DNA of 64,000 nucleotides from Minisyncoccota bacterium (GTDB lineage: Bacteria > Patescibacteriota > Minisyncoccia > Phycocordibacterales > UBA9973). Location: the NCBI GenBank assembly GCA_942491275.1, contig CALNZI010000007.1, positions 63,353 through 127,352 on the forward strand. Reading direction: 5' to 3'. The position numbers and the translations under genes are program-made. Positions 1-64,000 of the stretch are shown here, one piece after another; within the stretch, counting starts at the first letter, position 1, and each line of letters begins with the position of its first letter. The notes under the pieces are model-generated. The model made no database searches. It saw only the letters and a program-made list of their open reading frames with translations, and had not been told where the DNA came from.

Positions 1-884
1 ACCTCAACATTTGGTATCATCTCTCTTGCAAAATCCAATTTTTTATCATATTGTCCAGCGATAATAACACCTTTAACATTTTTATCTTTAAAATTAGTTT
101 TTACCCAACCCATATACCTTGCTAGTTGCCCCACCGTATCATCACTTGTTTGATTTCTCTTTAATTCAATAACAACATAAGATTTGGTTTTTTTATCCTT
201 AACTAGAATATCAATTGGGCCAATTTCTGTTCTATACTGCTGACTTAAAAGTTCTCCTTCTTCAATTATTAAATCATATTTTTTACCAAGCTCTGTGTTG
301 TCCCAATTATGAATAATAAAATCTTCTAATTGTTTTTCCATATAGAATAATCCCTGATTCATTTCATTTACAATAGATGAAGTTGAAGATGGAACAGAAA
401 GAATTTTTTTATAATATTCTACAATAATATCAAGGTCGGAGTTTAAGTCTGTTTCGCTAGTTTTATTCTGTGAATCTGAATAGATATAATTAACTTTGTT
501 TTTATTAACTTCTATTTTGTAAGCTTTAAAAACGAAAGAATCTCCATACCGTGGAACTTTCTTGTCAAAGAAAGCATTTATCGTTGGAGCTGAATTCATT
601 ATTTCGGCTGGCCACGACTGTGGAGCAACTTCTGTTTCGCTAACACCGTAAGCTAAAATAAGTGTATGTATGTCCTTGTAGTAAAGATAAACGGGATTAA
701 TACCACGACTTACTTCTTGTCCTTCTGCTCGAATTCCAATCCAAGGTATCCTAGCAGGGGTTCCCATACCAAAAGAAGCTTTCATATTTAATCCATTCCA
801 CTCTCTAGAGTAAGGAGAGGTTTTTAGGTTATTAGTTTGTGCTTGTAAGATAAAACTGTTGAGTATTTCTTGTAATGATTTCAT
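1..884 (-). CDS. Type IV-like (modification-dependent) restriction endonuclease, N-terminal DUF3578/MrcB-like DNA-binding domain plus PD-(D/E)xK nuclease; 3' end runs off the window
   Basis: Reverse translation from the ATG at 882-884 gives MKSLQEILNSFILQAQTNNLK...GMGTPARIPWIGI, which resembles the MrcB_N/DUF3578 family. Downstream, IGPIDILVKD...YVVIELKR fits a D...ExK nuclease core. The ORF is absent from the ORF track because it is truncated by the window edge. Confidence 0.5.
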   Translation of the reverse strand, partial: MKSLQEILNSFILQAQTNNLKTSPYSREWNGLNMKASFGMGTPARIPWIGIRAEGQEVSRGINPVYLYYKDIHTLILAYGVSETEVAPQSWPAEIMNSAPTINAFFDKKVPRYGDSFVFKAYKIEVNKNKVNYIYSDSQNKTSETDLNSDLDIIVEYYKKILSVPSSTSSIVNEMNQGLFYMEKQLEDFIIHNWDNTELGKKYDLIIEEGELLSQQYRTEIGPIDILVKDKKTKSYVVIELKRNQTSDDTVGQLARYMGWVKTNFKDKNVKGVIIAGQYDKKLDFAREMIPNVE

Positions 885-885
885 T

Positions 886-1032
886 TTATTCTTTAATATT
901 ATTTATAAATTTATCAAATTCTTCATCTACAACTTTTTGACAAAGAATCCTTATAATACTAATTCTTTCAAGCACTTTTTCATCTGGAGCTTCTTCGTCT
1001 TCCATTATTTTTCTATATTCTTTAATGTTCAT
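886..1032 (-). CDS. Small 48-aa ORF immediately upstream of, and 1 nt from, the type IV-like gene; possible small regulator
   Basis: Minus-strand ORF MNIKEYRKIMEDEEAPDEKVLERISIIRILCQKVVDEEFDKFINNIKE. Its stop lies 1 nt before the next ATG, so it looks operon-coupled. It is below the ORF-track length cutoff. Confidence 0.3.
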   Translation of the reverse strand: MNIKEYRKIMEDEEAPDEKVLERISIIRILCQKVVDEEFDKFINNIKE

Positions 1033-1099
1033 ATTAAACTATTATTCTTTGTGGACCTCCTTTTATAACAAGAATTTGTATTAAAATATATTTTTGAGT

Positions 1100-1339
1100 T
1101 TAATCTTCTTCTTTTATGAACAACTGAACATCCTTGCCGTATTCTTCTATTACCTGTCTTCTCGCGTGAATTTTTGCGTTCTCTAGCGCTTTTTCTTTAG
1201 AATTACATACACCCTCTTTAATACTTAGACTATACGGGGTAAAAGTTGTAAGACCCCCTTCGCTTTTTACGAATTCGAACTTAGGAAGAAATTTCCCATC
1301 CTGCAAAGAAATAGAAGATATCAGCGCATATATTTTCAT
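1100..1339 (-). CDS. Hypothetical protein, weak HicB/UPF0150-like antitoxin resemblance
   Basis: 79 aa; ...GGLTTFTPYSLSIKEGVCNSKEKALENAKIHARRQV resembles the HicB motif (GGY.a.vPdLPGc...G.T.EEAlenA.eai). Confidence 0.3.
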   Translation of the reverse strand: MKIYALISSISLQDGKFLPKFEFVKSEGGLTTFTPYSLSIKEGVCNSKEKALENAKIHARRQVIEEYGKDVQLFIKEED

Positions 1340-1384
1340 AATATGAATTATACTATAATATCTTAATTTTGTTATACTACCAAT

Positions 1385-2749
1385 ATGGGCAAACCAACTA
1401 AAACAATAAAGGAAAAATTAGAAACAAAGTTATCTAAACTTCGTAAAGATGAAAATATAAAGATTACCAAGAAACAGGTAAAGGTGAACAAGCATATCCT
1501 TTTTAGGTATTCAACCAAGGAGATTGCATATACAAAAACTCGTTATTTTCCTTCTTTAAAAGAAGATATAAAAGAAGAAGATTTTACCGCTGTAATATTG
1601 CTTAAACACAATACTTTGAAATTTATTTCTGGTAATATGTGTAATCCGCCCAGAGGGGTAAAGAAAGTTATTGATATGGCTCGTCATTTGAGTCCTAAAA
1701 TAAATAAGATTATCGTTGGTGTAGAAAAAAATGAAATCAAAGGAGGTGTTGTATATATGACTGATGATTTATACCTAACCCTTGTATCAATCAACAAAGA
1801 AGAAGGGGTAGATAAAGTAACAAGAGTGAGAAATAGAGTTGCCCCTTTTCTTAAAAAACACTACAAATTAGAGTCAGAAGAGGAAAATACTGAACGAGAT
1901 TATTCTTTAATGCTTCAAGAAATTATTGCAACTAAAAAAATTTCTCAGAAAGATATCGCTGAATTAACAAGTGAACTCGATGGAGGTGAATATAATGAGG
2001 TTGTAATTAGAAAACAAATTAACAAACAAGCAGAATGGTTATTAAATTCTATCCAAACAATAGTTGATGAACCCGATCTACCAAAACCAAAAGCTCAAGA
2101 ATTAGGTGATAAATTTTTTAATTTCCCAAAAACAAGTATTTCAGGCCCAGAAGATTTAATGGAAAAAATTTTAACAAAGTATGGTCAGAATATTATTTTT
2201 GGGGTACCTGCCTTATTAAATATAAATAAATATGTTATATCCTCCACTGGGTTACCTAAATCACAATTTGATATTCTACTAATAAATCATTTATCAGATA
2301 TAGAAATAGTTGAGTTAAAACGTCCTGATGAATATTTATTAGAATATGATGCAAAAAGGAATAAATTTTATATATGCAAAACACTAGCGATAGCAACAGC
2401 TCAATCAGAACGTTATATCTCTGCAATACTTAAAGATAATGATAATGAATTCAAAATTAACGGTAAAACAATTCGTGAATTTATACAATCACAAGTAGGA
2501 GATACAATAATACTATCAATTTGTAGACCGAGAGCTTTAATTATTATTGGGACAATACAAAAAATAGCTAAACCCTACAAAGATTTAAACTCAGGAGAAA
2601 AAGTAGGAGTTTCTAAAAAAGATTATGAAAAGAACTTAGAAACAGCTTACAAAGAGCTGAAAGCTTCTTTTAGAAATATAGAAATAATAACATATTCAGA
2701 ACTTCTAGAAGGGGCAAGATTAAGACTACAGATTGCAAAAAATAATTAA
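1385..2749 (+). CDS. PD-(D/E)xK superfamily nuclease, candidate Shedu-like (DUF4263-type) defence protein
   Basis: 454 aa. The C-terminal half has FDILLINHLSD-IEIVELKRPDE (D...ExK) followed by TAQSERYI (QxxxY). This is the RecB/Cas4/DUF4263-type nuclease motif set, preceded by a long basic variable N-terminal region. Confidence 0.4.
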   Translation: MGKPTKTIKEKLETKLSKLRKDENIKITKKQVKVNKHILFRYSTKEIAYTKTRYFPSLKEDIKEEDFTAVILLKHNTLKFISGNMCNPPRGVKKVIDMARHLSPKINKIIVGVEKNEIKGGVVYMTDDLYLTLVSINKEEGVDKVTRVRNRVAPFLKKHYKLESEEENTERDYSLMLQEIIATKKISQKDIAELTSELDGGEYNEVVIRKQINKQAEWLLNSIQTIVDEPDLPKPKAQELGDKFFNFPKTSISGPEDLMEKILTKYGQNIIFGVPALLNINKYVISSTGLPKSQFDILLINHLSDIEIVELKRPDEYLLEYDAKRNKFYICKTLAIATAQSERYISAILKDNDNEFKINGKTIREFIQSQVGDTIILSICRPRALIIIGTIQKIAKPYKDLNSGEKVGVSKKDYEKNLETAYKELKASFRNIEIITYSELLEGARLRLQIAKNN

Positions 2750-2751
2750 AT

Positions 2752-3456
2752 TTAAATCCTTCTATTAATCAGATTCTCCTGATGAGTTTGAATCATTTGT
2801 TCTAAATAATTTTTCCAGTTAAAATCATCAAATATAGACTTAATTAATTCACGGCTTATTTCAAGGTGATTGGTTGCTATGTTTTCTTTTTTAATTTCAT
2901 AGTCTACTTTAACTTTAGGCATCCTGCAAATATACCCAGCATTAAAAGAAAAAATAGATGAACTAAAAATTGATTCAAGTTCTCTATCTCGGGTATTGTT
3001 AATTTCTATGGTAAGGTTGCCACCCTCGATATTTGTATTTTCAATTAAATTTTTTACAAATAAAACAATCTCCGTTATTTTATAAATAAGCCCAAGAAAA
3101 TCTAAATATTTTCCTTTTTCGAGTGGTTCTCCACGTAATTCACCAAGAGTATCCTCTCTTAATGCAAAAATAGAAAGAAATTGACCACTTTGATAAAAAC
3201 GAGATATTTCTATTATCCCTTGCCACGATACATAAAATTCCACCCCATTTCCTATAGAATAAGGTCTTTTCCCGTCTTCCTTATCTTCTATTGGAATATG
3301 AGGAAAGCTCCAACCCCTTAAATTTACTTTGGATTTTTCTAAAACCTCTGAGAGATTTTTCTTTGAAATACGATTCCCATCATAAAACTTTGGTTCAAAA
3401 ATAACCTTCACATTACCTATTCTTTTTAATTCTCCTTTGATTTCTTCTACACTCAT
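2752..3456 (-). CDS. Hypothetical protein, translationally coupled partner of the AlbA_2/Schlafen-domain gene
   Basis: 234 aa with no recognisable motif. Its start overlaps the stop of the upstream gene 3460..4101 (ATGA-type coupling). Confidence 0.4.
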   Translation of the reverse strand: MSVEEIKGELKRIGNVKVIFEPKFYDGNRISKKNLSEVLEKSKVNLRGWSFPHIPIEDKEDGKRPYSIGNGVEFYVSWQGIIEISRFYQSGQFLSIFALREDTLGELRGEPLEKGKYLDFLGLIYKITEIVLFVKNLIENTNIEGGNLTIEINNTRDRELESIFSSSIFSFNAGYICRMPKVKVDYEIKKENIATNHLEISRELIKSIFDDFNWKNYLEQMIQTHQENLINRRI

Positions 3457-3459
3457 AAT

Positions 3460-4101
3460 TTATTCAAAACCCTTTCTTTCTTTCTCAAAAAGAGATTTGT
3501 CACTTTTAGTAATAATATTCTCTGTCTCGTGCTTCCATCCTCGTTTATGTAAATTGGATATTTGTTTATCAGTAATTCTATCTAAAAAGTCTTGAATATC
3601 TACAGGATTACTTAGTCTAACAGAAGAAGGTTTATCTTTTAAAGTTCTTACATATATTGCTCCTTCTTCTAAAATTTTATCTTTATGTTCTCCATTTCTT
3701 CTACAAACAGAAGGATTTAAAATAAACTCCGCTACACTTATTACTATGTAATTTTTCTTTTTATAAGAACCTAGTCCTATTTCATAGTTAACTGGTGAAC
3801 TGGAAAAAGACTCAACTTTGGCTTTCAAATTTTCTACATTAAAATCAGACAAGTGTTCCTTTTCTATTCCTGTGAAATCTAAAGTTCTATCTTTTTTTTC
3901 TTTTACTCCAATAACTATATATCCACCATCTCGTATGTTAGACATAGCAAAAATTGAACGTATTAATTTTTCTCTCATCCATACATCAATTTTTAAATCA
4001 AAACCTGATTTAAATTCGACGTTCAAGCTCTCAGCATTTCCTTGTAGCACTTCTTGGATTTTATTTTCAGGTAGTTCTTTCATAGCTATTTCTTTAAACA
4101 T
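3460..4101 (-). CDS. AlbA_2 / Schlafen-like (divergent AAA) DNA-binding domain protein
   Basis: ESLNVEFKSGFDLKID...LIRSIFAMSNIRDGGYIVIGVKEKKDRTLDFTGI matches the AlbA_2 (PF04326) signature (E.e.lEfK......i.k.i.AfaNt.GGyl.iGv.d.g.i.G). Confidence 0.55.
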   Translation of the reverse strand: MFKEIAMKELPENKIQEVLQGNAESLNVEFKSGFDLKIDVWMREKLIRSIFAMSNIRDGGYIVIGVKEKKDRTLDFTGIEKEHLSDFNVENLKAKVESFSSSPVNYEIGLGSYKKKNYIVISVAEFILNPSVCRRNGEHKDKILEEGAIYVRTLKDKPSSVRLSNPVDIQDFLDRITDKQISNLHKRGWKHETENIITKSDKSLFEKERKGFE

Positions 4102-4285
4102 CTATTAATTTCTATTATGGTAACCATATTTGAATTATATCTTTATATGAAACAAAGTAAAGTTTAATTTTCCCATATTATAGTAAGGTCTTATAAAACA
4201 CCCCCTATCATCCCTTAAAATGACAAAACCTTGCAAAATAAGAATATCCTGTAAACAAGTATGATAATAAATGATAAGATTATGT

Positions 4286-4534
4286 TTATATTTTATCTTC
4301 TTTATTATCAAGACTGGGGTATTTTATTTTAGGTTCTTTAAAAATTCTATCCAGCTTAGATTGTATGTATTCCAGATAATTCAATTTACTCATTATTCCA
4401 TCTTTTCTTCCATACCCAAATAAACCACTTTTAAAATAATTTAATAAATTAATAATTTTTAAAAACCTTCTAAGAACTAGGTGGAGTTGAGTTACTATTA
4501 TGACCAATAAAATTATAATTAATGTTTCTTTCAT
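4286..4534 (-). CDS. Small hypothetical membrane protein
   Basis: 82 aa with an N-terminal hydrophobic helix (LIIILLVIIVTQLHLVL). Confidence 0.3.
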   Translation of the reverse strand: MKETLIIILLVIIVTQLHLVLRRFLKIINLLNYFKSGLFGYGRKDGIMSKLNYLEYIQSKLDRIFKEPKIKYPSLDNKEDKI

Positions 4535-4562
4535 AGTATTTATTAGCTAGAATACAAAAAGC

Positions 4563-4668
4563 TCCTAGCCAGCGATAACCCGAGGATTATCCATATCCGT
4601 TTCCAGATATGACGCAATCAAGCGTGAACTCTGACTAGGAGTTCTTTATTCTTGATTGCGTTTTTGAC
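4563..4668 (+). ncRNA. Candidate structured RNA or terminator-like element
   Basis: An 11-bp stem (ctcctagccag 4563-4573 / ctgactaggag 4631-4641) and a second 10-bp stem (cgcaatcaag 4613-4622 / cttgattgcg 4651-4660) interleave in a pseudoknot-like or alternative-structure arrangement. The second stem is followed by a T-run. Confidence 0.2.
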
Positions 4669-4745
4669 CATATCTTAGAGAAGTCTCTAAGGGTTAGGTC
4701 TCTTATTTACTTGTAATTGAATAATACCAGTATTCGGTCTTTTTG

Positions 4746-4994
4746 TTAATGTCTTTTTACTCTTCTTTCAGTTAAGATGTGTAACTTTAAAGCAGTAGAA
4801 AAATAATAAAGACAAGGGTTCCTTATAATTTGTTTAGCTTCAAGAGGTGTTATTTTCATAGTTATTCCATTAGCGCAATAGTAAAACTTTCTATTTTTTC
4901 TAATAACTTCTGTCTTATACTTAAAGAGGTCACAATTGTGAATTTGAGCTATATTACTTTTAATAAGCCTAATATTTAATTTAATTATCTCCAT
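4746..4994 (-). CDS. Hypothetical protein
   Basis: 82-aa ORF, basic, no motif. Confidence 0.25.
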   Translation of the reverse strand: MEIIKLNIRLIKSNIAQIHNCDLFKYKTEVIRKNRKFYYCANGITMKITPLEAKQIIRNPCLYYFSTALKLHILTERRVKRH

Positions 4995-5513
4995 AAAATT
5001 AAAAAATTCCTCTACTAATGAGGAAAGATAGCCGACTAATTATCTTTCCCTTACAGGCTGAATGAAGCACTTTGCTATTTCTAGTAAGTTGCTGGAGGGT
5101 CATAGAGTCAGTTCTCTCGCCTCGCTCTTGATACACGTATTTAGTTGTAATTAAATTATAATCTAAAATTTATATAATAGCAAAAAGTGTCTATTTATTA
5201 ACATTTTATACACAAATATTCTCCACTTCCTTAAATCAGAGATTTTTATTTGTATGCTATAATATAAGTAATTGAGTTCTTTGAATATTATAACTAAATC
5301 TAGCAACAACTACTGCTTGGCTCGCAGTTTAAAAATTGCCTTAAATTGGTTTAACTAGATAAAGTTTTGGATAATATTGTGAAGTAAGTGAGGATGAGGG
5401 GAGCTCAACCCCTAAAAATGATTCAAGTCAGCATCAACTAACTGTGTAAGATTAGACCAAGATAACAAAAATACTTATGGTGTTTTGTTATTTTAGTCTA
5501 GTTTTAGCACAAA

Positions 5514-5548
5514 ATAAAAACACCTAATAGAATGGGTGTTTTTATTTT
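5514..5548. terminator. Rho-independent terminator hairpin (bidirectional A/T flanks)
   Basis: aaaaacacc-taatagaat-ggtgttttt. Confidence 0.5.
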
Positions 5549-5682
5549 TCTAAATTAAATAAAAATATCGTGTTTAATTTACCGACATTTAAAAGTCCTT
5601 TTATGGCTTTGTAGGTCGTCTTGTCGGTAAACCTACATAGCCATAAGAGGATTTTGTTCTTTATAAACTAACTTATACAAAA

Positions 5683-5910
5683 ATGCGAAGTATAGAAAGA
5701 AAGTTTAAGAAAATTAAATCTTCTAATCCCTACTTAGGAGCATATCCTTGTCTGGTGCAGGCAATCAAAAATAAGAATTATGTAAGAAGGTCTCTCCTTA
5801 ATGCTTTCAAAAAACTTATGCCCGATGACGAATATGCTAAAGATGAAAAAAAAGAACTTGTTGATTATCTAGAGAAGATGACTAAACCCTCTGAGGAGGA
5901 CGAATTTTGA
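5683..5910 (+). CDS. Hypothetical small protein
   Basis: 75-aa ORF. Confidence 0.3.
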   Translation: MRSIERKFKKIKSSNPYLGAYPCLVQAIKNKNYVRRSLLNAFKKLMPDDEYAKDEKKELVDYLEKMTKPSEEDEF

Positions 5911-6541
5911 ACTAAATTTCGTCCAGGAAGCATTTAAAAAAGAAAAATGGAACTAAGTTCAAATGCAAAAAAAGACCTTCAAGAAACCTTTAAATTAGAA
6001 ATAAATCTAGAAAATTTAAGTGATGAAGAATTAAACAAAATTGGTTTATTTTTACTTGAGATTTATGGGCAAGGATTAAAAAGAAGGAGTCGTTTAACAA
6101 TTTAATATCTAACACAGCTTTAGGGGGAATGCTGTATAAACCACTCCTACACCTAAAACAATAAGTAATAAATTGGGTTCAGATGCGATAGCTTGGAAAA
6201 ACAGTTGCTTTACACCGTTTAAAATGTTAAATCATTTTGCTCTGTCCGAGCCATTTGATTTGAATCTAATTTGTTAATTATAAAAAGTAAATTCTAAAGG
6301 TAATTGTACTTGTTTATAAATAGATATTAATAAATATTAACTATAATTAATTACCTAACCCCGTAAAGGAATCAAAGGTAAAAGGGGTGGACTGTATCTA
6401 AAATAAGCAAAATTTTATAATTAAATAAGCCAGACTAAATGAAGATTCATAAGCCGTTTTAGAAATGCTTGTGAATAAAAACGAGGTAACAACCATTTAG
6501 TCTGGCGATTAAGTAAAGTTGTTGCCTCATTTTTATTTATT

Positions 6542-8221
6542 ATGGAACAAGTAGATTTTAAAAAATTAAAACCGGGTAATTATAATCGTAAATCTTCAGA
6601 AAGTGAAGATAGGCAAGTTTTATCAATTCAATCTCAGATTGATGAAGCTAACAGAATAGCAAGCTTTTATCAATTACCTCCTTTTATAGAAGTTTTTAAA
6701 GAATCCAAATCGGCTAAAACAGAATATCTGAGACCAGAATTTTCTAAGATGATGGCGATGATAGAGAGGGGAGATATAGACTCAGTAGTGTGCTGGAAAC
6801 CAGATAGACTAGCTAGAAATATGACTGAAGGTGGGCAAATAATTGATGCTCTAAGTTCTGGAAAGATTAAAGCTATTATTACTCACGATAAAGTTTTCTA
6901 TCCTTGGGATAACGTAATAGTTTTAGCGGTTGAATTTGGTCAAGGAAAACAATTTATAAAAGAATTGTCAGTAAATGTTAAACGTGGACAAACAAAGAAA
7001 GCAATGATGGGTTATCCTCACGGGCTATCTGCTCTTGGTTTTAAAAATGATAGAACCGAAGAAAAAGGTAATCGTAAATGGTTAGTTGATGAAATGAGGT
7101 TACCAGTAATAAAAGAAATGTTAAAAATGTTTTTATCTGGAAACTATTCAGGTAGCCAAATTTATCTTTGGACTAGGGATAATGTAAAATTAACAACCCC
7201 TAAGCATAAAAAGATTGGAGGGGCATTAATTAGTTACTCTAGAGTATATGAAATTCTTAAAGACCCAATATATGCTGGATTCTTTTATTACGGAGGAAAA
7301 AGGTATGAACTTACAAAAGAATTACCAAGACTAATAACCGAAGAAGAGCATAGAAAAATTTTAAGAATGCTCTCTGGTAGAGCTTTGCCTAAGACACAAA
7401 TCTATGAAAGTCCTTACTCTGGCTTTGTAAGGTCTCCTGACGGTGAGTTTGTTGGAGTTGATATGAAATGTCAAATTATTTGTGAGTGTAAATATAAATT
7501 TTCATATTTAAATAAAACTAACTGTCCTAAATGTGGCATAAAAATAGATGAAATCAATAGCCCTAAATACTTAAATTATTCCTATTATTACAATGTCGCA
7601 AAAAGAAAAAGGAGGGAGTCTGTGAAATACATTGAGGAGGGCGAAATAACGAGCTTTTTTCGCTCATACGTTGAGAAAAATCTAATTATGTCTAAATCAT
7701 TAGCTGAGTGGTGTAAAAGGCATATACAAGAAATTAAGGATAAGGAAATTCAGATTGGATTGGTGGAATCTACTAACAACACCAAAAGAATAGAGCAATT
7801 AGAAAAACGTAAAATCCGATACAGGGAAATGCTGGCTGATGGTCAGATTGATTCAATTGAATATGAAATAGATATTAAAAAAATAAAAGAGGAAATTAAT
7901 AAAATCAATAATTCAAAAAACAAAACTAACGATTGGCATAAAGTAGCTAATGATATTATAGATTTAACTACAGAGATGATTGAAACCATAAACGGGGACT
8001 CAATAAAAGATAAAAGAAGTATGTTAACAAGACTTGGTTCGAACCTAATCTGGAATGAAAAAAAACTCAATATTATCAACACAGAAGCAGTTCAAAAGCT
8101 TATAGATGGATTAAATAAGACTAAACAGATAAATCCTAAGTTCGAACCTAAAAAAACCCTTGCAAACAAAGATAAAACAGAGGTTTTTGCCTCTGTTTGT
8201 TCTACTTTGCTCCGTGGGTAG
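6542..8221 (+). CDS. Large serine recombinase (resolvase/invertase catalytic domain, recombinase domain and zinc ribbon)
   Basis: N-terminal GNYNRKSSESEDRQVLSIQSQ (Y-R-SS catalytic serine motif), ...DRLARN, a long recombinase domain and a CxxC...CPKCG zinc ribbon. The stop codon overlaps the 3' end of tRNA-Asn. Confidence 0.8.
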   Translation: MEQVDFKKLKPGNYNRKSSESEDRQVLSIQSQIDEANRIASFYQLPPFIEVFKESKSAKTEYLRPEFSKMMAMIERGDIDSVVCWKPDRLARNMTEGGQIIDALSSGKIKAIITHDKVFYPWDNVIVLAVEFGQGKQFIKELSVNVKRGQTKKAMMGYPHGLSALGFKNDRTEEKGNRKWLVDEMRLPVIKEMLKMFLSGNYSGSQIYLWTRDNVKLTTPKHKKIGGALISYSRVYEILKDPIYAGFFYYGGKRYELTKELPRLITEEEHRKILRMLSGRALPKTQIYESPYSGFVRSPDGEFVGVDMKCQIICECKYKFSYLNKTNCPKCGIKIDEINSPKYLNYSYYYNVAKRKRRESVKYIEEGEITSFFRSYVEKNLIMSKSLAEWCKRHIQEIKDKEIQIGLVESTNNTKRIEQLEKRKIRYREMLADGQIDSIEYEIDIKKIKEEINKINNSKNKTNDWHKVANDIIDLTTEMIETINGDSIKDKRSMLTRLGSNLIWNEKKLNIINTEAVQKLIDGLNKTKQINPKFEPKKTLANKDKTEVFASVCSTLLRG

Positions 8222-8281
8222 GGATCGAACCTACGACCAATCGCTTAACAGGCGACCGCTCTACCGCTGAGCTACCACGGA
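8209..8281 (-). tRNA. tRNA-Asn (anticodon GUU)
   Basis: Reverse complement folds as a cloverleaf: acceptor UCCGUGG/CCACGGA, anticodon loop CUGUUAA, T-loop GGTTCGATCC. Confidence 0.8.
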
Positions 8282-8485
8282 ATGTTCATTAAACAAACAA
8301 GTTTATACTATCAAAAAAAGACCCGAAATGCAAAAGAATTATAAATTGCCGGGAGAGTATGTTTATTGACAAATTTAAATAAGGATGTTAATGTCGTTAG
8401 TAACAATGTAATTTTTTAAAGTAATTTTATGGGTTCTCGAAGAAGATAAGTTATTATCTTTTATGAAAACCTATAAAATTATTAT

Positions 8486-8761
8486 ATGTCACAATCTAAA
8501 AAAAATGTACTTGTTGTTCAAATCTTTTCAAAAAAATATGAAACATTTTTTGATAGGGATAAACAACAAAGATTTATTTCTGATCCTTATTTTGTAAAGT
8601 TATATGATTTTGGATGCGTTAACGCGATTAAAATTCATAAAGCTTTTATAAATCAAAATTTAACAGAGGAAGAATATCTTCAATTTTTTATTAAATTAGG
8701 GTATTCTATAAAAATGGTCCTTAAGTTATTTCCAGATTTGGAGATTAGAAACTTGTCATAA
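8486..8761 (+). CDS. Hypothetical protein
   Basis: 91-aa ORF preceded by a TTGACA..TAATGT promoter-like sequence near 8366. Confidence 0.35.
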   Translation: MSQSKKNVLVVQIFSKKYETFFDRDKQQRFISDPYFVKLYDFGCVNAIKIHKAFINQNLTEEEYLQFFIKLGYSIKMVLKLFPDLEIRNLS

Positions 8762-8772
8762 TATTTTAAAAG

Positions 8773-8798
8773 CATCCTTAAATTTAGGATGTTTTTTT
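8773..8798 (+). terminator. Rho-independent terminator
   Basis: catcct-taaattt-aggatg followed by ttttttt. Confidence 0.5.
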
Positions 8799-9063
8799 AT
8801 AATAATTTTGCTAAAAAACTTATAACAGGATATAATAAGCTAATCTTATTAATAATATAAATCGTCTGACATTTACGGAATAATGACGAATTTAAGAAAT
8901 ATATGCCCAAAAGAGCTTCCGCGTTACACGCGCACTTAAAATCAAGACATTCTAAGAAAACAAAGAAAAGACTTGCTATTAAGAAAGTTATGTTAGAAGA
9001 AAAGGCTAGTAAAAGAAAGTCAAAATAAACATCAGGCCCGTTGAGGGCTTTTTGTTTATGTGG

Positions 9064-9092
9064 TTGACAAATTAATAAAATAGTACTATACT
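9064..9092 (+). promoter_or_regulatory. Sigma70-type promoter upstream of the DEAD-box helicase gene
   Basis: TTGACA, a 17-bp spacer, then TATACT; this leaves a roughly 140-nt 5' UTR. Confidence 0.5.
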
Positions 9093-9234
9093 CTTTCGGT
9101 AAGTTATATTCTCATTGGTTTTCTCGCGCTTTAAGCGCCAGCATATAAATGTTTGATCTCGTCAGAGATTCTTTATAAAACTAAGGAGAACTTCCAGTTC
9201 ATCTTACTTTTATTATATTTCTGGAAAAACATTT

Positions 9235-10449
9235 ATGTATAAAAAAAATAGTAACCGAAGTTCAAACTTCGGTAAATCTTCTTTTGTCGGTAGAAAGAAT
9301 AATAATCGCAAACCACAGAGAAATTCTCGAAAGCGTTTTGGTGGGGATGCAATTCCTCATTCTCGTTTTGTTTGCAAGGCTGATCCAATTGTGGAGTCCG
9401 CTCCCTATGTTCCTGTACACAAATTTGAAGATTTTAAAATTAGTTCTGTGCTTAAATCAAACATCTCTAAAAAAGGATATCTAACCCCAACTCCTATTCA
9501 GGACAAGGCTATTCCTTTTGTTTTAGGAGGTCGCGATGTGGTGGGAATTGCTAACACCGGTACAGGAAAAACGGCAGCCTTTTTGATTCCTCTTTTAGAT
9601 AGAATAATCAATAATCCACGAGAGAAAGTTTTGGTGATTGTTCCAACCAGAGAGTTGGCCATTCAAATTAACAAAGAATTTCAAGACTTCAGGGCAGCCA
9701 TGAGAATCTTCTCTGTCTGTTGCGTTGGTGGAGTTGGAATATATTCACAGATTTCTGGACTGCGCCGCTCCCACAATGTGGTAATTGGTACACCGGGAAG
9801 GTTGAAAGATTTAGTTGATCGAAAAGTTATTCGTTTGGGAGAATTTAAAACCATAGTTCTTGATGAAGCAGATCGAATGCTAGATATGGGTTTTGTTAAT
9901 GACATGCGTTTCCTTATGGCAAATATGGCTCCACAGCGTCAAACTCTATTCTTCTCAGCCACTATTACAAAAGAAATTGATAAATTAATTAAAGAATTTT
10001 TAACTAACCCTGAAACCATTTCTGTTAAGACAGGGGAGACTGCTCGTAATGTTGATCAGAACATTATTAGAGTTAAGGGGATTCAAGAGAAATTTAATCA
10101 TTTGGAAGATCTTCTTTATAAAAAAGAATTTTCAAAGGTTCTTGTTTTTGGACGAACTAAGCATGGTGTTGAAAAATTATGTAAGACATTAATTCAAAGT
10201 GGATTTAAAGCAGAATCAATTCATGGAGACAAGAATCAATCAAGAAGGCAAAAAGCTTTAATTTCATTTAGAGAGAATCAAAGTCAAATCCTTGTGGCCA
10301 CAGATGTGGCAGCTAGGGGACTAGATATACCTAATGTGACCCATGTCATCAATTATGACGTTCCTGCCACCTATGAGGACTACGTACATCGTATTGGCCG
10401 AACAGGCCGTGGAGATCAAATTGGTACAGCTTTGACTTTCGTTGGTTAA
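9235..10449 (+). CDS. DEAD-box ATP-dependent RNA helicase
   Basis: Q-motif TPIQ, Walker A ANTGTGKT, VLDEADRMLDMGF (DEAD), SAT, HRIGRTGRG; Arg-rich N-terminal tail. Confidence 0.9.
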   Translation: MYKKNSNRSSNFGKSSFVGRKNNNRKPQRNSRKRFGGDAIPHSRFVCKADPIVESAPYVPVHKFEDFKISSVLKSNISKKGYLTPTPIQDKAIPFVLGGRDVVGIANTGTGKTAAFLIPLLDRIINNPREKVLVIVPTRELAIQINKEFQDFRAAMRIFSVCCVGGVGIYSQISGLRRSHNVVIGTPGRLKDLVDRKVIRLGEFKTIVLDEADRMLDMGFVNDMRFLMANMAPQRQTLFFSATITKEIDKLIKEFLTNPETISVKTGETARNVDQNIIRVKGIQEKFNHLEDLLYKKEFSKVLVFGRTKHGVEKLCKTLIQSGFKAESIHGDKNQSRRQKALISFRENQSQILVATDVAARGLDIPNVTHVINYDVPATYEDYVHRIGRTGRGDQIGTALTFVG

Positions 10450-10632
10450 GATGTGAGTAGTCATAGCCATAGGCCTTACCTGTGGCTATTTGACAAAGTG
10501 ACATAAATATGCTATTTTATAAAGAATAGTAGCTCTTTGACATTTTGATTTTAGATTAAATTAGATTATTTATTTCTGCTTCTTTAAGGAGGTGGGAATA
10601 AATAATCTAATTTATTAACTAAATATTTTATC

Positions 10633-11127
10633 ATGAGAAAGAAAGTTTCATATAATAAAAATCACCCTGAAAGACGTTGGGGAGAAGTTTTTCTCTATAA
10701 TTCCTTTGTAGAGGATTTTAAAAAAATAAATTATACTACTAAAAGGATGGGCCGCAAAGCCTATAAAAGTTCTGGAGAAGAACTTTCGGAATACCCGGAT
10801 TGTTTCCCTGTGTTTATTAAGAAGTGGGAATATGAAAAGGGTTCTTTTAAAAGGGCCCAAAATCTTTTACTTGTTATTGCTTGGGTAAGATTTATTGGGG
10901 TATTAGGATTATTGTTTCTCATTTGGTTGACGGTGTCCACGTTGTTTAATGTCTCTTCTTTCCTATTGGTTGGAGTTTTATTTGGAATTGAAGTTTTTAT
11001 ATATTTTCTTTTAATGTGTTTAAAAAGAAGATATAAAAAGCACCCAGGAAGAATTTCTTCAAAATTAGAAAGGAGAGAAATCAGAGAATTTGATAAACAA
11101 ATGATGAAGTCTGTTGCAAATGAATGA
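10633..11127 (+). CDS. Hypothetical membrane protein
   Basis: 164 aa with two predicted TM helices in the C-terminal half. Confidence 0.4.
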   Translation: MRKKVSYNKNHPERRWGEVFLYNSFVEDFKKINYTTKRMGRKAYKSSGEELSEYPDCFPVFIKKWEYEKGSFKRAQNLLLVIAWVRFIGVLGLLFLIWLTVSTLFNVSSFLLVGVLFGIEVFIYFLLMCLKRRYKKHPGRISSKLERREIREFDKQMMKSVANE

Positions 11128-11373
11128 TGGTTAAAAAATCAAAAAATCAAAAAATCAAAAAATGAAAAAATGAAAAAGCTAAGAAAATATTTAATTAAGC
11201 TCGAGAAAGAGCTTGATCAAATATTAGAACAAGCAGTTACGATATGCTTAATTCCAAGTATATTTATACTCACGCCAGTTTTCATCTGGCTTGTTTTAAA
11301 GAAATTATTTTATAAAACCTTATCGCTTATATGATAGGGTTTTTTATTTTTATATTTTTGCTATAATAGAACC

Positions 11374-11904
11374 ATGGAAAATTTTAAATACGCATTATTT
11401 TCAATTGTAGTTTTGGCTTTATTAACCTTTATTGGGTATTGGGCTTTTTCAAGTATCGAATCTGGCAGTTCGCATTTAAATAATCAAGAAATAAAAGATT
11501 TATCACAAGAAAATAAAGATTTGAAAGATGAAGTTTTAAGTTTAAAAAATGAGATAACAATATTAGAATCTCAAATAAAAGAGCAGATTTATGAAGTTGT
11601 GAAGGAAGATGTTGTGGAAAAGACAGAGCCAACTATTTTAAAATATCAAAGTAATATAGATGCATTACAGAAATTGATTAATGATAAAATCTATATGAAA
11701 AAAGGCTCTAAGGGGTCACGAGTTGGAACGGTTCAAACTTTTTTGAATATTTATAATAAGACTTCAACTAAAATTGATAATGACTATGGGCCAGGAATGG
11801 AGACTTTGATAAAGAAATTCCAGGCAGATCAAAAGATAACTGTTGATGGAGAGGCGGGGCCAGGGACTTTTAAGAAAATGATTGAATGGTTAAAGAAACA
11901 ATAG
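11374..11904 (+). CDS. Membrane-anchored coiled-coil protein with C-terminal peptidoglycan-binding (PG_binding_1) domain
   Basis: N-terminal TM, coiled coil, C-terminal GSRGSRVGTVQTFLN...DNDYGPGMETLIKKFQADQKITVDGEAGPGT. Confidence 0.6.
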   Translation: MENFKYALFSIVVLALLTFIGYWAFSSIESGSSHLNNQEIKDLSQENKDLKDEVLSLKNEITILESQIKEQIYEVVKEDVVEKTEPTILKYQSNIDALQKLINDKIYMKKGSKGSRVGTVQTFLNIYNKTSTKIDNDYGPGMETLIKKFQADQKITVDGEAGPGTFKKMIEWLKKQ

Positions 11905-11914
11905 CTTCAATAAT

Positions 11915-12772
11915 ATGGAAATAATAAATAAAATTTTGTCAGCGGAAGTTCTACACTGGCTATCTACCACTGGGTTAAAAATATTTGGAATAATAGTTGG
12001 AGTTTTTATTGTGAATAAAATACTTCAAGCTTTTTTAGAAAAATTAATTAGAAAAATGATTGTTTCTGATAGATACTCTTCTAAAGAAGCTGAGATAAAG
12101 AGGGAAGACACTCTTATTAAAATAGTAAAGAGCACCCTTAGTGTTATCATTATTTTAATAACTGGATTAATGATTTTGCAAAGCTTGGGTATTCCCACTG
12201 CTCCTATTTTAGCAGCTGCTGGAATAGTGGGAGTTGCTGTTGGTTTTGGAGGTCAGTATTTAATAGCAGATGTTATTTCTGGGCTTTTCATAATTTTAGA
12301 AAATCAGTACAGGGTTGGGGATGTCGTTTCCATCGGAACTGTTTCTGGCACAGTTGAAGATATAAGTTTAAGAATGACGACTCTTCGAGACCTGGACGGA
12401 ACCGTTCATCATATTTCTCATAATGAAGTAAAATCAGTTTCTAATCTATCTAAGACATATTCAAGAATTAATTTAGATATTGGAGTAGCCTATAATTCAA
12501 ATTTAGAGAAAGTTATTGATGTTATAAATAAAGTAGGGACAGAGCTTGCTGACCATCCTATTTGGAAGGACTCTATTATTAAAACACCTCAATTTTTAAG
12601 AGTTAATAATTTTGGAGATTCGGCTATTGATATGAAGATTCTTGGAGAAACGAAACCCGGGAAGCAATGGGAAGTTACAGGAGAGCTTCGCTTGAGAATA
12701 AAAATAGCTTTTGATAAAGAGGGAATTGAAATTCCATTCCCCCAAAGAGTTATTCACCAAGCAAAAAATTAA
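11915..12772 (+). CDS. mscS: Small-conductance mechanosensitive channel (MscS family)
   Basis: TM helices followed by the conserved MscS beta-domain (RVGDVVSIGTVSGTVEDISLRMTTLRDLDGTVHHISHNEV). Confidence 0.8.
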   Translation: MEIINKILSAEVLHWLSTTGLKIFGIIVGVFIVNKILQAFLEKLIRKMIVSDRYSSKEAEIKREDTLIKIVKSTLSVIIILITGLMILQSLGIPTAPILAAAGIVGVAVGFGGQYLIADVISGLFIILENQYRVGDVVSIGTVSGTVEDISLRMTTLRDLDGTVHHISHNEVKSVSNLSKTYSRINLDIGVAYNSNLEKVIDVINKVGTELADHPIWKDSIIKTPQFLRVNNFGDSAIDMKILGETKPGKQWEVTGELRLRIKIAFDKEGIEIPFPQRVIHQAKN

Positions 12773-12793
12773 CCACAGTTTACTTACAAAATA

Positions 12794-14299
12794 ATGATTA
12801 ATCATTTACCGACAATTTTAGCCCTCTTTCCATTTTTAGTTTTTCTTATTCTTTTATTGGTCAAGAAAACTCCTCTACTTAAAACTTCCGTTGTTACTCT
12901 TGTCATATATACAGTATTGGCAATTTTCTATTGGAAAATATTGCCAAACTTTTTATATATTTCCTATGGGAAGGGAATTTTTATTGCTTTTGATATTTTT
13001 ATAATTATTTTTGGAGCGATCTTCTTCCTTGAAATTCTTAAGGACTTGAAAATAATAAAAAATATTTCTTATTATCTTTCTAAAATTTCAAAAGATTATA
13101 GAATTCAAATAATAATTATTGCTTGGTTTTTCTCGGCCTTTCTTGAGGGGACAGCGGGATTTGGAGTTCCCGCAGCCATTGCTGTGCCTCTTCTAATTGG
13201 AGTTGGCTTACCTCCAATTAGAGCATTGATTGTTGGTCTTTTAGGGAATAGTACTCCAGGGGTTTTTGGAGCCGCAGGAACTCCAATAAAAGTTGGAATG
13301 GCTGGACTGAATACTGCAGGAGTCCCTTATTTAGCCGCTCTCTTAAATTCTGTTGGAATTATCATTCCTGTATTTATGCTTTGGGTAATTACTAAAGGAA
13401 GAGAAAATAGGAAGAAAGAATTTTTTGATGCTTTACCCTTTGCCCTTTGGTCAGGAATTGTTTTTGTGGTGCCTTCAATTTTAGCCGTTTCTCTGGGACA
13501 AGAATTTCCATCAATTATGGGATCCATCATTGGTTTAATTCTAATAATAATTTCAATCAAATTAAAAATATTTGTTCCCAAAACAAACTTAACTTTGATT
13601 GAAGAAAAAGAAAATCCTCAAACAATGTCTGCTTTTAAATCTTTCTTGCCTTATGGGATATTGGTGGCTTTGTTAATTTTAGGAAAAATAATTTTAGGAA
13701 AAGTTGGAATACCTATTTTTCTCGGCTTTAAACATACCTTCAATTTGTTTAATCCTGGTTTTGCTTTTATTATTGCAGGGGCCGCTGTGGCTCTTTTGTG
13801 GAAAAGTTGGAAAAAAATATTTACTCATTCTATTAAGATTTCTTTTAAAGGAACAATTGGCCCATTTTTAGTTATTGCTTCTATGTTGGCTATGGTTCAG
13901 GTTATGATTAATTCTGGGAACAATTTATCTTCAATTCCATCAGCAATTAATCTTATTGCCAGAGGTTTTGAAACAAGCCTCCTTCCTTTTATAACTCCAT
14001 TTGCTGGAGCCTTTGGGGGATTCATGACAGGAAGTGTCACTGTTTCTAATATTATGTTTGGAGCACTGTTTAGCACTGCGGCAACCAACTTGGGCATGAG
14101 TGTGGCCGTAATTCTTTCTCTGGCTGTGGTGGGGGCCGCTGCTGGAAATATGATTGCTTTAGCTGACATTCTAACAGCAGAAGCTGTCGTAGGGGCAGAA
14201 AATTCAGAAAGACAGATACTGAAAGGGGTCTTTATCCCTTGTTTTACTTATTTACTCATTCTAGGAGTTATTGGATTAATTGTGTTTAATATTTTATAA
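12794..14299 (+). CDS. L-lactate permease (LctP) family transporter
   Basis: 501-aa polytopic membrane protein with EGTAGFGVPAAIAVPLLIGVGLPP and GNSTPGVFGAAGTPIKVG motifs typical of LctP. Confidence 0.6.
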   Translation: MINHLPTILALFPFLVFLILLLVKKTPLLKTSVVTLVIYTVLAIFYWKILPNFLYISYGKGIFIAFDIFIIIFGAIFFLEILKDLKIIKNISYYLSKISKDYRIQIIIIAWFFSAFLEGTAGFGVPAAIAVPLLIGVGLPPIRALIVGLLGNSTPGVFGAAGTPIKVGMAGLNTAGVPYLAALLNSVGIIIPVFMLWVITKGRENRKKEFFDALPFALWSGIVFVVPSILAVSLGQEFPSIMGSIIGLILIIISIKLKIFVPKTNLTLIEEKENPQTMSAFKSFLPYGILVALLILGKIILGKVGIPIFLGFKHTFNLFNPGFAFIIAGAAVALLWKSWKKIFTHSIKISFKGTIGPFLVIASMLAMVQVMINSGNNLSSIPSAINLIARGFETSLLPFITPFAGAFGGFMTGSVTVSNIMFGALFSTAATNLGMSVAVILSLAVVGAAAGNMIALADILTAEAVVGAENSERQILKGVFIPCFTYLLILGVIGLIVFNIL

Positions 14300-14305
14300 A
14301 TTTTT

Positions 14306-14875
14306 ATGGCTATAATTTTTAATGTAATAGCATTACTACTTTCTTTCTATGTTCTGGCTGTTGTCTGTGAACGTTATTTTGTGGATTCATTGGATACTAT
14401 TGCTCAAAAATGGAAGATGAATTCTGATATGGCTGGGGCAACATTAATGGCTATTGGTTCAAGTGCTCCTGAACTATTCGTTTCTCTTTTTGCTCTCTTT
14501 AAGCCTGGTAATGAATCATTGGGAGCTGGGACAATTGTGGGTTCTGCCTTATTTAATATTTTAGTCATCATCGGAGCTTCAGCTATGATAAAAAAAGCGG
14601 TGATTGCTTGGCAGCCGGTGGTGAGAGACCTTATTTTTTATGCCATGAGTATTTTACTTCTTATTTTCTCGTTTAGAGACGGAATTATTAGCATGAATGA
14701 AATAATAATATTTTTGGTGATGTATGTGATTTATATTTTTGCTGTTGTTAGTTGGAGAAAAATTTTACCCTATAAAGAAGAATCGAAAGAAGTTATTGAC
14801 GAGTTAGAAAAAGAATTAAAAAAGGAAGAAAAGAAAAAAGAATCTTTGGGCCCGTCTTTTGTTGTACATAGATGA
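14306..14875 (+). CDS. Na+/Ca2+ exchanger (CaCA) family, N-terminal half (alpha-1 repeat)
   Basis: GATLMAIGSSAPELFVSL alpha-1 repeat. Ends in the hydrophilic central loop (EELEKELKKEEKKKE) and overlaps the next ORF by 17 nt in another frame. Confidence 0.65.
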   Translation: MAIIFNVIALLLSFYVLAVVCERYFVDSLDTIAQKWKMNSDMAGATLMAIGSSAPELFVSLFALFKPGNESLGAGTIVGSALFNILVIIGASAMIKKAVIAWQPVVRDLIFYAMSILLLIFSFRDGIISMNEIIIFLVMYVIYIFAVVSWRKILPYKEESKEVIDELEKELKKEEKKKESLGPSFVVHR

Positions 14876-15371
14876 GATTTTGGATAAAGTTTTCCCTAGT
14901 AAAAAACATTATTGGTGGGTTTTTCTTATCTCTATTTTTATGATAATGGGTCTTAGCTGGGTTTTAGTTGAAAACGCTATTGCGATTTCTGTGGCCCTCC
15001 ATGTTCCTGCTGTAATTATAGGATTAACCGTTTTGGCTATTGGGACAAGTGTGCCAGATTTTGTTTCTTCTATTATTGTGGCTAAACAAGGGCGAGGAGG
15101 TATGGCTATCTCAAATGCCATTGGGTCTAATATTTTTAATATCTTATTGGGGCTTGGATTACCTTGGTTTGTTATAGCCCTTTTTTCAAAAAACACAATT
15201 ACAGTAGCAACTGAAAACTTAAATAGTTCTATTTTTCTTTTATTCGCGACTATTATTGCGACACTCTTTCTTCTTATTGTTAGAAAATGGAAGATGGGCA
15301 GGGTTTCAGGATTGTTCTTAGTTGGAACATATGCAATCTATTTAATCTGGGCTATTTTGCAAGCTTTATAA
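14859..15371 (+). CDS. Na+/Ca2+ exchanger (CaCA) family, C-terminal half (alpha-2 repeat)
   Basis: LAIGTSVPDFVSSIIVAKQGRGGMAISNAIGSNIFNILLGLGLPW alpha-2 repeat. Confidence 0.65.
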   Translation: MLYIDEILDKVFPSKKHYWWVFLISIFMIMGLSWVLVENAIAISVALHVPAVIIGLTVLAIGTSVPDFVSSIIVAKQGRGGMAISNAIGSNIFNILLGLGLPWFVIALFSKNTITVATENLNSSIFLLFATIIATLFLLIVRKWKMGRVSGLFLVGTYAIYLIWAILQAL

Positions 15372-15379
15372 AAAATATT

Positions 15380-16153
15380 TTATTTTTTGAATGGAAGTTT
15401 AACAAAAAAAGTTGAACCCTTATTTAATCCTTTTGATTTAGCATAAATTTTTCCATGGTGTCTTTTTATAATTTTTTTAGCTAAATAAAGACATAGACCC
15501 ATACCATCAGTATTCATCAAAACTGCTTTTTTATTTCGATAAAATCTTGAAAATATTCTTAACTTATCTATTGTGTTTAGCCCAAAACCCGTATCACTAA
15601 TAAAGAAAACTAAGTGATTATTGTCAGCAATACAATCAATTAAAATTTTTCCTTTATTTGGTGTATAAAAAATAGCGTTTTCCATTAAAGCATCCACAAC
15701 AAAAGATATTTTTTTAAGGTCTATTGAGAGTAAAGGTATTTGGTTAAAAGAAGAAACATTAAAGACTAAATTTTTTTCATTTATTTTATCTCGGTATTTT
15801 TTAATGGATGATTCCACAATTTCTCTAATGGAGATTGCTTCAAAGTTATATCCAGAAATATCATTAATATTTTTGATACCAGCTACAATATCAACTATTC
15901 CTAACACTCTTTCAGTTGCATTATTGATATTTTGAACATGAGATATTCTTTCTTCAAAGGGTAAGTCTTCTTCTAATTCTTTAGATAGCCAGAGAATTCT
16001 TGTTAAGGGCGTTCTGAATGTGTGATTAACTATGGAGGAAAATTCGCTTTCTAATTTATTGATTTTGATAAATAAATTAATATATCTGAAAAATAAATAA
16101 ATTAATCCAATCAAAGCGATTATTGGAATAATGTAAGGTAGTGAATTTGTCAT
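15380..16153 (-). CDS. Sensor histidine kinase (single TM, HisKA plus HATPase_c), orphan
   Basis: H-box SIVNHTFRTPLTRI and a G1/G2 ATPase region FISDTGFGLN...DGMGLCLYLAKKII. No adjacent response regulator. Confidence 0.7.
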   Translation of the reverse strand: MTNSLPYIIPIIALIGLIYLFFRYINLFIKINKLESEFSSIVNHTFRTPLTRILWLSKELEEDLPFEERISHVQNINNATERVLGIVDIVAGIKNINDISGYNFEAISIREIVESSIKKYRDKINEKNLVFNVSSFNQIPLLSIDLKKISFVVDALMENAIFYTPNKGKILIDCIADNNHLVFFISDTGFGLNTIDKLRIFSRFYRNKKAVLMNTDGMGLCLYLAKKIIKRHHGKIYAKSKGLNKGSTFFVKLPFKK

Positions 16154-16219
16154 ATGTGGTTTATTGTATCTTTTTTTATTAAAAATGACAATAAATGGTT
16201 TTAATACTATAATGAAATT

Positions 16220-16444
16220 ATGTATATAAAAGTTAAAGCTATCGCTGGAGCGAAGAAAGAAAAAATAGAGAAAAAATCAGAAGACTCTTATGTTATTTGG
16301 GTGAAAGAAAAAGCTGAACGGAATATGGCTAATAAGAGAATATGTGAGATTATGGCTACCTTATTAGATGTCTCTTTGGACCAGATAAGAATAATTAATG
16401 GACACCAAAGTCCAAGTAAGATTTTGTCAATAAGAGATTTGTAG
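16220..16444 (+). CDS. DUF167/YggU (UPF0235) family protein
   Basis: IKVKAIAGAKKEKIEK...VKEKAERNMANKRICEIMATLLDVSLDQIRIINGHQSPSK matches the YggU-like pattern. Confidence 0.45.
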   Translation: MYIKVKAIAGAKKEKIEKKSEDSYVIWVKEKAERNMANKRICEIMATLLDVSLDQIRIINGHQSPSKILSIRDL

Positions 16445-16493
16445 AACTTTTGATACAATGTAATTATTAGTAATTTTAATTTTTTAAATAAAT

Positions 16494-16874
16494 ATGATAA
16501 ATATTAAAGCAACAAATATTGAATTAACTAATGGAATAAATAAATACATTGCAAAAAGATTAGCTTCCATAAAAAAGTTTTCTAAGGGAAAGCAAATTTC
16601 TGGTTATATAGAGGTGGGTAGAACTACTAATCATCACAATAAGGGAGATGTATTTATGGCAGAGTTCAATATAACCCTAAATGGGGAAAATTACTTTACT
16701 ACTTCAAAGAAAGAAGATTTATATTCAGCCATTGATGAAGCAAAAGAAGAAATAATTCGACAAGTTACTCAGAATAAAGATAAAAAAAGAACTCTCTTTA
16801 AGAGAGGGGCGGCTAGTGTTAAAAAAATGGTAAAAGGAATTTCTGATAGGAATCCTTTTACTTCTAAATATTAA
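16494..16874 (+). CDS. hpf: Ribosome hibernation promoting factor / RaiA (sigma54-modulation protein family)
   Basis: MINIKATNIELTNGINKYIAKRL...HHNKGDVFMAEFNITLNG...DLYSAIDEAKEEIIRQV follows the HPF pattern. Confidence 0.7.
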   Translation: MINIKATNIELTNGINKYIAKRLASIKKFSKGKQISGYIEVGRTTNHHNKGDVFMAEFNITLNGENYFTTSKKEDLYSAIDEAKEEIIRQVTQNKDKKRTLFKRGAASVKKMVKGISDRNPFTSKY

Positions 16875-17728
16875 TTATTCCGAATGAAATCTGTATAATT
16901 AATTTCTTTTTTACCCTGTGGGATGACTTTTTCTATAATGAAAGAGTCATTTTCATATCTAGCTTTAGTGATTTTAATTCTTTTTTCATTAACAAAAAAA
17001 TAAGTTCCTGGCCAACCATAAAAAGCTCTATATTTATTATAATTTTTTTGGGCATCTGCATCCAGATTTAACAATCCATCTTCTTTTTTAATTTTACCGC
17101 AGCGGGTAGCTTTTTCTTCATTCTGAAGAATGGGATGTAATTCTTCGTTGAAAATTTTAGGAAAAATCTCAGAGAGAGTCTGACCTCCAATTTTTATCAA
17201 TTTATCTTTTAGAATATCCTTAGTGTCATTCATTTCAATGGGAACTTCTTTTTTAAATAAAATAGGACCGCTATCCAGTTTAAATATCATTTGCTGAATA
17301 CTAATTCCAGTTTCCTTATCTCCATTAAGTAAGCAAGATTCCAGAGGAGAAGCTCCTCGATATTTAGGCAGTAGGGAGTAATGGATGTTTATGGTCCCTA
17401 ATTTTGGTAAATTTATTATTTTTTCTGGCAAAATTTTTCCATAGGCCACTACAACTGAAAGCTGAGAGTCAAAGGTTGAAAGTTTTGAAATAAATTCATC
17501 ATCGATTTTTTCTGGCTTTAGACAGGGGATTTCATTTTCATCAGCCCAAAGAGAAGTAGGACTGGGAGTTAAATGTAACCCCCGGCCGGCTGGTTTATCT
17601 GGGGAAGTAATAATAAGAGTTGGTAAAAACCCATTATTTTTTAATATTTCTAATGTGTCAGAGGCCACATGAGGTGTTCCCCAAAATATAAAATTGTAAT
17701 TATCTTTATTCATTTTCAAGAGTTTCAT
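16871..17728 (-). CDS. fmt: Methionyl-tRNA formyltransferase
   Basis: IFWGTP...PDKPAGRG...INIHYSLLPKYRGASPLE motifs. Confidence 0.9.
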   Translation of the reverse strand: MKLLKMNKDNYNFIFWGTPHVASDTLEILKNNGFLPTLIITSPDKPAGRGLHLTPSPTSLWADENEIPCLKPEKIDDEFISKLSTFDSQLSVVVAYGKILPEKIINLPKLGTINIHYSLLPKYRGASPLESCLLNGDKETGISIQQMIFKLDSGPILFKKEVPIEMNDTKDILKDKLIKIGGQTLSEIFPKIFNEELHPILQNEEKATRCGKIKKEDGLLNLDADAQKNYNKYRAFYGWPGTYFFVNEKRIKITKARYENDSFIIEKVIPQGKKEINYTDFIRNN

Positions 17729-18269
17729 TCTCCAGCAGAGATTCTTCTCTCATATTTTTTGCTTTATCAATAAATAAAATTCCATCCAGATGATCAATTT
17801 CATGCTGGAATATATGTGCGATTAAACCTGACCCATCTTTGGTGAATTTTTCACCTTTTTCATTATAGGCTTCGACGGTTGCTCGAGTTGCTCGACGGAC
17901 TCGTCCATAAATAGGCCTAACAGATAAACATCCTTCGTCCATTAATTTTTTATCTTTAGATATTTTTTTAATTACTGGATTAATAAAAATTAGGTTAGGA
18001 GGGTATTTCTTAGTTGGATTTATAGTGGAGGGAGAGCTTCCACCATAAAGAAATTCTTCATCAAAAACCTTACTGGATATTATAAAAATTCTTAATGAAA
18101 CACCAATCTGTGGAGCAGCTATGGCTACACCATCGTATTGAGAATTTAGAGCCCAGTTCATATCAGCTAAAATTTTTTGAATTTTAGGTTTAGTTATGTT
18201 GCCCACAGGAACTTCTTTTGAAATTTCCCGTAAAACATTATTTCCATTTTGGATAATTTCAACAACCAT
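17706..18269 (-). CDS. def: Peptide deformylase
   Basis: GVAIAAPQIG, EGCLSV, HEIDHLDG motifs. The gene overlaps fmt, matching the usual def-fmt operon. Confidence 0.9.
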   Translation of the reverse strand: MVVEIIQNGNNVLREISKEVPVGNITKPKIQKILADMNWALNSQYDGVAIAAPQIGVSLRIFIISSKVFDEEFLYGGSSPSTINPTKKYPPNLIFINPVIKKISKDKKLMDEGCLSVRPIYGRVRRATRATVEAYNEKGEKFTKDGSGLIAHIFQHEIDHLDGILFIDKAKNMREESLLENETLENE

Positions 18270-18283
18270 AATATTTTTTAAAA

Positions 18284-19579
18284 TTATTTTAAACTTTTGA
18301 GATATTCTAGTAGTTTTTCCAATTTAACAGTTTTTTGAGAACGATTACTCATGTCTCTAACAATGGCTGAATTTTCTATAGCTTCTTTTTGTCCAAAAAT
18401 GATAGCATAATTCATTCCAAGTTTTTCAGCTGTTGCCAACTGAGAGCCCAGGTTGTCTTTTGAGAGAGATTGCGCAATTGGGACTCTTCCTTTTCGTAAA
18501 ATTTCGATAAGATTGAGTGATTTTAATTTTGCATCAAAACCAAGCTGAATGAAATATATTTTTGGCTTCTTAATTATTCTAGGTGAAAGGTTTGCGAACC
18601 AAGGAGCTTCAACAATTCGATCAACTCCAATTGAAATTCCAACGGCTGGAATATCTTTTTTACTTCCCAACTGTCGTCCTAGATAATCATACCGTCCACC
18701 CCCAGCGATGCTGACCATTTTACCAGTTTCTTCATCGGGTGCCATAATTTCAACCACAGTTCTTGTATAGTAAGATAATCCACGAACTAAACATTTATTT
18801 ATGGTGTAGGGAATTCCCATTTCCTCTAAATATTCTAGAACTTCCTTAAAGTGTTTTTTGCAGGCAGGGCAAAGAGTGGAAAGAATATCGGGAGCTCCCT
18901 GGTTGAGTTCGATTGTTTTTTCATCTTTTGAATCAAGTATTCTTAAAGGATTTGTTTTTAATCTTTCTTTCTCTAAAGCAGAAAGGTGGCTTACATTTTT
19001 TTTATAATAAGAAACTAATTCTTGAATGTATGATTTTCGACAATCCTTATCTCCGATTGAATTTATATCTAAAGATAGATCTTTCGCTCCAGATTCTTCT
19101 AATATTGTCCAAGCCGTTTTAATGGCTAGGGCATCAAGAATGCTTTTTTCATTGCCCAAAATATCCATATCAAATTGAAAAAATTGACGGTATCTTCCTT
19201 TTTGGGGTTTGTCATGCCTAAAAACTGGACCATAACTATAAAGTAGTACTGGTTGAGGGAGAGATTGCATCCCATTTTCAATATAACTTCGCATTAAACC
19301 AGCAGTGTGTTCTGGACGTAGTGCCAGTCGATCACCCCCCTTTGTTTTCAAAGAATACATTTCTTTATCAATTATATCGGTTCCGGTTCCAATAGAAGAA
19401 GTAAAAACATCTTCTTCTTCAACTATAGGAGTATCTATTGGTTTGAAGCCGTAGTAAACCGCGACTTCTTGAGCTTTTTCAAAAAATCCTTGAAAATGAT
19501 AATATTTCTCTCCAATAATATCACGCATACCTTTCACAGAATTCATAGGACCTTTTTTTGTTTTTTTGACTTTGGGCAT
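18284..19579 (-). CDS. hisS: Histidyl-tRNA synthetase
   Basis: Class II aaRS motifs with a HisRS-type N-terminus (MRDIIGEKYYHFQ...RPEHTAGLMRSY) and an anticodon-binding C-terminus. Confidence 0.9.
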   Translation of the reverse strand: MPKVKKTKKGPMNSVKGMRDIIGEKYYHFQGFFEKAQEVAVYYGFKPIDTPIVEEEDVFTSSIGTGTDIIDKEMYSLKTKGGDRLALRPEHTAGLMRSYIENGMQSLPQPVLLYSYGPVFRHDKPQKGRYRQFFQFDMDILGNEKSILDALAIKTAWTILEESGAKDLSLDINSIGDKDCRKSYIQELVSYYKKNVSHLSALEKERLKTNPLRILDSKDEKTIELNQGAPDILSTLCPACKKHFKEVLEYLEEMGIPYTINKCLVRGLSYYTRTVVEIMAPDEETGKMVSIAGGGRYDYLGRQLGSKKDIPAVGISIGVDRIVEAPWFANLSPRIIKKPKIYFIQLGFDAKLKSLNLIEILRKGRVPIAQSLSKDNLGSQLATAEKLGMNYAIIFGQKEAIENSAIVRDMSNRSQKTVKLEKLLEYLKSLK

Positions 19580-19605
19580 ATTTTAATTAATTAAATGTTA
19601 AAAAT

Positions 19606-20157
19606 TTAGTTGTCAGTTTTATATTCACCTGGTAGATAGGAGATTTCTTTTAGAGGAAGAAGCCTTAGGTAAGCTCTACCAATCATTAATTTATGAGGAA
19701 GTAATCCCCAAATTCTAGAGTCTGAACTTTTATTTCTATTGTCTCCTAGAACAAAATAATTTTTTTCTCCTGTTCTATATGTTCCATTTCCTTCAAAGTA
19801 TTCAGTAACATAGGGTTCATCTAGAATAAAACCTTCAGGATGTTCCGCATTCATGATTTTAACTTCATTTTTATTAATAATTATTTTTTCATTTGGTAAA
19901 CCGATAATTCTTTTAATGAAGAATCTTTTTGGGTCGTTTGGGTAGCGAAAAATTACCACTTCTCCTCGTTCTGGTTCTCCAATAATATAAGAAATCTCAT
20001 CAACGATCAGGTATTCTCCATTATGAAAAGTAGGGACCATTGATTCTCCATTAACGATAAATGGTTGAGCAATAAACATTCGTATTGGGATAACAATTGC
20101 AAAAGCAATTACAGCAAATTTAATTAAATCCCAAATATTCTCTTTCTTTTTTTCCAT
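19606..20157 (-). CDS. lepB: Signal peptidase I
   Basis: MEKKKENIWD...NGESMVPTF...IKRIIGLPNEK...VLGDNRNKSSDSRIWG. The ORF-track entry 19606..20403 carries an implausible N-terminal extension, so the start was moved to the ATG at 20155-20157. Confidence 0.8.
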   Translation of the reverse strand: MEKKKENIWDLIKFAVIAFAIVIPIRMFIAQPFIVNGESMVPTFHNGEYLIVDEISYIIGEPERGEVVIFRYPNDPKRFFIKRIIGLPNEKIIINKNEVKIMNAEHPEGFILDEPYVTEYFEGNGTYRTGEKNYFVLGDNRNKSSDSRIWGLLPHKLMIGRAYLRLLPLKEISYLPGEYKTDN

Positions 20158-20278
20158 GTTTTTTATTTTATCACAGAAGTAGTATTGACATAATGTTAAA
20201 ACTCGTGTCTTGATGTGTTTCTTGTAACTAAAACAATTCTTAAAATTGATTGTATTTAAATTATGATATAATAAAAAA

Positions 20279-20845
20279 ATGATTTTAGTAGTTGGACTTG
20301 GAAATCCAGAAAAAAAATATGAGAAAACCAGACACAATGCCGGGTTTATTATTCTTAATAGTATTTTAGGTGATGTGAGTTGGAATAAAAGTTCAAAGGC
20401 CAATGCTTTTTATTTTTGGGATAAAGGTGGAGCTCAGGAGGTGGAATATTTAAAACCACAAACTTTTATGAATAATTCAGGTAGAGCTGTTTCCTATGCT
20501 CAAAAAAATCACGATTTGGAGGCAGAAAATATTGTTGTGGTTTATGATGATATAGATTTACCCTTTGGTAAAATAAAAATTTCCTATGATAGGGGAGATG
20601 GTGGACATAATGGAGTTAAATCTATCATGGATCATTTGGGTTCTCAGTCCTTTATTCGTATCCGAGTTGGAGTTTCTATTTTAGATGAGAATGAAATACT
20701 ACGTAAACCCGATGTTCTTAGTAAATTTTCTAAAAAAGAATTTGAATTGCTAGAAAAAGATATTTCTTCAACAGTGAAAGAGATTATTGAAATGATATCC
20801 AAAGAGGGGAAAGATTCTGCTATGAATAAGTTTAATACAAATTAA
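20279..20845 (+). CDS. pth: Peptidyl-tRNA hydrolase
   Basis: MILVVGLGNPEKKYEKTRHNAGF...NNSGRAV...GGHNG. Confidence 0.9.
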   Translation: MILVVGLGNPEKKYEKTRHNAGFIILNSILGDVSWNKSSKANAFYFWDKGGAQEVEYLKPQTFMNNSGRAVSYAQKNHDLEAENIVVVYDDIDLPFGKIKISYDRGDGGHNGVKSIMDHLGSQSFIRIRVGVSILDENEILRKPDVLSKFSKKEFELLEKDISSTVKEIIEMISKEGKDSAMNKFNTN

Positions 20846-20869
20846 AAACCACCCAATTGGGTGGTTTTT
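20845..20869. terminator. Bidirectional rho-independent terminator between pth and rpsA
   Basis: aaaaaccaccc-aatt-gggtggttttt. Confidence 0.55.
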
Positions 20870-20881
20870 AATTTAGAGTTT

Positions 20882-22069
20882 TTACTCAGCTTTGCCTCCT
20901 TCCAGGGCTTCTTTAGCTGGAGTCTCTTCTTTTTCTTTGCCTTTCTCTTTTTCGGCAGCATCTTTGTCTAAGAAAATTAAAGTCATTCTTTGTTCAGCTG
21001 GTTCGAATAGAGTAATTTGGAAATCGTAAGTTTTTCCAAGATCAAGAGTTTGTTTTAGTTTTTCTTCGGAACCAAAACTAGAATTGTGGACTAATCCAGC
21101 AACACCTTGTTTGATTGAAACCAAAGCTCCATGTTTGTTGAACTTAATAACAACTCCAGAAACGATGTCTCCTTTTTTAAGACTGTTTTCAAATTCATTC
21201 CATGGGTTCTCTTTCAAAGCTTTTATTGAAAGAGAGATTTTATCATCTTTAATTTCAATAATTTTAGCTTTAACCTTATCATCAACTTTAAACATTCCTC
21301 GTGGATCTTCAACTAGACCCCAGTCAATTTCAGAAATATGAACCAATCCTTCAAATCCTTCCTCAACCTTTAGGAAGACTCCAAAGTCAACGATTCCGGC
21401 TACTGTACAATCTAATTCATCTCCAACTTTATATTTACCGATTATTTCTTGTCTTTCTTCGGGGTTGTTTTCTTTTTCAGAGAAAATTAATTTTCCTTCC
21501 TTTGGTAAAGCAGAAATCATAATAACTTCCATTCTTTTTCCGACAAGAGTTTTCAAAGCCTTTAGAATTTTGTCTTTATCTGAATCTTCAACTCGTGGGT
21601 AGTTTTCACTCTTAAGTTGAGATGCTGGAAGGAATCCGGAGATACCTTGCCAGTCAAGGATAAGACCTCCTTTATTGGCTTCCTTAACAGTTAATTCAAG
21701 AGTTTGTTTAGACTTAATAGCTTTTTCAGCTTCACTCCATAGAAGAGCTTGACGAGCCTCCTTAAGTGAAAGTTCAATATATCCTTCATCGCTGTCTGTT
21801 AAAACAACCTTAGCTTTAACAACGTCTCCAATGCTAATTTTCCTAATGATGTCTTTTGCGTTAATAAATTCACGTCCATAAATGATACCTGTACCAAATG
21901 GAGTTAAATCTACATAGACAGAAGATTTTTGAATTGAAATAACAGGGCCCTCAACAAGAGCTTCAACTTGAGGAGGAAGTTCTGTTTTTTCGAGCATTTT
22001 ACCAATACTAGAAAGTTCGATTTTTACTTCTTCCGCAACAACATCAACTATTTCTTCTTTTGTATTCAT
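20882..22069 (-). CDS. rpsA: 30S ribosomal protein S1 (four S1 domains)
   Basis: Repeated S1 RNA-binding domains (GDVVKAKVV..., VGDELDCTVAGIVDFGVFLKVEEGFEGLVHISE) and an acidic C-terminal tail. Confidence 0.75.
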   Translation of the reverse strand: MNTKEEIVDVVAEEVKIELSSIGKMLEKTELPPQVEALVEGPVISIQKSSVYVDLTPFGTGIIYGREFINAKDIIRKISIGDVVKAKVVLTDSDEGYIELSLKEARQALLWSEAEKAIKSKQTLELTVKEANKGGLILDWQGISGFLPASQLKSENYPRVEDSDKDKILKALKTLVGKRMEVIMISALPKEGKLIFSEKENNPEERQEIIGKYKVGDELDCTVAGIVDFGVFLKVEEGFEGLVHISEIDWGLVEDPRGMFKVDDKVKAKIIEIKDDKISLSIKALKENPWNEFENSLKKGDIVSGVVIKFNKHGALVSIKQGVAGLVHNSSFGSEEKLKQTLDLGKTYDFQITLFEPAEQRMTLIFLDKDAAEKEKGKEKEETPAKEALEGGKAE

Positions 22070-22291
22070 AATAATGTATTGTTCCAGTTTTTTTAATTTT
22101 GGAACTAAAAAAACCGCTCTTTAGCGGCACAGTTTGAGTGTCTTCTCTCTGCTTGGCTTCCAAGTCATTAAAAAGGTTTAATCTCAACTGGGCTTTTAAT
22201 AGATAATTTATACTATATTTACTATAAATATGCAAGTTCAAAAATGATTTTAACCCTTTTGTTTTTAGTCTAAATTTGATATAATAGCTCC

Positions 22292-22918
22292 ATGATAATC
22301 ACTTATTTAGGTAAACAATTCTTTAAAATTCAGCAGGGAGATTTAACTGTTGCTTTTAATCCAATCAGTAAAGATACAAAATCAAATGTTAAGACATCTC
22401 GTTTTGGTTCAGACATTGCACTTTCAACAATTAACCATCCTGATTACAATGGATTTGGCATGGTTTCCCACGGAGAAGTATCCCCTTTTTCAATTTCTGG
22501 TCCAGGAGATTACGAAATTAAAGACATATTTATTAAAGGGACAATGACGGAAACTATTCTTGAAAAGAAAAAATATATTAATACAATTTATTCAATGTCC
22601 ATTGATAATATCTCTCTGTGTTTTCTGGGAACTGTTTCTAAAGAGAAGATAGAGGCAAAGGTTTTAGAAGATATTGATTCCCCGGACGTATTATTTGTTT
22701 CTCTTGGAGATGATGAATTAATGACTTCAGCGGAAGCCTATAAATTAGCTGTTAAGCTTGAATCTAAAATTATTATTCCAATGGATTATGACAAAAAGTC
22801 TCTGGAGGCCTTCCTTAAGGAAGGAGGGCAAGATAAAGTTCCTTCAATTGAAAAATTAACTATTAAAGCCAAAGACATCGTTGGTCGTGAAGGTGAGATT
22901 GTGGTATTATCAGCCTAG
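22292..22918 (+). CDS. Metallo-beta-lactamase fold metal-dependent hydrolase (UPF0173-like)
   Basis: MIITYLGKQFFKIQQGDLTVAFNPIS... resembles the N-terminus of the MBL-fold UPF0173 family. Confidence 0.5.
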   Translation: MIITYLGKQFFKIQQGDLTVAFNPISKDTKSNVKTSRFGSDIALSTINHPDYNGFGMVSHGEVSPFSISGPGDYEIKDIFIKGTMTETILEKKKYINTIYSMSIDNISLCFLGTVSKEKIEAKVLEDIDSPDVLFVSLGDDELMTSAEAYKLAVKLESKIIIPMDYDKKSLEAFLKEGGQDKVPSIEKLTIKAKDIVGREGEIVVLSA

Positions 22919-22930
22919 TTTAAAAATTAT

Positions 22931-23251
22931 ATGAGAGCCTATATAAAAAATTTACAAAGTAAAGACGAAATTGTTCGGAAGCAAATATTTTTTGGATTGA
23001 TGGTGGTTTCGATGTTTGTTGTTGGATTTGTTTGGATTTATAATTTAACAGATAGATTAGATAAAAAAGTCTCAGAACAAGTTCGTGAAGATGTTAAACC
23101 TTTTAAACTTTTCGCCAATTCACTTTCAAGTACTTATAAAGATATTAGTGCTAGTGTTGGAAATATAAAAACAGCAAAAGAAGAAGTTCCTGTTGTAGAA
23201 GTTTCAGAAAAACAGATTGACCTAGTAATAATAGAAGAAGTGAAAGATTAA
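22931..23251 (+). CDS. Hypothetical membrane protein
   Basis: 106 aa with one TM helix. Confidence 0.35.
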
Positions 23252-23256
23252 TAATT

Positions 23257-25701
23257 ATGTCTAAAAAAGAAGAAAAGAAAGAACAAACAAATATTGTTTC
23301 CGTTGATATTGGTGGTGAAATGAAAAATTCTTTCATTGACTATGCCATGTCAGTTATTGTGGATAGAGCATTGCCCGATGTGCGAGATGGATTGAAACCG
23401 GTTCATCGTCGGATTCTTTATGCCATGCATGAAATGGGCTTAAGTCATCAGGGGCGCTTCCGTAAAAGTGCCGCAGTGGTTGGAGATGTCTTAGGAAAAT
23501 ATCACCCTCACGGAGATGTAGCCGTTTACGATTCCATGGCTGGGATGGCTCAATATTTTTCATATAGATATCCATTGGTTTTTGGTCAAGGTAACTTTGG
23601 CTCCATTGATGGAGATAGACAAGCGGCCATGCGTTATACTGAAGCAAAGATGTCCAAAATATCTTCCTTGCTATTACTTGATTTGGAAAAAGAAACTGTT
23701 GATTTTCAACCCAACTACGACCAAACTAGAAAAATGCCTAGCGTCTTACCTACAGCTGTTCCAAGCTTACTTTTAAATGGAACTCTGGGTATCGCTGTTG
23801 GAATGGCCACAAATATTCCTCCGCATAATCTAGGAGAAGTTGTTGATGCTGCTATCCATTTGATTGACAACAAAGATGCCACAACAGAAGATTTAATGAA
23901 TTTTATAAAGGGTCCAGATTTTCCAATTGGAGGTATTGTTTATGGACAATCTGATTTAGTCCATGCTTACTCTACTGGAAGAGGAGGAGTTGTTACTCGA
24001 GGTGAAGCAGAAATTGTTGAAGCAAAAAATGGACAATTTCAAATTATAATTACTTCAATTCCTTATCGTGTTAACAAATCTTCATTAATTGAAGCTATTG
24101 CTGGTTTGATTCAGACCAAAAAGCTTGAAGGGATCAAGGCTCTTCGTGATGAATCTACGAAAGATATTAGAGTAGTTATAGAATTGAAATCAGGAATTTT
24201 CCCACAAAAAGTTTTAAATTATATTTACAAACATACTCAACTTGAGCAGTCATTTAATTTTAATATTGTTGCATTGGTTGATGGTGTCCCTCAAACTTTG
24301 TCATTGAAAGGTTTATTGAGTGAGTTCGTTGATCATAGAGTCATTGTTGTTCGTCGCCGGACTGAATATGATTTACGAAAAGCTCAAGACAGAGAACATA
24401 TTTTACTTGGGCTTAAAAAAGCTCTTGATCACATAGATAAAGTTATTTCTGTAATTCGAGCATCTAAAGATACGTCCGTTGCTAAAGCCAATTTAATGAA
24501 ACAATTTAAATTTTCAGATCTTCAAGCTTCTGCTATTTTAGAAATGAAGTTGGCTAAATTGGCTGGACTTGAAAGAAAAAATGTTGAACTTGAATTAAAA
24601 CAAAAGCAAGAATTAATAAAAGAACTTCAGGCATTGTTGGCTAGTCCAAAGAAAATGCTAAAGGTTATTTCAGAAGAATTGAAAGATATAAAAGAAAAAT
24701 ATTCTGACGAAAGAAGAACTCGTATTATTAAAGGTGGAGTTAAGGCTATTAATGAAGAAGATTTAATTCCAGAGAAAGAATCAATACTTGTTTTCACAAA
24801 AGGAGGCTATGTTAAAAGAACTGATCCAGGTGAATACCGAAAACAAAAGAGAGGAGGAGTTGGAGTTATTGATATCGAGCCTAAGGAAGAAGATTTTGTC
24901 ACAATGCTTTTGACTGCTAGTACTCATAGTGATTTGTTATTCTTTACAAATCTAGGAAAGGCCTATCAAATTAAAATGTATGATATTCCAGAAGGGAAAC
25001 GTGCCACAAAAGGAAAATCAATTATGAATTTTATTTCTCTGGAAAGTGATGAAAAAGTAACATCCATATTACCAATGGATAAGGAATCCATGAAGACAGC
25101 AACTCATTTAATGCTGGTTACAAAAAATGGTGTTGCTAAAAAAGTTTCCGCCGAAAGCTTTAAAGATGTTCGTCGAAGTGGCTTAATCGCTATTAAATTA
25201 GAAAAAGAAGACGAATTAAAAGATGTTCTTTCTATCACAAAAGGAGATGATGTTATGCTTGCCACAGCTTTAGGACAATCAATTAGATTTAAAGAAAGTG
25301 ATGTTCGGGAAATGGGAAGAACAGCCAGCGGAGTTAGGGGAATTAAATTAAATAAAGATGACTTTGTTATTGGAGTTGATAATATTTCAAAAGGAGAAGT
25401 TGATTTATCCCTATTAACCCTTGGCTCAAATGGTCTTGGTAAAAAAACAAATATTAAAGAATACAAAACTCAAAAAAGAGGAGGTTCAGGAATTAAAACA
25501 GCTAAAGTGAACAAAAAAACAGGGAACTTGATTGTGGCTAAGTTGGTGGGTGATGAAAATGAAATAATTGCTGTTTCTCAGAAAGGGCAGGTGATTCGTG
25601 TTGATTTAGAATCCATTCCTTCATCTGGACGTCAGACTCAGGGAGTTACAGTAATGAAATTAAGGGCTGGAGATAGCATTGCTTCCATTACGTGCCTATA
25701 A
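23257..25701 (+). CDS. gyrA: DNA gyrase subunit A
   Basis: [26 protein letters not shown], the active-site [13 protein letters not shown], and C-terminal beta-pinwheel repeats. Confidence 0.95.
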
Positions 25702-25724
25702 TAAATATGTTATAATAAATATAT

Positions 25725-26252
25725 ATGTTTTCTAACCCAGAACAAAATGTTGGACAATTGGGATTAAGAGAAGGGATGAAAGTCGCTGATTTTGGGGCGG
25801 GAACCGGAATGTATTCTAAAGCTGCTGGGAAAAGAGTGGGAGAGGAAGGAAAAGTTTATGCTGTTGAAGTTCAGAAAGACTTAGTCAAGAAAATGGAAAA
25901 TGAAATTAAAACTTGGGGGGCAGTTAATATCGAATGTATTTGGGGTGACATCGAAAAAAAGAACGGGACTAAAATTGCCGATCAATCAATGGACGCGGTG
26001 ATTGTTTCTAACGTGTTTTTTCAAGTGGCAGATAAATTAGGCTTAATTGATGAAGTTAAAAGAATATTAAAAGAGAAAGGGAAGGTTTTGTTTATAGACT
26101 GGAGTGATTCTTTTAATGGAATGGGTCCAGCTTTGGAGCATATTATAAAAAAAGAAAAATCCATTGAATTATTTGGGAGTAGGGGTTTTAAGTTTTTAGA
26201 AGATGTAATTGTTTCAGACCATCATTATGGTATAATTTTTATACATGAATAA
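25725..26252 (+). CDS. Class I SAM-dependent methyltransferase
   Basis: Motif I VADFGAGTGMYS. Confidence 0.6.
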   Translation: MFSNPEQNVGQLGLREGMKVADFGAGTGMYSKAAGKRVGEEGKVYAVEVQKDLVKKMENEIKTWGAVNIECIWGDIEKKNGTKIADQSMDAVIVSNVFFQVADKLGLIDEVKRILKEKGKVLFIDWSDSFNGMGPALEHIIKKEKSIELFGSRGFKFLEDVIVSDHHYGIIFIHE

Positions 26253-27543
26253 TTTTCAAACAATTTTATCTGCTATATTTCTCGCATTTTTTATATTTGC
26301 AGTGATGATTTTTTCTGGAATGATAAAAATTGGAGATAATACAAATACTTCAGGAGGGCTGACTGGTAAGGTTGTAATTTGGGGTACCTTGACCGAACCT
26401 AATTTATATAAAGTTTTTGAAATAGCTACAGAAGATCACCAGGATTTAAATATTCGTTACATTAAGAAATCACCCTTGACCTATCAACAAGATTTGATTG
26501 AAGCTTTTGCTTCTGAAAAAGGGCCTGATCTATTTTTTATTACTCCTGATATGATTATCAAAAATAAGGATTTCTTTTATCCGGTACCCTATGAAAGTTA
26601 TCCGGAAAAAGTTTTTAGAGATTCATTTATAGATGGAGCAAATATATTTTTAGCAGAGGATGGAATAATTGGTTTTCCGATTGTAGTGGACCCGATGGTT
26701 CTTTATTACAACAAAAACATGTTGAATGATCAAGGATTAGTTTCTCCTCCAGTTCTTTGGAATGATTTATTTAATTTAAATGAATTGTTAACAAAAAGTG
26801 AAAATGATGGAACTATTTTGGAGAGCATGATTGCTCTGGGAAGATATGACAATATAAATAATTCAAAGGAAATTCTATCAACATTTTTGTTACAAAGTGG
26901 GGATCCGATAGTTGTTCGAGAAGGGAATAACTATGTTTCGGTTTTAGATAAAAAAGCATTGGGGGCAAGTACTTCTCCTTTTAAAACAATACTTACCTTT
27001 ATAATGGAATTTTCTAATCCATCCAATAAAGGTTATTCTTGGAATCGCTCATTGTCTAGTTCTTTTGATATGTTTGTTCGTGGAAAATTGGCTTTTTATC
27101 TAGGGAAATCAAGTGAGTTATTTAAAATTCAATCAACCAATCCAAATTTGAGTTTTGATGTTGCTCCAATTCTTCAAACAAAAAATGTGCCAAAAAGGAC
27201 ATTTGCTGATATATATGCAATTACTGTTAATAAAAAATCACAAAACACCAGTTTAGCTTTTAGTGTTTCTGGATTGTTGAGTTCTAAAGATACTGTAAAA
27301 CATTTCAGTGATACTCTTTCACTTCCTCCGGCAACGAAATTATTACTTTCTGAGAAACCAACGGATCCATATATGTATAGTTTTTATGATTCTGCTATTT
27401 TTTCTCATTCTTGGATTGATCCAAATCCTGTTACAACTAATGCAATTTTTGGTGAATTATTCAACAATGTTTCATCTAATAAATTAGAAATTGACGCAGC
27501 TATTAATAAGGCCCAAGGCCAATTAAGTCAAACCGTTAAATAA
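26245..27543 (+). CDS. Extracellular solute-binding protein (ABC transporter, family 1-like)
   Basis: N-terminal TM/signal; PIVVDPMVLYYNKNMLNDQGLVSPPVLWNDL resembles the sugar-SBP motif. Confidence 0.5.
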   Translation: MNNFQTILSAIFLAFFIFAVMIFSGMIKIGDNTNTSGGLTGKVVIWGTLTEPNLYKVFEIATEDHQDLNIRYIKKSPLTYQQDLIEAFASEKGPDLFFITPDMIIKNKDFFYPVPYESYPEKVFRDSFIDGANIFLAEDGIIGFPIVVDPMVLYYNKNMLNDQGLVSPPVLWNDLFNLNELLTKSENDGTILESMIALGRYDNINNSKEILSTFLLQSGDPIVVREGNNYVSVLDKKALGASTSPFKTILTFIMEFSNPSNKGYSWNRSLSSSFDMFVRGKLAFYLGKSSELFKIQSTNPNLSFDVAPILQTKNVPKRTFADIYAITVNKKSQNTSLAFSVSGLLSSKDTVKHFSDTLSLPPATKLLLSEKPTDPYMYSFYDSAIFSHSWIDPNPVTTNAIFGELFNNVSSNKLEIDAAINKAQGQLSQTVK

Positions 27544-27544
27544 T

Positions 27545-27910
27545 ATGAAAAAAATACTAGCATTTCTTTTTAGTTTTATGATCCTTTTAGTTCCTGTGTT
27601 TTTTGTTACAGCTGCAGGGTTAGTACCAGATTGTCCTAATGGATGTAATTTTAATGATTTGATGATTATGATAAACAGGGTAATTAAATTTCTATTATTT
27701 ACCATTGCTACTCCGTTGGCTGCTATAATTTTTGCATATGCTGGATTTCTTTTGATTACTTCAGGGGGAGATCCCGGAAAGAAAACTCAGGCAAAAAAAA
27801 TAATAGGAAATTTATTGATTGGTTATATTATCGCTCTGGCCGCTTGGTTAATTGTGAATACCATTGTTACAGGGTTAGGTTTTACAGGTGATACATTTTT
27901 AGAGAAGTAA
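27545..27910 (+). CDS. TrbC/VirB2-like pilin family protein (paralog 1)
   Basis: Signal peptide, then two hydrophobic helices separated by a short basic loop (FLLFTIATPLAAIIFAYAGFLLITSGGDPGKKTQAKKIIGNLLIGYIIALAAWLIVNTI). This is the VirB2/TrbC topology. Confidence 0.55.
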   Translation: MKKILAFLFSFMILLVPVFFVTAAGLVPDCPNGCNFNDLMIMINRVIKFLLFTIATPLAAIIFAYAGFLLITSGGDPGKKTQAKKIIGNLLIGYIIALAAWLIVNTIVTGLGFTGDTFLEK

Positions 27911-27936
27911 ATTATTAATAGTTGAGTTAAAATAAT

Positions 27937-28410
27937 ATGAAAATTTTAAAAACAAAAAAATATAGCATTTTGAAAAATTTATTAAAATATAGTTTTGTAA
28001 TTGTATTTATTTTCTCTTTGGCAGTTGCTTCTGTTTTTGCAACAACAGACGGTGTAGGGAATACAGGAGGAGATGGAGTTGGGAATAATAATACTGGGAA
28101 TAATAGTGGTGAAATGAATTTAAATATAAACACTACAATTGATAATCCACTGAATGACAAACTTAACGATATTCCTTCTTTTATCCAAGCCATTCTAGAA
28201 ATTGTTTTAACTGTCGGTATTCCAATTGTAACTCTAGCAATTATTTATTCAGGTTTTCTTTTTGTTTCAGCTCAGGGTAGTCCAGAGAAATTAACTAAAG
28301 CCAAGAATACTTTAATGTACACCCTAATTGGGGCAGCTTTATTATTGGGAGCCTTTGTATTAGCAGAGGCAATACAATCAACGGTCGAAGAAATTAAAAC
28401 AACAACATAA
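27937..28410 (+). CDS. TrbC/VirB2-like pilin family protein (paralog 2) with Gly/Asn-rich linker
   Basis: Signal peptide, a GNTGGDGVGNNNTGNNSG low-complexity region, then the two-helix module IPIVTLAIIYSGFLFVSAQGSPEKLTKAKNTLMYTLIGAALLLGAFVLAEAI. Confidence 0.5.
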   Translation: MKILKTKKYSILKNLLKYSFVIVFIFSLAVASVFATTDGVGNTGGDGVGNNNTGNNSGEMNLNINTTIDNPLNDKLNDIPSFIQAILEIVLTVGIPIVTLAIIYSGFLFVSAQGSPEKLTKAKNTLMYTLIGAALLLGAFVLAEAIQSTVEEIKTTT

Positions 28411-28416
28411 TTAATT

Positions 28417-28734
28417 ATGAATGATCCAAAACAAATAACAGATGTTTGTAGTAATGTTAAATTTGATAGTATTGGAAATATTTTTAATTGGGCAAGCTGT
28501 ACTTTAGTAAAATCAATCATTCCTTTTCTGATTACTTTGGCAGTGGTCTCTTTTATTTGGGGAATAATTCAATATTTTTTAAATCCAGATAACGAAGAAA
28601 AACGCAAACAAGGTAAAACTTTTTTACTTTGGGGATTAATTGCGTTATTTGTCATGATTAGCGTTTGGGGATTAGTGAACATCTTCTCTGAGACTTTTCA
28701 TGTTAAAACACTTATTCCACAGCTTTCTCAGTAA
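28417..28734 (+). CDS. Pilin-like two-helix membrane protein (paralog 3)
   Basis: IIPFLITLAVVSFIWGIIQYFLNPDNEEKRKQGKTFLLWGLIALFVMISVWGLVNIF; the same two-helix-plus-basic-loop architecture. Confidence 0.45.
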   Translation: MNDPKQITDVCSNVKFDSIGNIFNWASCTLVKSIIPFLITLAVVSFIWGIIQYFLNPDNEEKRKQGKTFLLWGLIALFVMISVWGLVNIFSETFHVKTLIPQLSQ

Positions 28735-28892
28735 TTCCTTGCTTTTATTGTTGTATTTTTGTGATATAATACAAGTATCGTAAGTTGTTCTTTTTCTATA
28801 AAATATATAGAAATTATTATTAGGTCGTTGTTTTTTATTATTATTAAAATTACGTTTTTTAGATAAAATGTAATTAAATTAAGTTAAATTAT

Positions 28893-29255
28893 ATGAAAAA
28901 AATTATTTCATTGGGTGCTGTTTTAGGAACTTTTCCTTTGGCTGTGTTTGCAGAAGATGCTTTTGGTATTGTTTACACATTAAGTAATCTTCTTAACAAT
29001 TGGATAATTCCATTGTTGATTACTGTTGCAGTTGTTTATTTCATTTGGGGAGTTATTTCCTATATTACAGCTGGAGATGAAGAGAAAAAGAAAACAGGTA
29101 AGACTAAAATCATAAATGGTCTTATTGGATTATTTGTGATTGTTGCTTTCTGGGGAATAATAAGAGTTTTCTCATCAACATTTAATGTTGGACCAGAACA
29201 ATTAAACAATAACGCCATTCCTTGTATTCCTAGCCCAGGCTCCGATAATTGTTAA
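28893..29255 (+). CDS. Pilin-like two-helix membrane protein (paralog 4)
   Basis: Signal peptide plus IIPLLITVAVVYFIWGVISYITAGDEEKKKTGKTKIINGLIGLFVIVAFWGIIRVF. Confidence 0.45.
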   Translation: MKKIISLGAVLGTFPLAVFAEDAFGIVYTLSNLLNNWIIPLLITVAVVYFIWGVISYITAGDEEKKKTGKTKIINGLIGLFVIVAFWGIIRVFSSTFNVGPEQLNNNAIPCIPSPGSDNC

Positions 29256-31258
29256 TTGATATGAATTTTGGACTTATACCAGTTGCTGAAGCAAGTGTAG
29301 TTACTCTGATGAAGAGTATTAATAAGGTTATCATTAACCCTATTATATTGTTTTTATTTGCTTTAGCACTGGCATATTTCCTTTATGGTGTTGCTCAGTA
29401 TTTATTAAATTCTGATAGTGAAGAAATAAAAACTAAAAGTAAATCCCACATGCTCTATGGAGTTATTGGGCTTTTTATTATGGTGGCTGTTTTTGGAATT
29501 ATGAGATTAGTTTTAAATACTGTGGGAGAAAGTAAAACAGCTAAAATTGAAATTGAGGAGAGTGGGGATTATCAAATAACCAATAAAGATACAAATAAAA
29601 ATTATACTTTTATTGGTGATAACGTACTTGATTTAAATAATTATGATCCAACAGGGAGTGGAATTTTTTCTGCCAACGACTTAGACCTTCGTTCAGCTAG
29701 AAATATTGATTTAACGGATGTTAAAACAAACAGAACAACTAATTTTGACGAAAGTCCTTTTAATATAATATATATAGAAAATCCACTTTGTTGGCATGAG
29801 GAAGTCTATGCAACAGCTAATACAGAATATGATTCTATTAAATATGTAAAAAATATAGCAAAAGAACATTACTCTTCTGTTTTGGGAGAGGAAAAAACAC
29901 CCTCAAATTCAGGAATCTTAACTTCTTATGATGCTGAGAATGCAGTTTATCATAGCTGGATGGATGCTAGAGGTCCTAAAAAAGGAGGAACCGACGAGGA
30001 CTGTGTTTTAAAAGTTGATATAGAAAAAACTAAAAAAATATATGATGAGTTACCAATTGATAGTTATGTTAATGATGAGATATTTACTAAACCTCGAGAT
30101 ATGAGTTTGAATCCACCTCCCGAAGATTGGACAGGGAATTTCAGTTCTGATCCTTTGTTCCACAGAGTAATGGCTTCTGGATCTAATCCTCTTCTGGTGA
30201 TAGCTAGAAATCTCGCTATAAAAAATGCTTTTGCTCTTTTGGGAATAGAGATTCAGGAAATTAATGCCATGACCATTGTTTATCCAACAGCTAGTATTTT
30301 AGAAGAAAGTTATACCATTGATCCAAAAACTGGTAATTATGAATATTGGGTAGCCATTGAATCTAAAAAAACAACAACTGAAAGTAATATAACTCTTGAC
30401 CAGTATGCGGAAAAAGTAAAACCTTTTACTAAAACATATGAAAGTGATGATCTTTTCTTAAGAATTGTGGACTATGGAACAAGTACAGAATTAGCTACAG
30501 CTCGTGAAATTGCTTTAAGTAATGCTTTAATGCAAATCAGTTTTGCAGTTTGTGGTGATGGAAAAGATAATGATGGTGATGGTTCTACTGATAAAAATGA
30601 TGCCATGTGCCATCTAGATGGGGATGCTACAAATGATGATTCATATCTTCCCACCTATTATTCAGAAAATATAGTACCTCCGATTGATTTTTCAGGTGGG
30701 GAAATATCTTTAAGTTCTGGAATTTGTAATGATGGTATAGATAATGATGGAGATGAAAAGACTGACATAGAAGATCCTCAATGTCACACAGATGGAAATG
30801 CTGGAAATTCAGCTTCATATGTTCCTAGTTATGAATCAGAAAGTATTATCCCTCCTGTAGACCTGGCTGCTGAAATAGATTGGATAATTGTTCTTGAAGA
30901 AAAACAAATATTTAATGAAGAAACAGGGGAGTATGAATATTGGGTGGCTATAGAAAGTCCTCATACCATGGTGGATGGGGCTTCTCCAGTTTCTCAGAGT
31001 TTCAAAGCTATTCCATTTACTAAAATTTATAAAACTGATGGAACATATTATCGTGTTATTGATTCAGGAGTTGATATTAGCTTAGGTAAAGCTCGAGAAA
31101 TAGCTATCAATAATGCTTTCATCAAGCTAGAAGAAGAAGTGGAAGGGGAATTGGTGGGTGTTCAATATGTAACTATATTAGAAGAAAAACATATTTTTGA
31201 TTCCAAAACTGGCCTCTATGAATATTGGGTTGTCCTCCAGGCTACTAAGAAAAAATAA
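29249..31258 (+). CDS. Pilin-like N-terminal module fused to a 570-aa repeat-rich extracellular domain (paralog 5)
   Basis: N-terminal IINPIILFLFALALAYFLYGVAQYLLNSDSEEIKTKSKSHMLYGVIGLFIMVAVFGIMRL. The C-terminal part has three AREIA(L/I)xNA(F/L)...(I/V)LEE(S/K)xxFDxxTGxYEYWV modules and two CxDGxDNDGDxxTDxxDxxCHxDG(N/D)A Asp-rich (MopE-like) repeats. Confidence 0.5.
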   Translation: MLIDMNFGLIPVAEASVVTLMKSINKVIINPIILFLFALALAYFLYGVAQYLLNSDSEEIKTKSKSHMLYGVIGLFIMVAVFGIMRLVLNTVGESKTAKIEIEESGDYQITNKDTNKNYTFIGDNVLDLNNYDPTGSGIFSANDLDLRSARNIDLTDVKTNRTTNFDESPFNIIYIENPLCWHEEVYATANTEYDSIKYVKNIAKEHYSSVLGEEKTPSNSGILTSYDAENAVYHSWMDARGPKKGGTDEDCVLKVDIEKTKKIYDELPIDSYVNDEIFTKPRDMSLNPPPEDWTGNFSSDPLFHRVMASGSNPLLVIARNLAIKNAFALLGIEIQEINAMTIVYPTASILEESYTIDPKTGNYEYWVAIESKKTTTESNITLDQYAEKVKPFTKTYESDDLFLRIVDYGTSTELATAREIALSNALMQISFAVCGDGKDNDGDGSTDKNDAMCHLDGDATNDDSYLPTYYSENIVPPIDFSGGEISLSSGICNDGIDNDGDEKTDIEDPQCHTDGNAGNSASYVPSYESESIIPPVDLAAEIDWIIVLEEKQIFNEETGEYEYWVAIESPHTMVDGASPVSQSFKAIPFTKIYKTDGTYYRVIDSGVDISLGKAREIAINNAFIKLEEEVEGELVGVQYVTILEEKHIFDSKTGLYEYWVVLQATKKK

Positions 31259-31271
31259 AGTGTAATAAAAA

Positions 31272-31301
31272 AAGCCTCAAGATTTTACCTTGAGGCTTTT
31301 T
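31272..31301 (+). terminator. Rho-independent terminator after the pilin array
   Basis: gcctcaag-attttac-cttgaggc followed by ttttt. Confidence 0.55.
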
Positions 31302-31318
31302 AGGTATTTTTTTACCTA

Positions 31319-31672
31319 TTAGTCAGTAAAAGTGATTGTCACTGTTACTGTTTGATAGTAACATCGAATTTTTAAGTATTCAATGTTATTTCCTATATTA
31401 TGGAAACTTCCATCTCCCCAAATTTTCTCAGGGCCTGGAATAATTTTTCCATTAATTTCATAGAAAGGCTTCACATAATATGCATCACCATTTCCATCTA
31501 GTTCAAAGGGTCGTTTTTTAACTTCGATCGTTTGAACTTCGTCACCTTTGAGGGTGTAAGTGTCTCCAGATGTTAAAAATCCTGGAGGATAAAGAAACAG
31601 AAGAAAAATGATAAAAGAAATAATAAAGATTATCCATCCCCCAAATGGGATCCCTTTTGCACCTTGTTTCAT
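31319..31672 (-). CDS. Small membrane protein, possible NfeD-like partner of the SPFH protein
   Basis: N-terminal TM helix plus a short beta-rich C-terminal domain. Its start overlaps the stop of the upstream SPFH gene by 4 nt. Confidence 0.3.
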   Translation of the reverse strand: MKQGAKGIPFGGWIIFIISFIIFLLFLYPPGFLTSGDTYTLKGDEVQTIEVKKRPFELDGNGDAYYVKPFYEINGKIIPGPEKIWGDGSFHNIGNNIEYLKIRCYYQTVTVTITFTD

Positions 31673-33066
31673 TCCTTACCTCCTTTCTTTATGAAAAGTT
31701 CAAGAATTTTTAAGGCTGAAGGGGCAAGGGTTTCCTTGAAGCTTTTCAACGTTTCTGGAGAAATTGTGACTATATTTTCTTTTATAGTTTTTACCACCTT
31801 GTCTCTTTCAGTTTGAATAGTTTCTCGGGCTTGCTCCAATGAATATCCTAGATCCAGAAATTCTCTTATTCTATTTCTTAGATGTTCTAATTCAAGTTTT
31901 TCCCCACGCATTTGTTGTTCCTCTTTGGCTTGATTATCCGCTTCTTCTGCTACTTTTCCCAGTACTTTAATATTACCTATATTAAGGAGTTGTAATTCTA
32001 TCCCAAGATCTGTAATTTCTAGTTTACCGGAACCTTTTCTGAGAGCGTCAATTTGTTTTCTTCTGCTCTCCACACTATCTTTCAATTTTTTTAATTGAAT
32101 ATTTAGACCAGTGGGATCATTATCAGGATATTTTTTCTTTATTTGATCAATAACCTCCTTTACTTTTGCCCAGTTATCTTTCCCCCAATCTTCTTCGTTA
32201 TTATTGAGTTTTGTAGGTTTTGGTTCCCGGAAATAAAGCATCCAAATCCAAGTCGGAACTTCTTGTGCCTCTTTTGGTTCAATGGGAACCAAAAAATTAT
32301 GAGCTAGTTTCTTAACCAAGACAAAAGTTCCTTCTGCTTGAGATTGATCTAATTCAACCCAAGTATCTGGTCCTTCTTCTTTTCCCATACACCACTCGCG
32401 TATTCTTTCAGTTACTCTTCCAAATAATTGTTCTTTTACGCCTTCTTCTCCTCCTGAGTCTAGATAATTTATTGCTAATCTCGGAATTTGTTGAAAAGCG
32501 AGATGAACAGGAACTTCTGATGCAGCTCTATCGGGGGTTCTGGCAGTTGGTATTGTGACATCATAAGGGATTCTAGTTCTTTTTATAGGAATTACACCAT
32601 ACCATAATCCTCGTAGAGGAATAAAGTGCCATCCTTCTGTTAAAAACTCTCCCGTAATTCTTTCCCCAAAGATTGTTAATTGACCAATATGTGTTGGATC
32701 TGATTCAATCTTTACTAATCCTTCTAGGATTATAGCTACGGATAAGAAGATTATAATTCCACCTATACATTCTACTTCAGAGAATGGAAACAGGAGTATT
32801 ACAATCGTTGAAAGTAATAATAAAAGAATTAGTAATCTTAATGTAATTTTACTATCTTTTTTTAAATTACTAGCAGTCCCAGTTAAGGGAGGATCATTTT
32901 CTATAGTGATAGTAGGATTCTCTGCGAATTCATTATTATCACTAAGAAGTCTATTGGGATTGGTGACTTCACTTTCAATGTCTTCACATTCTTGCTCTCT
33001 GACATTTTTAAATCTTCTTATATTCAAGAATTTAAATTCCCAAAAACTACTTCTTGTTTTTTTCAT
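31669..33066 (-). CDS. SPFH/band-7 (flotillin-like) domain membrane protein
   Basis: TM segment, then GERITGEFLTEGWHFIPLRGLWYGVIPIKRTRIPYDVTIPTARTPDRAASEVPVHLAFQ (SPFH-like), then a long C-terminal coiled coil. Confidence 0.5.
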   Translation of the reverse strand: MKKTRSSFWEFKFLNIRRFKNVREQECEDIESEVTNPNRLLSDNNEFAENPTITIENDPPLTGTASNLKKDSKITLRLLILLLLLSTIVILLFPFSEVECIGGIIIFLSVAIILEGLVKIESDPTHIGQLTIFGERITGEFLTEGWHFIPLRGLWYGVIPIKRTRIPYDVTIPTARTPDRAASEVPVHLAFQQIPRLAINYLDSGGEEGVKEQLFGRVTERIREWCMGKEEGPDTWVELDQSQAEGTFVLVKKLAHNFLVPIEPKEAQEVPTWIWMLYFREPKPTKLNNNEEDWGKDNWAKVKEVIDQIKKKYPDNDPTGLNIQLKKLKDSVESRRKQIDALRKGSGKLEITDLGIELQLLNIGNIKVLGKVAEEADNQAKEEQQMRGEKLELEHLRNRIREFLDLGYSLEQARETIQTERDKVVKTIKENIVTISPETLKSFKETLAPSALKILELFIKKGGKE

Positions 33067-33297
33067 TTTCTAAATTTATTAATTAATAATTTGAGTTAGT
33101 TTCTAAAATTACCTATTAGATAAACTTAGAAACCAACTCAATTATTAACCTTTTTCAAAGAACTAATTTTACATAGATATTATATCACTATACTATAGAA
33201 AAGTCAAGTTATATATTGTAATTAAGCCTTTGTTACATAGGCTTTAAAAGGGAAGGTTGTATTTTTTTTATAAAATGGTATACTCTTTTTGTTATAG

Positions 33298-33372
33298 GGC
33301 CCCATCGTCTAACGGTTAGGACATCGGGTTTTCAATCCGGTAATCAGAGTTCGATTCTCTGTGGGGTCACCA
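33298..33372 (+). tRNA. tRNA-Glu (anticodon UUC), CCA encoded
   Basis: Acceptor GGCCCCA/TGGGGTC, anticodon stem-loop TCGGG-TTTTCAA-TCCGG, T-arm CAGAGTTCGATTCTCTG, 3' ACCA. Confidence 0.85.
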
Positions 33373-34855
33373 ACGAAGAAGGATCAATCAAATATTGTTG
33401 ATATAGGCTGTAAATAGGGCTTAGTTTCTTAGTTCCAAATTTCTCTCCAGAAAATTCAATATTTTCTTCAAATATAATCTTTTGGAACTGCAATCTTTTT
33501 TCTGGTTGTTTTCCAAGGTCTACCCAGGTCTTAGATGTTTCTCTAACAAAATTAAAACAATATTCAAGGGCTTCTTCCATATTAAATCCTTCTTCTATCT
33601 TTTCTTGAATCAAAGACCTTTGTAAGGCTATTTTTTGATTAATTTTATTTTTTTGATAAGAAAAATCATCATTATCATAAACTTTAGATTCATGTAACTC
33701 AAAAATTCTTTCTTTTTGTTTTTCAAGGTTTGTAATTTCATTTCTAATTTTTTGATTATTACCATGAAAGCTCTTACAGTTATTTTTCCAAATATCCATA
33801 ACTATTTTTTTAAAAGCATTCTCATATTCAACACTAGGAGTTATTTCATTTAAAAATTCCACAAACAATTGTTCAAAGTTTTCTTTGGGTATAAATTTAC
33901 TATGAGGACAATCTTGTTTGTGATGGTGGTAATAAGAATACTTTTTACCAGTACAACTAGTGGAGGCACTTCCTGTTAACGGCTTAGTACAAAATTTACA
34001 GATAGCTAAACTACGAAGTGGAAATTTATCATTAATCTTTTTATGTGGAATATTTCTACGGGTTTTTCCTTTGGGCTGACATTGGTAAAATAGATGTTCA
34101 TCAATAATAGGTTCGAACTTGCCTTTAGCTTCTATACCCCAAGCTTTAATGATTCCAGCATACAAAGGATTCTTGATTATCTTTTCAATTAATTGAGGTA
34201 TAGCAGAATTCCCTCGCTTGGTAGTAAAACCTTGTTTATTTATGTATTCAGCTAACGATTTATAAGTATAAGTACCTTTTGCGTATTCCTCGAAGATAAG
34301 GCGTATAAATGGGGCAAATTTAGGGTCTAAAGATAGGTTGTCTCCTTTTTGTAATCTAGTATAACCAATAGGTGCTGGCCATACCCATACTCCTTGTTTA
34401 AGTCTTTCTCTCATTCCGTTAACACTCCTTTCAGTTCTCACGTTATTATCAAATTCAGCAAAACCAGAAAGCATAACTTCCATAAGTTTACCCGAAGGAC
34501 TATCATCAATCTTTTCTGATACAGAGCGAATTTCAGTTCCGTACTTTTTTAGTTTTTGTTTAACTATTGCATAGTCAGTTTGATTACGAGAGAATCTATC
34601 TATCTTATAAACAATAAAAGAAGAAATTTTATTTTTCTTTTCTGAACAAAAACTAATAGCTTTCATAAATTCTGTTCGGTTGGCTGTTTTTGCTGATTCT
34701 CCTTTCTCTATAAAAATTTTAAGAATATTTATATTTTCTTTTTCAGCATACTCCTTACAGATTCGTTCTTGAGAATCAAGACTAGTACCTTCTATCTGTT
34801 CGTGAGAAGAAACTCTTACATAAATTATTCCATTTTCTTTTTCAATTTTCTCCAT
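33344..34855 (-). CDS. Large serine recombinase
   Basis: MEKIEKENGIIYVRVSSHEQ (catalytic Ser), YKIDRFSRN, a recombinase domain and Cys-rich zinc-ribbon region. Its 3' end overlaps the 3' end of tRNA-Glu. Start moved to the internal Met (ORF track starts at 34942). Confidence 0.8.
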   Translation of the reverse strand: MEKIEKENGIIYVRVSSHEQIEGTSLDSQERICKEYAEKENINILKIFIEKGESAKTANRTEFMKAISFCSEKKNKISSFIVYKIDRFSRNQTDYAIVKQKLKKYGTEIRSVSEKIDDSPSGKLMEVMLSGFAEFDNNVRTERSVNGMRERLKQGVWVWPAPIGYTRLQKGDNLSLDPKFAPFIRLIFEEYAKGTYTYKSLAEYINKQGFTTKRGNSAIPQLIEKIIKNPLYAGIIKAWGIEAKGKFEPIIDEHLFYQCQPKGKTRRNIPHKKINDKFPLRSLAICKFCTKPLTGSASTSCTGKKYSYYHHHKQDCPHSKFIPKENFEQLFVEFLNEITPSVEYENAFKKIVMDIWKNNCKSFHGNNQKIRNEITNLEKQKERIFELHESKVYDNDDFSYQKNKINQKIALQRSLIQEKIEEGFNMEEALEYCFNFVRETSKTWVDLGKQPEKRLQFQKIIFEENIEFSGEKFGTKKLSPIYSLYQQYLIDPSSLVTPQRIEL

Positions 34856-34859
34856 ATAA

Positions 34860-35051
34860 TTACTTTCCCACATCCTCCTCATTAAGTCCATATACCCTAA
34901 TGGGATATTTGGAACTAGTTTTCTTTTCAATAAAGGATTCAAGGGCTAATTGTCCTAAAGAATACAAAGAACGCCTTATTTTAATAAGTTCTTTATCAGG
35001 TATATTTTTCAGACGATGGTCTGTTTTTCTTAATTCTTCAAGACTAATCAT
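34860..35051 (-). CDS. Small ORF between Rep and recombinase (possible regulator or directionality factor)
   Basis: 63 aa; overlaps the Rep stop and immediately precedes the recombinase start. Confidence 0.3.
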   Translation of the reverse strand: MISLEELRKTDHRLKNIPDKELIKIRRSLYSLGQLALESFIEKKTSSKYPIRVYGLNEEDVGK

Positions 35052-35817
35052 TTTTCTTTTTAAATATTCTTAATCGACCTCTACCAAGCCAACTGGTAAG
35101 ATACTCTCTATCTACTATTGGTTCATTTTGATTCATTCCGTGTTGATCTAATATAAATCCAATTCCTGCATAGGAAACATATTTCATTACATTTGGTCTT
35201 TCTATATTACGAGAAGCGACATAGCACTTTTGATTTTTTAATCTTGGATCTATAAATGCTTTTGCCATATATTTTGATAAATAAAATGACAATTTTTCAT
35301 CTCCATCAGTTTCCTTTATAAATACATAACCCCTTGACCAAAGTCCGGCAATCGTTCTAGTTTTCCGTTCCAATAAAAATACTTCCTCGGGTAACCCCCA
35401 GAAGAGAGCGTGATAATGAACTGCTCCACGTTTTTGAAATTCTGGAACGCAGATGTACCTGAAAATTTTTCCGTATTTGTAGCGGAGAGACTGGACAAAA
35501 GACGAGAGATCTTTATAGGCTCTTTTAAGGTCTGTGAGGTTTTCTCCGTAGGTAAGAGTAATAAGTAAAGGTCTTGTAAGTCCTCCGAGGTTAGAAGCAA
35601 CGATGCGTCTAAAAGCCAATTCCGCGCGTCTAGCATTATCTTGTCTTTTCCCCAACTTCCTTTCCGATAAATTATCTTCTCCATTAACTCCCAAATCCTT
35701 ATCATCAGATTTCCTTTCCCCGCCATTAATAATTGTTCGTTCGTATGTAATGATGTCTTTTTCATACTCATAAAGTTCTAATGTATTACCATAACTAATA
35801 ATCTTGTTGTAACCCAT
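35044..35817 (-). CDS. HUH-superfamily rolling-circle replication initiator (phiX174 gpA-like, two-tyrosine)
   Basis: HUH motif GAVHYHALFWG and a two-tyrosine motif SFYLSKYMAK (compare gpA YVAKYVNK). Confidence 0.7.
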   Translation of the reverse strand: MGYNKIISYGNTLELYEYEKDIITYERTIINGGERKSDDKDLGVNGEDNLSERKLGKRQDNARRAELAFRRIVASNLGGLTRPLLITLTYGENLTDLKRAYKDLSSFVQSLRYKYGKIFRYICVPEFQKRGAVHYHALFWGLPEEVFLLERKTRTIAGLWSRGYVFIKETDGDEKLSFYLSKYMAKAFIDPRLKNQKCYVASRNIERPNVMKYVSYAGIGFILDQHGMNQNEPIVDREYLTSWLGRGRLRIFKKKND

Positions 35818-36331
35818 ATAAATTAAGTTATCTTATTAAGTGAGTGAGTAAGCAAGTCACTCACTAGGGCTCAGATTCACCGAAGTCCAGCCACTTGCTT
35901 GGGAAATTCAGAATTCACTTCTAAAAAGATAAAGATCGACCACAAGAAAACCCCGCGACTCATAAAAAGTCCGCGGGGGTTTTCATCCTTGTAAATACTC
36001 AAAAACCTTTCTCTGTTGAAGATTTTGGTTATTTTCTCTATTAATTTTTGATTACATCTATATTCCTCCATACCTTTTTTAGGTACAAAAAAACCGCCTG
36101 AAATAGACAACGTAAAATTAGATTTCTTTAAATTGTTTTCTTTCTAGTCGGAGGAATTAAGTTGCAGAGCATTGCTTATGTACACATACTAGTTGCTATG
36201 GGTCTTTCCCATTCGCTTATTTGTATTCCAAGGTGCTCTTCTGTATTAATTTAAGTATCTACCTATTTATAAATTATGTCAAGTTTTAATTTAATGTTCA
36301 CAAAAAGGTAGTTATATTGTATAATTAATAA

Positions 36332-37336
36332 ATGCAATTATATATAGATTCTAATATATATTTAGAATATTTTAGAGAAAACTCTGCCGAAAGATTAACA
36401 CCCTTAAAAGAACTTCTGAAATTACTTAAAAAAGAAGAAGTTGTATTACTTTTACCTAGTCAAACCAGGCAAGAGTATTTTAGAAATAGAAGAAAAATAG
36501 CAGAGATAACAAGGTTATCTCTAATAAGACAAAGTAATATTTCTTCTTTCATTCCAGCTGTTCTTGATAAAGGAAATAAAGAAGTAAAGGATGTTTTAAG
36601 TAAAAAGAAAGATTTAATTACTTCATATAAAAAATTAATTAAAAAATATGATAAAGAAGTGGAAAAAGAAAAAACTGATGCGGATTTATTAATAAATGAA
36701 CTTTTTTTAAAATTTGCAAAAGTAATTAAAGAAACTGATGAAATCATAGCAAGTGCATATCGTAGATATATGAAAGGTAACCCTCCTAGAAAAAATGATC
36801 ATTCATATGGCGATGCATTAATATGGGAGACTCTTTTAAAAGAAGGGGCAAATGACGATTTGGTTTTAATTACAAAAGATGGTGATTTCATTGAAAAACA
36901 TAAAGGCAAACCTAAAATTAACCAATTTTTATTTGTAGAATGGAGAATCAAAACAAAGAAGAAAAAGAAGGTTATTTTATACAAATCACTTGCAGAATTT
37001 GTAAACACTTTTACAAAAAAAGAAATTTTAAAAAAGGAAATAATAGAAAAAGAGAATAGTTCTGTATTTAATGCAAGCATAACAAAAAGTTTATCTTACA
37101 ATACACAAGGAACACCAACGATTAGTGCTTCAAATTGTAGAATTTCAGATACAACGAGCCAAACAATAACAAAAATTACAAGAAATGGACTTATAGCAGA
37201 AGCAGACCTTGACTCTGATCCTCTTAGAATTAGCGCTTGCCAAAATTATGATTCGCTAGGAAAGATCTGTTCTTTTTGTGGAAATATTTATCATTATGAA
37301 CAAGAATATTGCTTTAATTGTGGTATAAAATTATAA
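36332..37336 (+). CDS. PIN-like domain protein (DUF4935-like) with C-terminal zinc ribbon
   Basis: N-terminal LYIDSNIYLEY...GDALIWETLLKEG...LVLITKDGDF resembles PIN-like acidic-residue spacing; C-terminal CSFCGNIYHYEQEYCFNCG. Confidence 0.4.
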   Translation: MQLYIDSNIYLEYFRENSAERLTPLKELLKLLKKEEVVLLLPSQTRQEYFRNRRKIAEITRLSLIRQSNISSFIPAVLDKGNKEVKDVLSKKKDLITSYKKLIKKYDKEVEKEKTDADLLINELFLKFAKVIKETDEIIASAYRRYMKGNPPRKNDHSYGDALIWETLLKEGANDDLVLITKDGDFIEKHKGKPKINQFLFVEWRIKTKKKKKVILYKSLAEFVNTFTKKEILKKEIIEKENSSVFNASITKSLSYNTQGTPTISASNCRISDTTSQTITKITRNGLIAEADLDSDPLRISACQNYDSLGKICSFCGNIYHYEQEYCFNCGIKL

Positions 37337-37498
37337 AATCTCTAATGTTTAAATATAGTGACAAACTAATAAAAGAAACGCAAAAAGTCTTTAAAGAAGA
37401 AGAGGGCTTAGATATTTCAAAGGAGACCGCGGTTGAATATATGGATCAATTATCGGGTTTGTTTTTAGCATTTTCAAAAAGACAAAAATAATTAGTAT

Positions 37499-39316
37499 TT
37501 ATTTACTATAATCTAAAACTATCTCATCTCCAGCAATATTACGGATTTTTATTTTAAATTTATTTGTTGGCAATTCGTATACCCCCTTGATTTTGTCTTT
37601 AATCTCTGCTTTATCCTCTAAATCCAAGTTACTAGTCCAAACACCACTTTTCTTTAATTCTGTATCAAACTGTAATGATTCAATAAGCTCTAAACCATTC
37701 TCACTGATTTTAACAGCTTTTGTTTTATCTTTAGTTAAAGTCCCTTTTTTAACTTTCTTGGCATTATATTCATCTATTTTGGCTTTAAGATAAGGACTAA
37801 AGAACTTTTTAATTTTAACATTGCATCCTTTGCCATCTTTTTTAAGTTCAATACCAACTGAATCCTCTGGGAAAAACATATCTCTTTTGTCAGCCAATAA
37901 ATCATCTAAATTAATCAACTCAACTAAAATACTTGTCTTGCCAGAATTTTTTATTTCTTTATTTAAATAACACTGGTCTATATCTAAATCCTTAAAAGCA
38001 TAGATAATATTAACTTTACTCGCTCCTTTTTCTGTTTCTTCTAGAGCGTAAATTTCTTCCAAGACAACATCTAGTAATTCTTTTGTTAGTTTCTTATCAA
38101 TACCAATAAATTTAACTGGCTCAAAACTACCTTTTTCTTTAATAATTCCACCATCCCAAAATTCCCCCAGTTCAAGTTCGACTCTTGGTCTAAAGCCCTC
38201 AATCAAAGAGAACATCTTTTGAGTTGTTTGAGCTGGGTTTCTAAATAATCTTATACCATCTTTTATTTTTAAAATATCAAAATCCACTTTTCTTTTTACT
38301 AACCCATCTCTAGTTTCTTGAATAGCATTTATTCCAACATCACAAACAATAAATTTTCTATTCAAATCACTAGCAACTTTTGCAGTTGTCCCACTTCCAA
38401 CAAAAAAATCTGCAACAATCATTCCTTCACTGGTGGCTGTATCAATAATTCTTCTTAATAACTCTATTGGTTTTTGTGTATTATATTGAGTTTTTTCTTT
38501 TGATTGAACATTTTCAAGTGGTATATCCCAAACATCATCAATAGGTATTTCTTCTTTGAAATATTTTTTACCTCCTCGAACTAATTTGTATTTTTTTCCA
38601 TTTTCATCTTTTAAATTATATTTGGATTCAGTAAATTCGCTTACCTTTTTTAAAATTGGACTAAAATAATATTCTTTTGATTTTCCATAATGATAAATAT
38701 TATCGTGCTTACGAGCATATCGGTCTTCGGGGGCTCTACTGCTTGTGTAATGCCAAATAATTTCATTTATAAAATTCTCTTCTCCAAAAACCTCGTCCAT
38801 CATAACCTTCGCATATTGTCCTATATGCCAATCCAAATGGATATAGATGCTAGCTTTTTCACTCATAATCTCTCTAATAGCCAATAAACGCTCATAAAGC
38901 CAGTTTAAATAGTCCTCTTTCTGCCAAATGTCACCATACATAATCTCTTCACCAATACCATTATCTTCATTTTCAAATTGAGTTTTATTACCATTTCTTA
39001 AAAAGATTTTTTTTGCATAATTAGCTCCACTAGCAAATGGCGGGTCAATATATACCAAATCAACTTTTATATTTTTTGATTTTAAATAAGCACAGGCAGA
39101 TAAAGTATCTCCATATAAAAACAAATTTTTAAAATCAGCATTAATTTCTTTTTGCTTATTCACTAATTTCTTTTTTTCTTTTTGTTTTATCTCTTCAATA
39201 ACTTCTGTTTCAAAAAGTTGCATTTCAATATTTTTACTTGGAAGTAATCGCCCTTGATAGTTTAATAGGGCTTGTCCTTTGGCTGGTGTGATATTGTATG
39301 ATTTTGGTTTTTGCAT
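37499..39316 (-). CDS. mod: Type III restriction-modification Mod subunit-like DNA methyltransferase (beta-class N6A/N4C)
   Basis: DPPF motif IV (DLVYIDPPFASGANY) lies before motif I (IVADFFVGSGTTAKVA), i.e. beta-class order. The protein is 605 aa. Confidence 0.75.
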   Translation of the reverse strand: MQKPKSYNITPAKGQALLNYQGRLLPSKNIEMQLFETEVIEEIKQKEKKKLVNKQKEINADFKNLFLYGDTLSACAYLKSKNIKVDLVYIDPPFASGANYAKKIFLRNGNKTQFENEDNGIGEEIMYGDIWQKEDYLNWLYERLLAIREIMSEKASIYIHLDWHIGQYAKVMMDEVFGEENFINEIIWHYTSSRAPEDRYARKHDNIYHYGKSKEYYFSPILKKVSEFTESKYNLKDENGKKYKLVRGGKKYFKEEIPIDDVWDIPLENVQSKEKTQYNTQKPIELLRRIIDTATSEGMIVADFFVGSGTTAKVASDLNRKFIVCDVGINAIQETRDGLVKRKVDFDILKIKDGIRLFRNPAQTTQKMFSLIEGFRPRVELELGEFWDGGIIKEKGSFEPVKFIGIDKKLTKELLDVVLEEIYALEETEKGASKVNIIYAFKDLDIDQCYLNKEIKNSGKTSILVELINLDDLLADKRDMFFPEDSVGIELKKDGKGCNVKIKKFFSPYLKAKIDEYNAKKVKKGTLTKDKTKAVKISENGLELIESLQFDTELKKSGVWTSNLDLEDKAEIKDKIKGVYELPTNKFKIKIRNIAGDEIVLDYSK

Positions 39317-39320
39317 AAAA

Positions 39321-42092
39321 TTATAATTTTTTTACCTCATTTTTTAATTTACTAATAAAGTTTGTAAAATCGTTATCTTCATTTTCGTCCACAAAGCAAA
39401 CATAATTGAAATTGGGATTATGTTTTTTAAAATCATTCAACATAAACCGCTCTTTTTGTTTAAAATCATCATCGTAGTAAATCTTGCCTTTTGTTTCAAT
39501 TATCAAGACCTTTTCAATCATTCTACCTTTTCTTTTGAGAATCAGGAAATCAGGAGTATAAACACCTCGGGGAGTTTGAACCCAAAAACTCTGCAATTCA
39601 TTGTTTTTAAAACCATTAAAATAAACTTCTAGAGCAGCGAGCTCATTCATTTTTAACATTTCAGACAAAGCATTTATTTCAAAATTACTATCTACTTTAT
39701 AAGGCACATAATTAAAACTGATATTTTGGGAATCTAAATTTTCAGCATCCGCTTCTAAATCTTCAGGATGTTTTCTAAAAAGTTCTATGTTGCGATTATC
39801 AATTTTAGGCATAAATTTTGCCAACGCTCCACTTGAAGAATAAAGAGCCATTGTAGGATTTTTTGTTTGCCATTCAAGTAATTCAATCTCGACATCTTTT
39901 GTTATTATTTCTTTTTTATATTCAACTTCTTCCATTAAAAATGAAGCGAGGTATTTTATAATATTATCAACTTCCAAGTTGGGATTAGATTCAATCCAAT
40001 TAAGTTCCTTCTGTATTTCAGTAAAGATTTTCTTTAATTTAGTATGATAATTTTCTAACAAGTGAATCTCACTAAATTTTCCAAGGGTTGCTTTTGCTAA
40101 ATCATAAATAAAGTCGTTAAAAAAATAATCAGTAATTTCAAATTTTGAAATTTTTTCTTCCACTTCACGGCTTATACCAGTTTTACCAATTCTGCCTTTT
40201 ATTATTCTTTCATCATATTTATATTTTTCTTTTACATCCTTAAAGTTAAATTTATTTAAATTGCTGACCGCTGTCTTTTTTAAAAGAATTTTGTATTTAG
40301 TTTCAACTTGCTTGTATCTCAATTTGCCAAGTTTGGGTTTCCTTATCTTAACAGAAATTTCTGGCTGTGAACCAAATTTCAAATCTGAAATACTCAAGTC
40401 ATAATTTTCTCTTAATTCAGAGTCTAGTGTTTTGTAGTTTTCTTTTTCCAAATAAATCAAAGCTTTCTCTTTTTTTGCATCAATAACTTCTCGCAAGCAC
40501 CGGCAAGTTGTTTGTAGAACAAAATTTTTGGTGGTTTTTTGTCGGGGTAATACAACAGCAGTTAAACTCTTACAATCCCAACCTTCTGTGCCAATCGCTA
40601 CGAGCAAAATAACTCTCTTGTCAGAGTAAGGTTTATCTAAATTATTAAATACAGCCAAACTTTCTTTTGGTATCTCATACTGCTTGTTTTCTTTCCCATT
40701 TGTATAAAATTTAAATATTTCAGACTCCTTGTTTTTCCTTTTTGACCTATACCAATCTTGAATCACTGGTAATATCTTTTCATTTAATACCTTAATAGAT
40801 GGACAATAAAAAACAATTTTGCTTTTTGTATCGTTGCTGTATGTAATATCAAAATTATTAAAGAAATCAGTCAGAGCTTGTTTAATAAACAAATCCTCTT
40901 TTACTTCAACTTTTTTAATCTCTGGGATTTTTAAAAACCTACCTATTCCTTGATTTAAGTAATAGTTATAAACTATATCTTGAATTTGATTTAATTTTAT
41001 CTCATCATCTCCAATTTTTACCTTATGCTTAACATAAGGAGTGCCAGAAAGTCCAAGGACAGAAATAATATTTTTATGCTGATCTAAAATATTAACTGCC
41101 TTTCTTAATGCTTTTTCTTTTTTCTCGGCATTTACTCCATAACTATGGTGAACTTCATCTAGTATTACGCCTAGATGAGAAATCTGAGATAATTTTTCTC
41201 TTAATTCATTCAACTTTAAAATCTCACTAATTTTTTTCTCATCATAATACAAACTGTCTTTCTCAACAAAAATTTTGTCTTTATCCTCATATTTTTCAAG
41301 CACAACTTTTTCGGCATTAGTAATAAAAACCATACCAAATTTTTTGGTTTGAAAGATACGATTTACCTTTTCTAAATTTGGATTATTACCTTGTAGTTTG
41401 TCTTTCCTTTGAGAACTTAAAGCGTCTAAAATTTCAATCTGAATTATTTGCTTTAATTTATGAGCTTCTTTGTCTGGAAATATCCATTCGGGATTAAAAT
41501 TCTTTATAGTTTGTAAAGATGGAAGAATTGCTGTTTTAGATGCAGACGGAGCTAAAACAATAAAATTATGCGCAAACCTTTTATCGTTTTTGTATATGCT
41601 AGCAAAATATAAATCTAAGTATATAAAACAAGCCATTAAGAATGTCTTACCTGCCCCCATTGGTAAACTGAATAAATAGTTTGGGTAGTTGTAATTATGT
41701 AAAAGTTCATCTAAAACTTTATCCCAGTTTGTTTTTTCGCTTTTTGGATCGTTTGCTAATTTTTTTTGAAGATTATGAACGCTATTTTCTTGAAAAAATT
41801 GATTCAAAAAATGGGTTGTATAATTACTGCCAAAATTGTGAAAGTTATCATAGCCCTTTGCTATTTCTTCATCATATAAAAACCCAGCTCGAATAATATC
41901 TGATAGTTTTTTATTATTACCAACAAATTTTAACCAAAGATAAACTTCAATAGCTTGTTTTTGTGGTTCTCTTAATTTATTTTCTACTTCAATATATTTA
42001 ATTAAGTTACCTACAATTGACTGATTCTTAGATTTTTCTTGGGTTACCCAGCTAGATGCCTTATTTTCTATTAAATTAAAAATTGTGTTCAT
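39321..42092 (-). CDS. res: Type III restriction enzyme Res subunit (SF2 helicase plus C-terminal PD-(D/E)xK nuclease)
   Basis: Walker A LPMGAGKT, DEVH (ILDEVHHS), SGTP, QTTCRCLR, and C-terminal YTPDFLILKRKGRMIEKVLIIETKG. Confidence 0.75.
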   Translation of the reverse strand: MNTIFNLIENKASSWVTQEKSKNQSIVGNLIKYIEVENKLREPQKQAIEVYLWLKFVGNNKKLSDIIRAGFLYDEEIAKGYDNFHNFGSNYTTHFLNQFFQENSVHNLQKKLANDPKSEKTNWDKVLDELLHNYNYPNYLFSLPMGAGKTFLMACFIYLDLYFASIYKNDKRFAHNFIVLAPSASKTAILPSLQTIKNFNPEWIFPDKEAHKLKQIIQIEILDALSSQRKDKLQGNNPNLEKVNRIFQTKKFGMVFITNAEKVVLEKYEDKDKIFVEKDSLYYDEKKISEILKLNELREKLSQISHLGVILDEVHHSYGVNAEKKEKALRKAVNILDQHKNIISVLGLSGTPYVKHKVKIGDDEIKLNQIQDIVYNYYLNQGIGRFLKIPEIKKVEVKEDLFIKQALTDFFNNFDITYSNDTKSKIVFYCPSIKVLNEKILPVIQDWYRSKRKNKESEIFKFYTNGKENKQYEIPKESLAVFNNLDKPYSDKRVILLVAIGTEGWDCKSLTAVVLPRQKTTKNFVLQTTCRCLREVIDAKKEKALIYLEKENYKTLDSELRENYDLSISDLKFGSQPEISVKIRKPKLGKLRYKQVETKYKILLKKTAVSNLNKFNFKDVKEKYKYDERIIKGRIGKTGISREVEEKISKFEITDYFFNDFIYDLAKATLGKFSEIHLLENYHTKLKKIFTEIQKELNWIESNPNLEVDNIIKYLASFLMEEVEYKKEIITKDVEIELLEWQTKNPTMALYSSSGALAKFMPKIDNRNIELFRKHPEDLEADAENLDSQNISFNYVPYKVDSNFEINALSEMLKMNELAALEVYFNGFKNNELQSFWVQTPRGVYTPDFLILKRKGRMIEKVLIIETKGKIYYDDDFKQKERFMLNDFKKHNPNFNYVCFVDENEDNDFTNFISKLKNEVKKL

Positions 42093-42180
42093 ATCTATAA
42101 AATTATTGAGGTATTAAGTAATACCTCAAACCATTTTTCATAACAATGATATTATAAAACAAAACCACTAAATTTCCTAA

Positions 42181-42232
42181 ATTCCCCTATATTCTCTACA
42201 ATCGAGTTCCAACTGCGTCCCGTTTGGGTCAC
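42181..42232. repeat. Left copy of a ~50-bp imperfect direct repeat
   Basis: tcccctatattctctacaatcgagttccaa...cccgtttgggtcac; 28/30 identical to 43326-43355 over the core, with a similar tail. Confidence 0.6.
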
Positions 42233-42305
42233 TGCACATTTATAACCTTATTTGTTAAGGTTTATTCTAGTTACAATTTTATATTTTTCATGGTAATATA
42301 TAATC

Positions 42306-42379
42306 GATGTGGTAGCCAAGTGGTAAGGCATTTACTCGCAAGGTAAATATCGTAGGTTCAATTCCTACCCACATCTCCA
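42306..42379 (+). tRNA. tRNA-Cys (anticodon GCA), CCA encoded
   Basis: Acceptor GATGTGG/CCACATC, anticodon stem-loop TTTAC-TCGCAAG-GTAAA, T-arm GTAGGTTCAATTCCTAC. Confidence 0.85.
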
Positions 42380-43326
42380 TGACAGCACAAGAATATATTG
42401 AAAAAAGGTTAAATGGAATTAAAGATATAAAAGTTAAGCAAGAAGGAGATCTTGCTGATTTTATATATGACACAATAATGTCAAAAAAATTTAGAAAATA
42501 TAGTGTAAACCCTGAAGCCTTCCCAAAAATTAAAGAAGCAATAGGGCTAAATATAAAGAATAATGAGCCTATAAAAATTGTTATTCCGTTTGGTTCATAT
42601 AAACTATGGAAATTTGAGGAAAGCCCAGAACCAGATTGGGCTGAACTTTTTGCAATGATTTATTATGCCTATTGGTTAAAACCAATTACAGATGTATATA
42701 AGCCTGGAGTATGGTTTGATTTTTGTGCAGACGATGCGATTCTAGAACTAATGAATAACATTCCTGAAGAAGATACTAATAAATATAAGAAAACTTTTAG
42801 AGAGTTAATTGAATTTATAAAACCCTACTTACCTGATAATTTTAAATATACTTTCAGTCCAGTTGGAGAAAGATACTCTTCAAAAGAAGAATTTATGGCT
42901 GACCTTAATAATCAGATTGCTGAATTAAAAAAGAATGGAATTACACCAATAATAGAAAAAGATATTAGAAGAATGAAAACTAATATTAAGGTAGATAATA
43001 AAGAAGAAATAAATTTAGAAGAAAATCATCTCCTTCATGATGCATATATGAATGTTAGTAAAAGAAGGTCGTACCACAAAACACCTGACAGAATTTCAAT
43101 ATCTGCTACTCCGTTTGGTAAAAGGACCGCTATCCCAGTAGGAACAACAAAAACATCCGCTGTTCAATTTCAAGTTGGTACTGGTGTTTTAGGAAAACAT
43201 AAAGATGGTTTAATAGAATACATCTATTCTGTTTCTCAATTAGAATCAAGTAAGTTTATAAAAGAGGATGTTTCAATCGATGGTTTAAATGCAAAAAACT
43301 TTAAAACAATACGCGTAATTGATTAA
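42379..43326 (+). CDS. Hypothetical 315-aa protein; its ATG overlaps the terminal A of tRNA-Cys CCA
   Basis: ORF with Trp/Tyr-rich core (WAELFAMIYYAYW...GVWFDFCADD) and no recognisable motif. Confidence 0.4.
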   Translation: MTAQEYIEKRLNGIKDIKVKQEGDLADFIYDTIMSKKFRKYSVNPEAFPKIKEAIGLNIKNNEPIKIVIPFGSYKLWKFEESPEPDWAELFAMIYYAYWLKPITDVYKPGVWFDFCADDAILELMNNIPEEDTNKYKKTFRELIEFIKPYLPDNFKYTFSPVGERYSSKEEFMADLNNQIAELKKNGITPIIEKDIRRMKTNIKVDNKEEINLEENHLLHDAYMNVSKRRSYHKTPDRISISATPFGKRTAIPVGTTKTSAVQFQVGTGVLGKHKDGLIEYIYSVSQLESSKFIKEDVSIDGLNAKNFKTIRVID

Positions 43327-43374
43327 AATCCCTTATATTCTCTACAATAGAGTTCCAATAAATTACCCGTAGGG
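43323..43374. repeat. Right copy of the ~50-bp imperfect direct repeat
   Basis: tcccttatattctctacaatagagttccaa...cccgtagggtcac. Confidence 0.6.
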
Positions 43375-43424
43375 TCACAAATGAAAAAACTTCTCGAAAG
43401 AGTGGGTTTTTTCATTTGTGACCC
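43372..43424. repeat. Perfect 19-bp inverted repeat (hairpin) with 15-nt loop
   Basis: gggtcacaaatgaaaaaac (43372-43390) / gttttttcatttgtgaccc (43406-43424). Confidence 0.7.
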
Positions 43425-43619
43425 CAAGTAAGCAAACTGCTTTGCTTACGTCAGAGAATCGAAAGGCGGAGCTATAATTTTTTGAGTACAAAAAATAAGC
43501 GAGCCAGGGTCGTGAAATTTTTGTTGAGGCGGCAACAAAAATATTCCTGACCGAAAACGTACTCGTGGTTCTCTTTTGACGAAAAATAAATTATTGTGGC
43601 TCACAAAAAAACAAACCCA

Positions 43620-43970
43620 CTATTTAGCGGGTTTGAATATTTTTTTAAATAAAATTAAAATATTTTTAATAATAATATCTAATTTGGCAAGAATTATTTT
43701 TAATCTTAATTCTTTTCTTTCATTTTCTGTAATTTCTCTGAGGCCTTTTATTTCAGACCTATTCAAAATTGCAGAACAATTCCGATTTTTGTGATAGGAA
43801 AATACTTGAAAATTTTTGGGAACATCTTTAAGTTTTTTACCTTTTAATAAAGGAGTTCGAGGAATTGTTCTTTGTTTTTTTTGAATTACAAAAAAAGGAA
43901 CGTTTGTCTTATTTTCTAGCTCTATCATAATAACAGAGCCTAATTGAATTTGGTCAAACTCTAGTTTCAT
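43620..43970 (-). CDS. Hypothetical protein
   Basis: 116-aa ORF with no motif. Confidence 0.25.
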   Translation of the reverse strand: MKLEFDQIQLGSVIMIELENKTNVPFFVIQKKQRTIPRTPLLKGKKLKDVPKNFQVFSYHKNRNCSAILNRSEIKGLREITENERKELRLKIILAKLDIIIKNILILFKKIFKPAK

Positions 43971-44120
43971 GATATTTAATTTTAGATTTTTAACTTACTT
44001 TTATTTACATTATCTTTTATGGTTTAAAATGTCAAATTTAAAATGCGGAGGAATCCCTTTTTTGCTATAACCCTGTGGTAGAATTTTGGTAAAAATTTCA
44101 CTACGGGGTATAATATTCTT

Positions 44121-45626
44121 ATGTCTAAACAAATTGCTTTAATTGTTCTTGATGGATGGGGATATAGAGAAGACACAAAAGATAATGCTATCGCTCAGGC
44201 TAAAAAGCCTGTTTTTGATGAAATATGGAATAAGTATTCACATACTACTTTGAACACTTCTGGCGTTAGTATAGGGCTTCCTGAGGGCCAAATTGGGGAC
44301 AGTGAGATAGGGCATATGACTATTGGAGCAGGAAGAATTTTAGATGAAGACTTAGTAAGGATAAATAAGGTTATTAAACCCGGACACTTTGAAGATAATC
44401 TAGCTATGGATACTTTATTTGATCATGTTAAGGAAAATAATTCTACCTTGCACGTGATAGGTCTGTTGTCTCCAGGAGGAGTTCATAGTCACATGTCACA
44501 TTTATTTGCTTTCCTTGAAACAGCCAAAGAGTACGGGCTTACAAAAATTGCTATTCATGTAATTACCGACGGGAGAGATACTCCTCCTCACGCGGGAGCT
44601 GGATATATTAAACAGCTGGAAGATTTTATTAAAGAAATAGGTGTTGGAGAAATTGCTTCCGTCTCTGGACGACTATACGCCATGGATAGAGACTTACGAT
44701 GGGAAAGATTAGCTAAAGCAGAAGAGGTGATGTTTGAAGGTAAAGGAAAAATTTGTGATATCCCTGCTTCAGAATTTTTAGAAAATTTATATAAAGATGA
44801 AGTTAAATCTGATGAATATTTAAAACCTTTTGTTTGTTTAAATAAAAAAGGAGGAACTTATAAATTAAATAAAAATGATGGTGTATTTCTGTTTAATTTT
44901 AGGGCTGATCGAATGAGAATGATTACAAAGAGATTGATGGAAAGAGCAGAGAAGGACAATATTTCTTTGTCTACTATGACTGATTACGGGAAAGAATATA
45001 AAAGTTTGATTGTTTTTCCGCCAATTCACATTGAAGTTACTTTAGGAAAAATGATTAGTGATCAAGGTTTAACACAAGCCCATATAGCTGAAACGGAAAA
45101 ATTTGCCCATGCTACTTATTTTATAAATTGTGGAAAGGAAACTCCCTATGAAGGAGAAGAACAAATAATGGTTCAAAGTCCTAAGGGTGTTTTAACCTAC
45201 GACCTGGCTCCTAAAATGTCTGCCGAAATGGTAGCTGACAAAGCTATAGAACAAATAGAAAAAGGAACGGATTTCATTTTTATTAATTTTGCAAACGCTG
45301 ATATGGTTGGACATACAGCGAATGTTCCGGCTATTATTACTGCAATTGAAGAAATAAATAAACAATTGGGAAGAGTGCTGGAGGTTCTTCATTCAAAGGG
45401 AGGGATTGCTTGTGTCACGGCTGATCATGGAAATGCTGAAATTAATATTGATCCAGTTACTGGGGCTAGGCATACTTCCCATACTACAAGTTTAGTTCCT
45501 TTTATTATTACTGACACAACTAAACCTTTACATAGAGGAACTTTGGCTGATGTAGCTCCGACTGTTTTGGAATTATTGGATATAGAGAAGCCAAAAGAGA
45601 TGACAGGAGAGAGTTTGATAGATTAG
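44121..45626 (+). CDS. gpmI: 2,3-bisphosphoglycerate-independent phosphoglycerate mutase
   Basis: LIVLDGWGYRED...GDSEIGHMTIGAGRI... iPGM signature across the full length. Confidence 0.9.
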   Translation: MSKQIALIVLDGWGYREDTKDNAIAQAKKPVFDEIWNKYSHTTLNTSGVSIGLPEGQIGDSEIGHMTIGAGRILDEDLVRINKVIKPGHFEDNLAMDTLFDHVKENNSTLHVIGLLSPGGVHSHMSHLFAFLETAKEYGLTKIAIHVITDGRDTPPHAGAGYIKQLEDFIKEIGVGEIASVSGRLYAMDRDLRWERLAKAEEVMFEGKGKICDIPASEFLENLYKDEVKSDEYLKPFVCLNKKGGTYKLNKNDGVFLFNFRADRMRMITKRLMERAEKDNISLSTMTDYGKEYKSLIVFPPIHIEVTLGKMISDQGLTQAHIAETEKFAHATYFINCGKETPYEGEEQIMVQSPKGVLTYDLAPKMSAEMVADKAIEQIEKGTDFIFINFANADMVGHTANVPAIITAIEEINKQLGRVLEVLHSKGGIACVTADHGNAEINIDPVTGARHTSHTTSLVPFIITDTTKPLHRGTLADVAPTVLELLDIEKPKEMTGESLID

Positions 45627-45659
45627 TATTATTCTTGTATACTTTTTAGTATTGAAAAA

Positions 45660-45749
45660 GGAGGGTTGGCAGAGAGGTTGAATGCACCACTTTCGAAAAG
45701 TGGAATCCCTGAAAGGGGATCACAGGTTCGAATCCTGTACCCTCCGCCA
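45660..45749 (+). tRNA. tRNA-Ser (anticodon CGA), long variable arm, CCA encoded
   Basis: Acceptor GGAGGGT/ACCCTCC, anticodon loop TTCGAAA, long extra arm. Confidence 0.85.
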
Positions 45750-45764
45750 ATGATTGATTTTAAA

Positions 45765-45998
45765 ATTTGCGCGATTAGCTGTCTTGGTAGGAAAAGAAAG
45801 ATAAATAAATTAGTTTTATGTATGTTTTTTAAATTAAAATAAATTTGCGCGGTTAGCTGTCTTGGTAGGAAAAGAAAGATAAATAAATTAGTTTTATGTA
45901 TGTTTTTTAAATTAAAATAAATTTGCGCGGTTAGCTGTCTTGGTAGGAAAAGAAAGATAAATAAATTAGTTTTATGTATGTTTTTTAAATTAAAATAA
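45765..45998 (+). repeat. Three tandem 78-bp repeats, each beginning with a ~21-nt copy of the tRNA-Val 5' end
   Basis: The unit atttgcgcg(a/g)ttagctgtcttggtaggaaaagaaagataaataaattagttttatgtatgttttttaaattaaaataa starts at 45765, 45843 and 45921, with an exact 78-bp period. A fourth start at 45999 leads into the intact tRNA-Val. Confidence 0.85.
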
Positions 45999-46002
45999 AT
46001 TT

Positions 46003-46075
46003 GCGCGGTTAGCTCAGTTGGTAGAGCGACTCATTGACGTTGAGTAGGTCACAGGTTCGATTCCTGTATCGCGCA
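46003..46075 (+). tRNA. tRNA-Val (anticodon GAC)
   Basis: Acceptor GCGCGGT/ATCGCGC, anticodon stem-loop ACTCA-TTGACGT-TGAGT, T-arm CAGGTTCGATTCCTG. Confidence 0.8.
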
Positions 46076-46111
46076 CAAAGTATTAGAATAAATATAACCA
46101 CATTAAAATTT

Positions 46112-46745
46112 ATGGAAAATACACAAGTAATTATTTTAGCAGCAGGAAAGGGGACAAGAATGGAGTCTGAAGACCCCAAGGTTCTTTCTTTGCTTAAGAA
46201 GAAACCATTTCTAAAACACATATTAGATACTCTTTCTCATTTAAAACTAACCCTTGAGCCGGTAATTGTTGTTGGATATATGAAAGAAAGAATATCTGAA
46301 GTAATTGGGAAAAATTTTAATTATGCTCATCAAAAAGAACAATTAGGAACTGGTCACGCAGTTCTTTCGGCTAAAGACTCAATGCACTCAGACCATAAAA
46401 CAGTTATGGTTATTTCAGGAGACCAACCACTGGTTTCTAAGGGCACTTTAGAAAAATTAATAAAGGTTCATAAAAAGAATAATTCAATGGTTAGTATTGC
46501 TACTGTTAAATTACCTGATTTTAATGAATGGAGGGAGGGAGCTCTCACTTGGGAAGAGTTATAAGAGATGAAAATGGTAAAGTCTTAAAAATTGTTGAAA
46601 ATAAAGACGCCACCGAAGAAGAGAAAAAAATTACAGAAATAAATTATGCTTTGTATGTTTTTGATGGAGATTGGCTTTGGGGAAATATAGATAAATTAAA
46701 AAATGAAAATGCTTTAGAGCAACCAGTGTCAAGTTTGTCGGCGAT
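46112..46745 (+). pseudogene. GlmU-like sugar-1-phosphate nucleotidyltransferase N-terminal domain, frameshifted and truncated at the composition junction
   Basis: [17 protein letters not shown]...GTGHAV...ISGDQPLV, then a frame change near 46530-46550 (a gggaggga run), continuing [24 protein letters not shown]. The AT-rich sequence ends around 46745. Confidence 0.55.
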
Positions 46746-47475
46746 AAACAGATTGTGGTCATTCCCAATACCCCCTTCCTCTGGGGTCCGGAAGCCAGCG
46801 TCAGTAGTGGTATCCGGGCGCGACTTCACCTAAGTTGAAGGTTCAACGTTTCTGGTTCCTGGTCAGCCTTGCCGGCATTCGGGCTATTCGTTACTAAATC
46901 AACCTTGGTTACACCAGATTATTGCGAGCCGTCCGCCGCCAGGCGACATTCCGTCTTAAATGAGTATATTGACACATCCGCCTTCATCGATTCCCCGGGA
47001 ATTCGGCCGGTACCGAGCGCCCGCATCCAGACTGGCCACACCGGGCGCGGTACGATTGGCGACGGCCTTTGCTGTGGTGCGCAAATTTGCCGCGGTCGTT
47101 TAGCAAACCATGACCGACTCACCGTTGGCGATTTCCGATACCGGGCATCAGCGGAATTAATCAGATCGCATCGTCGCTTTTTTGTTTCAGATGGGGGATA
47201 TTTATCAAACATCGATAAGACCCTGGTCCTGGCTGTGCGGACTGATGACCGTGGATCGGATAGTGCTTAACCGCGGCATCCCGAGGCTGCTTTCCAGGGC
47301 TCGATATGCGTCAGGAGGGGTGGAATCCGGTCGTTTTTTCATCGCCGCTATTTAACAGCTGTAGATCTCGATCTTGCCCGATGGCGTCGGGAAGGGGTTG
47401 TTTACCGGATCATCGATCTGTTCGCGAAAGGCAGCGGGGTGTTTCAATTCAATTTTGGTGAGCAGCATCAGCTGT

Positions 47476-48600
47476 TTAAATGCTTGTCGTGTTCAAACCC
47501 GGTGTGTTGTGCGATATATTTGATGTGATCGAATGGAGGTAAAGCCAGTCAGTCCCAAAACGCTCAGCCAGCTGGGTAAAAATTGTGTCAGATCGGAGCG
47601 GGTTTCGGGCCGGGGTCAGGGCCGATTCATATAGATAACAAGGTCCGCCAAGCCACGGTTGGGCGATGTCTTCTTCTTCCAGAAAATGGGTGACCGGCAA
47701 CACGATATCTGCCCAGCGGGCCGTTGGCGTCATGAAAAGATCGTGGACCACGATACATTCCGGGCGTTTTAACCCTTGCAGACCTTTATTTATATTTTGA
47801 AACTGATTTAACAGGTTGCAGCCCACGATATAAACCAGCTTGATATCGGCTTCAAACCCACCGGCTTTTCCCTCCAGCAGGGCGTCATAAATTTGGGTTA
47901 GATGGATTTTCGGATTTCTTTGCCGGGGTACCTCCATCGGATCGGCAATTGCGCCCGCTTTCGATATACCCAGGCCCGCCAGCCACCTAGCCCGCCTTTA
48001 TTGCCGATGTTGGCGGTCATGGCTGCCAGGGTAATGGCCGACCGGTGGAATTGTTCACCAAATGCGGTCCGGCCGGTTTCTCATCCCGTAAACGGTGCCG
48101 CCGGTTTAGATTGGGCATATTCTCTGGCTGAGGTCGTGATGTCATCTGCTGTTACACCAGTGATTGGTGAAGCCCATTGCGGTGTTTTCGGAATCCCGTC
48201 CCCATCTCCCATCACATAGTGCATTGAAATCGTAGAGAACACCTTCAGTACGCCGGGTCTTGATAAACTCATGATCGTAATATTCTCGGATATCATCACC
48301 TGGGCCATGGCAGCAGCATATGCGTGTCGGTAGCCGGTTTGATGGCTTCTATCCATTGGTTAGCCAACATTGCCGACAGGCTCAGGCGCGGGTCCACACA
48401 GACGATCCGGGTGCCGTTCCTTTTGGCCTGTCTTAAATAAGCGTATCCGGACCAAAGCGGGAGACCAGCGGATTCAACCCACATGATAATCAGTCTGGAA
48501 TACAGCAGATTGTCATGACTTACCGGTAATTGAGCTGCCCAAGGTGGCTGTGCCGCGAAATTGGCTGATTCGAAGGGCATTGCCGCTGAGGACACTGCAC
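47476..48600 (-). pseudogene. Molybdopterin (DMSO reductase family) oxidoreductase fragments, multiply frameshifted and truncated
   Basis: Pieces ...RIVCVDPRLSLSAMLANQWIEAIKPATDT..., ...YAAAMAQVMISENITIMSLSRPGVLKVF... and ...ECIVVHDLFMTPTARWADIVLPVTHFLEEED... lie in different minus-strand frames. The N-terminal region is absent. Confidence 0.5.
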
Positions 48601-48631
48601 CCGCAAACATATTAAAAAAACGCCTGCTATT

Positions 48632-50221
<1,590 letters not shown>

Positions 50222-50223
50222 CC

Positions 50224-50439
50224 ATGGACGTGATTTACAGCTTGATACCCGGCATGATGTTCTTCGGCCTGATCTTCCTCGTGGTGCTGATCTGGGCGGT
50301 GAAGAAGGGACAGTATGAGGACATGGAGGGCAACGCCAACCGTATCCTGCTGGATGACGACGAGGACATGATGGCCCGCCACGATGACCGCCAGGATGGC
50401 GAAGCAGGCAAGGAAAATACCGATCCGAAGCTGCACTGA
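50224..50439 (+). CDS. ccoS: cbb3-type cytochrome oxidase maturation protein CcoS/FixS
   Basis: MDVIYSLIPGMMFFGLIFLVVLIWAVKKGQYEDMEGNANRILLDDDED follows the CcoS pattern. Confidence 0.7.
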   Translation: MDVIYSLIPGMMFFGLIFLVVLIWAVKKGQYEDMEGNANRILLDDDEDMMARHDDRQDGEAGKENTDPKLH

Positions 50440-50584
50440 TTCATTCCTGCATGCGTCAGGAATGTCGTGCATGAATACCACAGCCGCTTTTCGCAATCGA
50501 CCGGTTTCCGCTACACTCGCATGCCACCGTGCATTCGAATCCGTCGTTCCGCTTCCATCTTCATATTTATCAAAAAGGATGTCG

Positions 50585-50980
50585 CCATGACCCACAAGCC
50601 ATTTTTATTGCGCATCATGCTGGCCGCCCTGTTGCTGCTTTCCGGCATGCCCGGTCATGCGGGAACGGATACGGTCGGCACCATCACCCCCTGCGGAATT
50701 GGCGCAGAGACTGAAAGCACCCAACCCGTCGGTCATCATCGATACCCGCACGCGCGAGGAGTATTCGGCCGGGCATATCGACACCGCCCTGAACCTGCCG
50801 TACGACGAGCTGGCGCACCGGCTGGACGCCATACCCGGCGGCAAATCCGCTGAGATCGTCGTGTATTGCCGGAGCGGTAAACGCGCGCGGATTGCCGAGG
50901 AAATTCTCGTCGAAAAGGGCTATACGAACGTGAAGGATCTGGCGGGGCACTGGCAGGCATGGAGCCGGCAAACGCAGTAG
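50585..50980 (+). CDS. Periplasmic rhodanese-domain sulfurtransferase, interrupted by a 1-nt frameshift in a C5 run (~50690)
   Basis: Signal peptide MTHKPFLLRIMLAALLLLSGMPGHAG in one frame; rhodanese domain PAELAQRLKAPNPSVIIDTRTREEYSAGHIDTALNLP...VVYCRSGKRA in the adjacent frame. Confidence 0.55.
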
Positions 50981-50990
50981 CAGAAAGCTG

Positions 50991-52400
50991 TCAAGCCCGC
51001 ATCAACGCCTCGATTTCCGCCACCGTCTTCGGTGCGGCTGCGGTCAGCACTTCGCAGCCTTGCGCGGTGATCGTCACGTCGTCCTCGATGCGCACGCCGA
51101 TGTTCCACAGTGCCTGCGGCACATCGTCGGCGGGGCGGATGTAGCAGCCGGGTTCGACGGTGAACACCATGCCGGGCTGCAACGCGCGCCACTCGTCGCC
51201 TGCCTTGTAATCGCCGACATCGTGCACGTCCATGCCCAGCCAGTGACCGGTGCGGTGCATGTAGAAGCGGCTGTAGTCGCCGGCTTTCCAGCACGCCATC
51301 GACGCGTGCCGGTGAGCATAGCTTCAGGTCGATGATGCCCTGCGCCAGGACGGCGACGGCGACATCATGCGGTACGTTCCAGTGCACGCCGGGACGGGTG
51401 GCGGCAATGGCGGCTTCCTGGGCGGCAAGCACAAGTTCATAAACGTCGCGCTGCGGCGGCTGAAGCGGCCGTTGACCGGGAAGGTGCGGGTAATGTCCGA
51501 GGCGTAGCCGTCGAGCTCGCAGCCGGCGTCGATCAGCAGCAGTTCGCCATCGGCCTGAGCACGGCATCGTTGCCCACGTAATGCAGCACGCACGCATTCG
51601 CGCCGCCCGCGACGATGGAAGGATAGGCGGGATGGCGCGCGCCGTGGTGGCAGAATTCATGCAGCAATTCCGCCTCGACCTGGTATTCGAACTGGCCGGG
51701 GCGGACAAAGCGCATGGCGCGCCGGTGCGCCCGGGTTGCAATCTCTGCGGCACGGCGCATGACGGCCAGTTCGTGCTCGTCCTTGAACAGCCGCATTTCG
51801 TTGAGCAGCGTGCGCACGTCGTGGATCTCGTTCGGTGCGCGGATGCCGCTGCGCGCCTTGGCCTGCACCTCGCCGCGCGTGTCGAGGATGCGCTGATCCC
51901 ACACCGCATCATGGCCCACCGGATAGAACAGCGCAGGCTGGTTGCCCATCAGTTCGGCCAGCTTGTCATCCAGTTGCGCGACCGGGCAGGCATCATCGAA
52001 CCCGTATTGCTCCCTTGCGGCGTCGGGACCGGCACGGTAGCCGTCCCATACTTCGCGTTCCGGATTCTTTTCGCGGCAGAACAGGATGGCTTGCGTTTCA
52101 TCTCGCCGCGACCAGCACCAGCACCGCCTCGGGCTCGGCGAAGCCGCTCAGGTAATAAAAATTGCTGTCGTGGCGATAACCGTAATGGGTGTCGCCATTG
52201 CGCGCGACTTCCGGTGCGGTGGGAATGACGGCGATGCCGTGCCGCGAGCGGTAGTTTCCAGCAGGCGCTGGTGCGGCGTTGTGCGTAGAGGGCAGATGTC
52301 CAATGAGTCATGGCGCGTTGTGCTGCGAGCGGATCGAGCTGTGTCGAGCTCGGCGAGGCGCTGCGGGGTGCCGATATCCACCCACAGGCCGTCGAATGAT
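50991..52400 (-). pseudogene. pepP: Xaa-Pro aminopeptidase (PepP), split over at least 3 minus-strand frames
   Basis: C-terminal [15 protein letters not shown]...GMVFTVEPG...GVRIEDDV, middle LLLIDAGCELDGYASDITRTFPVNGRFS, and N-proximal HELAVMRRAAEIATRAHRRAM, each in a different frame. Confidence 0.65.
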
Positions 52401-52402
52401 GT

Positions 52403-53116
<714 letters not shown>

Positions 53117-54238
53117 TCAAAAGGTGTACCCCGTTTGCGCCTCGCGCTGCTCCAGCTCGTCCAGCAGGTTCAGCAACGGCTTGAGATCGATATAGCGTGC
53201 GCAGGCGGCACGCAGGTAATCCATCACCAGCGGCAGGTCTTTCAAATAGCCATCCTTGCCGTCGCGATGATACAGGCGCGCGAAGATGCCCAGCACCTTG
53301 AGATGGCGCTGCACGCCCATCCATTCGTAATCGCGGTAGAACTCGCCGAAGTCCGCATGCACCGGCAACCCCGCCTTGCGCGCCTTTTCCCGGTAGCGGA
53401 TCAGCCAGTCCATGATCTCCGCCTCTTCCCAGCGGATATAGGCATCCTTGAACAGCGAGACCAGGTCGTAGGTAATCGGGCCGTATACGGCGTCCTGGAA
53501 ATCCAGGATGCCGGGTGAGGTTAGAATATTGACCTTCTCGTTCTCCCCCTCTCCCGCAAGCGGGATAACCAGCGACTTGGCTGCGGTCGTTTGCAGCCTA
53601 GTCGAATGGCTAGTTGTTTCACTCAGAGAGTTAGAGAGAGGGTGGCCAATATGCATCAAATTGCGCGAATGGTAGTCGCGATGCACGTAGACGCGCGGCT
53701 GGGCGAGATTGCTGGCGAGGATGCGGCGAAAGCATTCTTCCAGTGCTGCCTGCTGCCTGTCGCTGAGCGTGACACCCAGATGCCTGGCGACATACCAGTC
53801 CGGAAACAGGTTCAGTTCACGGCGCAGCAGGGATTCATCATAAGGCGGCAGTTCGTTCGCGCGCGAGGCAAGCTGGATCCTGATCAGTGCGTCAGTGGCG
53901 GAACCGTACAGCCTGCACGCCGTACCGCCATCCAGTACCTGCAGGTAAGTGGTATTGCCAAGATCGGACAGCAGCAGAAAACCCTGTTGCAAATCATGCG
54001 CATATGCATGCGGCACATGCGTTCCGGCCTCCTCGAACAATTTGGCGACATGCAGGAATGGTGGCAATCCTCGGGCTGTGGCGGGGTGATCCAGTGATGA
54101 TTCGGGTCGACCCGTCGACGAATGTAGCGAAAAGTAGCGGCGAAAGCTGCCTTCGTGCTGAAGCCGGAAGGCAAGTGCAAAGGTCTTGCCGGGGAACAGG
54201 TCTTGCAGCCACGCGGCTAGTTGTTGCTGACGTTGCAT
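53117..54238 (-). CDS. amgK: Anomeric MurNAc/GlcNAc kinase AmgK-like aminoglycoside-phosphotransferase-fold protein, carrying an in-frame ~45-codon insertion
   Basis: APH-fold motifs YVHRDYHSRNLM...ILDFQDA; the inserted lower-GC block around 53,520-53,650 contains a REP-like palindrome. Confidence 0.65.
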   Translation of the reverse strand: MQRQQQLAAWLQDLFPGKTFALAFRLQHEGSFRRYFSLHSSTGRPESSLDHPATARGLPPFLHVAKLFEEAGTHVPHAYAHDLQQGFLLLSDLGNTTYLQVLDGGTACRLYGSATDALIRIQLASRANELPPYDESLLRRELNLFPDWYVARHLGVTLSDRQQAALEECFRRILASNLAQPRVYVHRDYHSRNLMHIGHPLSNSLSETTSHSTRLQTTAAKSLVIPLAGEGENEKVNILTSPGILDFQDAVYGPITYDLVSLFKDAYIRWEEAEIMDWLIRYREKARKAGLPVHADFGEFYRDYEWMGVQRHLKVLGIFARLYHRDGKDGYLKDLPLVMDYLRAACARYIDLKPLLNLLDELEQREAQTGYTF

Positions 54239-54298
54239 ATCGGGCTTTTGAATGGCGTTAATGGTAAACTCGCGAAAGTTTACCACCTTACTATTGTC

Positions 54299-56522
54299 AT
54301 GCGGCACCGTCTCAAGCCCATCGCGTTCACCCTGCTCTGCACTTTCGCGCATCACGCCAGCGCGAATACCGAGTGGCTTGCCTTGCGCATGGACAAGACT
54401 TTCATGGCGATGTCGGAGCCGGCAGAGGAACCGCCCACCTTCATGGAAGCCGACCGCCTGACGGGCAAAAAGGAAAGCCAGATCGAGGCGCATGGGCAAC
54501 GCGGTACTGCGCAAGCGCGAGCCAGTCCATCAAGGCGGATCGCCTGCTGTATTTCCAGGATACCAGTGACCTCGACGCACAGGGCTCGGTGGTACTGGAA
54601 CAGGGCGGCAACACGATGCGCGGCCCGCACCTCAAGCTGAACCTGGATACCGATATCGGCACCATGGAACAACCGGTATTCTATCTTGCGGAAAATGACG
54701 GACGCGGTTCGGCGGACATGATGCACATCCACGACAAGGAGCATTACACGCTCGACAATGCCACCTATACCACCTGCCCCGCCGATAACGAGGACTGGCT
54801 GCTGAAAATGCGCGGCCCGGAAATCGACCGCGACCGGCAGATAGGCACTGCCCATCATGCCTGGGTAGAGTTCATGGGCCTGCCGATCCTGTATTCCCCA
54901 TGGATGGACTTCCCGCTCAATGACCGGCGCAAGTCTGGTTTCCTGTCGCCGGTATTCGGCAGCACCACCAAGGGCGGCAAGGAACTGACCCTGCCCTATT
55001 ACTGGAATATTGCGCAGAACCGCGACGCGACAATCGCGCCGCGTGCAATGACCAAACGCGGCATATCGCTCAATAATGAATTCCGCTACCTGGAATCGGG
55101 CTATAGCGGCGAGCTACAACTGGATGTATTGCCCGACGACAGGCTGGCCAGACGCAGCCGCACCCGCGTATCGGTTGTCCATAAACAAGCCATTGCAGGC
55201 GGTCTGAACGGCTATGTCAACCTGAACAGCGTTTCGGACGACGCCTATTTCCGCGACCTGGGCAGCACCATCAATGCCACCTCGCAGGCCAACCTGTTGC
55301 AGGAAGCGGTTTTGACCTATGGTGACGGCTGGTGGAATGCGGCCGCACGCATCCAGCGTTACCAGACCCTGCAGGATCCCACCGCCCCGATTGGCGCACC
55401 ATACAAGCGCCTGCCGCAATTGACGGTCAATGCACAACAGAGTTATTCGGATGCCCGTCTGGCCTTTGCCGGCGAGTTCGTCGATTTCAGCCACCCCACC
55501 GCGCTGGAATGTGCGAGACGCCTGGTCATCCATCCCAGCGCCAGCTATCCCCTGACTGTCGATCCGGCCTTTTACGTAACGCCGAAAATCGCGCTGCACA
55601 GCACGCACTATGTACTGGAAGCGAACAACCGCAATACTCTGCCGAACGCTTCGCGCACCCTGCCCATCGTGAGCGTGGACAGCGGGGTGGCTTTCGAGCG
55701 CGACTGGGATCTGTTCGGCGGTAGTTATGTACACACCCTCGAGCCGCGCGCCTTTTATGTTTATGTGCCCTACAAGGATCAAAACCAGCTGCCCAATTTC
55801 GACTCGGCCCAGGCCAATTTTGATTTCACGCAGATGTTCACCGAAAACCGTTTCTTCGGCAACGACCGGGTGGGGGACGCAAACCACGTTACGCTGGCCG
55901 TCACTTCACGCCTGCTGGAGCCCAGAGAAACGGCATGGAGCGACTGAAATTATTGATAGGCGAACGTTTCAGCTTTAAGACCCCCCGTGTAAATCTGGTT
56001 GCGCCCACGACCACCACCAGCAAATCCGACATTCTGCTCGCCGCCTCCGGCAGGCTGACCAATGCGTGGTCTTTAGACAGCGAGTTCCAGTACGACCCCA
56101 ATCAGTCGCACAGCCAGCGCTACAACATCGCTTCGCGTTACCGGCCGGAAATCGGCAAATCCTTCGACCTCGGCTACCGCTTTTCACGCAACACCTTGCG
56201 CCAGATCGACGTTTCCGGGCAGTGGCCGCTGTCCAGCCACTGGCGTGCAATCGGGCGCCTGAACTATTCGCTGCAGGACGGCAAAACCTTGGAGTCGATT
56301 GCCGGGCTTGAGTATAATCAAAGCTGCTGGACGCTTCGTTTCGTAGCGCAACGTTTTACTGTCGCGCAGCAGGATGCCAATACCGGCCTGTTCCTGCAGC
56401 TTGAATTGAATGAATTTATCAGTGTCGGCGTCGACCCCATCAACGCTTTGAAGCAAAGCGTGCCGAGCTATACAAAGTTGAACGAGAAAACCCCCAACAA
56501 ACCCGGTTCAGCCCTGCGCTGA
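54299..56522 (+). pseudogene. lptD: LPS-assembly protein LptD, interrupted by at least 4 frameshifts
   Basis: Signal peptide MRHRLKPIAFTLLCTFAHHASA, OstA-like N-terminus, then beta-barrel segments in shifting frames (breaks near 54,490-54,520 and 55,925-55,945). Confidence 0.7.
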
Positions 56523-56535
56523 ATCAGGCAGAGGA

Positions 56536-57897
56536 ATGATGATGCCCAGGATAGCTGCCACCGCGCTTGTTTGCTGCGCCGCCCTTATTGCCACCCACCC
56601 CGCTTGGGCCGCCGACACCATGACCAGGCCTGCACATGCTGCGCCAGCCGCTCTCGACCCGCAAAAACAGGTGGCAGTCATTGACTGGGTCGTTGCGGTA
56701 GTCAACGATGATGTCATTACCCGCAAGGAACTGGACGGGCGGTTGCGCGTAGTGGTGCAACAACTGCAAAAGCAGGGCACGCCGCTGCCTCCCCCTGAAG
56801 TGCTGGAAAAACAGATACTCGAACGCATGATCACCGATATGCTGCTGGCGCAATTCGCCGAGGAAAACGGCGTCCGTGTCGACGACACGCAACTGGATCT
56901 GGCGATCACGCGCATTGCCCAGCAAAACAACTTCCCATCGCAGGCCGAATTCCGCGCCAGACTGGAGGCGGATGGTGTGGATTACAAGAAATTCCGCGAG
57001 GAAATACGCAGTGAAATCATTGCCACGCGCCTGCGCGAGCGGGAGGTGGAAAGCAAACTCATTATCAGCGACAGCGAGGTGGACAGCTATCTCGCCAACA
57101 AGGCGAAAATGAAAGGTGTTGAGGAAGATATCCATCTTGCGCACATTTTGGTAGTGATACCGGAGCAGGCCAATGCGGAAAAAATCCAGGCCGCGCGCAG
57201 CAAGGCAGAGCAGGCATTGAGCCAATTGCGGGAAGGCGCAGATTTTGCGCAAGTGGCCGCCGGTTACTCAGATGCGAAAGATGCCTTGAAGGGCGGTGAT
57301 CTCGGCTGGCGGCCAAGCGACCGCCTGCCGCCGATGTTTGCCGCCGAACTGCAAAAATTGCAGCCCGGCCAGACCACCACCGTGCTGCGCAGCCCGAATG
57401 GCTTACATATCCTCAAGCTGGTCGACAGGCGCAGCGGCAGCGCGCCGGAGATAATCACGCAAACCCATGCACGGCATATCCTGATCAAGACCAGCGAGAT
57501 CGTTTCTGAAAATGAGGCAAAGAAACGCCTGCTGGAAATCCGGCGGCGCATCGATGCCGGCGCGGATTTTGCCGAACAGGCCAGACGCTTCTCGCAGGAC
57601 GGCAGCGCGCAACAGGGGGGCGACCTGGACTGGCTGTCTCCCGGGCAGACCGTGCCGGAATTCGAAGAAACCATGAACAAGCTGCAGCCCGGCAAGATCG
57701 GCATGACACAAACGCAGTTCGGCTGGCACCTGATTCAGGTACTGGAGCGCAGGAACGCCGATGTCAGCGAGCAGCAGCAGCGCCAGCAAGCGCGCATGGC
57801 CATCGGAACCTTCCGGTCGGACGAGTTGTACCAGGATTGGCTGCGGCAATTGCGCGATCGCGCCTTTATCGAATACCGCATCGAGGAAAACCAGTAA
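56536..57897 (+). CDS. surA: Periplasmic chaperone / peptidyl-prolyl isomerase SurA
   Basis: Signal peptide, SurA N-terminal domain and two parvulin-type PPIase domains (GGDLGW...; FGWHLIQV). Confidence 0.85.
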   Translation: MMMPRIAATALVCCAALIATHPAWAADTMTRPAHAAPAALDPQKQVAVIDWVVAVVNDDVITRKELDGRLRVVVQQLQKQGTPLPPPEVLEKQILERMITDMLLAQFAEENGVRVDDTQLDLAITRIAQQNNFPSQAEFRARLEADGVDYKKFREEIRSEIIATRLREREVESKLIISDSEVDSYLANKAKMKGVEEDIHLAHILVVIPEQANAEKIQAARSKAEQALSQLREGADFAQVAAGYSDAKDALKGGDLGWRPSDRLPPMFAAELQKLQPGQTTTVLRSPNGLHILKLVDRRSGSAPEIITQTHARHILIKTSEIVSENEAKKRLLEIRRRIDAGADFAEQARRFSQDGSAQQGGDLDWLSPGQTVPEFEETMNKLQPGKIGMTQTQFGWHLIQVLERRNADVSEQQQRQQARMAIGTFRSDELYQDWLRQLRDRAFIEYRIEENQ

Positions 57898-57900
57898 GCT

Positions 57901-58920
57901 GTGAACACAGCGCTTTCTCCGGCACCCTTGGTAGTCACCTCCGGTGAGCCGGCAGGCATAGGCCCCGATTTATGCGTGCAACTGGCAGCCGCGCAACTTG
58001 ATATCCCGTTCGTAATCATGGCCGACCGGCGCCTGCTGCAACAGCGCGCCGCACTGCTCGGTGCCGATTTGCGTCTTTGCGATTATGCCGGTGCAGGAAC
58101 ATGGAAAAATGAAAAAGGCAGGGAGCCTCCTGTCATACCGGTCATCCATGTTCCGCTTGCCGCGCCATGCCAGGCCGGCATGCTGGAAATATCCAACAGC
58201 GCATATGTATTGGCCATGTTGCGCCGTGCCGTACAGGGCTGCCAGTCCGGTGAATTTTCCGGCATGGTCACCGCACCGGTGCACAAGGGTGTCATCAACG
58301 ATGCCGGCATCCCGTTCACCGGGCACACCGAATTTCTCGCTGCGCAAACCGGTGCCGATCATGTCGTCATGATGCTTGTCGGGGCAGGGATGCGCGTAGC
58401 GCTGGCCACCACACACCTCCCGTTGAAAGATGTACCGGCCGCAATCACCGCACCACTGCTGGAAAACGTGCTGAACATCCTCAGGCGCGATTTGCAGTGC
58501 CGCTTCGGCATTACACAGCCGCGCGTCCTGGTAGCAGGATTGAACCCGCACGCTGGCGAAGGCGGCCATCTGGGACGCGAGGAAATCGAAATCATGATTC
58601 CGGTACTGGACAGGCTGCGCGCCAAAGGCTTCGATGTCAGCGCGCCGTTGCCTGCCGACACGCTGTTTACTCCGCAAAAACTGGCGCAGTGCGATTGCGT
58701 GCTTGCGATGTACCACGATCAGGGCCTGCCGGTGCTCAAGCATGCCAGCTTCGGCCAGGGCGCAAACATCACGCTCGGCCTGCCGATCATCCGCACCTCT
58801 GTTGACCATGGCACTGCGCTGGAACTGGCCGGCTCCGGCCAGGCCGACAGCGGCAGCCTGCTGGAAGCGATCAGAATCGCGGCACAGATGGTACATAACG
58901 AAGCGGCATATCGTGCATGA
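57901..58920 (+). CDS. pdxA: 4-hydroxythreonine-4-phosphate dehydrogenase
   Basis: VTSGEPAGIGPDL...NPHAGEGG...; GTG start. Confidence 0.85.
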   Translation: MNTALSPAPLVVTSGEPAGIGPDLCVQLAAAQLDIPFVIMADRRLLQQRAALLGADLRLCDYAGAGTWKNEKGREPPVIPVIHVPLAAPCQAGMLEISNSAYVLAMLRRAVQGCQSGEFSGMVTAPVHKGVINDAGIPFTGHTEFLAAQTGADHVVMMLVGAGMRVALATTHLPLKDVPAAITAPLLENVLNILRRDLQCRFGITQPRVLVAGLNPHAGEGGHLGREEIEIMIPVLDRLRAKGFDVSAPLPADTLFTPQKLAQCDCVLAMYHDQGLPVLKHASFGQGANITLGLPIIRTSVDHGTALELAGSGQADSGSLLEAIRIAAQMVHNEAAYRA

Positions 58921-59030
58921 ACTTGCGCCAAAACGTTTTTTTGCCTTATGAACCATAAGGCCATGGTACGTTTTAGCTCCGGCGTCACGCGCTACGCGCA
59001 TGAGCCTTCACTGAAACGCTTTTTTGCCTT

Positions 59031-59822
59031 ATGAACCATAAGGCAAAAAAGCGATTTGGTCAGAACTTTCTTGTCGATGCGCATATCGTCGCCGCTATCG
59101 TTGCCGCCATCCGCCCCGAAGCGAAAGACAACATGGTGGAAATCGGACCCGGGCTGGGCGCGCTGACCCGCCCGCTGCTGGAACGGCTGGATCGCCTGCA
59201 TGTGGTGGAAATCGACCGCGACATCATCGCGCGCCTGGCACACGACTATCCGCAGGGCGGCCCGGCATCGAAACTGATTATCCACGCCGGTGATGCGCTG
59301 GAGTTCGATTTTTCGACGCTGCCAACTCCGCTGCGTATTGTCGGCAACCTGCCCTACAACATTTCCTCTCCGCTGCTGTTTCATTTTGCCGCCTATGCCG
59401 GGCGCATCTCCGACATGCATTTCATGCTGCAAAACGAGGTCGTCGAACGCATGGTTGCCCAACCCTCCACTCCGGAATACGGGCGGCTATCGGTGATGCT
59501 GCAATACCGCTTCCAGATGGAAAAACTGCTCGACGTCCCGCCGCAGTCTTTCCGTCCGGAACCGAAGGTGAATTCCGCTATCGTGCGCATGATCCCGCTT
59601 CCTGCCGGTGAAATCGTGGTGCGCAATGAAAAACTGTTTGCCGCCGTGGTCGGTGCTGCATTCGGCCAGCGCCGCAAGACGCTGCGCAACACCCTGCGCA
59701 ATTACCTGAGCGAGGCGGATTTTGAAAAACTGGGGATCGACGCCCGGCTACGCGCGGAAAACCTGACCGTGGCCGAGTTTGCCAAGATGGCAAATTATCC
59801 TGATATCCACTCCGGCAACTGA
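59031..59822 (+). CDS. rsmA: 16S rRNA (adenine1518/1519-N6)-dimethyltransferase
   Basis: KKRFGQNFL...[10 protein letters not shown] motifs. Confidence 0.9.
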
Positions 59823-59829
59823 TGGCAGC

Positions 59830-61237
59830 TCAGCCTATCCCATGCTGCTTCAGTTTTTTCCACAACGTGGTGCGCGACATGCCAAGCTTCTCGGCAGCAG
59901 CGGCCTTGTTGCCCCCGGTTTCCTTTAACGCAGCCATGAGCATCTCTTTTTCCTGCCCTTCCTGTTGCACGGGCGCGCGGTAATAGCGCTGCACGAGCGC
60001 TACCGCCGGTGCCGTAACGTTCGCAGCACGCAAATCGGCAACCTGATGGCCGGCCTCCTGGATTTCGGGCGGCAAATGGCGTGCCAGGATTGCAGTGCCG
60101 TCCACGTGAACCATGGCATATTCCAGGGCATTGACCAGCTCCCGGACGTTGCCCGGCCAATTGTAGGCGCCCAGCGCATCCAGCGCCTCGCCGGAAAGCT
60201 GTATATCGCGCCCCGGGAGGCGGGCAAGCATATTGGCCAGCATGGTGCTGGCCAGCAACGGGATATCCTCACGGTGCTCGCGCAAGGCGGGAACGTGCAA
60301 GGGGAGCACACGCAAGCGGTAATAAAGATCCGCGCGGAATTCACCGCGACTGACCATGGCCGGCAAATCGCGGTGCGTTGCCGCAATAATGCGCACATCC
60401 ACCTTGCGGGTCTGGTTTTCGCCGAGCCGCTCGATTTCGCGCTCCTGCAAAACACGCAACAGTTTTACCTGAACGTTCAGGGGCACTTCGCCGATCTCGT
60501 CCAGCAACAGCGTTCCGCCGTGAGCGGCTTCAAAACGGCCTTCGCGTGCGGTAGCCGCACCGGTGAATGCGCCGCGCGCGTGGCCTGAACAATTCACCCT
60601 CCAGCAACTGCTCGGGAAAGGCGGCACAGTGCACTCGTATATAAGGCCCCTTGGCACGGCTCGGCTAATTGTCATGCAGCGCACGCGCAACCAGCTCCTT
60701 GCCGGTGCCGCTCTCTCCGGTAATCAGGATGCTGGCCTCGCTGGCTGCCGCCCGCAGTATCTGGCGGAACAAGTCCTGCATGACACCGCTGTGCCCGACC
60801 AGGCCGCCCAGGCGCAGCCTGTCGCTGGCCGCCTCTTCCAGTTGCACCTCCTGAGTCCGGTCGCGCAACACCACGGCACAATATGCCAGCTTCTCGTCGG
60901 AAGGCAGCACCATGGCCCACATGCGCAACGGAACCAGCGTCCCGTCCGGGCGCTGCACGACCATGTCCTGGATTTTTTTCCCCTGTATCGCGTTTTTCAT
61001 CAGCGTGCAATGCCCTCTTTTTTCGCAGCTTCGCGCACAGGACGTTCCCTGGAAAATGCTGGGGCAGAGCTTGTTCAGGATATTGTCGTGATCCTGGCCC
61101 AGCATGCGGCTGGCCGCTTCATTGATCGCCACCACCTGGCGTTGCTGATCAAGAAAAAGAATGCCCTCCTCAAGATTGTCCAGGAATTGGCTCAGGCCGG
61201 ATAATGTAATCATAAACCCTCTCACTTTCGTTAACAC
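59830..61237 (-). pseudogene. Sigma54-dependent transcriptional activator with N-terminal Cys-rich PAS domain, frameshifted around 60,560-60,690
   Basis: PAS-like N-terminus with CPSIFQGTSCARSCEKRGHC, Walker [18 protein letters not shown], then in other frames [23 protein letters not shown] and a C-terminal Fis-type HTH ([15 protein letters not shown]). Confidence 0.7.
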
Positions 61238-61339
61238 GTTAACAGTTGACGCATGTTAACGTCACATCTTTACACTGTCAACCCTTGCCGCAACACACAT
61301 AAAAACGGCAAGTTATTGATATTAAATTGATTGTTATTT

Positions 61340-61357
61340 GTGGCACGGTAAATGCTT
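61340..61357 (+). promoter_or_regulatory. Sigma54 (-24/-12) promoter
   Basis: tTGGCACggtaaaTGCTtg: GG and GC separated by exactly 10 nt, one mismatch to the TGGCAC-N5-TTGCW consensus, about 62 nt upstream of the ATG. Confidence 0.6.
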
Positions 61358-61418
61358 GTAAGTTGGCATAGGCGGTCTTTCGGTACCGCCCCAATCAACA
61401 ACTTAAGGAGTGATCATC

Positions 61419-61929
61419 ATGAAACTGAACAAACTTGCCTTGACCTTGACTACCGCAGCCTTGCTGCCAACCTTTGCCTTCGCCGGCGCAGATCCCGTTG
61501 CCACCAGCTTCGAGCGCGACCTGAACCGCACCGCCACCACCGGGACCACTATCGTGGCCAAGTCGGCTGCCGACCCACTGGACATCATCAACCAGATCAT
61601 CGGCCAGGCTCCGGATGTTGTCGTAGCCAGCTTTGACCGCGACCTGTACCGCGCACCGACCGTAACGCCGGCCGTGTCGTTCGCCGGGGCAGCCGATCCG
61701 CTGGATGCGATCAATGTCGCGTTCCGCAGCGGCGGCAGCAACGAGCAAACCACCATTCTGGCGAGCTTCGAACGCGACCTGTACGCGCGTGCCGACTGTT
61801 TCTGCGGCAGTGAACGCCGGAACGGCTGACCCGCTGGTGGAAGCGTTCAATGTGGCCTTTTACGGCACGACCACCGATCAGGTACTGGCCAGCTTCGAGC
61901 GTGACCTGAACCGCACCTTTGCCGCATAA
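61419..61929 (+). CDS. Small secreted protein with four ~40-aa repeats ending in ASFERDL(N/Y)R, one frameshift near 61,800
   Basis: RBS aaggag; signal peptide MKLNKLALTLTTAALLPTFAFA; repeats containing AADPLD(A/I)IN...(A/T)SFERDL(N/Y)R. Confidence 0.5.
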
Positions 61930-62061
61930 GCGTGTTGACCGGGCGGGCACCTCATGGCCCGCCCACCCGACGAATGTCTTGACTGCCTCCCAAGATAGTT
62001 GAGACTTCGGCCCCCCTCCCCTCAGGGACTTTTTTGGGTGGCGCATCATCACATGCAGCGC

Positions 62062-64000
62062 TCAGGCAGCAGCCAGATGCATGCCATCAGTGGATTGCCT
62101 CTCCAAGAACCTGCTTGAAACAGGCTCTAAATCCGTTCCTCGCGCCGCCGCAATGCATGCCACACCCATGCACTGACAGCAACAATACTGCGGCCAGCAG
62201 CCACAGCGGCCACTCGGCAGGGCACAGTTCCACTTGCGGCGCAAACTGTCTCTCTGCCGGGCATCAAGACGCCAGTATTTAAGCTTGTTGTTCGCCATGA
62301 CATTGGGCTTCACGTTGTACAGCCAGCCATGCTGCAGCACATAGTTTTTCGGGTGAAAGCCCCACAGCCACGGCGAGTCGCGGCGCAGTATCTCCAGCAT
62401 TTTGTCGATGATGGCCTGGCGTCGCGGGCTGTTTTCCATGTTCTTCATCTGCTCGAACAGCCGGTCGTATTCCGGGTTGCTGTAGTTCGCCGCATTCTCG
62501 CCGTTCTGACCTACCTTGGCCTGTGCACCGTGCAGCAGGAACAGGAAGTTTTCCGGGTCGGGGTAATCGGCGTTCCAGCCGAAATAGAACATCTGCGTAT
62601 CGCCCTTGCGGATTTTGTCCTGGAAGCGGTTGTAGTCGGTGCTGCGCACCACCGGTTGCACGTTGATCTTCGGTCGAACTGCTTGCGCAGCCAGTCGAGG
62701 CGCGCCTTGCTGCCCACGCCGGCGGAAGTGGTATCCAGGTTGATCACCAGCGGCTGGCCGGTCTGCGCATTTACGCCGTCCGGATAGCCCGCCTCGGCGA
62801 GCAGTTTTTTTGCTTCTTCGATGGACTTGCGCGGTGCGCCATCCATCCAGTCATACACCTGGCGATTGACGCCTGCTTCGCCGTCGCGGTAGCCGAAGAT
62901 GCCCGGCGGGATCGGCGACTGCGCGGCGATGCCGCGCCCGTTGGCGAAAATCGAGATGAACTCCTCGAAGTCCACCGCGATGGCAATCGCACGCCGCAGT
63001 TTGGTTGCTCGATCGCTGTTGCCGCCCACCACCGGATCCAGCCAGTTGAAGCCGGTGTACATGGTGGAAGTCGAAACAGCGGTGGACAGGCTGATGCCCT
63101 GCGCCCGCATCGCGTCGGTCACGGCGGTTTCGCCGCCGACATTGACCTGCACCGCCTGGTCGAAACTGTCCGAGCTGATGCCGGAGGCGTCGTAATAACC
63201 CTGCAAGAATTTGTTCCAGTAGGGGATGGTCTCCTTTTCCAGACTGAACACCACCCGCTCGATCAGCGGCAGCGGCCTGCCCGCATCCGCCAGCAGACCG
63301 GATTCCCTGTCGCCCGCCTCACCTTCCGCCGGATAGGTCTCGCTGTCGTAATACGGGTTGCGCGACAGCACCATGCGCTGGTTGGGATTGTTCTCGGACA
63401 GGTAATACGGCCCGCTGCCTACCGGCCACCAGTCCAGCGTCAGATTGCGTTCGCGCATCCCCGGCTGCGCGTAGAAGCGCTCGGCCTCATGCGGCATCGG
63501 CGCGAAGAACGGCATCGCCAGCCAATACATGAATTGCGGGTATTTGCCGTGCACCTCGATACGGTAAGTGTGCGCGTCGAGCACCTGCACGCCCGGCAGG
63601 GGGTGTTCGTTCAGGTCGAGAAATGCATCGGGGTTTTTCCGTGCCGCCTGCCGCAAGGTCGCCGCATAATCCTTCAGACCGACGATATATTCGCCCATCA
63701 CGCCGAAAATCGGCAGGTGCAGATGCGGGTGCGCGAGGCGCTTGATCTGGTAGGCGTAGTCCGCCGCCGTCACGGCGCGCGTGGCGCTGCGCGGGAAATC
63801 GTTCAGCGCGTGGACGCCGCGCAAATCGTCCGGCGTCAGGCGCGCGTATTCCGGCACGAACGCCGGGTGCGGCTGGTAGCGCATGCCGGGCTTGATGCGG
63901 ATTTCGTAGACGCTGAAGGCGATCTTTTCCGCCGGCGCATCGTCCGGCAAGGCGCGGCGCTCCTTGTCCAGGTAGCGCACCGTTGGCATCTGCGCCGCCG
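62062..64000 (-). CDS. ABC transporter periplasmic substrate-binding protein, family 5 (peptide/nickel-type); frameshifted near 62,650 and 5' end beyond the window
   Basis: SBP_bac_5-type segments (...VINLDTTSAGV..., QMFYFGWNADYPDPENFL) across two frames. Confidence 0.6.

Follow-up and report, generated by a model that had tools for sequence, protein, structure and literature searches.

In SCCmec and composite SCC, the large serine recombinases (LSRs) CcrAB and CcrC act at the 3' end of rlmH, a conserved gene. Serial insertion there leads to arrays that are delimited by repeated integration-site sequences, and some of the units have no recombinase genes. A different kind of linkage is found in mitochondria ("tRNA punctuation") and in the tRNA-tufB operon of E. 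coli, where an mRNA lies directly 3' of a tRNA in one transcript, so 3' processing of the tRNA sets the 5' end of the mRNA. Elements with a serine recombinase may also have the 3' end of a small stable-RNA gene as their insertion site. In the ssrA islands of Dehalococcoides, whose recombinase is the CcrB-like DsiB, the integrase module is on the reverse strand beside attL, islands lie in tandem downstream with a direct repeat of the RNA 3' end at the boundary of each, and an extra conserved motif just 5' of the repeat has no match in the target gene; some of the units are integrase-less (cis-mobilizable elements, accretion) (PMC3146451).

The locus that we describe here resembles the Dehalococcoides islands in each of these respects. 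However, its target is tRNA-Glu instead of tmRNA, its host is a member of the Patescibacteria (Nomurabacteria-like), the common core is only 7 nt, and the module consists of Rep, a small ORF, and the LSR, with a second small recombinase not seen. Also, a unit here may comprise no more than one gene or a non-coding element of ~225 nt. SCC differs from our locus in its protein-coding target, its host clade, and its cargo of resistance genes, and when compared by Pfam domains, its LSRs are distant relatives only. Integron cassette arrays (IntI, attI, attC) are similar to our locus in having about one gene per repeat, a single repeat orientation, and an adjoining recombinase gene, but our repeats are not imperfect palindromes with R''/L''-L'/R' boxes, and the genes inside our units point both ways. 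We rejected an integron array because the adjacent recombinase is a serine recombinase, not a tyrosine recombinase of the IntI type, and because the repeats lack an attC dyad (we found no internal dyad within them).

An array of insertion scars is a known kind of event (compare the Dehalococcoides islands), and recognizing the LSR gene makes the repeats ordinary. The tRNA-Cys/ORF unit inside the array and a structured element at its end, which we call E, are more interesting and may matter more than the repeats.

Features of the locus

By the window we mean the whole stretch of DNA that was analyzed, 64,000 nucleotides. The features that concern us first are:

33298-33372, forward strand: tRNA-Glu(UUC), the proposed integration target, attL side (ARAGORN, Rfam)
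33344-34942, reverse strand: large serine recombinase, product of 515 aa (P0121; Pfam)
34860-35051, reverse strand: small ORF of 63 aa, part of the conserved element module
35044-35817, reverse strand: rolling-circle Rep (Pfam REP_ORF2-G2P, 7e-20)
36332-37336, forward strand: PIN-domain protein, cargo (Pfam)
37499-39316, reverse strand: type III methylase, cargo (Pfam)
39321-42092, reverse strand: type III restriction enzyme, cargo (Pfam)
42175-42232, forward strand: first copy of the repeat, or head 1 (nhmmer E = 7e-13)
42291-42299, forward strand: extended -10 box TGgTAATAT, ending 6 nt before base 1 of tRNA-Cys (from the sequence)
42306-42379, forward strand: tRNA-Cys(GCA) with an encoded CCA (ARAGORN; Rfam tRNA, 62.2 bits)
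42379-43326, forward strand: ORF of 315 aa, whose ATG shares the A of the tRNA's CCA (ORF list)
43321-43378, forward strand: second copy of the repeat, or head 2 (nhmmer E = 4e-13)

The LSR contains Resolvase (1e-31), Recombinase (1e-13), and Zn_ribbon_recom domains (Pfam) and has 1470 homologues. Its 3' end covers the last 29 nt of tRNA-Glu, and close homologues overlap tRNA-Glu in the same way in three other genomes (L086, L087, and L332). tRNA-Glu itself is intact, with its CCA completed by element-derived sequence; the junction at its 3' end, GTCACC joined to AACGAAGAAGGAT, is found unchanged in L086. The order Rep, small ORF, LSR is kept in L085, L086, L087, L332, and L333, while the cargo differs among the element's relatives (RT, NOV_C, or Abi_alpha, for example). 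The 8.9-kb element, with its LSR, rolling-circle Rep, PIN, and type III restriction-modification genes, ends at head 1. The layout of tRNA-Glu, LSR element, and head recurs in L086, L087, and L332, and in all four genomes the far end of the LSR element is a head in the orientation of the tRNA.

The original prediction was that imperfect direct repeats surround tRNA-Cys and the 315-aa ORF, and these are real: when aligned over 62 nt, 42171-42232 and 43317-43378 have 76% identity, with a spacing of 1146 bp and 28/30 identity in the core. A core 25-mer with one N has exactly two matches in the 64 kb, as compared to 0.00 expected from 100 shuffles, and a profile search with nhmmer finds only these two heads in the window. 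Both copies terminate in the heptamer GGGTCAC (42226-42232 and 43372-43378), which is also present in the 3' strand of the acceptor of tRNA-Glu (33364-33370). The resemblance of the repeat's tail to the tRNA-Glu acceptor end had also been noted, and it is accounted for if the heptamer is the attachment core of the LSR.

Heads and tRNA-Glu have more in common than the heptamer. GAGTTCCAA, or GAGTTC(G/C)A, lies 17 nt from GGGTCAC in tRNA-Glu but 22 nt away in the two heads of the window and in those of L086 and L087. In LSR attachment sites, the motif for the zinc-ribbon domain is shifted inwards by 5 bp in attB relative to attP (PMC3783163), so a difference of exactly 5 in the left arm is what would be expected if the heads carry the attP arm and tRNA-Glu is attB. 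We did not find a convincing inverted copy of the motif in the right half-sites (P' and B').

Heads lie downstream of tRNA-Glu and are co-oriented with it in 12 of the 13 loci that have both (the exception is L014), and all of the head copies with sufficient flanking sequence are linked to tRNA-Glu. Some genomes have arrays with several heads and about one gene per head: six heads within 7 kb in L003, four in L085, and three in L332. We also scanned metagenome and viral contigs with the pattern TTCCAAT-N12-GGGTCAC; this has just 14 specified bases and gave mostly chance matches, but after filtering with nhmmer, at least 14 head loci were left. A genome-wide dispersed repeat of the REP or MITE kind does not fit, given two copies in the window, the linkage of the copies to tRNA-Glu, and the lack of any visible terminal inverted repeats on the heads.

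E comes straight after tRNA-Glu in seven genomes (L001, L003, L021, L079, L169, L127, and L137), while the occupied locus of L086 reads tRNA-Glu, element, head, E. This is indirect evidence that an unoccupied attB would exist in relatives that lack the element, none of which is isogenic with the window's genome. Neither an excised circle nor an attP (a head plus the LSR-side arm) was found; the scan of viral contigs gave three chance matches, and the 8.3-kb contigs that contain an LSR are integrated or unresolved, not circles.

Proposed serial insertion at tRNA-Glu

We propose that both of the ~58-bp heads are attR-type junctions of LSR elements that inserted serially at the 3' end of tRNA-Glu, and we consider this quite probable. 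Each head would be the left P arm of an element (..CCCTTATATTCTCTACAAT-N-GAGTTCCAA-N13) joined at GGGTCAC to the former 3' neighbor of tRNA-Glu, with recombination taking place inside the heptamer. Head 1 would be the attR of the 8.9-kb element (P arm plus core at 42226-42232), and head 2 would be an older attR-type junction (core at 43372-43378). The predicted attP is head-GGGTCAC-CAACGAAGAAGG and the predicted attB is tRNA-Glu-GGGTCAC-E. Each new insertion would restore the end of the tRNA and push the older junctions downstream, so the array would grow in one direction; here it would read tRNA-Glu, 8.9-kb element, head 1, the 1146-bp unit, head 2, E, and a degenerate third core. The tRNA-Cys unit would have arrived as cargo or as a remnant of an older element, rather than by being trapped, and the 28/30 identity of the heads could reflect the same family of elements or gene conversion. 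The suggestion that the repeats are att remnants of repeated integration fits these data.

Not every observation sits easily with serial insertion. In five genomes, with ORFs that share 41-86% identity with the window's ORF, head 2 is found right after the stop codon of the ORF. (In the window, head 2 starts at the stop codon itself, and the arrangement is syntenic in L003, L001, L021, and L079.) Because head 2 is beside a pair of genes that has been conserved since ancient times, either the cargo event was an old one or head 2 has another origin.

A related idea is that the 1146-bp unit (42233-43378, with the promoter, tRNA-Cys, the ORF, and head 2) forms a small cassette without an integrase of its own, similar to a cis-mobilizable element, which an LSR acting in trans could excise by recombining head 1 with head 2 and reinsert at tRNA-Glu. 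This would extend the LSR explanation rather than exclude it. The GGGTCAC cores, 1146 bp apart, bracket the unit exactly, and L021 is another genome in which the unit lies between heads. In L328, an 84%-identical relative, the promoter, tRNA-Cys, and ORF adjoin parB and have no heads, and the unit is missing from the equivalent array of L085, a syntenic relative with the gpmI flank in common. The gene does not keep this position across all relatives, and the original suggestion of a small inserted module is plausible. The arrays of L003, L085, and L332, with one gene per head, and the integrase-less units of the Dehalococcoides ssrA islands (PMC3146451) also favor a cassette. However, the tRNA-Cys/ORF pair is ancient and extends to classes of Patescibacteria without any detected heads; as a presumably essential, single-copy gene, tRNA-Cys would be unusual cargo; recombination of attL with attR by an LSR normally requires a directionality factor; and no circle was observed. 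On balance, we think that a mobile cassette is possible but rather unlikely.

The heads could instead be copies of a promoter or operator module (the signature of a regulon), with no role in recombination and with a coincidental likeness to tRNA-Glu. In more distant genomes (L079, L021, L001, L106, L169, L177, and L101), a good sigma-70 promoter does lie within most heads, either a pair of hexamers such as TTGAAA-17-TATAAT immediately 5' of GGGTCAC or an extended -10 box, and GGGTCAC is where transcription is predicted to start; both heads of L079 are followed by the AAAATG of a gene. So, heads also have, or once had, a role as promoters. But the hexamer positions in the window, L003, and L085 are occupied by TCTACA and by CCCGTA or CCCCTA, and a hairpin follows every head there. 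A promoter scan found only one 9/12 site (43319-43348), and with 13 promoter-like sites in all, the region is no richer in them than shuffled sequences (11.1). Nor would a promoter module explain the position and orientation relative to tRNA-Glu, the linkage to the LSR, or the 5-bp offset, so we consider it very improbable that this is all the heads are.

Least probable of all, and barely credible in our view, is that the heads are decayed tRNA-Glu pseudogenes from tandem duplication of tRNA-Glu and E: MAFFT does align them with the anticodon, T-arm, and acceptor parts of tRNA-Glu, E follows both heads and tRNA-Glu in L003, and degenerate copies of tRNA-Glu lie upstream of the real gene in L087 and L332, but neither ARAGORN nor Rfam calls a cloverleaf at either head, all of the heads have the same 5-nt insertion relative to the tRNA, and the 5' 25 nt of the head (CCCTTATATTCTCTACAAT) have no counterpart in the tRNA and yet are common to the heads that end LSR elements.

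If serial insertion is correct, then the repeats mark an integration hotspot at tRNA-Glu in Nomurabacteria-like Patescibacteria, where small LSR/Rep elements bring in defense-type cargo (type III restriction-modification, PIN, Abi, or RT) and leave ordered scars. The heads would be a usable signature for mapping mobile DNA in a phylum that has almost no genetic tools, and the LSR might serve as a site-specific integrase for Patescibacteria with known attachment sites.

A probable tRNA-Cys/ORF transcription unit

The 315-aa ORF had been described as an orphan whose ATG overlaps the CCA of tRNA-Cys (anticodon loop TCGCAAG). The overlap is confirmed, as the A at 42379 is shared, but "orphan" is wrong: the ORF has 1013 homologues (E ≤ 1e-3) and is a member of a family found throughout the Patescibacteria. 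For 66 of 80 species, an acceptor-pairing test shows a cloverleaf of the tRNA-Cys type that ends 2-17 nt upstream of the homologue's start codon.

The promoter is also in a fixed place. TGnTAnnnT ends 5-7 nt before base 1 of the tRNA at 30 of 41 loci, and TAnnnT does so at 38 of 41; the consensus -10 box is at positions -15 to -7 relative to the tRNA. From this fixed spacing, we infer that transcription starts at base 1 of the tRNA, which would then have no 5' leader. Apart from the scars, then, tRNA-Cys and the ORF probably form one transcription unit. 3' processing of the tRNA would free an mRNA with almost no leader. Relative to the tRNA-mRNA co-transcripts of mitochondria and E. coli, there are three differences: the location of the promoter predicts a tRNA that requires no 5' processing, the mRNA would be released with little or no leader, and one specific tRNA (Cys) is paired with one specific protein family across the phylum.

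This tightly fused pair of tRNA-Cys and an enzyme-like gene, conserved across the whole phylum, is apparently undescribed. In literature on PIsnA, on the CysRS of CPR bacteria, and on tRNA-Cys or leaderless transcripts in Patescibacteria, we did not find a description of a family linked to tRNA-Cys. A family of over 1000 members behind tRNA-Cys, whose promoter geometry predicts that neither the tRNA nor the mRNA has a leader, points to undescribed biology around this tRNA and to tRNA-Cys genes that annotation pipelines have overlooked.

The 315-aa protein resembles isonitrile synthases

Structure prediction for the 315-aa protein, which the original prediction had suggested as a check, gave an AlphaFold2 model (pLDDT 87) with a fold like that of PvcA/Dit1 (isonitrile synthases). 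With Foldseek, the model matches PIsnA/PvcA structures (9dh4, 9dhm, and 3e59) with E = 5e-10 to 8e-8 and TM scores of 0.58-0.64. A weaker likeness was to the folds of class-I aminoacyl-tRNA synthetases and cyclodipeptide synthases. In sequence comparisons, a profile of the family matches 9dh4 (E = 5.6e-4), and the Pfam model DIT1_PvcA (PF05141) scores 23.7 bits on the window's protein, which is under the gathering cut-off of 26.4. At E ≤ 0.01, this model matches 16 of 32 family members, the best of them with E = 4e-5. NCBIfam has no match for this ORF. The likeness to PvcA, IsnA, and Dit1 lies in the overall fold (TM of about 0.6), a similar length, and a profile alignment over the N-terminal core, with the motifs ..P-I-x-x-x-x-P-x-x-x-x-K.. 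and ..P-G-x(6)-S/A-D... In contrast to those enzymes, our protein is only ~14% identical and below the Pfam cut-off, its family is found in organisms with minimal metabolism, and the gene is fused to tRNA-Cys.

The neighbors of the gene in the window are tRNA-Cys, a head, E, ORF116, and gpmI. Known isonitrile-synthase clusters have an adjacent Fe(II)/2-oxoglutarate dioxygenase partner (PvcB or IsnB), but no such Pfam family is among the called neighbors here or among the called genes of L001, L003, or L334-L337.

Could the PvcA-like protein be functionally coupled to tRNA-Cys, beyond their co-location? We think this is unlikely. If they were coupled, then a phylum-wide unit of a fixed extended -10 box, leaderless tRNA-Cys, and an ORF 0-17 nt further on would yield both partners of one reaction, and tRNA 3' processing would make the enzyme's leaderless mRNA. 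The enzyme's substrate could be, for example, Cys-tRNA(Cys), tRNA-Cys itself, or cysteine, and the partner in Saccharimonadia would be a non-canonical tRNA-Cys that standard tRNA finders overlook.

Element E

The remaining features of the locus are the parts of E and what lies beyond it:

43372-43424, forward strand: perfect 19-bp hairpin, stem P1 of E (from folding)
43428-43604, forward strand: rest of E (folding, covariation)
43428-43449, forward strand: hairpin of E with a CUGC loop
43450-43581, forward strand: four-way junction of E
43598-43604, forward strand: tail of E, with a second, degenerate core GGCTCAC
43635-43612, reverse strand: terminator (terminator scan)
43620-43970, reverse strand: ORF of 116 aa (ORF116), the first DNA beyond the array (ORF list)

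ORF116 has no match in Pfam or NCBIfam. The perfect 19-bp hairpin was correctly reported: its arms (43372-43390 and 43406-43424) are complementary at 19 of 19 positions around a 15-nt loop, and every other perfect hairpin in the window is shorter. In 20 Markov-1 simulations of 64 kb, the longest arms were 0-12, and mostly 10-12. Its 5' arm opens with the GGGTCAC core. The hairpin is not an appendage of the repeat but the first stem of E, a separate conserved element. To judge from relatives that have no island, E is the native 3' neighbor of tRNA-Glu. The inner part of the hairpin (A6, a short stem, and U6) resembles a bidirectional intrinsic terminator, and termination is the probable role of the hairpin. 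L003, L085, and L195 have homologous hairpins in which good GC stems are combined with U-runs.

E is ~150-230 nt long, with ~225 nt in the window. The region 43360-43640 folds with z = -9.6, and all six of the copies of E that were tested have the same four-way fold. E shows covariation, or compensatory base changes, which we counted on the 6 outer pairs only because MAFFT aligned the copies poorly across the variable hairpins. We suggest the possibility that E is a new structured RNA from the 3' trailer of tRNA-Glu.

No family in Rfam 15 matched E at its gathering score. At E ≤ 10, the region had, besides tRNA-Cys, only spurious sub-threshold matches, mostly microRNA-precursor models on the hairpin and a few other weak ones. 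We also considered whether E could be an IS200/IS605-type end or omega-RNA, a ribozyme, SRP RNA, 6S RNA, or the single-strand replication origin for Rep, and rejected these because nothing beyond general shape was similar.

L003 contains three nearly identical copies of E, after tRNA-Glu and after two heads. This implies that E spreads or is converted, which a simple insertion model does not require. A covariance model that was built from the copies in L003 and L085 (R1), and which is too narrow, gave the window's copy 13.9 bits and found a new copy of E in L021.

Repeats probably left by integration at tRNA-Glu

The 315-aa gene (ORF315) and its tRNA-Cys lie between two direct repeats, which we call heads. 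The window's only tRNA-Glu adjoins a large serine recombinase (LSR).

33298-33372: tRNA-Glu
33344-34942, - strand: LSR with Resolvase, Recombinase and Zn-ribbon domains, abutting the tRNA-Glu
42306-42379: tRNA-Cys(GCA)
42379-43326: ORF315, whose start codon shares the final A of the CCA encoded by tRNA-Cys

Both repeat copies are real, as originally predicted: 42171-42232 and 43317-43378 share 76% identity over 62 nt (spacing 1146 bp), 28/30 positions of the repeat core are identical, and the core 25-mer occurs twice in 64 kb (0.00 expected). The tails do resemble the tRNA-Glu acceptor end, since both repeats terminate in GGGTCAC, which is also present in the acceptor 3' strand of tRNA-Glu.

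A profile of the heads found only these two copies in the window, and more in four loci from other genomes (L001, L014, L021, and L079). Locus L003, whose ORF is 84% identical to ORF315, has six heads within 7 kb, one per intergenic region downstream of tRNA-Cys/ORF315. All six are + strand copies located downstream of a tRNA-Glu, irrespective of the direction of the flanking genes. In the window, L003, L001, L021, and L079, the ORF's stop codon is immediately followed by a head. Upstream of tRNA-Cys there is a head in the window, L014, and L021, and a genuine tRNA-Glu instead in L001 and L003. Among the metagenome matches listed, heads (L169, L137, L127, and L161) are 0.5-2 kb downstream of tRNA-Glu and co-oriented with it, as judged wherever the fragment includes a tRNA-Glu. 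Overall, heads are downstream of tRNA-Glu and co-oriented in 12 of the 13 loci that have both (the exception is L014). So, by these loci, the heads are part of a tRNA-Glu integration hotspot, and not a repeat that is dispersed genome-wide and unrelated to tRNAs, which would have refuted the original prediction.

After the LSR come a small ORF, a rolling-circle Rep with a REP_ORF2-G2P domain, a PIN-protein gene, and a type III restriction-modification pair; together these span 8.9 kb, all between tRNA-Glu and the first head. The LSR has over 1,400 homologues. In three loci (L086, L087, and L332), a 69-74% identical LSR on the opposite strand overlaps the 3' end of tRNA-Glu exactly as in the window. 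In these loci, the order of Rep, small ORF, and LSR is kept, the cargo varies, and a head in the orientation of the tRNA lies at the element's far end. The junction ..GTCACC|AACGAAGAAGGAT.. is common to the window and L086. Given an LSR at tRNA-Glu, heads at the far ends of elements, and the orientation rule, the original reading of the repeats as attachment-site remnants was essentially right.

In relatives without an adjacent element (L001, L003, L021, L079, L169, L127, and L137), a structured sequence of ~225 nt, which we call E, is directly 3' of tRNA-Glu. L086 has tRNA-Glu, then the element, a head, and E, and this is the pattern that site-specific integration predicts. Each head (attR) would join the element's P arm, at the GGGTCAC core, to the sequence that formerly flanked the tRNA on its 3' side, and attL would be the tRNA end plus the LSR-side sequence. 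The distance from the start of the motif GAGTTC(G/C)A to GGGTCAC is 17 nt in tRNA-Glu versus 22 nt in the heads (both window heads and those of L086 and L087). The attB sites of serine integrases have the zinc-ribbon-domain motif 5 bp closer to the centre than attP sites do (Rutherford et al., PMC3783163), and the offset fits this. We consider the offset to be supportive and not conclusive because we looked for the counterpart inverted motif in the right arms and did not find it. The excised attP form was not found by scanning viral contigs for the LSR-side arm or in the LSR contigs that we inspected.

In more distant genomes, most heads contain a good sigma-70 promoter (such as TTGAAA-17-TATAAT) abutting GGGTCAC, and in L079, the AAAATG of a gene comes right after both heads. 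The heads might therefore be taken for a pure promoter module, but this cannot account for the linkage to tRNA-Glu, the orientation rule, or the LSR. In the clade of the window, L003, and L085, the promoter hexamers are lost from the heads and a hairpin follows each head. Our reading is that the element's P arm carried a putative outward-facing promoter, which decayed in this clade.

We also note that in L333 (2450-2760), another tRNA-like sequence (..GGTTCGATCCCAACTGGGCGCACCA|AGTTAGATGGAT; anticodon loop CTTTTAA) is abutted at its 3' end by a related LSR (P0135), so this LSR family has more than one tRNA target. P0135 adjoins a tyrosine integrase gene. Immediately upstream of their functional, LSR-bearing tRNA-Glu, L087 (11560-11640, - strand) and L332 (~8000-8120, - strand) have partial, degenerate tRNA-Glu copies.

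Proposed array order and varying position of the tRNA-Cys unit

We propose that the array runs as follows:

tRNA-Glu
to 42232: LSR element, ending in head 1
to 43378: 1146-bp unit (promoter, tRNA-Cys, and ORF315), ending in head 2
43379-43604: E
terminator and a 116-aa gene (ORF116), then gpmI

E ends in a degenerate core, GGCTCAC, which is preceded by AATAAATTA as in head 2. In the window, E adjoins head 2 and not head 1, so the tRNA-Cys unit must have been between tRNA-Glu and E before the present LSR element arrived. The unit therefore either came with an older insertion, as cargo or remnant, or is a small cassette with no integrase.

The position of the unit varies among close relatives; ORF315 is not fixed here in all of them. 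In L328 (ORF 84% identical), the promoter, tRNA-Cys, and ORF are between a tRNA-Tyr/HTH gene and parB, at a locus without heads, tRNA-Glu, or E. L085 shares the gpmI flank with the window and has an LSR that is 74% identical; the four heads of its array accompany other single genes, and tRNA-Cys and the ORF are absent from the array.

The closest published parallel is the ssrA islands of Dehalococcoides, which are tandem elements with CcrB-like serine recombinases downstream of tmRNA (PMC3146451). They are bounded by a direct repeat of the tmRNA 3' end and an adjacent conserved motif that is unlike the target, and some units without an integrase are interpreted as cis-mobilizable (PMC3146451). 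The scar array is a new example of this known process. The parts worth following up are the tRNA-Cys unit enclosed by the scars and E, the structured element that lies past them.

A structured element next to tRNA-Glu

E has three parts:

43372-43390 and 43406-43424: arms of a 19-bp hairpin (P1), whose 5' arm opens with the GGGTCAC core
a hairpin with a CUGC loop
43450-43581: a four-way junction

The perfect hairpin was also correctly predicted: 19/19 positions pair, and no other perfect hairpin in the window is as long (arms in simulated sequences reached at most 12, mostly 10-12). The fold of 43360-43640 is far more stable than shuffled sequence (z = -9.6). Six copies of E from five genomes, each folded alone, gave the same junction, five with z of -3.3 to -5.8 and one with z of -1.5. 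The 3-bp stem P4 is ACG/CGU, GCG/CGC, GGC/GCC, or CGG/CCG, depending on the copy. Across nine core copies, the six outer pairs are 87% paired (67% in shuffles) with a covariation score of 0.53 (0.20 in shuffles); none of 500 shuffles scored as high on either measure, and slid controls were 11-39% paired. On these results, E is a structured and conserved neighbour of tRNA-Glu. It did not match any Rfam family.

The inner A-run, short stem, and U-run of P1 resemble a bidirectional terminator, and GC stems with U-runs are clearer in relatives. Most likely, the hairpin terminates transcription from tRNA-Glu or, in the window, from ORF315. Its 3' arm can instead pair with a third segment (43596-43620), so E has alternative folds; more broadly, 43397-43431 and 43591-43625 are 77% complementary over 35 nt, joining the 3' arm to E's tail.

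L003 has three near-identical copies of E in one 7-kb stretch (837-1020, 3231-3412, and 6100-6282), while a fourth (2127-2295), the ortholog of the window copy, has diverged, which suggests recent spread or gene conversion. The window's other long perfect hairpins are at 10557 (18-bp arms), 20839 (16), and 59017 (17); the latter two resemble A-run/U-run terminators.

A predicted tRNA-Cys/ORF transcription unit

The predicted overlap of the ATG with the tRNA's CCA was confirmed. ARAGORN placed tRNA-Cys(GCA) immediately upstream of the ORF in 41 loci (the window and 40 of 80 species loci). A tRNA-Cys acceptor, tested as GATGYGG...CCRCATC-U with 7/7 pairing, precedes the ORF in 66/80, ending 2-17 nt upstream of the start codon. 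L014 also has a tRNA before the ORF. About 25 of the acceptor-test loci were missed by ARAGORN, and most of these are labelled Saccharibacteria or Saccharimonadales. Nine of the missed loci, when folded, gave clean cloverleaves with non-canonical D- and T-loops and, in most, a GCA anticodon; in L044, L075, and L081, the anticodon loop is other than GCA. The Rfam tRNA model had no match at this position in 20 missed loci that we scanned. Exceptions have tRNA-Pro (L016), tRNA-Ala (L027), or nothing before the ORF.

An extended -10 box (T-15 G-14 n T-12 A-11 n n A/C-8 T-7) keeps a constant distance from tRNA base 1: in 30/41 loci, TGnTAnnnT ends 5-7 nt upstream of that base, and in 38/41 the shorter TAnnnT does. 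In the window, the box, tRNA-Cys, and ORF315 together occupy 42291-43326. From this fixed geometry, we predict that transcription would start at the first tRNA nucleotide, and that tRNA 3' processing would yield an mRNA with a leader of 0-17 nt, with no room for a Shine-Dalgarno sequence. This would imply a leaderless tRNA and a near-leaderless mRNA in one transcript across Patescibacteria. We found no description of such a unit in the literature that we searched.

In the window, the anticodon loop of tRNA-Cys is TCGCAAG (42336-42342), with C at position 33, and many relatives have CCGCAAG; this position is near-universally U in tRNAs. Cloverleaves upstream of the ORF with U73 and CCA (L064 2920-2992, L044, L074, L033, and L069, among others) are from loci mostly labelled Saccharimonadia, and have D-loop GAGAAUAGG and T-loops such as GGUUAAUGU.

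ORF315 resembles isonitrile synthases

ORF315 is no orphan: at E ≤ 1e-3 there are 1013 homologues, and those with names are from Nomurabacteria, Staskawiczbacteria, and other Patescibacteria. Scanning one genome per species, we found the family in at least 80 species, with labels that include Paceibacteria, Saccharimonadia, and Microgenomates.

Structure prediction, which had been suggested as a check, gave a confident AlphaFold model (32 sequences; pLDDT 87, pTM 0.88). In structure, the model is closest to the isonitrile synthases PIsnA and PvcA (E = 5e-10 to 8e-8, TM 0.58-0.64); class-I aminoacyl-tRNA synthetase cores (TyrRS) and cyclodipeptide synthases score far lower (TM ~0.3). The sequence evidence agrees, though weakly: Pfam's DIT1_PvcA scores 23.7 bits (cut-off 26.4) and matches 16/32 family members at E ≤ 0.01 (best E = 4e-5), and the family profile matches the N-terminal core of PDB 9dh4 (E = 5.6e-4). 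We classify the protein as a distant relative of the PIsnA/PvcA superfamily. There is no dioxygenase partner gene among the called neighbours of the ORF in the window and the inspected loci.

Other features of the window

G+C is ~30% up to ~46.7 kb and then jumps, inside a glmU-like ORF, to 50-66% (~46740-64000). The rest of the window has overlapping ORFs on both strands, which is typical of high-GC DNA. A chimeric contig or foreign DNA is the probable explanation, leaving only ~47 kb of Patescibacteria-like sequence in the window.

Between tRNA-Ser and tRNA-Val there are three tandem 78-nt units (45763-46024), each consisting of the upstream region of tRNA-Val and its first 12 nt (GCGCGGTTAGCT); the last unit continues into the real tRNA-Val. 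A LOOT RNA (4574-4700, - strand; 76.7 bits) and a SAM riboswitch (5037-5137, - strand; 48.3 bits) are close together.

Follow-up and report, generated by a model that had tools for sequence, protein, structure and literature searches.

Three unrelated genome fragments very probably joined by technical chimerism, the first joint being inside a glmU-like gene of a Paceibacteria contig

The window, that is, the whole stretch of 64,000 nucleotides that was analysed, can be divided into three segments, whose features around the two joints are collected in Table 1. In the Paceibacteria segment, no protein gene after gpmI is complete; gpmI itself aligns without frameshift, at 73% identity, to the orthologue of the Paceibacterota MAG JBAYKP010000001.1 (L001), the best relative found. 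Two tRNA genes follow, and the interval between them is occupied by a 78-bp tandem repeat in 3.2 copies (TRF). The order gpmI, tRNA-Ser(cga), tRNA-Val(gac), glmU-like gene is common to the window and L001, and the identical tRNA pair sits between gpmI and the glmU-like gene both in L001 and in a second relative (L002), with spacers of just 16 and 8 nt. Past its intact 250-aa glmU-like gene, L001 continues directly with a convergent trxB, then with ftsZ and ftsA, all of low GC content. The synteny kept in L001 breaks exactly at position 46,713 of the window.

Table 1. Segments, genes and junctions in the window
Feature	Coordinates	Strand	Details
Segment A, Paceibacteria (CPR) DNA	1-46,713		31% GC; ends inside the glmU-like gene at residue ~201 of ~252
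gpmI, 2,3-bisphosphoglycerate-independent phosphoglycerate mutase, intact	44,121-45,626	+	501-aa ORF
tRNA-Ser(cga)	45,660-45,749	+	ARAGORN, Rfam
tRNA-Val(gac)	46,003-46,076	+	ARAGORN, Rfam
glmU-like single-domain NTP transferase, 3'-truncated, residues 1-201 of ~252	46,113-46,713	+	Pfam NTP_transferase (PF00483), NTP_transf_3 (PF12804)
Junction 1, Paceibacteria to DmsA-contig-like DNA	46,713-46,714	.	GlmU-like homology ends at 46,713; L137 alignment begins at 46,714 (TTAGAG...)
Segment B, DmsA-contig-like DNA	46,714-48,629 (1,916 nt)		53% GC; matches a metagenome contig with a DmsA-like molybdopterin oxidoreductase; both ends cut in genes
3' end of a small gene, 5'-truncated, last ~36 codons and stop	46,714-46,826	+	Homologue of the 166-aa gene adjoining dmsA in L137
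DmsA-like molybdopterin oxidoreductase fragment, 5'-truncated, residues ~132-714 of 714	46,899-48,629	-	Pfam Molybdopterin
Junction 2, DmsA-contig-like to Gallionellaceae DNA	48,626-48,633	.	L137-like part stops ...GCTA at 48,629
Segment C, Gallionellaceae DNA	48,633-64,000		~60% GC; starts at residue ~294 of an 820-aa ccoI
ccoI/fixI copper P-type ATPase, 5'-truncated, residues ~294-820 of 820, then intact ccoS/fixS	48,633-50,439	+	Pfam E1-E2_ATPase, Hydrolase, FixS
Gallionellaceae chromosomal block	50,587-64,000	mixed	Rhodanese, pepP(-), murU(-), amgK(-), lptD, surA, pdxA, rsmA, sigma-54 regulator(-), solute-binding protein(-)

The product of the glmU-like gene carries the LAAGKGTRM motif and matches GlmU structures in the PDB at an E-value of ~1e-32, the alignment being confined to GlmU residues ~5–203. 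The N-terminal pyrophosphorylase domain of bifunctional GlmU (the sugar-1-phosphate nucleotidyltransferase) is clearly homologous to the window gene, whereas the C-terminal left-handed beta-helix (LbH) acetyltransferase domain of that enzyme has no counterpart in it and is entirely missing from the Paceibacteria orthologues. The best 120 homologues are 150–284 aa long, nearly all of them 247–269, and display NTP-transferase Pfam domains only; the named members among them are assigned to Paceibacteria, Parcubacteria or Nomurabacteria. No Hexapep Pfam domain was detected either in the window gene or in the intact ~252-aa Paceibacteria orthologues. As these intact orthologues are only ~252 aa long and harbour the NTP-transferase domain alone, the hexapeptide domain is natively absent in the lineage. 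Judged by its sequence relatives, the gene is a member of a single-domain GlmU-like NTP transferase family typical of Paceibacteria and not a bifunctional GlmU. The original prediction described a glmU cut after its N-terminal domain and devoid of a hexapeptide domain. The gene is indeed truncated and lacks the LbH domain, but the cut is not the cause of this absence: it costs the protein only the last ~50 residues, inside its one domain.

The end of the Paceibacteria homology can be placed with precision. A 252-residue protein (P0001) aligns to the window gene over residues 1–201 at 72% identity, with one −1 frameshift, and the alignment ends at 46,713. Homology to the GlmU structures and to the Paceibacteria orthologues stops at ...KLKNENA, the final codon being gct at 46,711–46,713; beyond this point the orthologues read ...NENAQGEYYL(P/T)DL... 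and the window reads ...NENALEQPVSS... The frameshift that had been noticed in a G-rich run of this gene is real. Frameshift-aware alignment locates it as a 1-nt deletion at ~46,545–46,548, which puts the missing base shortly after the GGAGGGAGGGAG run (46,530–46,541), on its 3' side, and the reading frame switches between ...NEWREGAL and HLGRVIRD...

The base composition of the window changes abruptly at the same place. In 1-kb windows the GC content is 27–37% up to 46,000, then reaches 39% at 46–47 kb, 53% at 47–48 kb and 58% at 48–49 kb, and fluctuates between 56 and 66% from 48 kb through 64,000. Windows of 200 nt show a steep transition from 0.32 (46,500–46,699) to 0.50 (46,700–46,899) and 0.60 (46,900–47,099), and the overall values are 0.31, 0.53 and 0.60–0.62 for segments A, B and C, respectively. 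The sharp rise in GC reported within the glmU-like gene is thus borne out at both scales. The break had been placed near 46,745; the true breakpoint, between 46,713 and 46,714, lies about 30 nt further left. Comparison of canonical tetranucleotide frequencies, a check proposed for the two flanks, yielded correlations, half against half, of 0.99 within the low-GC side and 0.94 within the high-GC side, as against −0.23 to −0.37 between the sides. Composition is therefore discontinuous at the joint and homogeneous inside the flanks, which is the pattern of a chimera.

Immediately after junction 1, the sequence belongs to a different source. In reverse orientation, segment B aligns as a single block to positions 5,393–7,349 of the JGI metagenome contig Ga0114885_10772 (L137). 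The window reads AAAAATGAAAATGCT up to the joint and TTAGAGCAACCAGTGTCAAGTTTGTCGGCG beyond it, and the reverse complement of L137 reads TATACGGCCA and TTAGAGAAACCAGTGTCAAGTTTGTCGGCG on the corresponding sides, so that the sequence common to both sides of the junction amounts to 0–1 nt at most. The first feature of the segment is the remnant of a small gene: residues 131–166 of the 166-aa product of L137 align to 46,716–46,823, with 29 of 36 positions identical. The DmsA-like fragment that follows matches TMAO and DMSO reductases in the PDB. Its top homologues are 714-aa DmsA-like proteins, the nearest named ones being encoded by Desulfobacterales/Deltaproteobacteria MAGs. It had been stated that coding sense is lost after the break: this is true of the plus strand, but the next 1.9 kb hold a minus-strand gene full of indels. 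Frameshift-aware alignment to one homologue (P0241) disclosed 26 frameshifts and 4 in-frame stops, and once the frames are corrected residues 132–699 align at 85% identity (458/536).

Segment B is followed at junction 2 by Gallionellaceae DNA. The L137-like sequence extends up to AAAAAAACGCCTGCTA at 48,629 and a Ferrigenium-like ccoI commences with TGGAAGGCATG at 48,633; at the matching place the Ferrigenium ccoI reads ...CGCTACC, and the GCTA shared by both parents is a possible 4-nt microhomology. The original prediction took 48,600 as the start of the high-GC flank. This boundary is itself a chimeric junction, the second joint at 48,629–48,633. The ccoI product is 87–89% identical to Gallionella and Ferrigenium proteins of 816–820 aa, and residues 294–819 of one relative (P0125) align to it. 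The HMA and ATPase-cat_bd domains present in full-length relatives are absent from the window gene, together with the first transmembrane helices. The relatives harbour a full-length 820-aa gene with a GGDEF gene upstream. The ccoI-ccoS stretch aligns to Ferrigenium straubiae DNA over 1,798 nt without gaps, at 86% nucleotide identity. Further downstream, positions 50,618–63,989 are collinear with the metagenome contig Ga0209317_1000301 (L136) at 76–83% nucleotide identity, and nine other loci are partly collinear. The genes of this block are core Gram-negative genes (lptD-surA-pdxA-rsmA, pepP, murU/amgK) in native Gallionellaceae order.

Junction 1 is thus defined to the nucleotide and junction 2 within about 5 nt. 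Four genes are cut at the two joints, namely the glmU-like gene, the homologue of the 166-aa gene, the dmsA-like gene and ccoI, and conserved synteny is broken, as observed in chimeric contigs. A candidate third joint is located in the interval from the ccoS stop (50,439) to the start of the rhodanese gene (50,587). In four close ccoI relatives ccoS is followed by cheY/cheZ, and in none of eight relatives of the surA locus do ccoI or ccoS lie near surA. The 147-nt ccoS-rhodanese spacer gave no convincing alignment to the relatives of either side. A third joint may be present in this spacer, where a natural rearrangement is equally possible.

The three segments also differ in the density of errors. 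Frameshifts were located with a frameshift-aware protein-to-DNA aligner written for this work (BLOSUM62, gap −6, frameshift −15, stop −10), whose positions are accurate to a few nucleotides. In ~9.0 kb of segment A coding sequence compared with L001 proteins, one credible frameshift was found, in the glmU-like gene ~170 nt before the joint. A '+2' event at 25,718 falls at an alignment edge, upstream of the ATG of the ORF, and was regarded as an artefact. The 1.9 kb of segment B display 58 indel events relative to the L137 nucleotides, equivalent to ~3% of positions, plus an excess of substitutions; as L137 and L136 are relatives and not true parents, some of the counted indels and mismatches are natural, especially in non-coding stretches. 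Mismatches between segment B and L137 are distributed over the three codon positions as 41:39:81, a profile far flatter than that produced by purifying selection, which indicates that much of the difference is noise. In ~13.7 kb of segment C, 21 frameshifts were counted against L136 proteins or, for ccoI-ccoS, against Ferrigenium nucleotides. Their distribution is patchy: ten cluster at 50.69–52.41 kb, and the stretches 48,633–50,430 and 55,920–60,586 are free of them, the Poisson probability of zero frameshifts in the latter being 0.002. The error density therefore changes stepwise at the joints, from ~1 frameshift in 9 kb to 58 indels in 1.9 kb and then to 21 frameshifts in ~13.7 kb. Such steps fit a different coverage for each source organism and not one molecule sequenced at one depth, and a step of this kind can replace a coverage step where reads are lacking.

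The indels show no link to homopolymers either in segment B, where 20 of 58 events touch a run of the same base, or in segment C, where frameshift sites have a mean maximum run of 2.86 as against 2.74 in the background. A 454- or IonTorrent-type origin was dropped on this account, and the error profile names no platform. The coexistence of 26 frameshifts with 85% amino acid identity in the DmsA-like gene is not the outcome of evolutionary decay and resembles a raw or barely corrected long read.

The joint is documented in the public record. A 101-aa ORF (P0364) that spans junction 1, at 46,528–46,830, has a public entry derived from an NCBI contig 131,526 bp long, and the same holds for gpmI, for the 150-aa glmU fragment P0005, for a distant Paceibacteria protein encoded at 23,257–25,698 and for the Gallionellaceae rsmA; each of the five is a single-member cluster. 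As the junction ORF and genes from both sides derive from this contig, the join was not made by cutting out the window, and the chimera sits in the deposited assembly.

The lineages of the parts are distinct: Paceibacteria/Parcubacteria on the left, Gallionella/Ferrigenium on the right and a relative of the DmsA contig in the middle. A contig of mixed lineage is generally accepted as chimeric on that ground (GUNC, PMC8201837). Taken together with the composition, the truncated genes, the broken synteny and the error steps, this heterogeneity of lineage supports the chimeric join put forward in the original prediction, which missed that the join is three-way. The composition break is very probably a technical chimera of three unrelated genome fragments, which would have been joined at library preparation, sequencing or assembly and deposited as one 131.5-kb contig. 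The break is not a real biological feature, and the truncation of the glmU-like gene is without biological meaning; the source organism almost certainly harbours an intact ~252-aa glmU-like gene followed by its own low-GC DNA.

A genuine insertion would require that a Paceibacteria cell, for example an episymbiont capable of taking up foreign DNA, integrated at least 17 kb of Gallionellaceae DNA and a Desulfobacterota-like fragment into its glmU-like gene by illegitimate recombination, the acquired genes being now in decay. In favour of it, the joint is present in the deposited contig, the frameshifts of the foreign genes are what pseudogene decay would produce, and integration often targets tRNA genes, which are found ~640 nt upstream. 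However, 26 frameshifts in a gene of 85% amino acid identity and nearly flat codon-position mismatches bear the mark of read noise and not of decay, and the rise in error density coincides precisely with the joints, contrary to what a single molecule read at uniform depth would give. The foreign DNA is unameliorated in composition and its cargo consists of Gram-negative core housekeeping genes in native order; moreover, a conserved gene of the lineage is destroyed, with no second copy within the window. Around the joints, a search for direct or inverted repeats, target site duplications (TSDs) and att-like duplications returned only short matches at chance level. No recombinase or integrase is encoded near the joints, the only one seen in the window being at 6,542–8,221, 38 kb off. 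This explanation is consequently very improbable. Equally hard to credit is a real join in which the sequenced population carried DNA from a Gallionellaceae neighbour or host and from a third bacterium, acquired by DNA uptake and illegitimate recombination, at a time when the foreign genes were decaying.

The resemblance to tRNA-associated genomic islands or horizontal-transfer junctions is limited to a sudden shift in GC near tRNA genes. Junction 1 interrupts a protein gene 637 nt beyond tRNA-Val, away from the tRNA 3' end, and neither an integrase or recombinase nor an att duplication or TSD marks the border. In place of intact or plausibly functional accessory genes, the cargo comprises core chromosomal genes of another phylum in native order, with a truncated ccoI and 21 frameshifts.

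As regards the manner of joining, the fact that the joints share at most 4 nt excludes a graph misjoin mediated by repeats or k-mers. This leaves either a chimeric molecule or read, or the joining of finished sequences. Neither the ONT ligation adapter nor the PacBio SMRTbell adapter was matched in the sequence with up to 3 mismatches allowed. The missing internal adapter favours physical ligation of fragments over failed read splitting, or else another route, such as concatenation of contigs. The data establish the three origins, the breakpoints at nucleotide level, the truncated genes, the broken synteny, the stepwise error densities and the presence of the joint in the public record, and the sequencing platform and the step of chimera formation are inferred. 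The likeliest route, with slightly better than an even chance, is that one or more noisy long reads, representing a three-fragment concatenate, extended or bridged contigs in a long-read or hybrid metagenome assembly. The well-covered Paceibacteria part would then have been polished to a near-perfect consensus, the 1.9-kb middle piece would have been left at the error level of raw reads, and the Gallionellaceae part, at low depth, would have been corrected only in patches. One point speaks against this explanation: the Paceibacteria contig was presumably well covered, and it is odd that an assembler should have preferred to extend its end along a chimeric path.

Chimeric nanopore reads (PMC6156371, and White et al. 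2017 as cited there) resemble the window in that unrelated molecules are concatenated and noise is of the raw-read type, with ~3% indels. The window differs from them in the lack of an internal adapter, which implies fragment-to-fragment ligation if a read chimera is involved. In MinION data, self-chimeric reads account for 2–3% of mapped reads (PMC6156371).

A distinctly less probable route, which would still yield an artefact, is post-assembly concatenation, head to tail, of three contigs from a poorly refined bin without an N spacer, or gap filling with raw long reads by a hybrid scaffolder. Every piece ends arbitrarily within a gene, as contig ends do, and the middle piece of 1,916 bp has the size of a minimal binned contig. 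Junction 1 shares nothing between its sides and junction 2 only 4 nt, and the alternation of clean and error-rich stretches in the Gallionellaceae part is what accurate contigs bridged by raw long reads would produce. Against this, WGS submissions are normally not concatenated, scaffolders usually add Ns, of which there are none here, and a bin that mixes contigs of 31% and 60% GC is unusual for composition-based binners.

Multiple displacement amplification (MDA) of a single cell or mini-metagenome is another potential source, through branch migration and template switching at short microhomologies. Chimeras generated by MDA mostly join inverted sequences of the same genome; small insertions with abrupt boundaries are in line with them. 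The possible GCTA microhomology at junction 2 would be in keeping with this process, but junction 1 is without microhomology, three phyla are involved where MDA chimeras arise mostly within one genome, and MDA combined with short reads would account neither for the 58 indels within 1.9 kb nor for the patchy frameshifts. An origin by MDA is therefore unlikely, and a long-read concatenate is retained as the leading candidate.

Among known systems, the window is closest to the inter-genome chimeric MAG contigs of the type detected by GUNC (PMC8201837), with which it shares several phyla on one contig, a sharp taxonomic switch, discontinuous composition and truncated genes. It differs from them in that the joints are resolved to about 5 nt and share no repeat, and in an error profile that varies by segment and points to the level of reads or long-read polishing and not to a de Bruijn graph misjoin. 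This is a textbook inter-genome chimeric contig, of which only the crowding of two, perhaps three, joints into 4 kb and the diagnostic step in error density are unusual.

The value of these observations lies in quality control. The deposited contig should be divided at both joints (46,713/4 and 48,629/33), and the Paceibacteria genome should be cleared of its Gallionellaceae and DmsA-like parts. If unflagged, the contig would endow a CPR bacterium with outer-membrane LPS assembly (lptD, surA), cbb3 oxidase maturation genes and a molybdoenzyme, would imply truncation or loss of glmU in the lineage and would raise estimates of inter-phylum gene transfer. Two spurious products, the glmU fragment P0005 (150 aa) and the junction ORF P0364 (101 aa), are already in protein collections.

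The joint at 46,713|46,714 has left a trace outside the assembly itself. A 101-aa open reading frame on the forward strand (46,528-46,833) runs from the glmU-like gene over this junction into foreign DNA, and it is present in a public protein collection as a predicted protein (P0364). The 150-aa fragment of glmU is listed there as well (P0005), so spurious chimeric proteins have already been propagated into databases.

Compared with positions 5,001-7,737 of the JGI metagenome contig Ga0114885_10772, the middle fragment (46,714-48,629) shows a raw nucleotide identity of 84.5%, with mismatches distributed almost evenly across codon positions. After frameshift correction, the DmsA-like protein encoded by the fragment is 85% identical to a 714-aa homologue (P0241). 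Because of this corrected protein identity and the near-even spread of mismatches, the true parent of the fragment is probably much closer to Ga0114885_10772 than the raw nucleotide value implies.

The Gallionellaceae block carries 21 frameshifts in housekeeping genes between 50,587 and 62,700 (see table); surA, pdxA, rsmA and ccoI/ccoS are free of them. This patchy distribution suggests uneven polishing or coverage. The same block may harbour a third chimeric joint, linking Gallionellaceae to Gallionellaceae DNA, between ccoS and the rhodanese gene (50,440-50,587). The adjacency of these two genes was not found in four ccoI relatives or in eight surA-locus relatives, but the spacer that separates them aligns convincingly to neither side.

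Upstream of the first junction, the interval from tRNA-Ser to tRNA-Val is occupied by a tandem repeat (45,763-46,014) consisting of 3.2 copies of a 78-bp unit that are 99% identical. Every unit opens with a diverged copy of the tRNA-Val 5' acceptor/D-arm (GCGCGGTTAGCTGTCTTGGTAGG), and the last copy extends into the genuine tRNA-Val. In two related loci the two tRNA genes are separated by 16 nt (L001, from a Paceibacterota MAG) and 8 nt (L002). There are two explanations for the repeat: a tandem duplication specific to the lineage, or a further assembly artefact near the contig joint.

A separate observation concerns the Paceibacteria part, where a 2.4-kb stretch poor in open reading frames lies within the region 4,106-8,281. 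The stretch contains a LOOT RNA and a SAM riboswitch; the sole open reading frame downstream of the riboswitch encodes a protein of 82 aa that matches no Pfam family. The region as a whole looks like a mobile element integrated at tRNA-Asn.

Frameshifted genes of the Gallionellaceae block and features of the putative mobile element (window positions)
Feature	Position	Strand	Remark
rhodanese	~50,689		frameshift
pepP	~51,279-52,330		7 frameshifts
murU	~52,391-53,069		3 frameshifts
amgK	~54,062-54,129		3 frameshifts
lptD	~54,491, 54,519, 55,919		frameshifts
sigma-54 regulator	~60,586		frameshift
solute-binding protein	~62,172-62,671		3 frameshifts
Schlafen/AlbA_2 protein	3,460-4,101	-	borders ORF-poor stretch
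LOOT RNA	4,574-4,700	-	76.7 bits
SAM riboswitch	5,037-5,137	-	
large serine recombinase, 559 aa	6,542-8,221	+	borders ORF-poor stretch
tRNA-Asn	8,209-8,281	-	overlapped by end of recombinase gene

Follow-up and report, generated by a model that had tools for sequence, protein, structure and literature searches.

The closest described counterpart of the regulator considered here is OrpR (DVU2106) of Desulfovibrio vulgaris Hildenborough, a sigma-54 activator that senses redox state by means of a [4Fe-4S] cluster (PMC8359166). The PAS domain of OrpR has three conserved cysteines (C52, C61 and C65) and binds the redox-sensitive cluster, and OrpR homologs also conserve an Asp or Glu at position 54, two residues past the first cysteine, which was proposed as a possible cluster ligand (PMC8359166). 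FNR and NreB were cited in the same paper for comparable instability of their [4Fe-4S] clusters (PMC8359166). As cysteine-ligated [4Fe-4S] regulators, these two resemble the sensor proposed below, but neither acts via sigma-54: FNR is a CRP-family protein, while NreB belongs to the histidine kinases and spaces its cysteines differently. The cluster of NreB is housed in a PAS domain. For the arrangement of the genes, parallels are found in the ZraSR-ZraP and PspF-PspA systems, where the activator gene is likewise divergent from the sigma-54 promoter of a small envelope-stress protein (ZraP being a helical periplasmic protein) and where PspF offers a further parallel, with activator sites overlapping the promoter of the regulator gene.

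The locus described here lies in a 64,000-nucleotide stretch of DNA (the window) and was compared with ~100 related loci; its features are collected in Table 1. The regulator-target pair belongs to iron-oxidising Betaproteobacteria, where it is genuine but fairly ordinary. Considering the domain content, the conserved cis elements, the adjacency of the two genes and the invariant cysteines, we lean modestly towards reading the locus as a one-gene sigma-54 regulon under an OrpR-like Fe-S activator, with a periplasmic stress or cation protein as its predicted product. The Fe-S cluster itself, the sensed signal, the direction of regulation and the biochemical role of the repeat protein (ASFER) are what we infer within this reading.

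Table 1 Predicted and observed features of the locus, with positions in the window
Feature	Position	Strand	Remarks
Sigma-54 activator gene	59830..61213	-	459 aa after removing two insertions; two ORFs in window
Activator lesion 2	60586	-	1-nt insertion (A) after ...GELF, causing a frameshift
Activator lesion 1	insertion 60664-60666, TAG 60665-60667	-	3-nt insertion (AGC, coding strand), giving an in-frame TAG after ...ALHDN
Cysteine cluster C50-x8-C59-x3-C63-x5-C69	61007..61066	-	helical part of PAS; proposed Fe-S/metal ligands
Putative upstream activating region	61238..61282	.	GTTAAC 61238, GTTGAC 61245, GTTAAC 61255, GTCAAC 61277
Predicted sigma-70-like promoter of activator gene, TTGACA-17-TAACAT	61253..61281	-	consensus scan, 10/12 matches
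IHF-like site CAAGTTATTGATA	61309..61321	.	reverse strand TATCAATAACTTG = WATCAANNNNTTR; between upstream boxes and promoter
Predicted sigma-54 promoter TGGCACGGTAAATGCT, TGGCAC-N5-ATGCT	61341..61356	+	-24 GG 61342-61343, -12 GC 61354-61355
5' leader hairpin GGCGGTCTTTCGGTACCGCC	61371..61390	+	~5 nt past predicted mRNA 5' end
Ribosome-binding site AAGGAG	61405..61410	+	conserved in alignments
Secreted repeat protein gene	61419..61929	+	169 aa after removing one base
Target-gene lesion	61785-61789	+	1-nt insertion in GCGCG run, shifting the frame
GC-rich hairpin GGGCGGGC-8 nt-GCCCGCCC	61941..61964	+	12 nt past stop codon, without T-run; read from sequence

By Pfam, the activator comprises PAS_9 (residues 16–121), Sigma54_activat (PF00158, residues 138–305, E = 4e-70), AAA_lid_14 and, at its C-terminus, HTH_8 (PF02954, residues 420–456, E = 7e-16). 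Walker A (GESGTGKE) and GAFTGA can both be read in the translation, giving the protein the AAA+ motifs of an enhancer-binding protein along with a Fis-type HTH; no NCBIfam equivalog scored above its cut-off. The preliminary description had therefore named a divergent PAS sigma-54 activator correctly, but had missed that the reading frame is interrupted in the window, by a TAG and by a +1 shift. The hexamers of the gene's predicted sigma-70-like promoter coincide with conserved GTCAAC and GTTAAC boxes, and this overlap with the upstream activator boxes suggests that the activator is autoregulated.

The four cysteines of the PAS domain are invariant among 14 full-length activator orthologs and 24 further PAS homologs (mostly stand-alone proteins of 121–130 aa), and they are retained in an activator of 58% identity (locus L041) as well as in the 72%-identical activator from Thiobacillus. 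The first gap, originally given as seven residues, is eight in the ortholog alignment (C-x8-C-x3-C-x5-C), and the C-x8-C-x3-C portion at residues 50, 59 and 63 thus has the spacing of OrpR's 52, 61 and 65 (PMC8359166). The initial suggestion that the cysteines serve redox or metal sensing holds up, as the first three are spaced as in a [4Fe-4S] protein. An AF2 model of the PAS domain (pLDDT 75) has a LOV/FixL/DosP-like fold with helices at residues 42–62 and places the cysteines in a helical stretch. A PDB sequence search and a Foldseek search with this model returned generic PAS, LOV, FixL and DosP structures only, with no Fe-S PAS structure among them.

The likeness to OrpR extends to the order of the domains (N-terminal PAS, AAA+, HTH) and to a small regulon adjoining the regulator gene; in addition, IHF takes part in the OrpR system, which the conserved IHF-like site of this locus would match. 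There are also differences. OrpR is from a Deltaproteobacterial anaerobe whereas the host here is a Betaproteobacterial microaerophile, and the palindrome bound by OrpR (GGGCGYRTTTTGCGCCC) is unrelated to the GTTAAC-type boxes of this locus. Where OrpR homologs have Asp or Glu 54, the present proteins have Ser (CPS(I/L)F); they also have a fourth invariant cysteine, not reported as conserved in the OrpR paper, and this C69 could be the fourth cluster ligand. Furthermore, OrpR controls the orp operons, whereas the activator here is paired with a single small secreted protein. Given these unrelated targets, it can be counted as no more than a paralog or analog within the OrpR type. The module, earlier called apparently uncharacterised, has a published precedent for its type of sensor, while the repeat protein belongs to no known family.

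The predicted sigma-54 promoter has the expected GG-N10-GC spacing, and ends 62 nt ahead of the ATG at 61419, much as first described; transcription is predicted to start near 61367. Of 39 distinct regions upstream of repeat-family members, 35 contain a -24/-12 element, 69–79 nt from the ATG (mostly 74–79, once 110), with TGGCA and TGC invariant or almost so in the alignments. The element therefore agrees with the sigma-54 consensus (TGGCAC-N5-TTGCW) both in its spacing and in its fixed distance from the gene.

Further upstream, ~60–105 bp from the -24 element, a block of the form aaA(C/T)GTTAAC-n-GTGAACG-nn-ATGTTAACGTT-n13-CTGTCAAC is conserved in 22 loci. The boxes also persist in copies of the target that have no adjacent activator; in L037, for example, GTTAAC is found at -178, -160 and -138. 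Three GTTAAC copies had been proposed as activator sites, and the second and third of them (61238 and 61255) are indeed conserved, but the copy at 61230 occurs in the window alone. The conserved GTCAAC box was absent from that list. Two dyads had been put forward as well, TGACG-N8-CGTCA (61247–61264) and TTGCCG/CGGCAA (61285–61311, with a spacer of 15 nt and not 17). Each is present in 1 of 24 upstream regions, that of the window itself, and both were rejected as activator sites because neither is conserved. The IHF-like site shows the conserved columns tAa...aTTGATt (motif YAA-N4-TTGATW), and a strict IHF consensus occurs in 19 of the 35 promoter-bearing regions, which would be consistent with IHF binding there. 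The upstream region thus has conserved candidates for activator sites as well as for an IHF bending site.

The transcript probably begins with a hairpin that stabilises it. In the alignment of this leader, 88% of cells are paired as against 31–62% in slid controls, and compensatory changes are seen in 4 of 8 pairs, with G-U among many of the changes. RNAalifold recovered a 5-pair core, and the hairpin folds in the window RNA, although the region as a whole folds no better than shuffled sequence (z = -0.46). Rfam gave no match to this leader or to that of the alternative cargo (see below) beyond sub-threshold noise. Past the gene, the GC-rich hairpin may be the 3' end of the transcript or a stabiliser; it went uncalled in a terminator scan. 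The SBP_bac_5 gene further downstream is convergent, which led us to reject co-transcription with it.

The repeat protein has a Sec-type signal peptide (aa 1–23, 61419–61487) and four SF(E/D)RDL motifs (at 61506, 61629, 61764 and 61891), in agreement with the preliminary description of a signal-peptide protein with four repeats; it is not a single ORF, however, as a stop ends the frame at 61829. The mature protein is acidic (pI 4.3). Database searches of the kind proposed at the outset found 209 homologs, none of them named. At 50% identity, 131 representatives were found among 1.84 billion proteins, all of 66–252 aa except for one weak match of 861 aa (E = 2.9e-4), so there are no convincing fusions. 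Neither Pfam (up to E = 1) nor NCBIfam yielded a family for the window protein. Members have 1 to 6 units, each predicted to consist of two short amphipathic helices (DxVLASFERDLYR and ADPLxxINxAL) with a variable linker between them, and a partial unit directly follows the signal peptide. The AF2 model likewise consists of helix pairs with disordered linkers between them, but its quality was too poor (pLDDT 49) and a fold search with it was dropped.

One family assignment required additional consideration. Three of 120 members exceeded the threshold for Trypco1/Pepco (PF19493), over ~30 residues of the DPL...ASFERD segment. Trypco1/Pepco proteins are protease-activated and are encoded beside proteases in antiviral defence modules, whereas members of the repeat family are exported by Sec and lack a protease gene next to them. 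With 117 of the 120 members unmatched, the window protein likewise, and a different biological context, membership was rejected and the match was treated as a chance or repeat-inflated hit. The CpxP/Spy/ZraP (LTXXQ) families were absent among the Pfam families matched by the 120 members. We therefore assign the repeat protein to no known family, and the function proposed for it below is tentative.

The pairing of regulator and target is maintained across related loci, whose activators are 58–89% identical to that of the window. Among 27 target-anchored loci, 16 have an activator ortholog next to the target, and a repeat-family member adjoins the activator in 23 of the 35 activator-anchored loci with enough flank; the proposed check of co-occurrence thus bears out a compact regulator-target module. 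The pairing is kept even in L041 and in Thiobacillus, where the target has a single unit. The target slot is nevertheless variable: close relatives have an unrelated small secreted protein, with two cysteines, behind the same promoter, and when the profiles of the two cargo families were compared, only their signal peptides proved alike. Because the slot can carry an unrelated protein, what the regulon does is not defined by the repeat protein alone. In Candidatus Ferrigenium straubiae strain KS, the gene order around the activator is the same and the slot is filled by the alternative cargo, of 97 aa; literature searches on Gallionellaceae and sigma-54, and on expression at this locus in Ferrigenium straubiae, returned nothing specific.

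Compared with ZraSR-ZraP and PspF-PspA, the locus differs in both of its halves. The sensor is a one-component PAS protein, whereas ZraR depends on the histidine kinase ZraS for its activation and PspF is under the control of PspA. The target consists of tandem repeats and has no sequence relationship to ZraP or PspA, and Pfam finds no CpxP/ZraP or PspA domain in it.

We propose the following mechanism for the OrpR-like regulon. The PAS domain would hold a cysteine-ligated iron-sulfur cluster and report the redox or oxygen state of the cell. The activator would bind the GTTAAC-type boxes ~60–105 bp upstream of the promoter and, given that these overlap its own sigma-70 promoter, would probably limit its own synthesis. 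With the DNA bent at the IHF-like site, the AAA+ domain would remodel sigma-54 RNA polymerase at TGGCAC-N5-ATGCT, yielding a short monocistronic mRNA whose conserved 5' hairpin probably shields it against decay. Its product would be a Sec-exported acidic protein of 1–6 helix-pair units, and our best guess is that it accumulates in the periplasm as an abundant protein for stress or cation handling, made upon a redox shift in microaerophilic iron oxidisers according to a logic comparable to that of ZraP or PspA. The hemerythrin genes and the other redox- or metal-related neighbours described below would suit this proposal.

The four cysteines could instead bind a metal ion (Zn, Cd, Cu or Fe(II)) in a tetrathiolate site, in which case the activator would sense cytoplasmic metal and induce a periplasmic buffering protein, as a metal-stress module like ZraSR-ZraP. 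This would fit the CusAB-like RND efflux system that lies, along with a DUF1924 protein, beside the stand-alone PAS paralog, the His-rich periplasmic protein encoded downstream of the cargo gene in two loci (L004 and L115), the His-containing tail (such as ..SHRHGS) that ends many family members and the Cys, His and Met of the alternative cargo. We nevertheless consider metal sensing unlikely, since C-x8-C-x3-C matches a PAS sensor with an experimentally shown [4Fe-4S] cluster (PMC8359166). In addition, the mature repeat protein of the window contains no Cys, His, Trp or Met and is thus no soft-metal binder, and the activator's recurrent neighbours, SBP_bac_5 aside, are not metal pumps but hemerythrins (O2/iron), whose genes adjoin the activator or its stand-alone PAS paralog. 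For the target, the repeat protein might be a polyprotein precursor that is cut after each ...SFERDLYR into signal or antimicrobial peptides of ~40 residues, with the dose set by copy number. The alternation of a short, highly conserved motif with variable linkers, the range in copy number, the partial unit after the signal peptide and the weak matches to the protease-activated Trypco1/Pepco family could all be seen this way. However, none of the ~100 loci has an adjoining protease, modification enzyme or dedicated exporter, both conserved segments are patterned as amphipathic helices, as would fit a folded unit, and the Trypco1 match fails for nearly all members and lacks its protease-linked context. 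We find such a precursor decidedly improbable.

Two further alternatives concern the promoter and the state of the two genes. TGGCAC-N5-ATGCT could be a chance match, with the gene read from an ordinary sigma-70 promoter, and within the window it is not enriched: three one-mismatch matches were found where 1.9 were expected, and 28 of 100 shuffles equalled this, which is not significant. The argument for the promoter is instead its conservation across related loci, where the element is nearly invariant and at a fixed distance amid diverged surroundings. Moreover, a sigma-54 activator, adjacent or trans-acting, always accompanies it, and a promoter scan found no sigma-70-like promoter on the + strand ahead of the repeat gene; a chance match is hardly credible. 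The other alternative is that the two genes of the window copy are pseudogenes in true decay, with no remaining function, rather than products of mis-assembly. Three disabling insertions are present, none in a homopolymer run, and in related lineages the target gene is gone or replaced (in L046, for example, there is a deletion scar). The three bases inserted at activator lesion 1, where the ORF ends at 60665, are unique to the window in a DNA alignment with six orthologs. In the target, frame 1 terminates at a TGA (61827–61829) and the last repeat is readable in the next frame; the closest homolog, P0001, reads ASFERDLNRVPTT... across the lesion point. Decay is, however, a rather unlikely explanation, because an intact activator allele (P0257, 459 aa) that differs at one of 459 residues is present in another public assembly, and because lptD, an essential gene, and the neighbouring binding-protein gene are frameshifted in the window in a similar way. 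The window itself is chimeric, as 31%-GC DNA is joined mid-gene, near 46715, to an error-ridden high-GC part of ~17 kb (46.5–64 kb) that includes this locus and also contains gene fragments, which points to poor assembly. For these reasons, we judge the three insertions to be most likely assembly errors. For annotation, the lesson is that the source record is chimeric in this stretch and carries insertion errors.

Returning to the OrpR-like regulon, a broader view may be sketched, which we hold to be a long shot: iron- and sulfur-oxidising Betaproteobacteria would possess an OrpR-like switch with an interchangeable cargo slot, and ASFER would represent a new class of acidic, secreted repeat proteins handling Fe(III) or other hard cations in the cell envelope. 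The same activator, boxes and sigma-54 promoter would then drive ASFER or the unrelated two-cysteine protein depending on the lineage, and ASFER could, for example, prevent mineral crusts from building up in the periplasm as oxygen levels or the redox state shift. Independently of this view, an unannotated family of secreted repeat proteins is now defined by its 131 representatives, and the promoter, activator boxes and leader hairpin provide a regulatory handle on it. As Ca. Ferrigenium straubiae KS is isolated and has transcriptome data, from microoxic and denitrifying growth, the regulatory part is directly testable. If an OrpR-like sensor is indeed at work here, the range of OrpR, the only described type of Fe-S sigma-54 activator, would widen beyond strict anaerobes to iron and sulfur oxidisers that are microaerophilic; for such organisms, living where oxic and anoxic zones meet, redox sensing is a core part of their biology.

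Positions 59830-61929 contain a pair of divergent genes separated by 205 bp. The minus-strand gene encodes the activator, which had been described as a divergent sigma-54 enhancer-binding protein with a PAS domain, and the Pfam domains (see table), a Walker A motif and GAFTGA agree with this assignment. None of the curated NCBIfam equivalogs (NtrC, NifA, NorR, AtoC, ZraR and others) scored above cut-off for it. The PAS cysteines, previously read as starting with C-x7, are spaced C-x8-C-x3-C-x5-C. None of the four varies among 14 full-length orthologs or among 24 additional PAS homologs, most of which are stand-alone proteins 121-130 aa long. An AlphaFold model of the domain (pLDDT 75) has a LOV/FixL/DosP-like fold with the cysteines in a helical stretch (residues 42-62). 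Compared via published positions, the C-x8-C-x3-C spacing and placement (50/59/63 in the activator) match those of OrpR (DVU2106), a [4Fe-4S] redox-sensing sigma-54 activator of Desulfovibrio vulgaris that acts with IHF and has a regulon restricted to adjacent operons (PMC8359166). Unlike OrpR, the activator has a fourth invariant cysteine, and a Ser rather than Asp/Glu two residues past the first.

Stand-alone 121-aa PAS proteins that have the same four cysteines and share 65-70% identity with the sensor domain of the activator are encoded in the related loci L032 (6001-6366), L033, L034 and about 25 loci besides, and might titrate or mimic that sensor. Their genes adjoin those for a DUF1924 protein, a CusAB-like RND efflux pair and hemerythrin, and also a large FAD/Fe-S/cNMP-binding oxidoreductase. 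Hemerythrin genes recur beside the activator or beside a stand-alone PAS paralog, and the hemerythrin, CusAB-like and DUF1924 neighbours point, as weak context, to oxygen, iron or metal physiology. In some lineages (L006 and L035, 1100-4050), the gene for a NIT-HAMP-PAS-GGDEF-EAL signalling protein adjoins the activator on the side opposite the cargo gene, with an ABC permease gene and the SBP_bac_5 gene on either side of the pair.

We assessed the regulator-target pairing from both sides. Anchored on the target, an activator ortholog (77-89% identical) was adjacent in 16/27 loci, mostly divergent and sometimes convergent. Anchored on the activator, using a PAS-domain search of metagenome contigs that gave 35 loci with upstream flanks of 700 bp or more, a repeat-family gene co-occurred in 23/35 (divergent upstream in 21, downstream in 2, missing in 12). 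The pairing extends to L041, with an activator of 58% identity, ASFERGFDKG repeats and TGGCACGCATCATGCT as promoter, and to a Thiobacillus bin with a 72% identical activator and a single-unit target (DPVLASFEQDM...RDPLVEAIRAALHG). Because pairing recurs across loci and at these lower identities, the module is real and conserved. The compact regulator-target module of the preliminary description therefore stands, except that the identity of its cargo gene changes by lineage; it is apparently dedicated to one small secreted gene of changeable identity.

The promoter proposed for the target is TGGCACGGTAAATGCT (61341-61356). It is spaced GG-N10-GC, as sigma-54 promoters are, and 62 nt separate its end from the ATG at 61419; the main coordinates of the preliminary description are thus correct. 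Within the window alone the pattern is not above chance (three one-mismatch matches versus 1.9 expected), and it was judged real from conservation across related loci. TGGCA(C/T)-N5-NTGC is present in 35/39 distinct upstream regions of all loci gathered, 74-79 nt before the ATG in 32 of those 35; the alignments show little or no variation in TGGCA and TGC, and variable sequence around them. Strict IHF consensus was found in 19/35 promoter-bearing regions. The leader hairpin is 88% paired (slid controls, 31-62%), with compensatory changes in 4/8 pairs and G-U among many of the changes.

Upstream of the promoter lies a conserved block of GTTAAC-type hexamers, spaced by 18 and 22 bp in L037. The block is retained in extra target copies lacking an adjacent activator (infA locus of L001 and L039; L037; L028), which argues that it is a putative activator-binding region and not merely the activator's own promoter. 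Among the GTTAAC copies proposed earlier as activator sites, those at 61238 and 61255 fall within it. The dyads TGACG-N8-CGTCA and TTGCCG/CGGCAA, proposed for the same role, were rejected, as each occurs in 1/24 upstream regions (the window's own); the spacer of the latter measures 15 nt, not 17. As the predicted sigma-70-like promoter of the activator overlaps two hexamers, the activator may be autoregulated.

Coordinates of features in the window (unless a related locus, L, or protein residues are indicated)
Feature	Location	Strand	Remarks
PAS_9	activator residues 16-121		Pfam
Sigma54_activat	activator residues 138-305		Pfam, E 4e-70
AAA_lid_14	activator		Pfam
HTH_8	activator residues 420-456		Pfam
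GTTAAC-type hexamers	GTTAAC 61238, GTTGAC 61245, GTTAAC 61255, GTCAAC 61277		conserved block
Sigma-70-like promoter of activator gene, TTGACA-17-TAACAT	61281-61253		consensus scan
IHF-like motif	61309-61321		putative site, conserved
Leader hairpin	61371-61390		start of predicted leader; alignment covariation
Molybdopterin-oxidoreductase-like piece	within 46730-48630	minus	fragment
P-type ATPase lacking N-terminus	within 46730-48630		fragment
Alternative cargo	L051 2650-3000; L115 4462-5000; also L044, L047, L052-L055, L057, L066		

Extra target copies lie outside the activator locus in L001 (5286-5795), L039 (6001-6663), L037, L028, L015, L010 and L020, for example downstream of infA. Since these share the promoter, boxes and leader hairpin and have no activator adjacent, the activator probably serves at least two loci in such genomes. 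Two divergent family members, in L018 and L030, have no sigma-54 promoter in the region upstream of 4001 and share another upstream motif instead (..TTAAATGGCAA-N-GAGC..); L018 retains the leader hairpin. Some paralogs may thus be under different regulation.

As described, the target (plus strand) carries four SF(E/D)RDL motifs behind a Sec-type signal peptide, but a single frame requires removal of one base: the third and fourth motifs join only after deletion within GCGCG (61785-61789). The protein has 209 homologs, all unnamed and mostly from Gallionella, Sideroxydans, Sideroxyarcus and Nitrosomonadales metagenome bins; a one-genome-per-species scan gave 23 loci, nearly all Gallionellaceae. 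It matched no Pfam or NCBIfam family. When a profile of one repeat unit was searched exhaustively against 1.84 billion proteins, only 131 representatives were found, of 66-252 aa except for one weak 861-aa match, with no convincing domain fusions. Members have a conserved signal peptide, xVAASFERDLxR and then 1-5 units of about 41 aa (variable linker, ADPLxxINxAL, short turn, xVLASFERDLYR), and many end in ALWSE...HAA..SHRHGS. The single-unit Thiobacillus member suggests ASFER helix, linker, DPL helix as the natural unit. In the window, the mature form of the protein is acidic, with a pI of 4.3, and contains no Cys, His, Trp or Met; AlphaFold gives, at low confidence, short helix pairs connected by disordered linkers. 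Several repeat genes sit exactly at contig ends (L019, L020, L026, L029), suggesting that short-read assemblies break at the internal tandem repeats, so that database counts of the repeats may be unreliable.

Of the 12 activator loci without a repeat gene, 9 keep the boxes and promoter and carry another gene after a longer leader (about 110 nt, apparently two hairpins). This alternative cargo is secreted, about 100 aa, with two cysteines (..EIYSGMSAAAIQKDQ..TCAWHEA..DQLHAAYPG..NFVC-stop); it matched no known family and is unrelated to the repeat family by profile-profile comparison. Its gene occurs in close relatives, with a strong terminator downstream, and in L066 as two tandem copies. One such relative is Candidatus Ferrigenium straubiae, whose lptD-surA-pdxA-ksgA-activator synteny is that of the window; there too the alternative cargo gene precedes a strong terminator. 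L046 (2880-3000) bears a deletion scar: boxes and IHF-like site are retained, promoter core and cargo gene are gone, and unrelated DNA with a TolC-like gene follows immediately after TGATGGCATAGC; the activator is intact. Between the cargo and SBP_bac_5 genes, L004 (6584-7078) and L115 (3185-4170) encode a conserved 164-aa signal-peptide protein, His-rich at its ends (EDHSHSHGHEQ... HPGWHGAKHAH), followed in F. straubiae by a hemerythrin-like gene; the window has neither gene.

Both genes are interrupted in the window, which the preliminary description did not notice. Besides the lesion in the target, the activator has a 3-nt insertion at 60664-60666 giving an in-frame TAG and a 1-nt insertion at 60586, both unique to the window among six aligned orthologs. 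Frameshifts also affect the essential gene lptD (near 55920) and, at two points (about 62670 and about 62170-62186), the convergent SBP_bac_5 gene for a binding protein. In all there are six indels in about 7 kb, with surA, pdxA and ksgA undamaged. The window joins two unrelated organisms, as a chimera or concatenation: GC content is about 31% from 1 to about 46.7 kb versus about 60% over 46.8-64 kb, switching abruptly at 46700-46730 inside a glmU-like ORF cut mid-gene near 46715. The module lies in the high-GC, Gallionellaceae-like portion. Directly after the junction, 46730-48630 holds only gene fragments, suggesting further mis-joins. As the contig is poor and composite and an intact 459-aa protein from another public assembly (P0257) differs from the repaired activator by one residue, the lesions are most likely assembly errors, and real recent decay of the gene pair is rather unlikely.

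The target is proposed to be a periplasmic stress or cation-handling protein, on the analogy of the ZraP and PspA modules and in view of its redox and metal context. The main alternative, a polyprotein precursor, appears quite improbable and is weakened by the lack of a protease or exporter gene next to it. Overall, the earlier observation was largely correct and comparative evidence largely supports its interpretation. Judged from sequence comparison, the system is a one-component sigma-54 module of OrpR-like type whose cargo family is uncharacterised. The module had been called apparently uncharacterised, which holds for the cargo but not wholly for the sensor type, for which OrpR is a published precedent.
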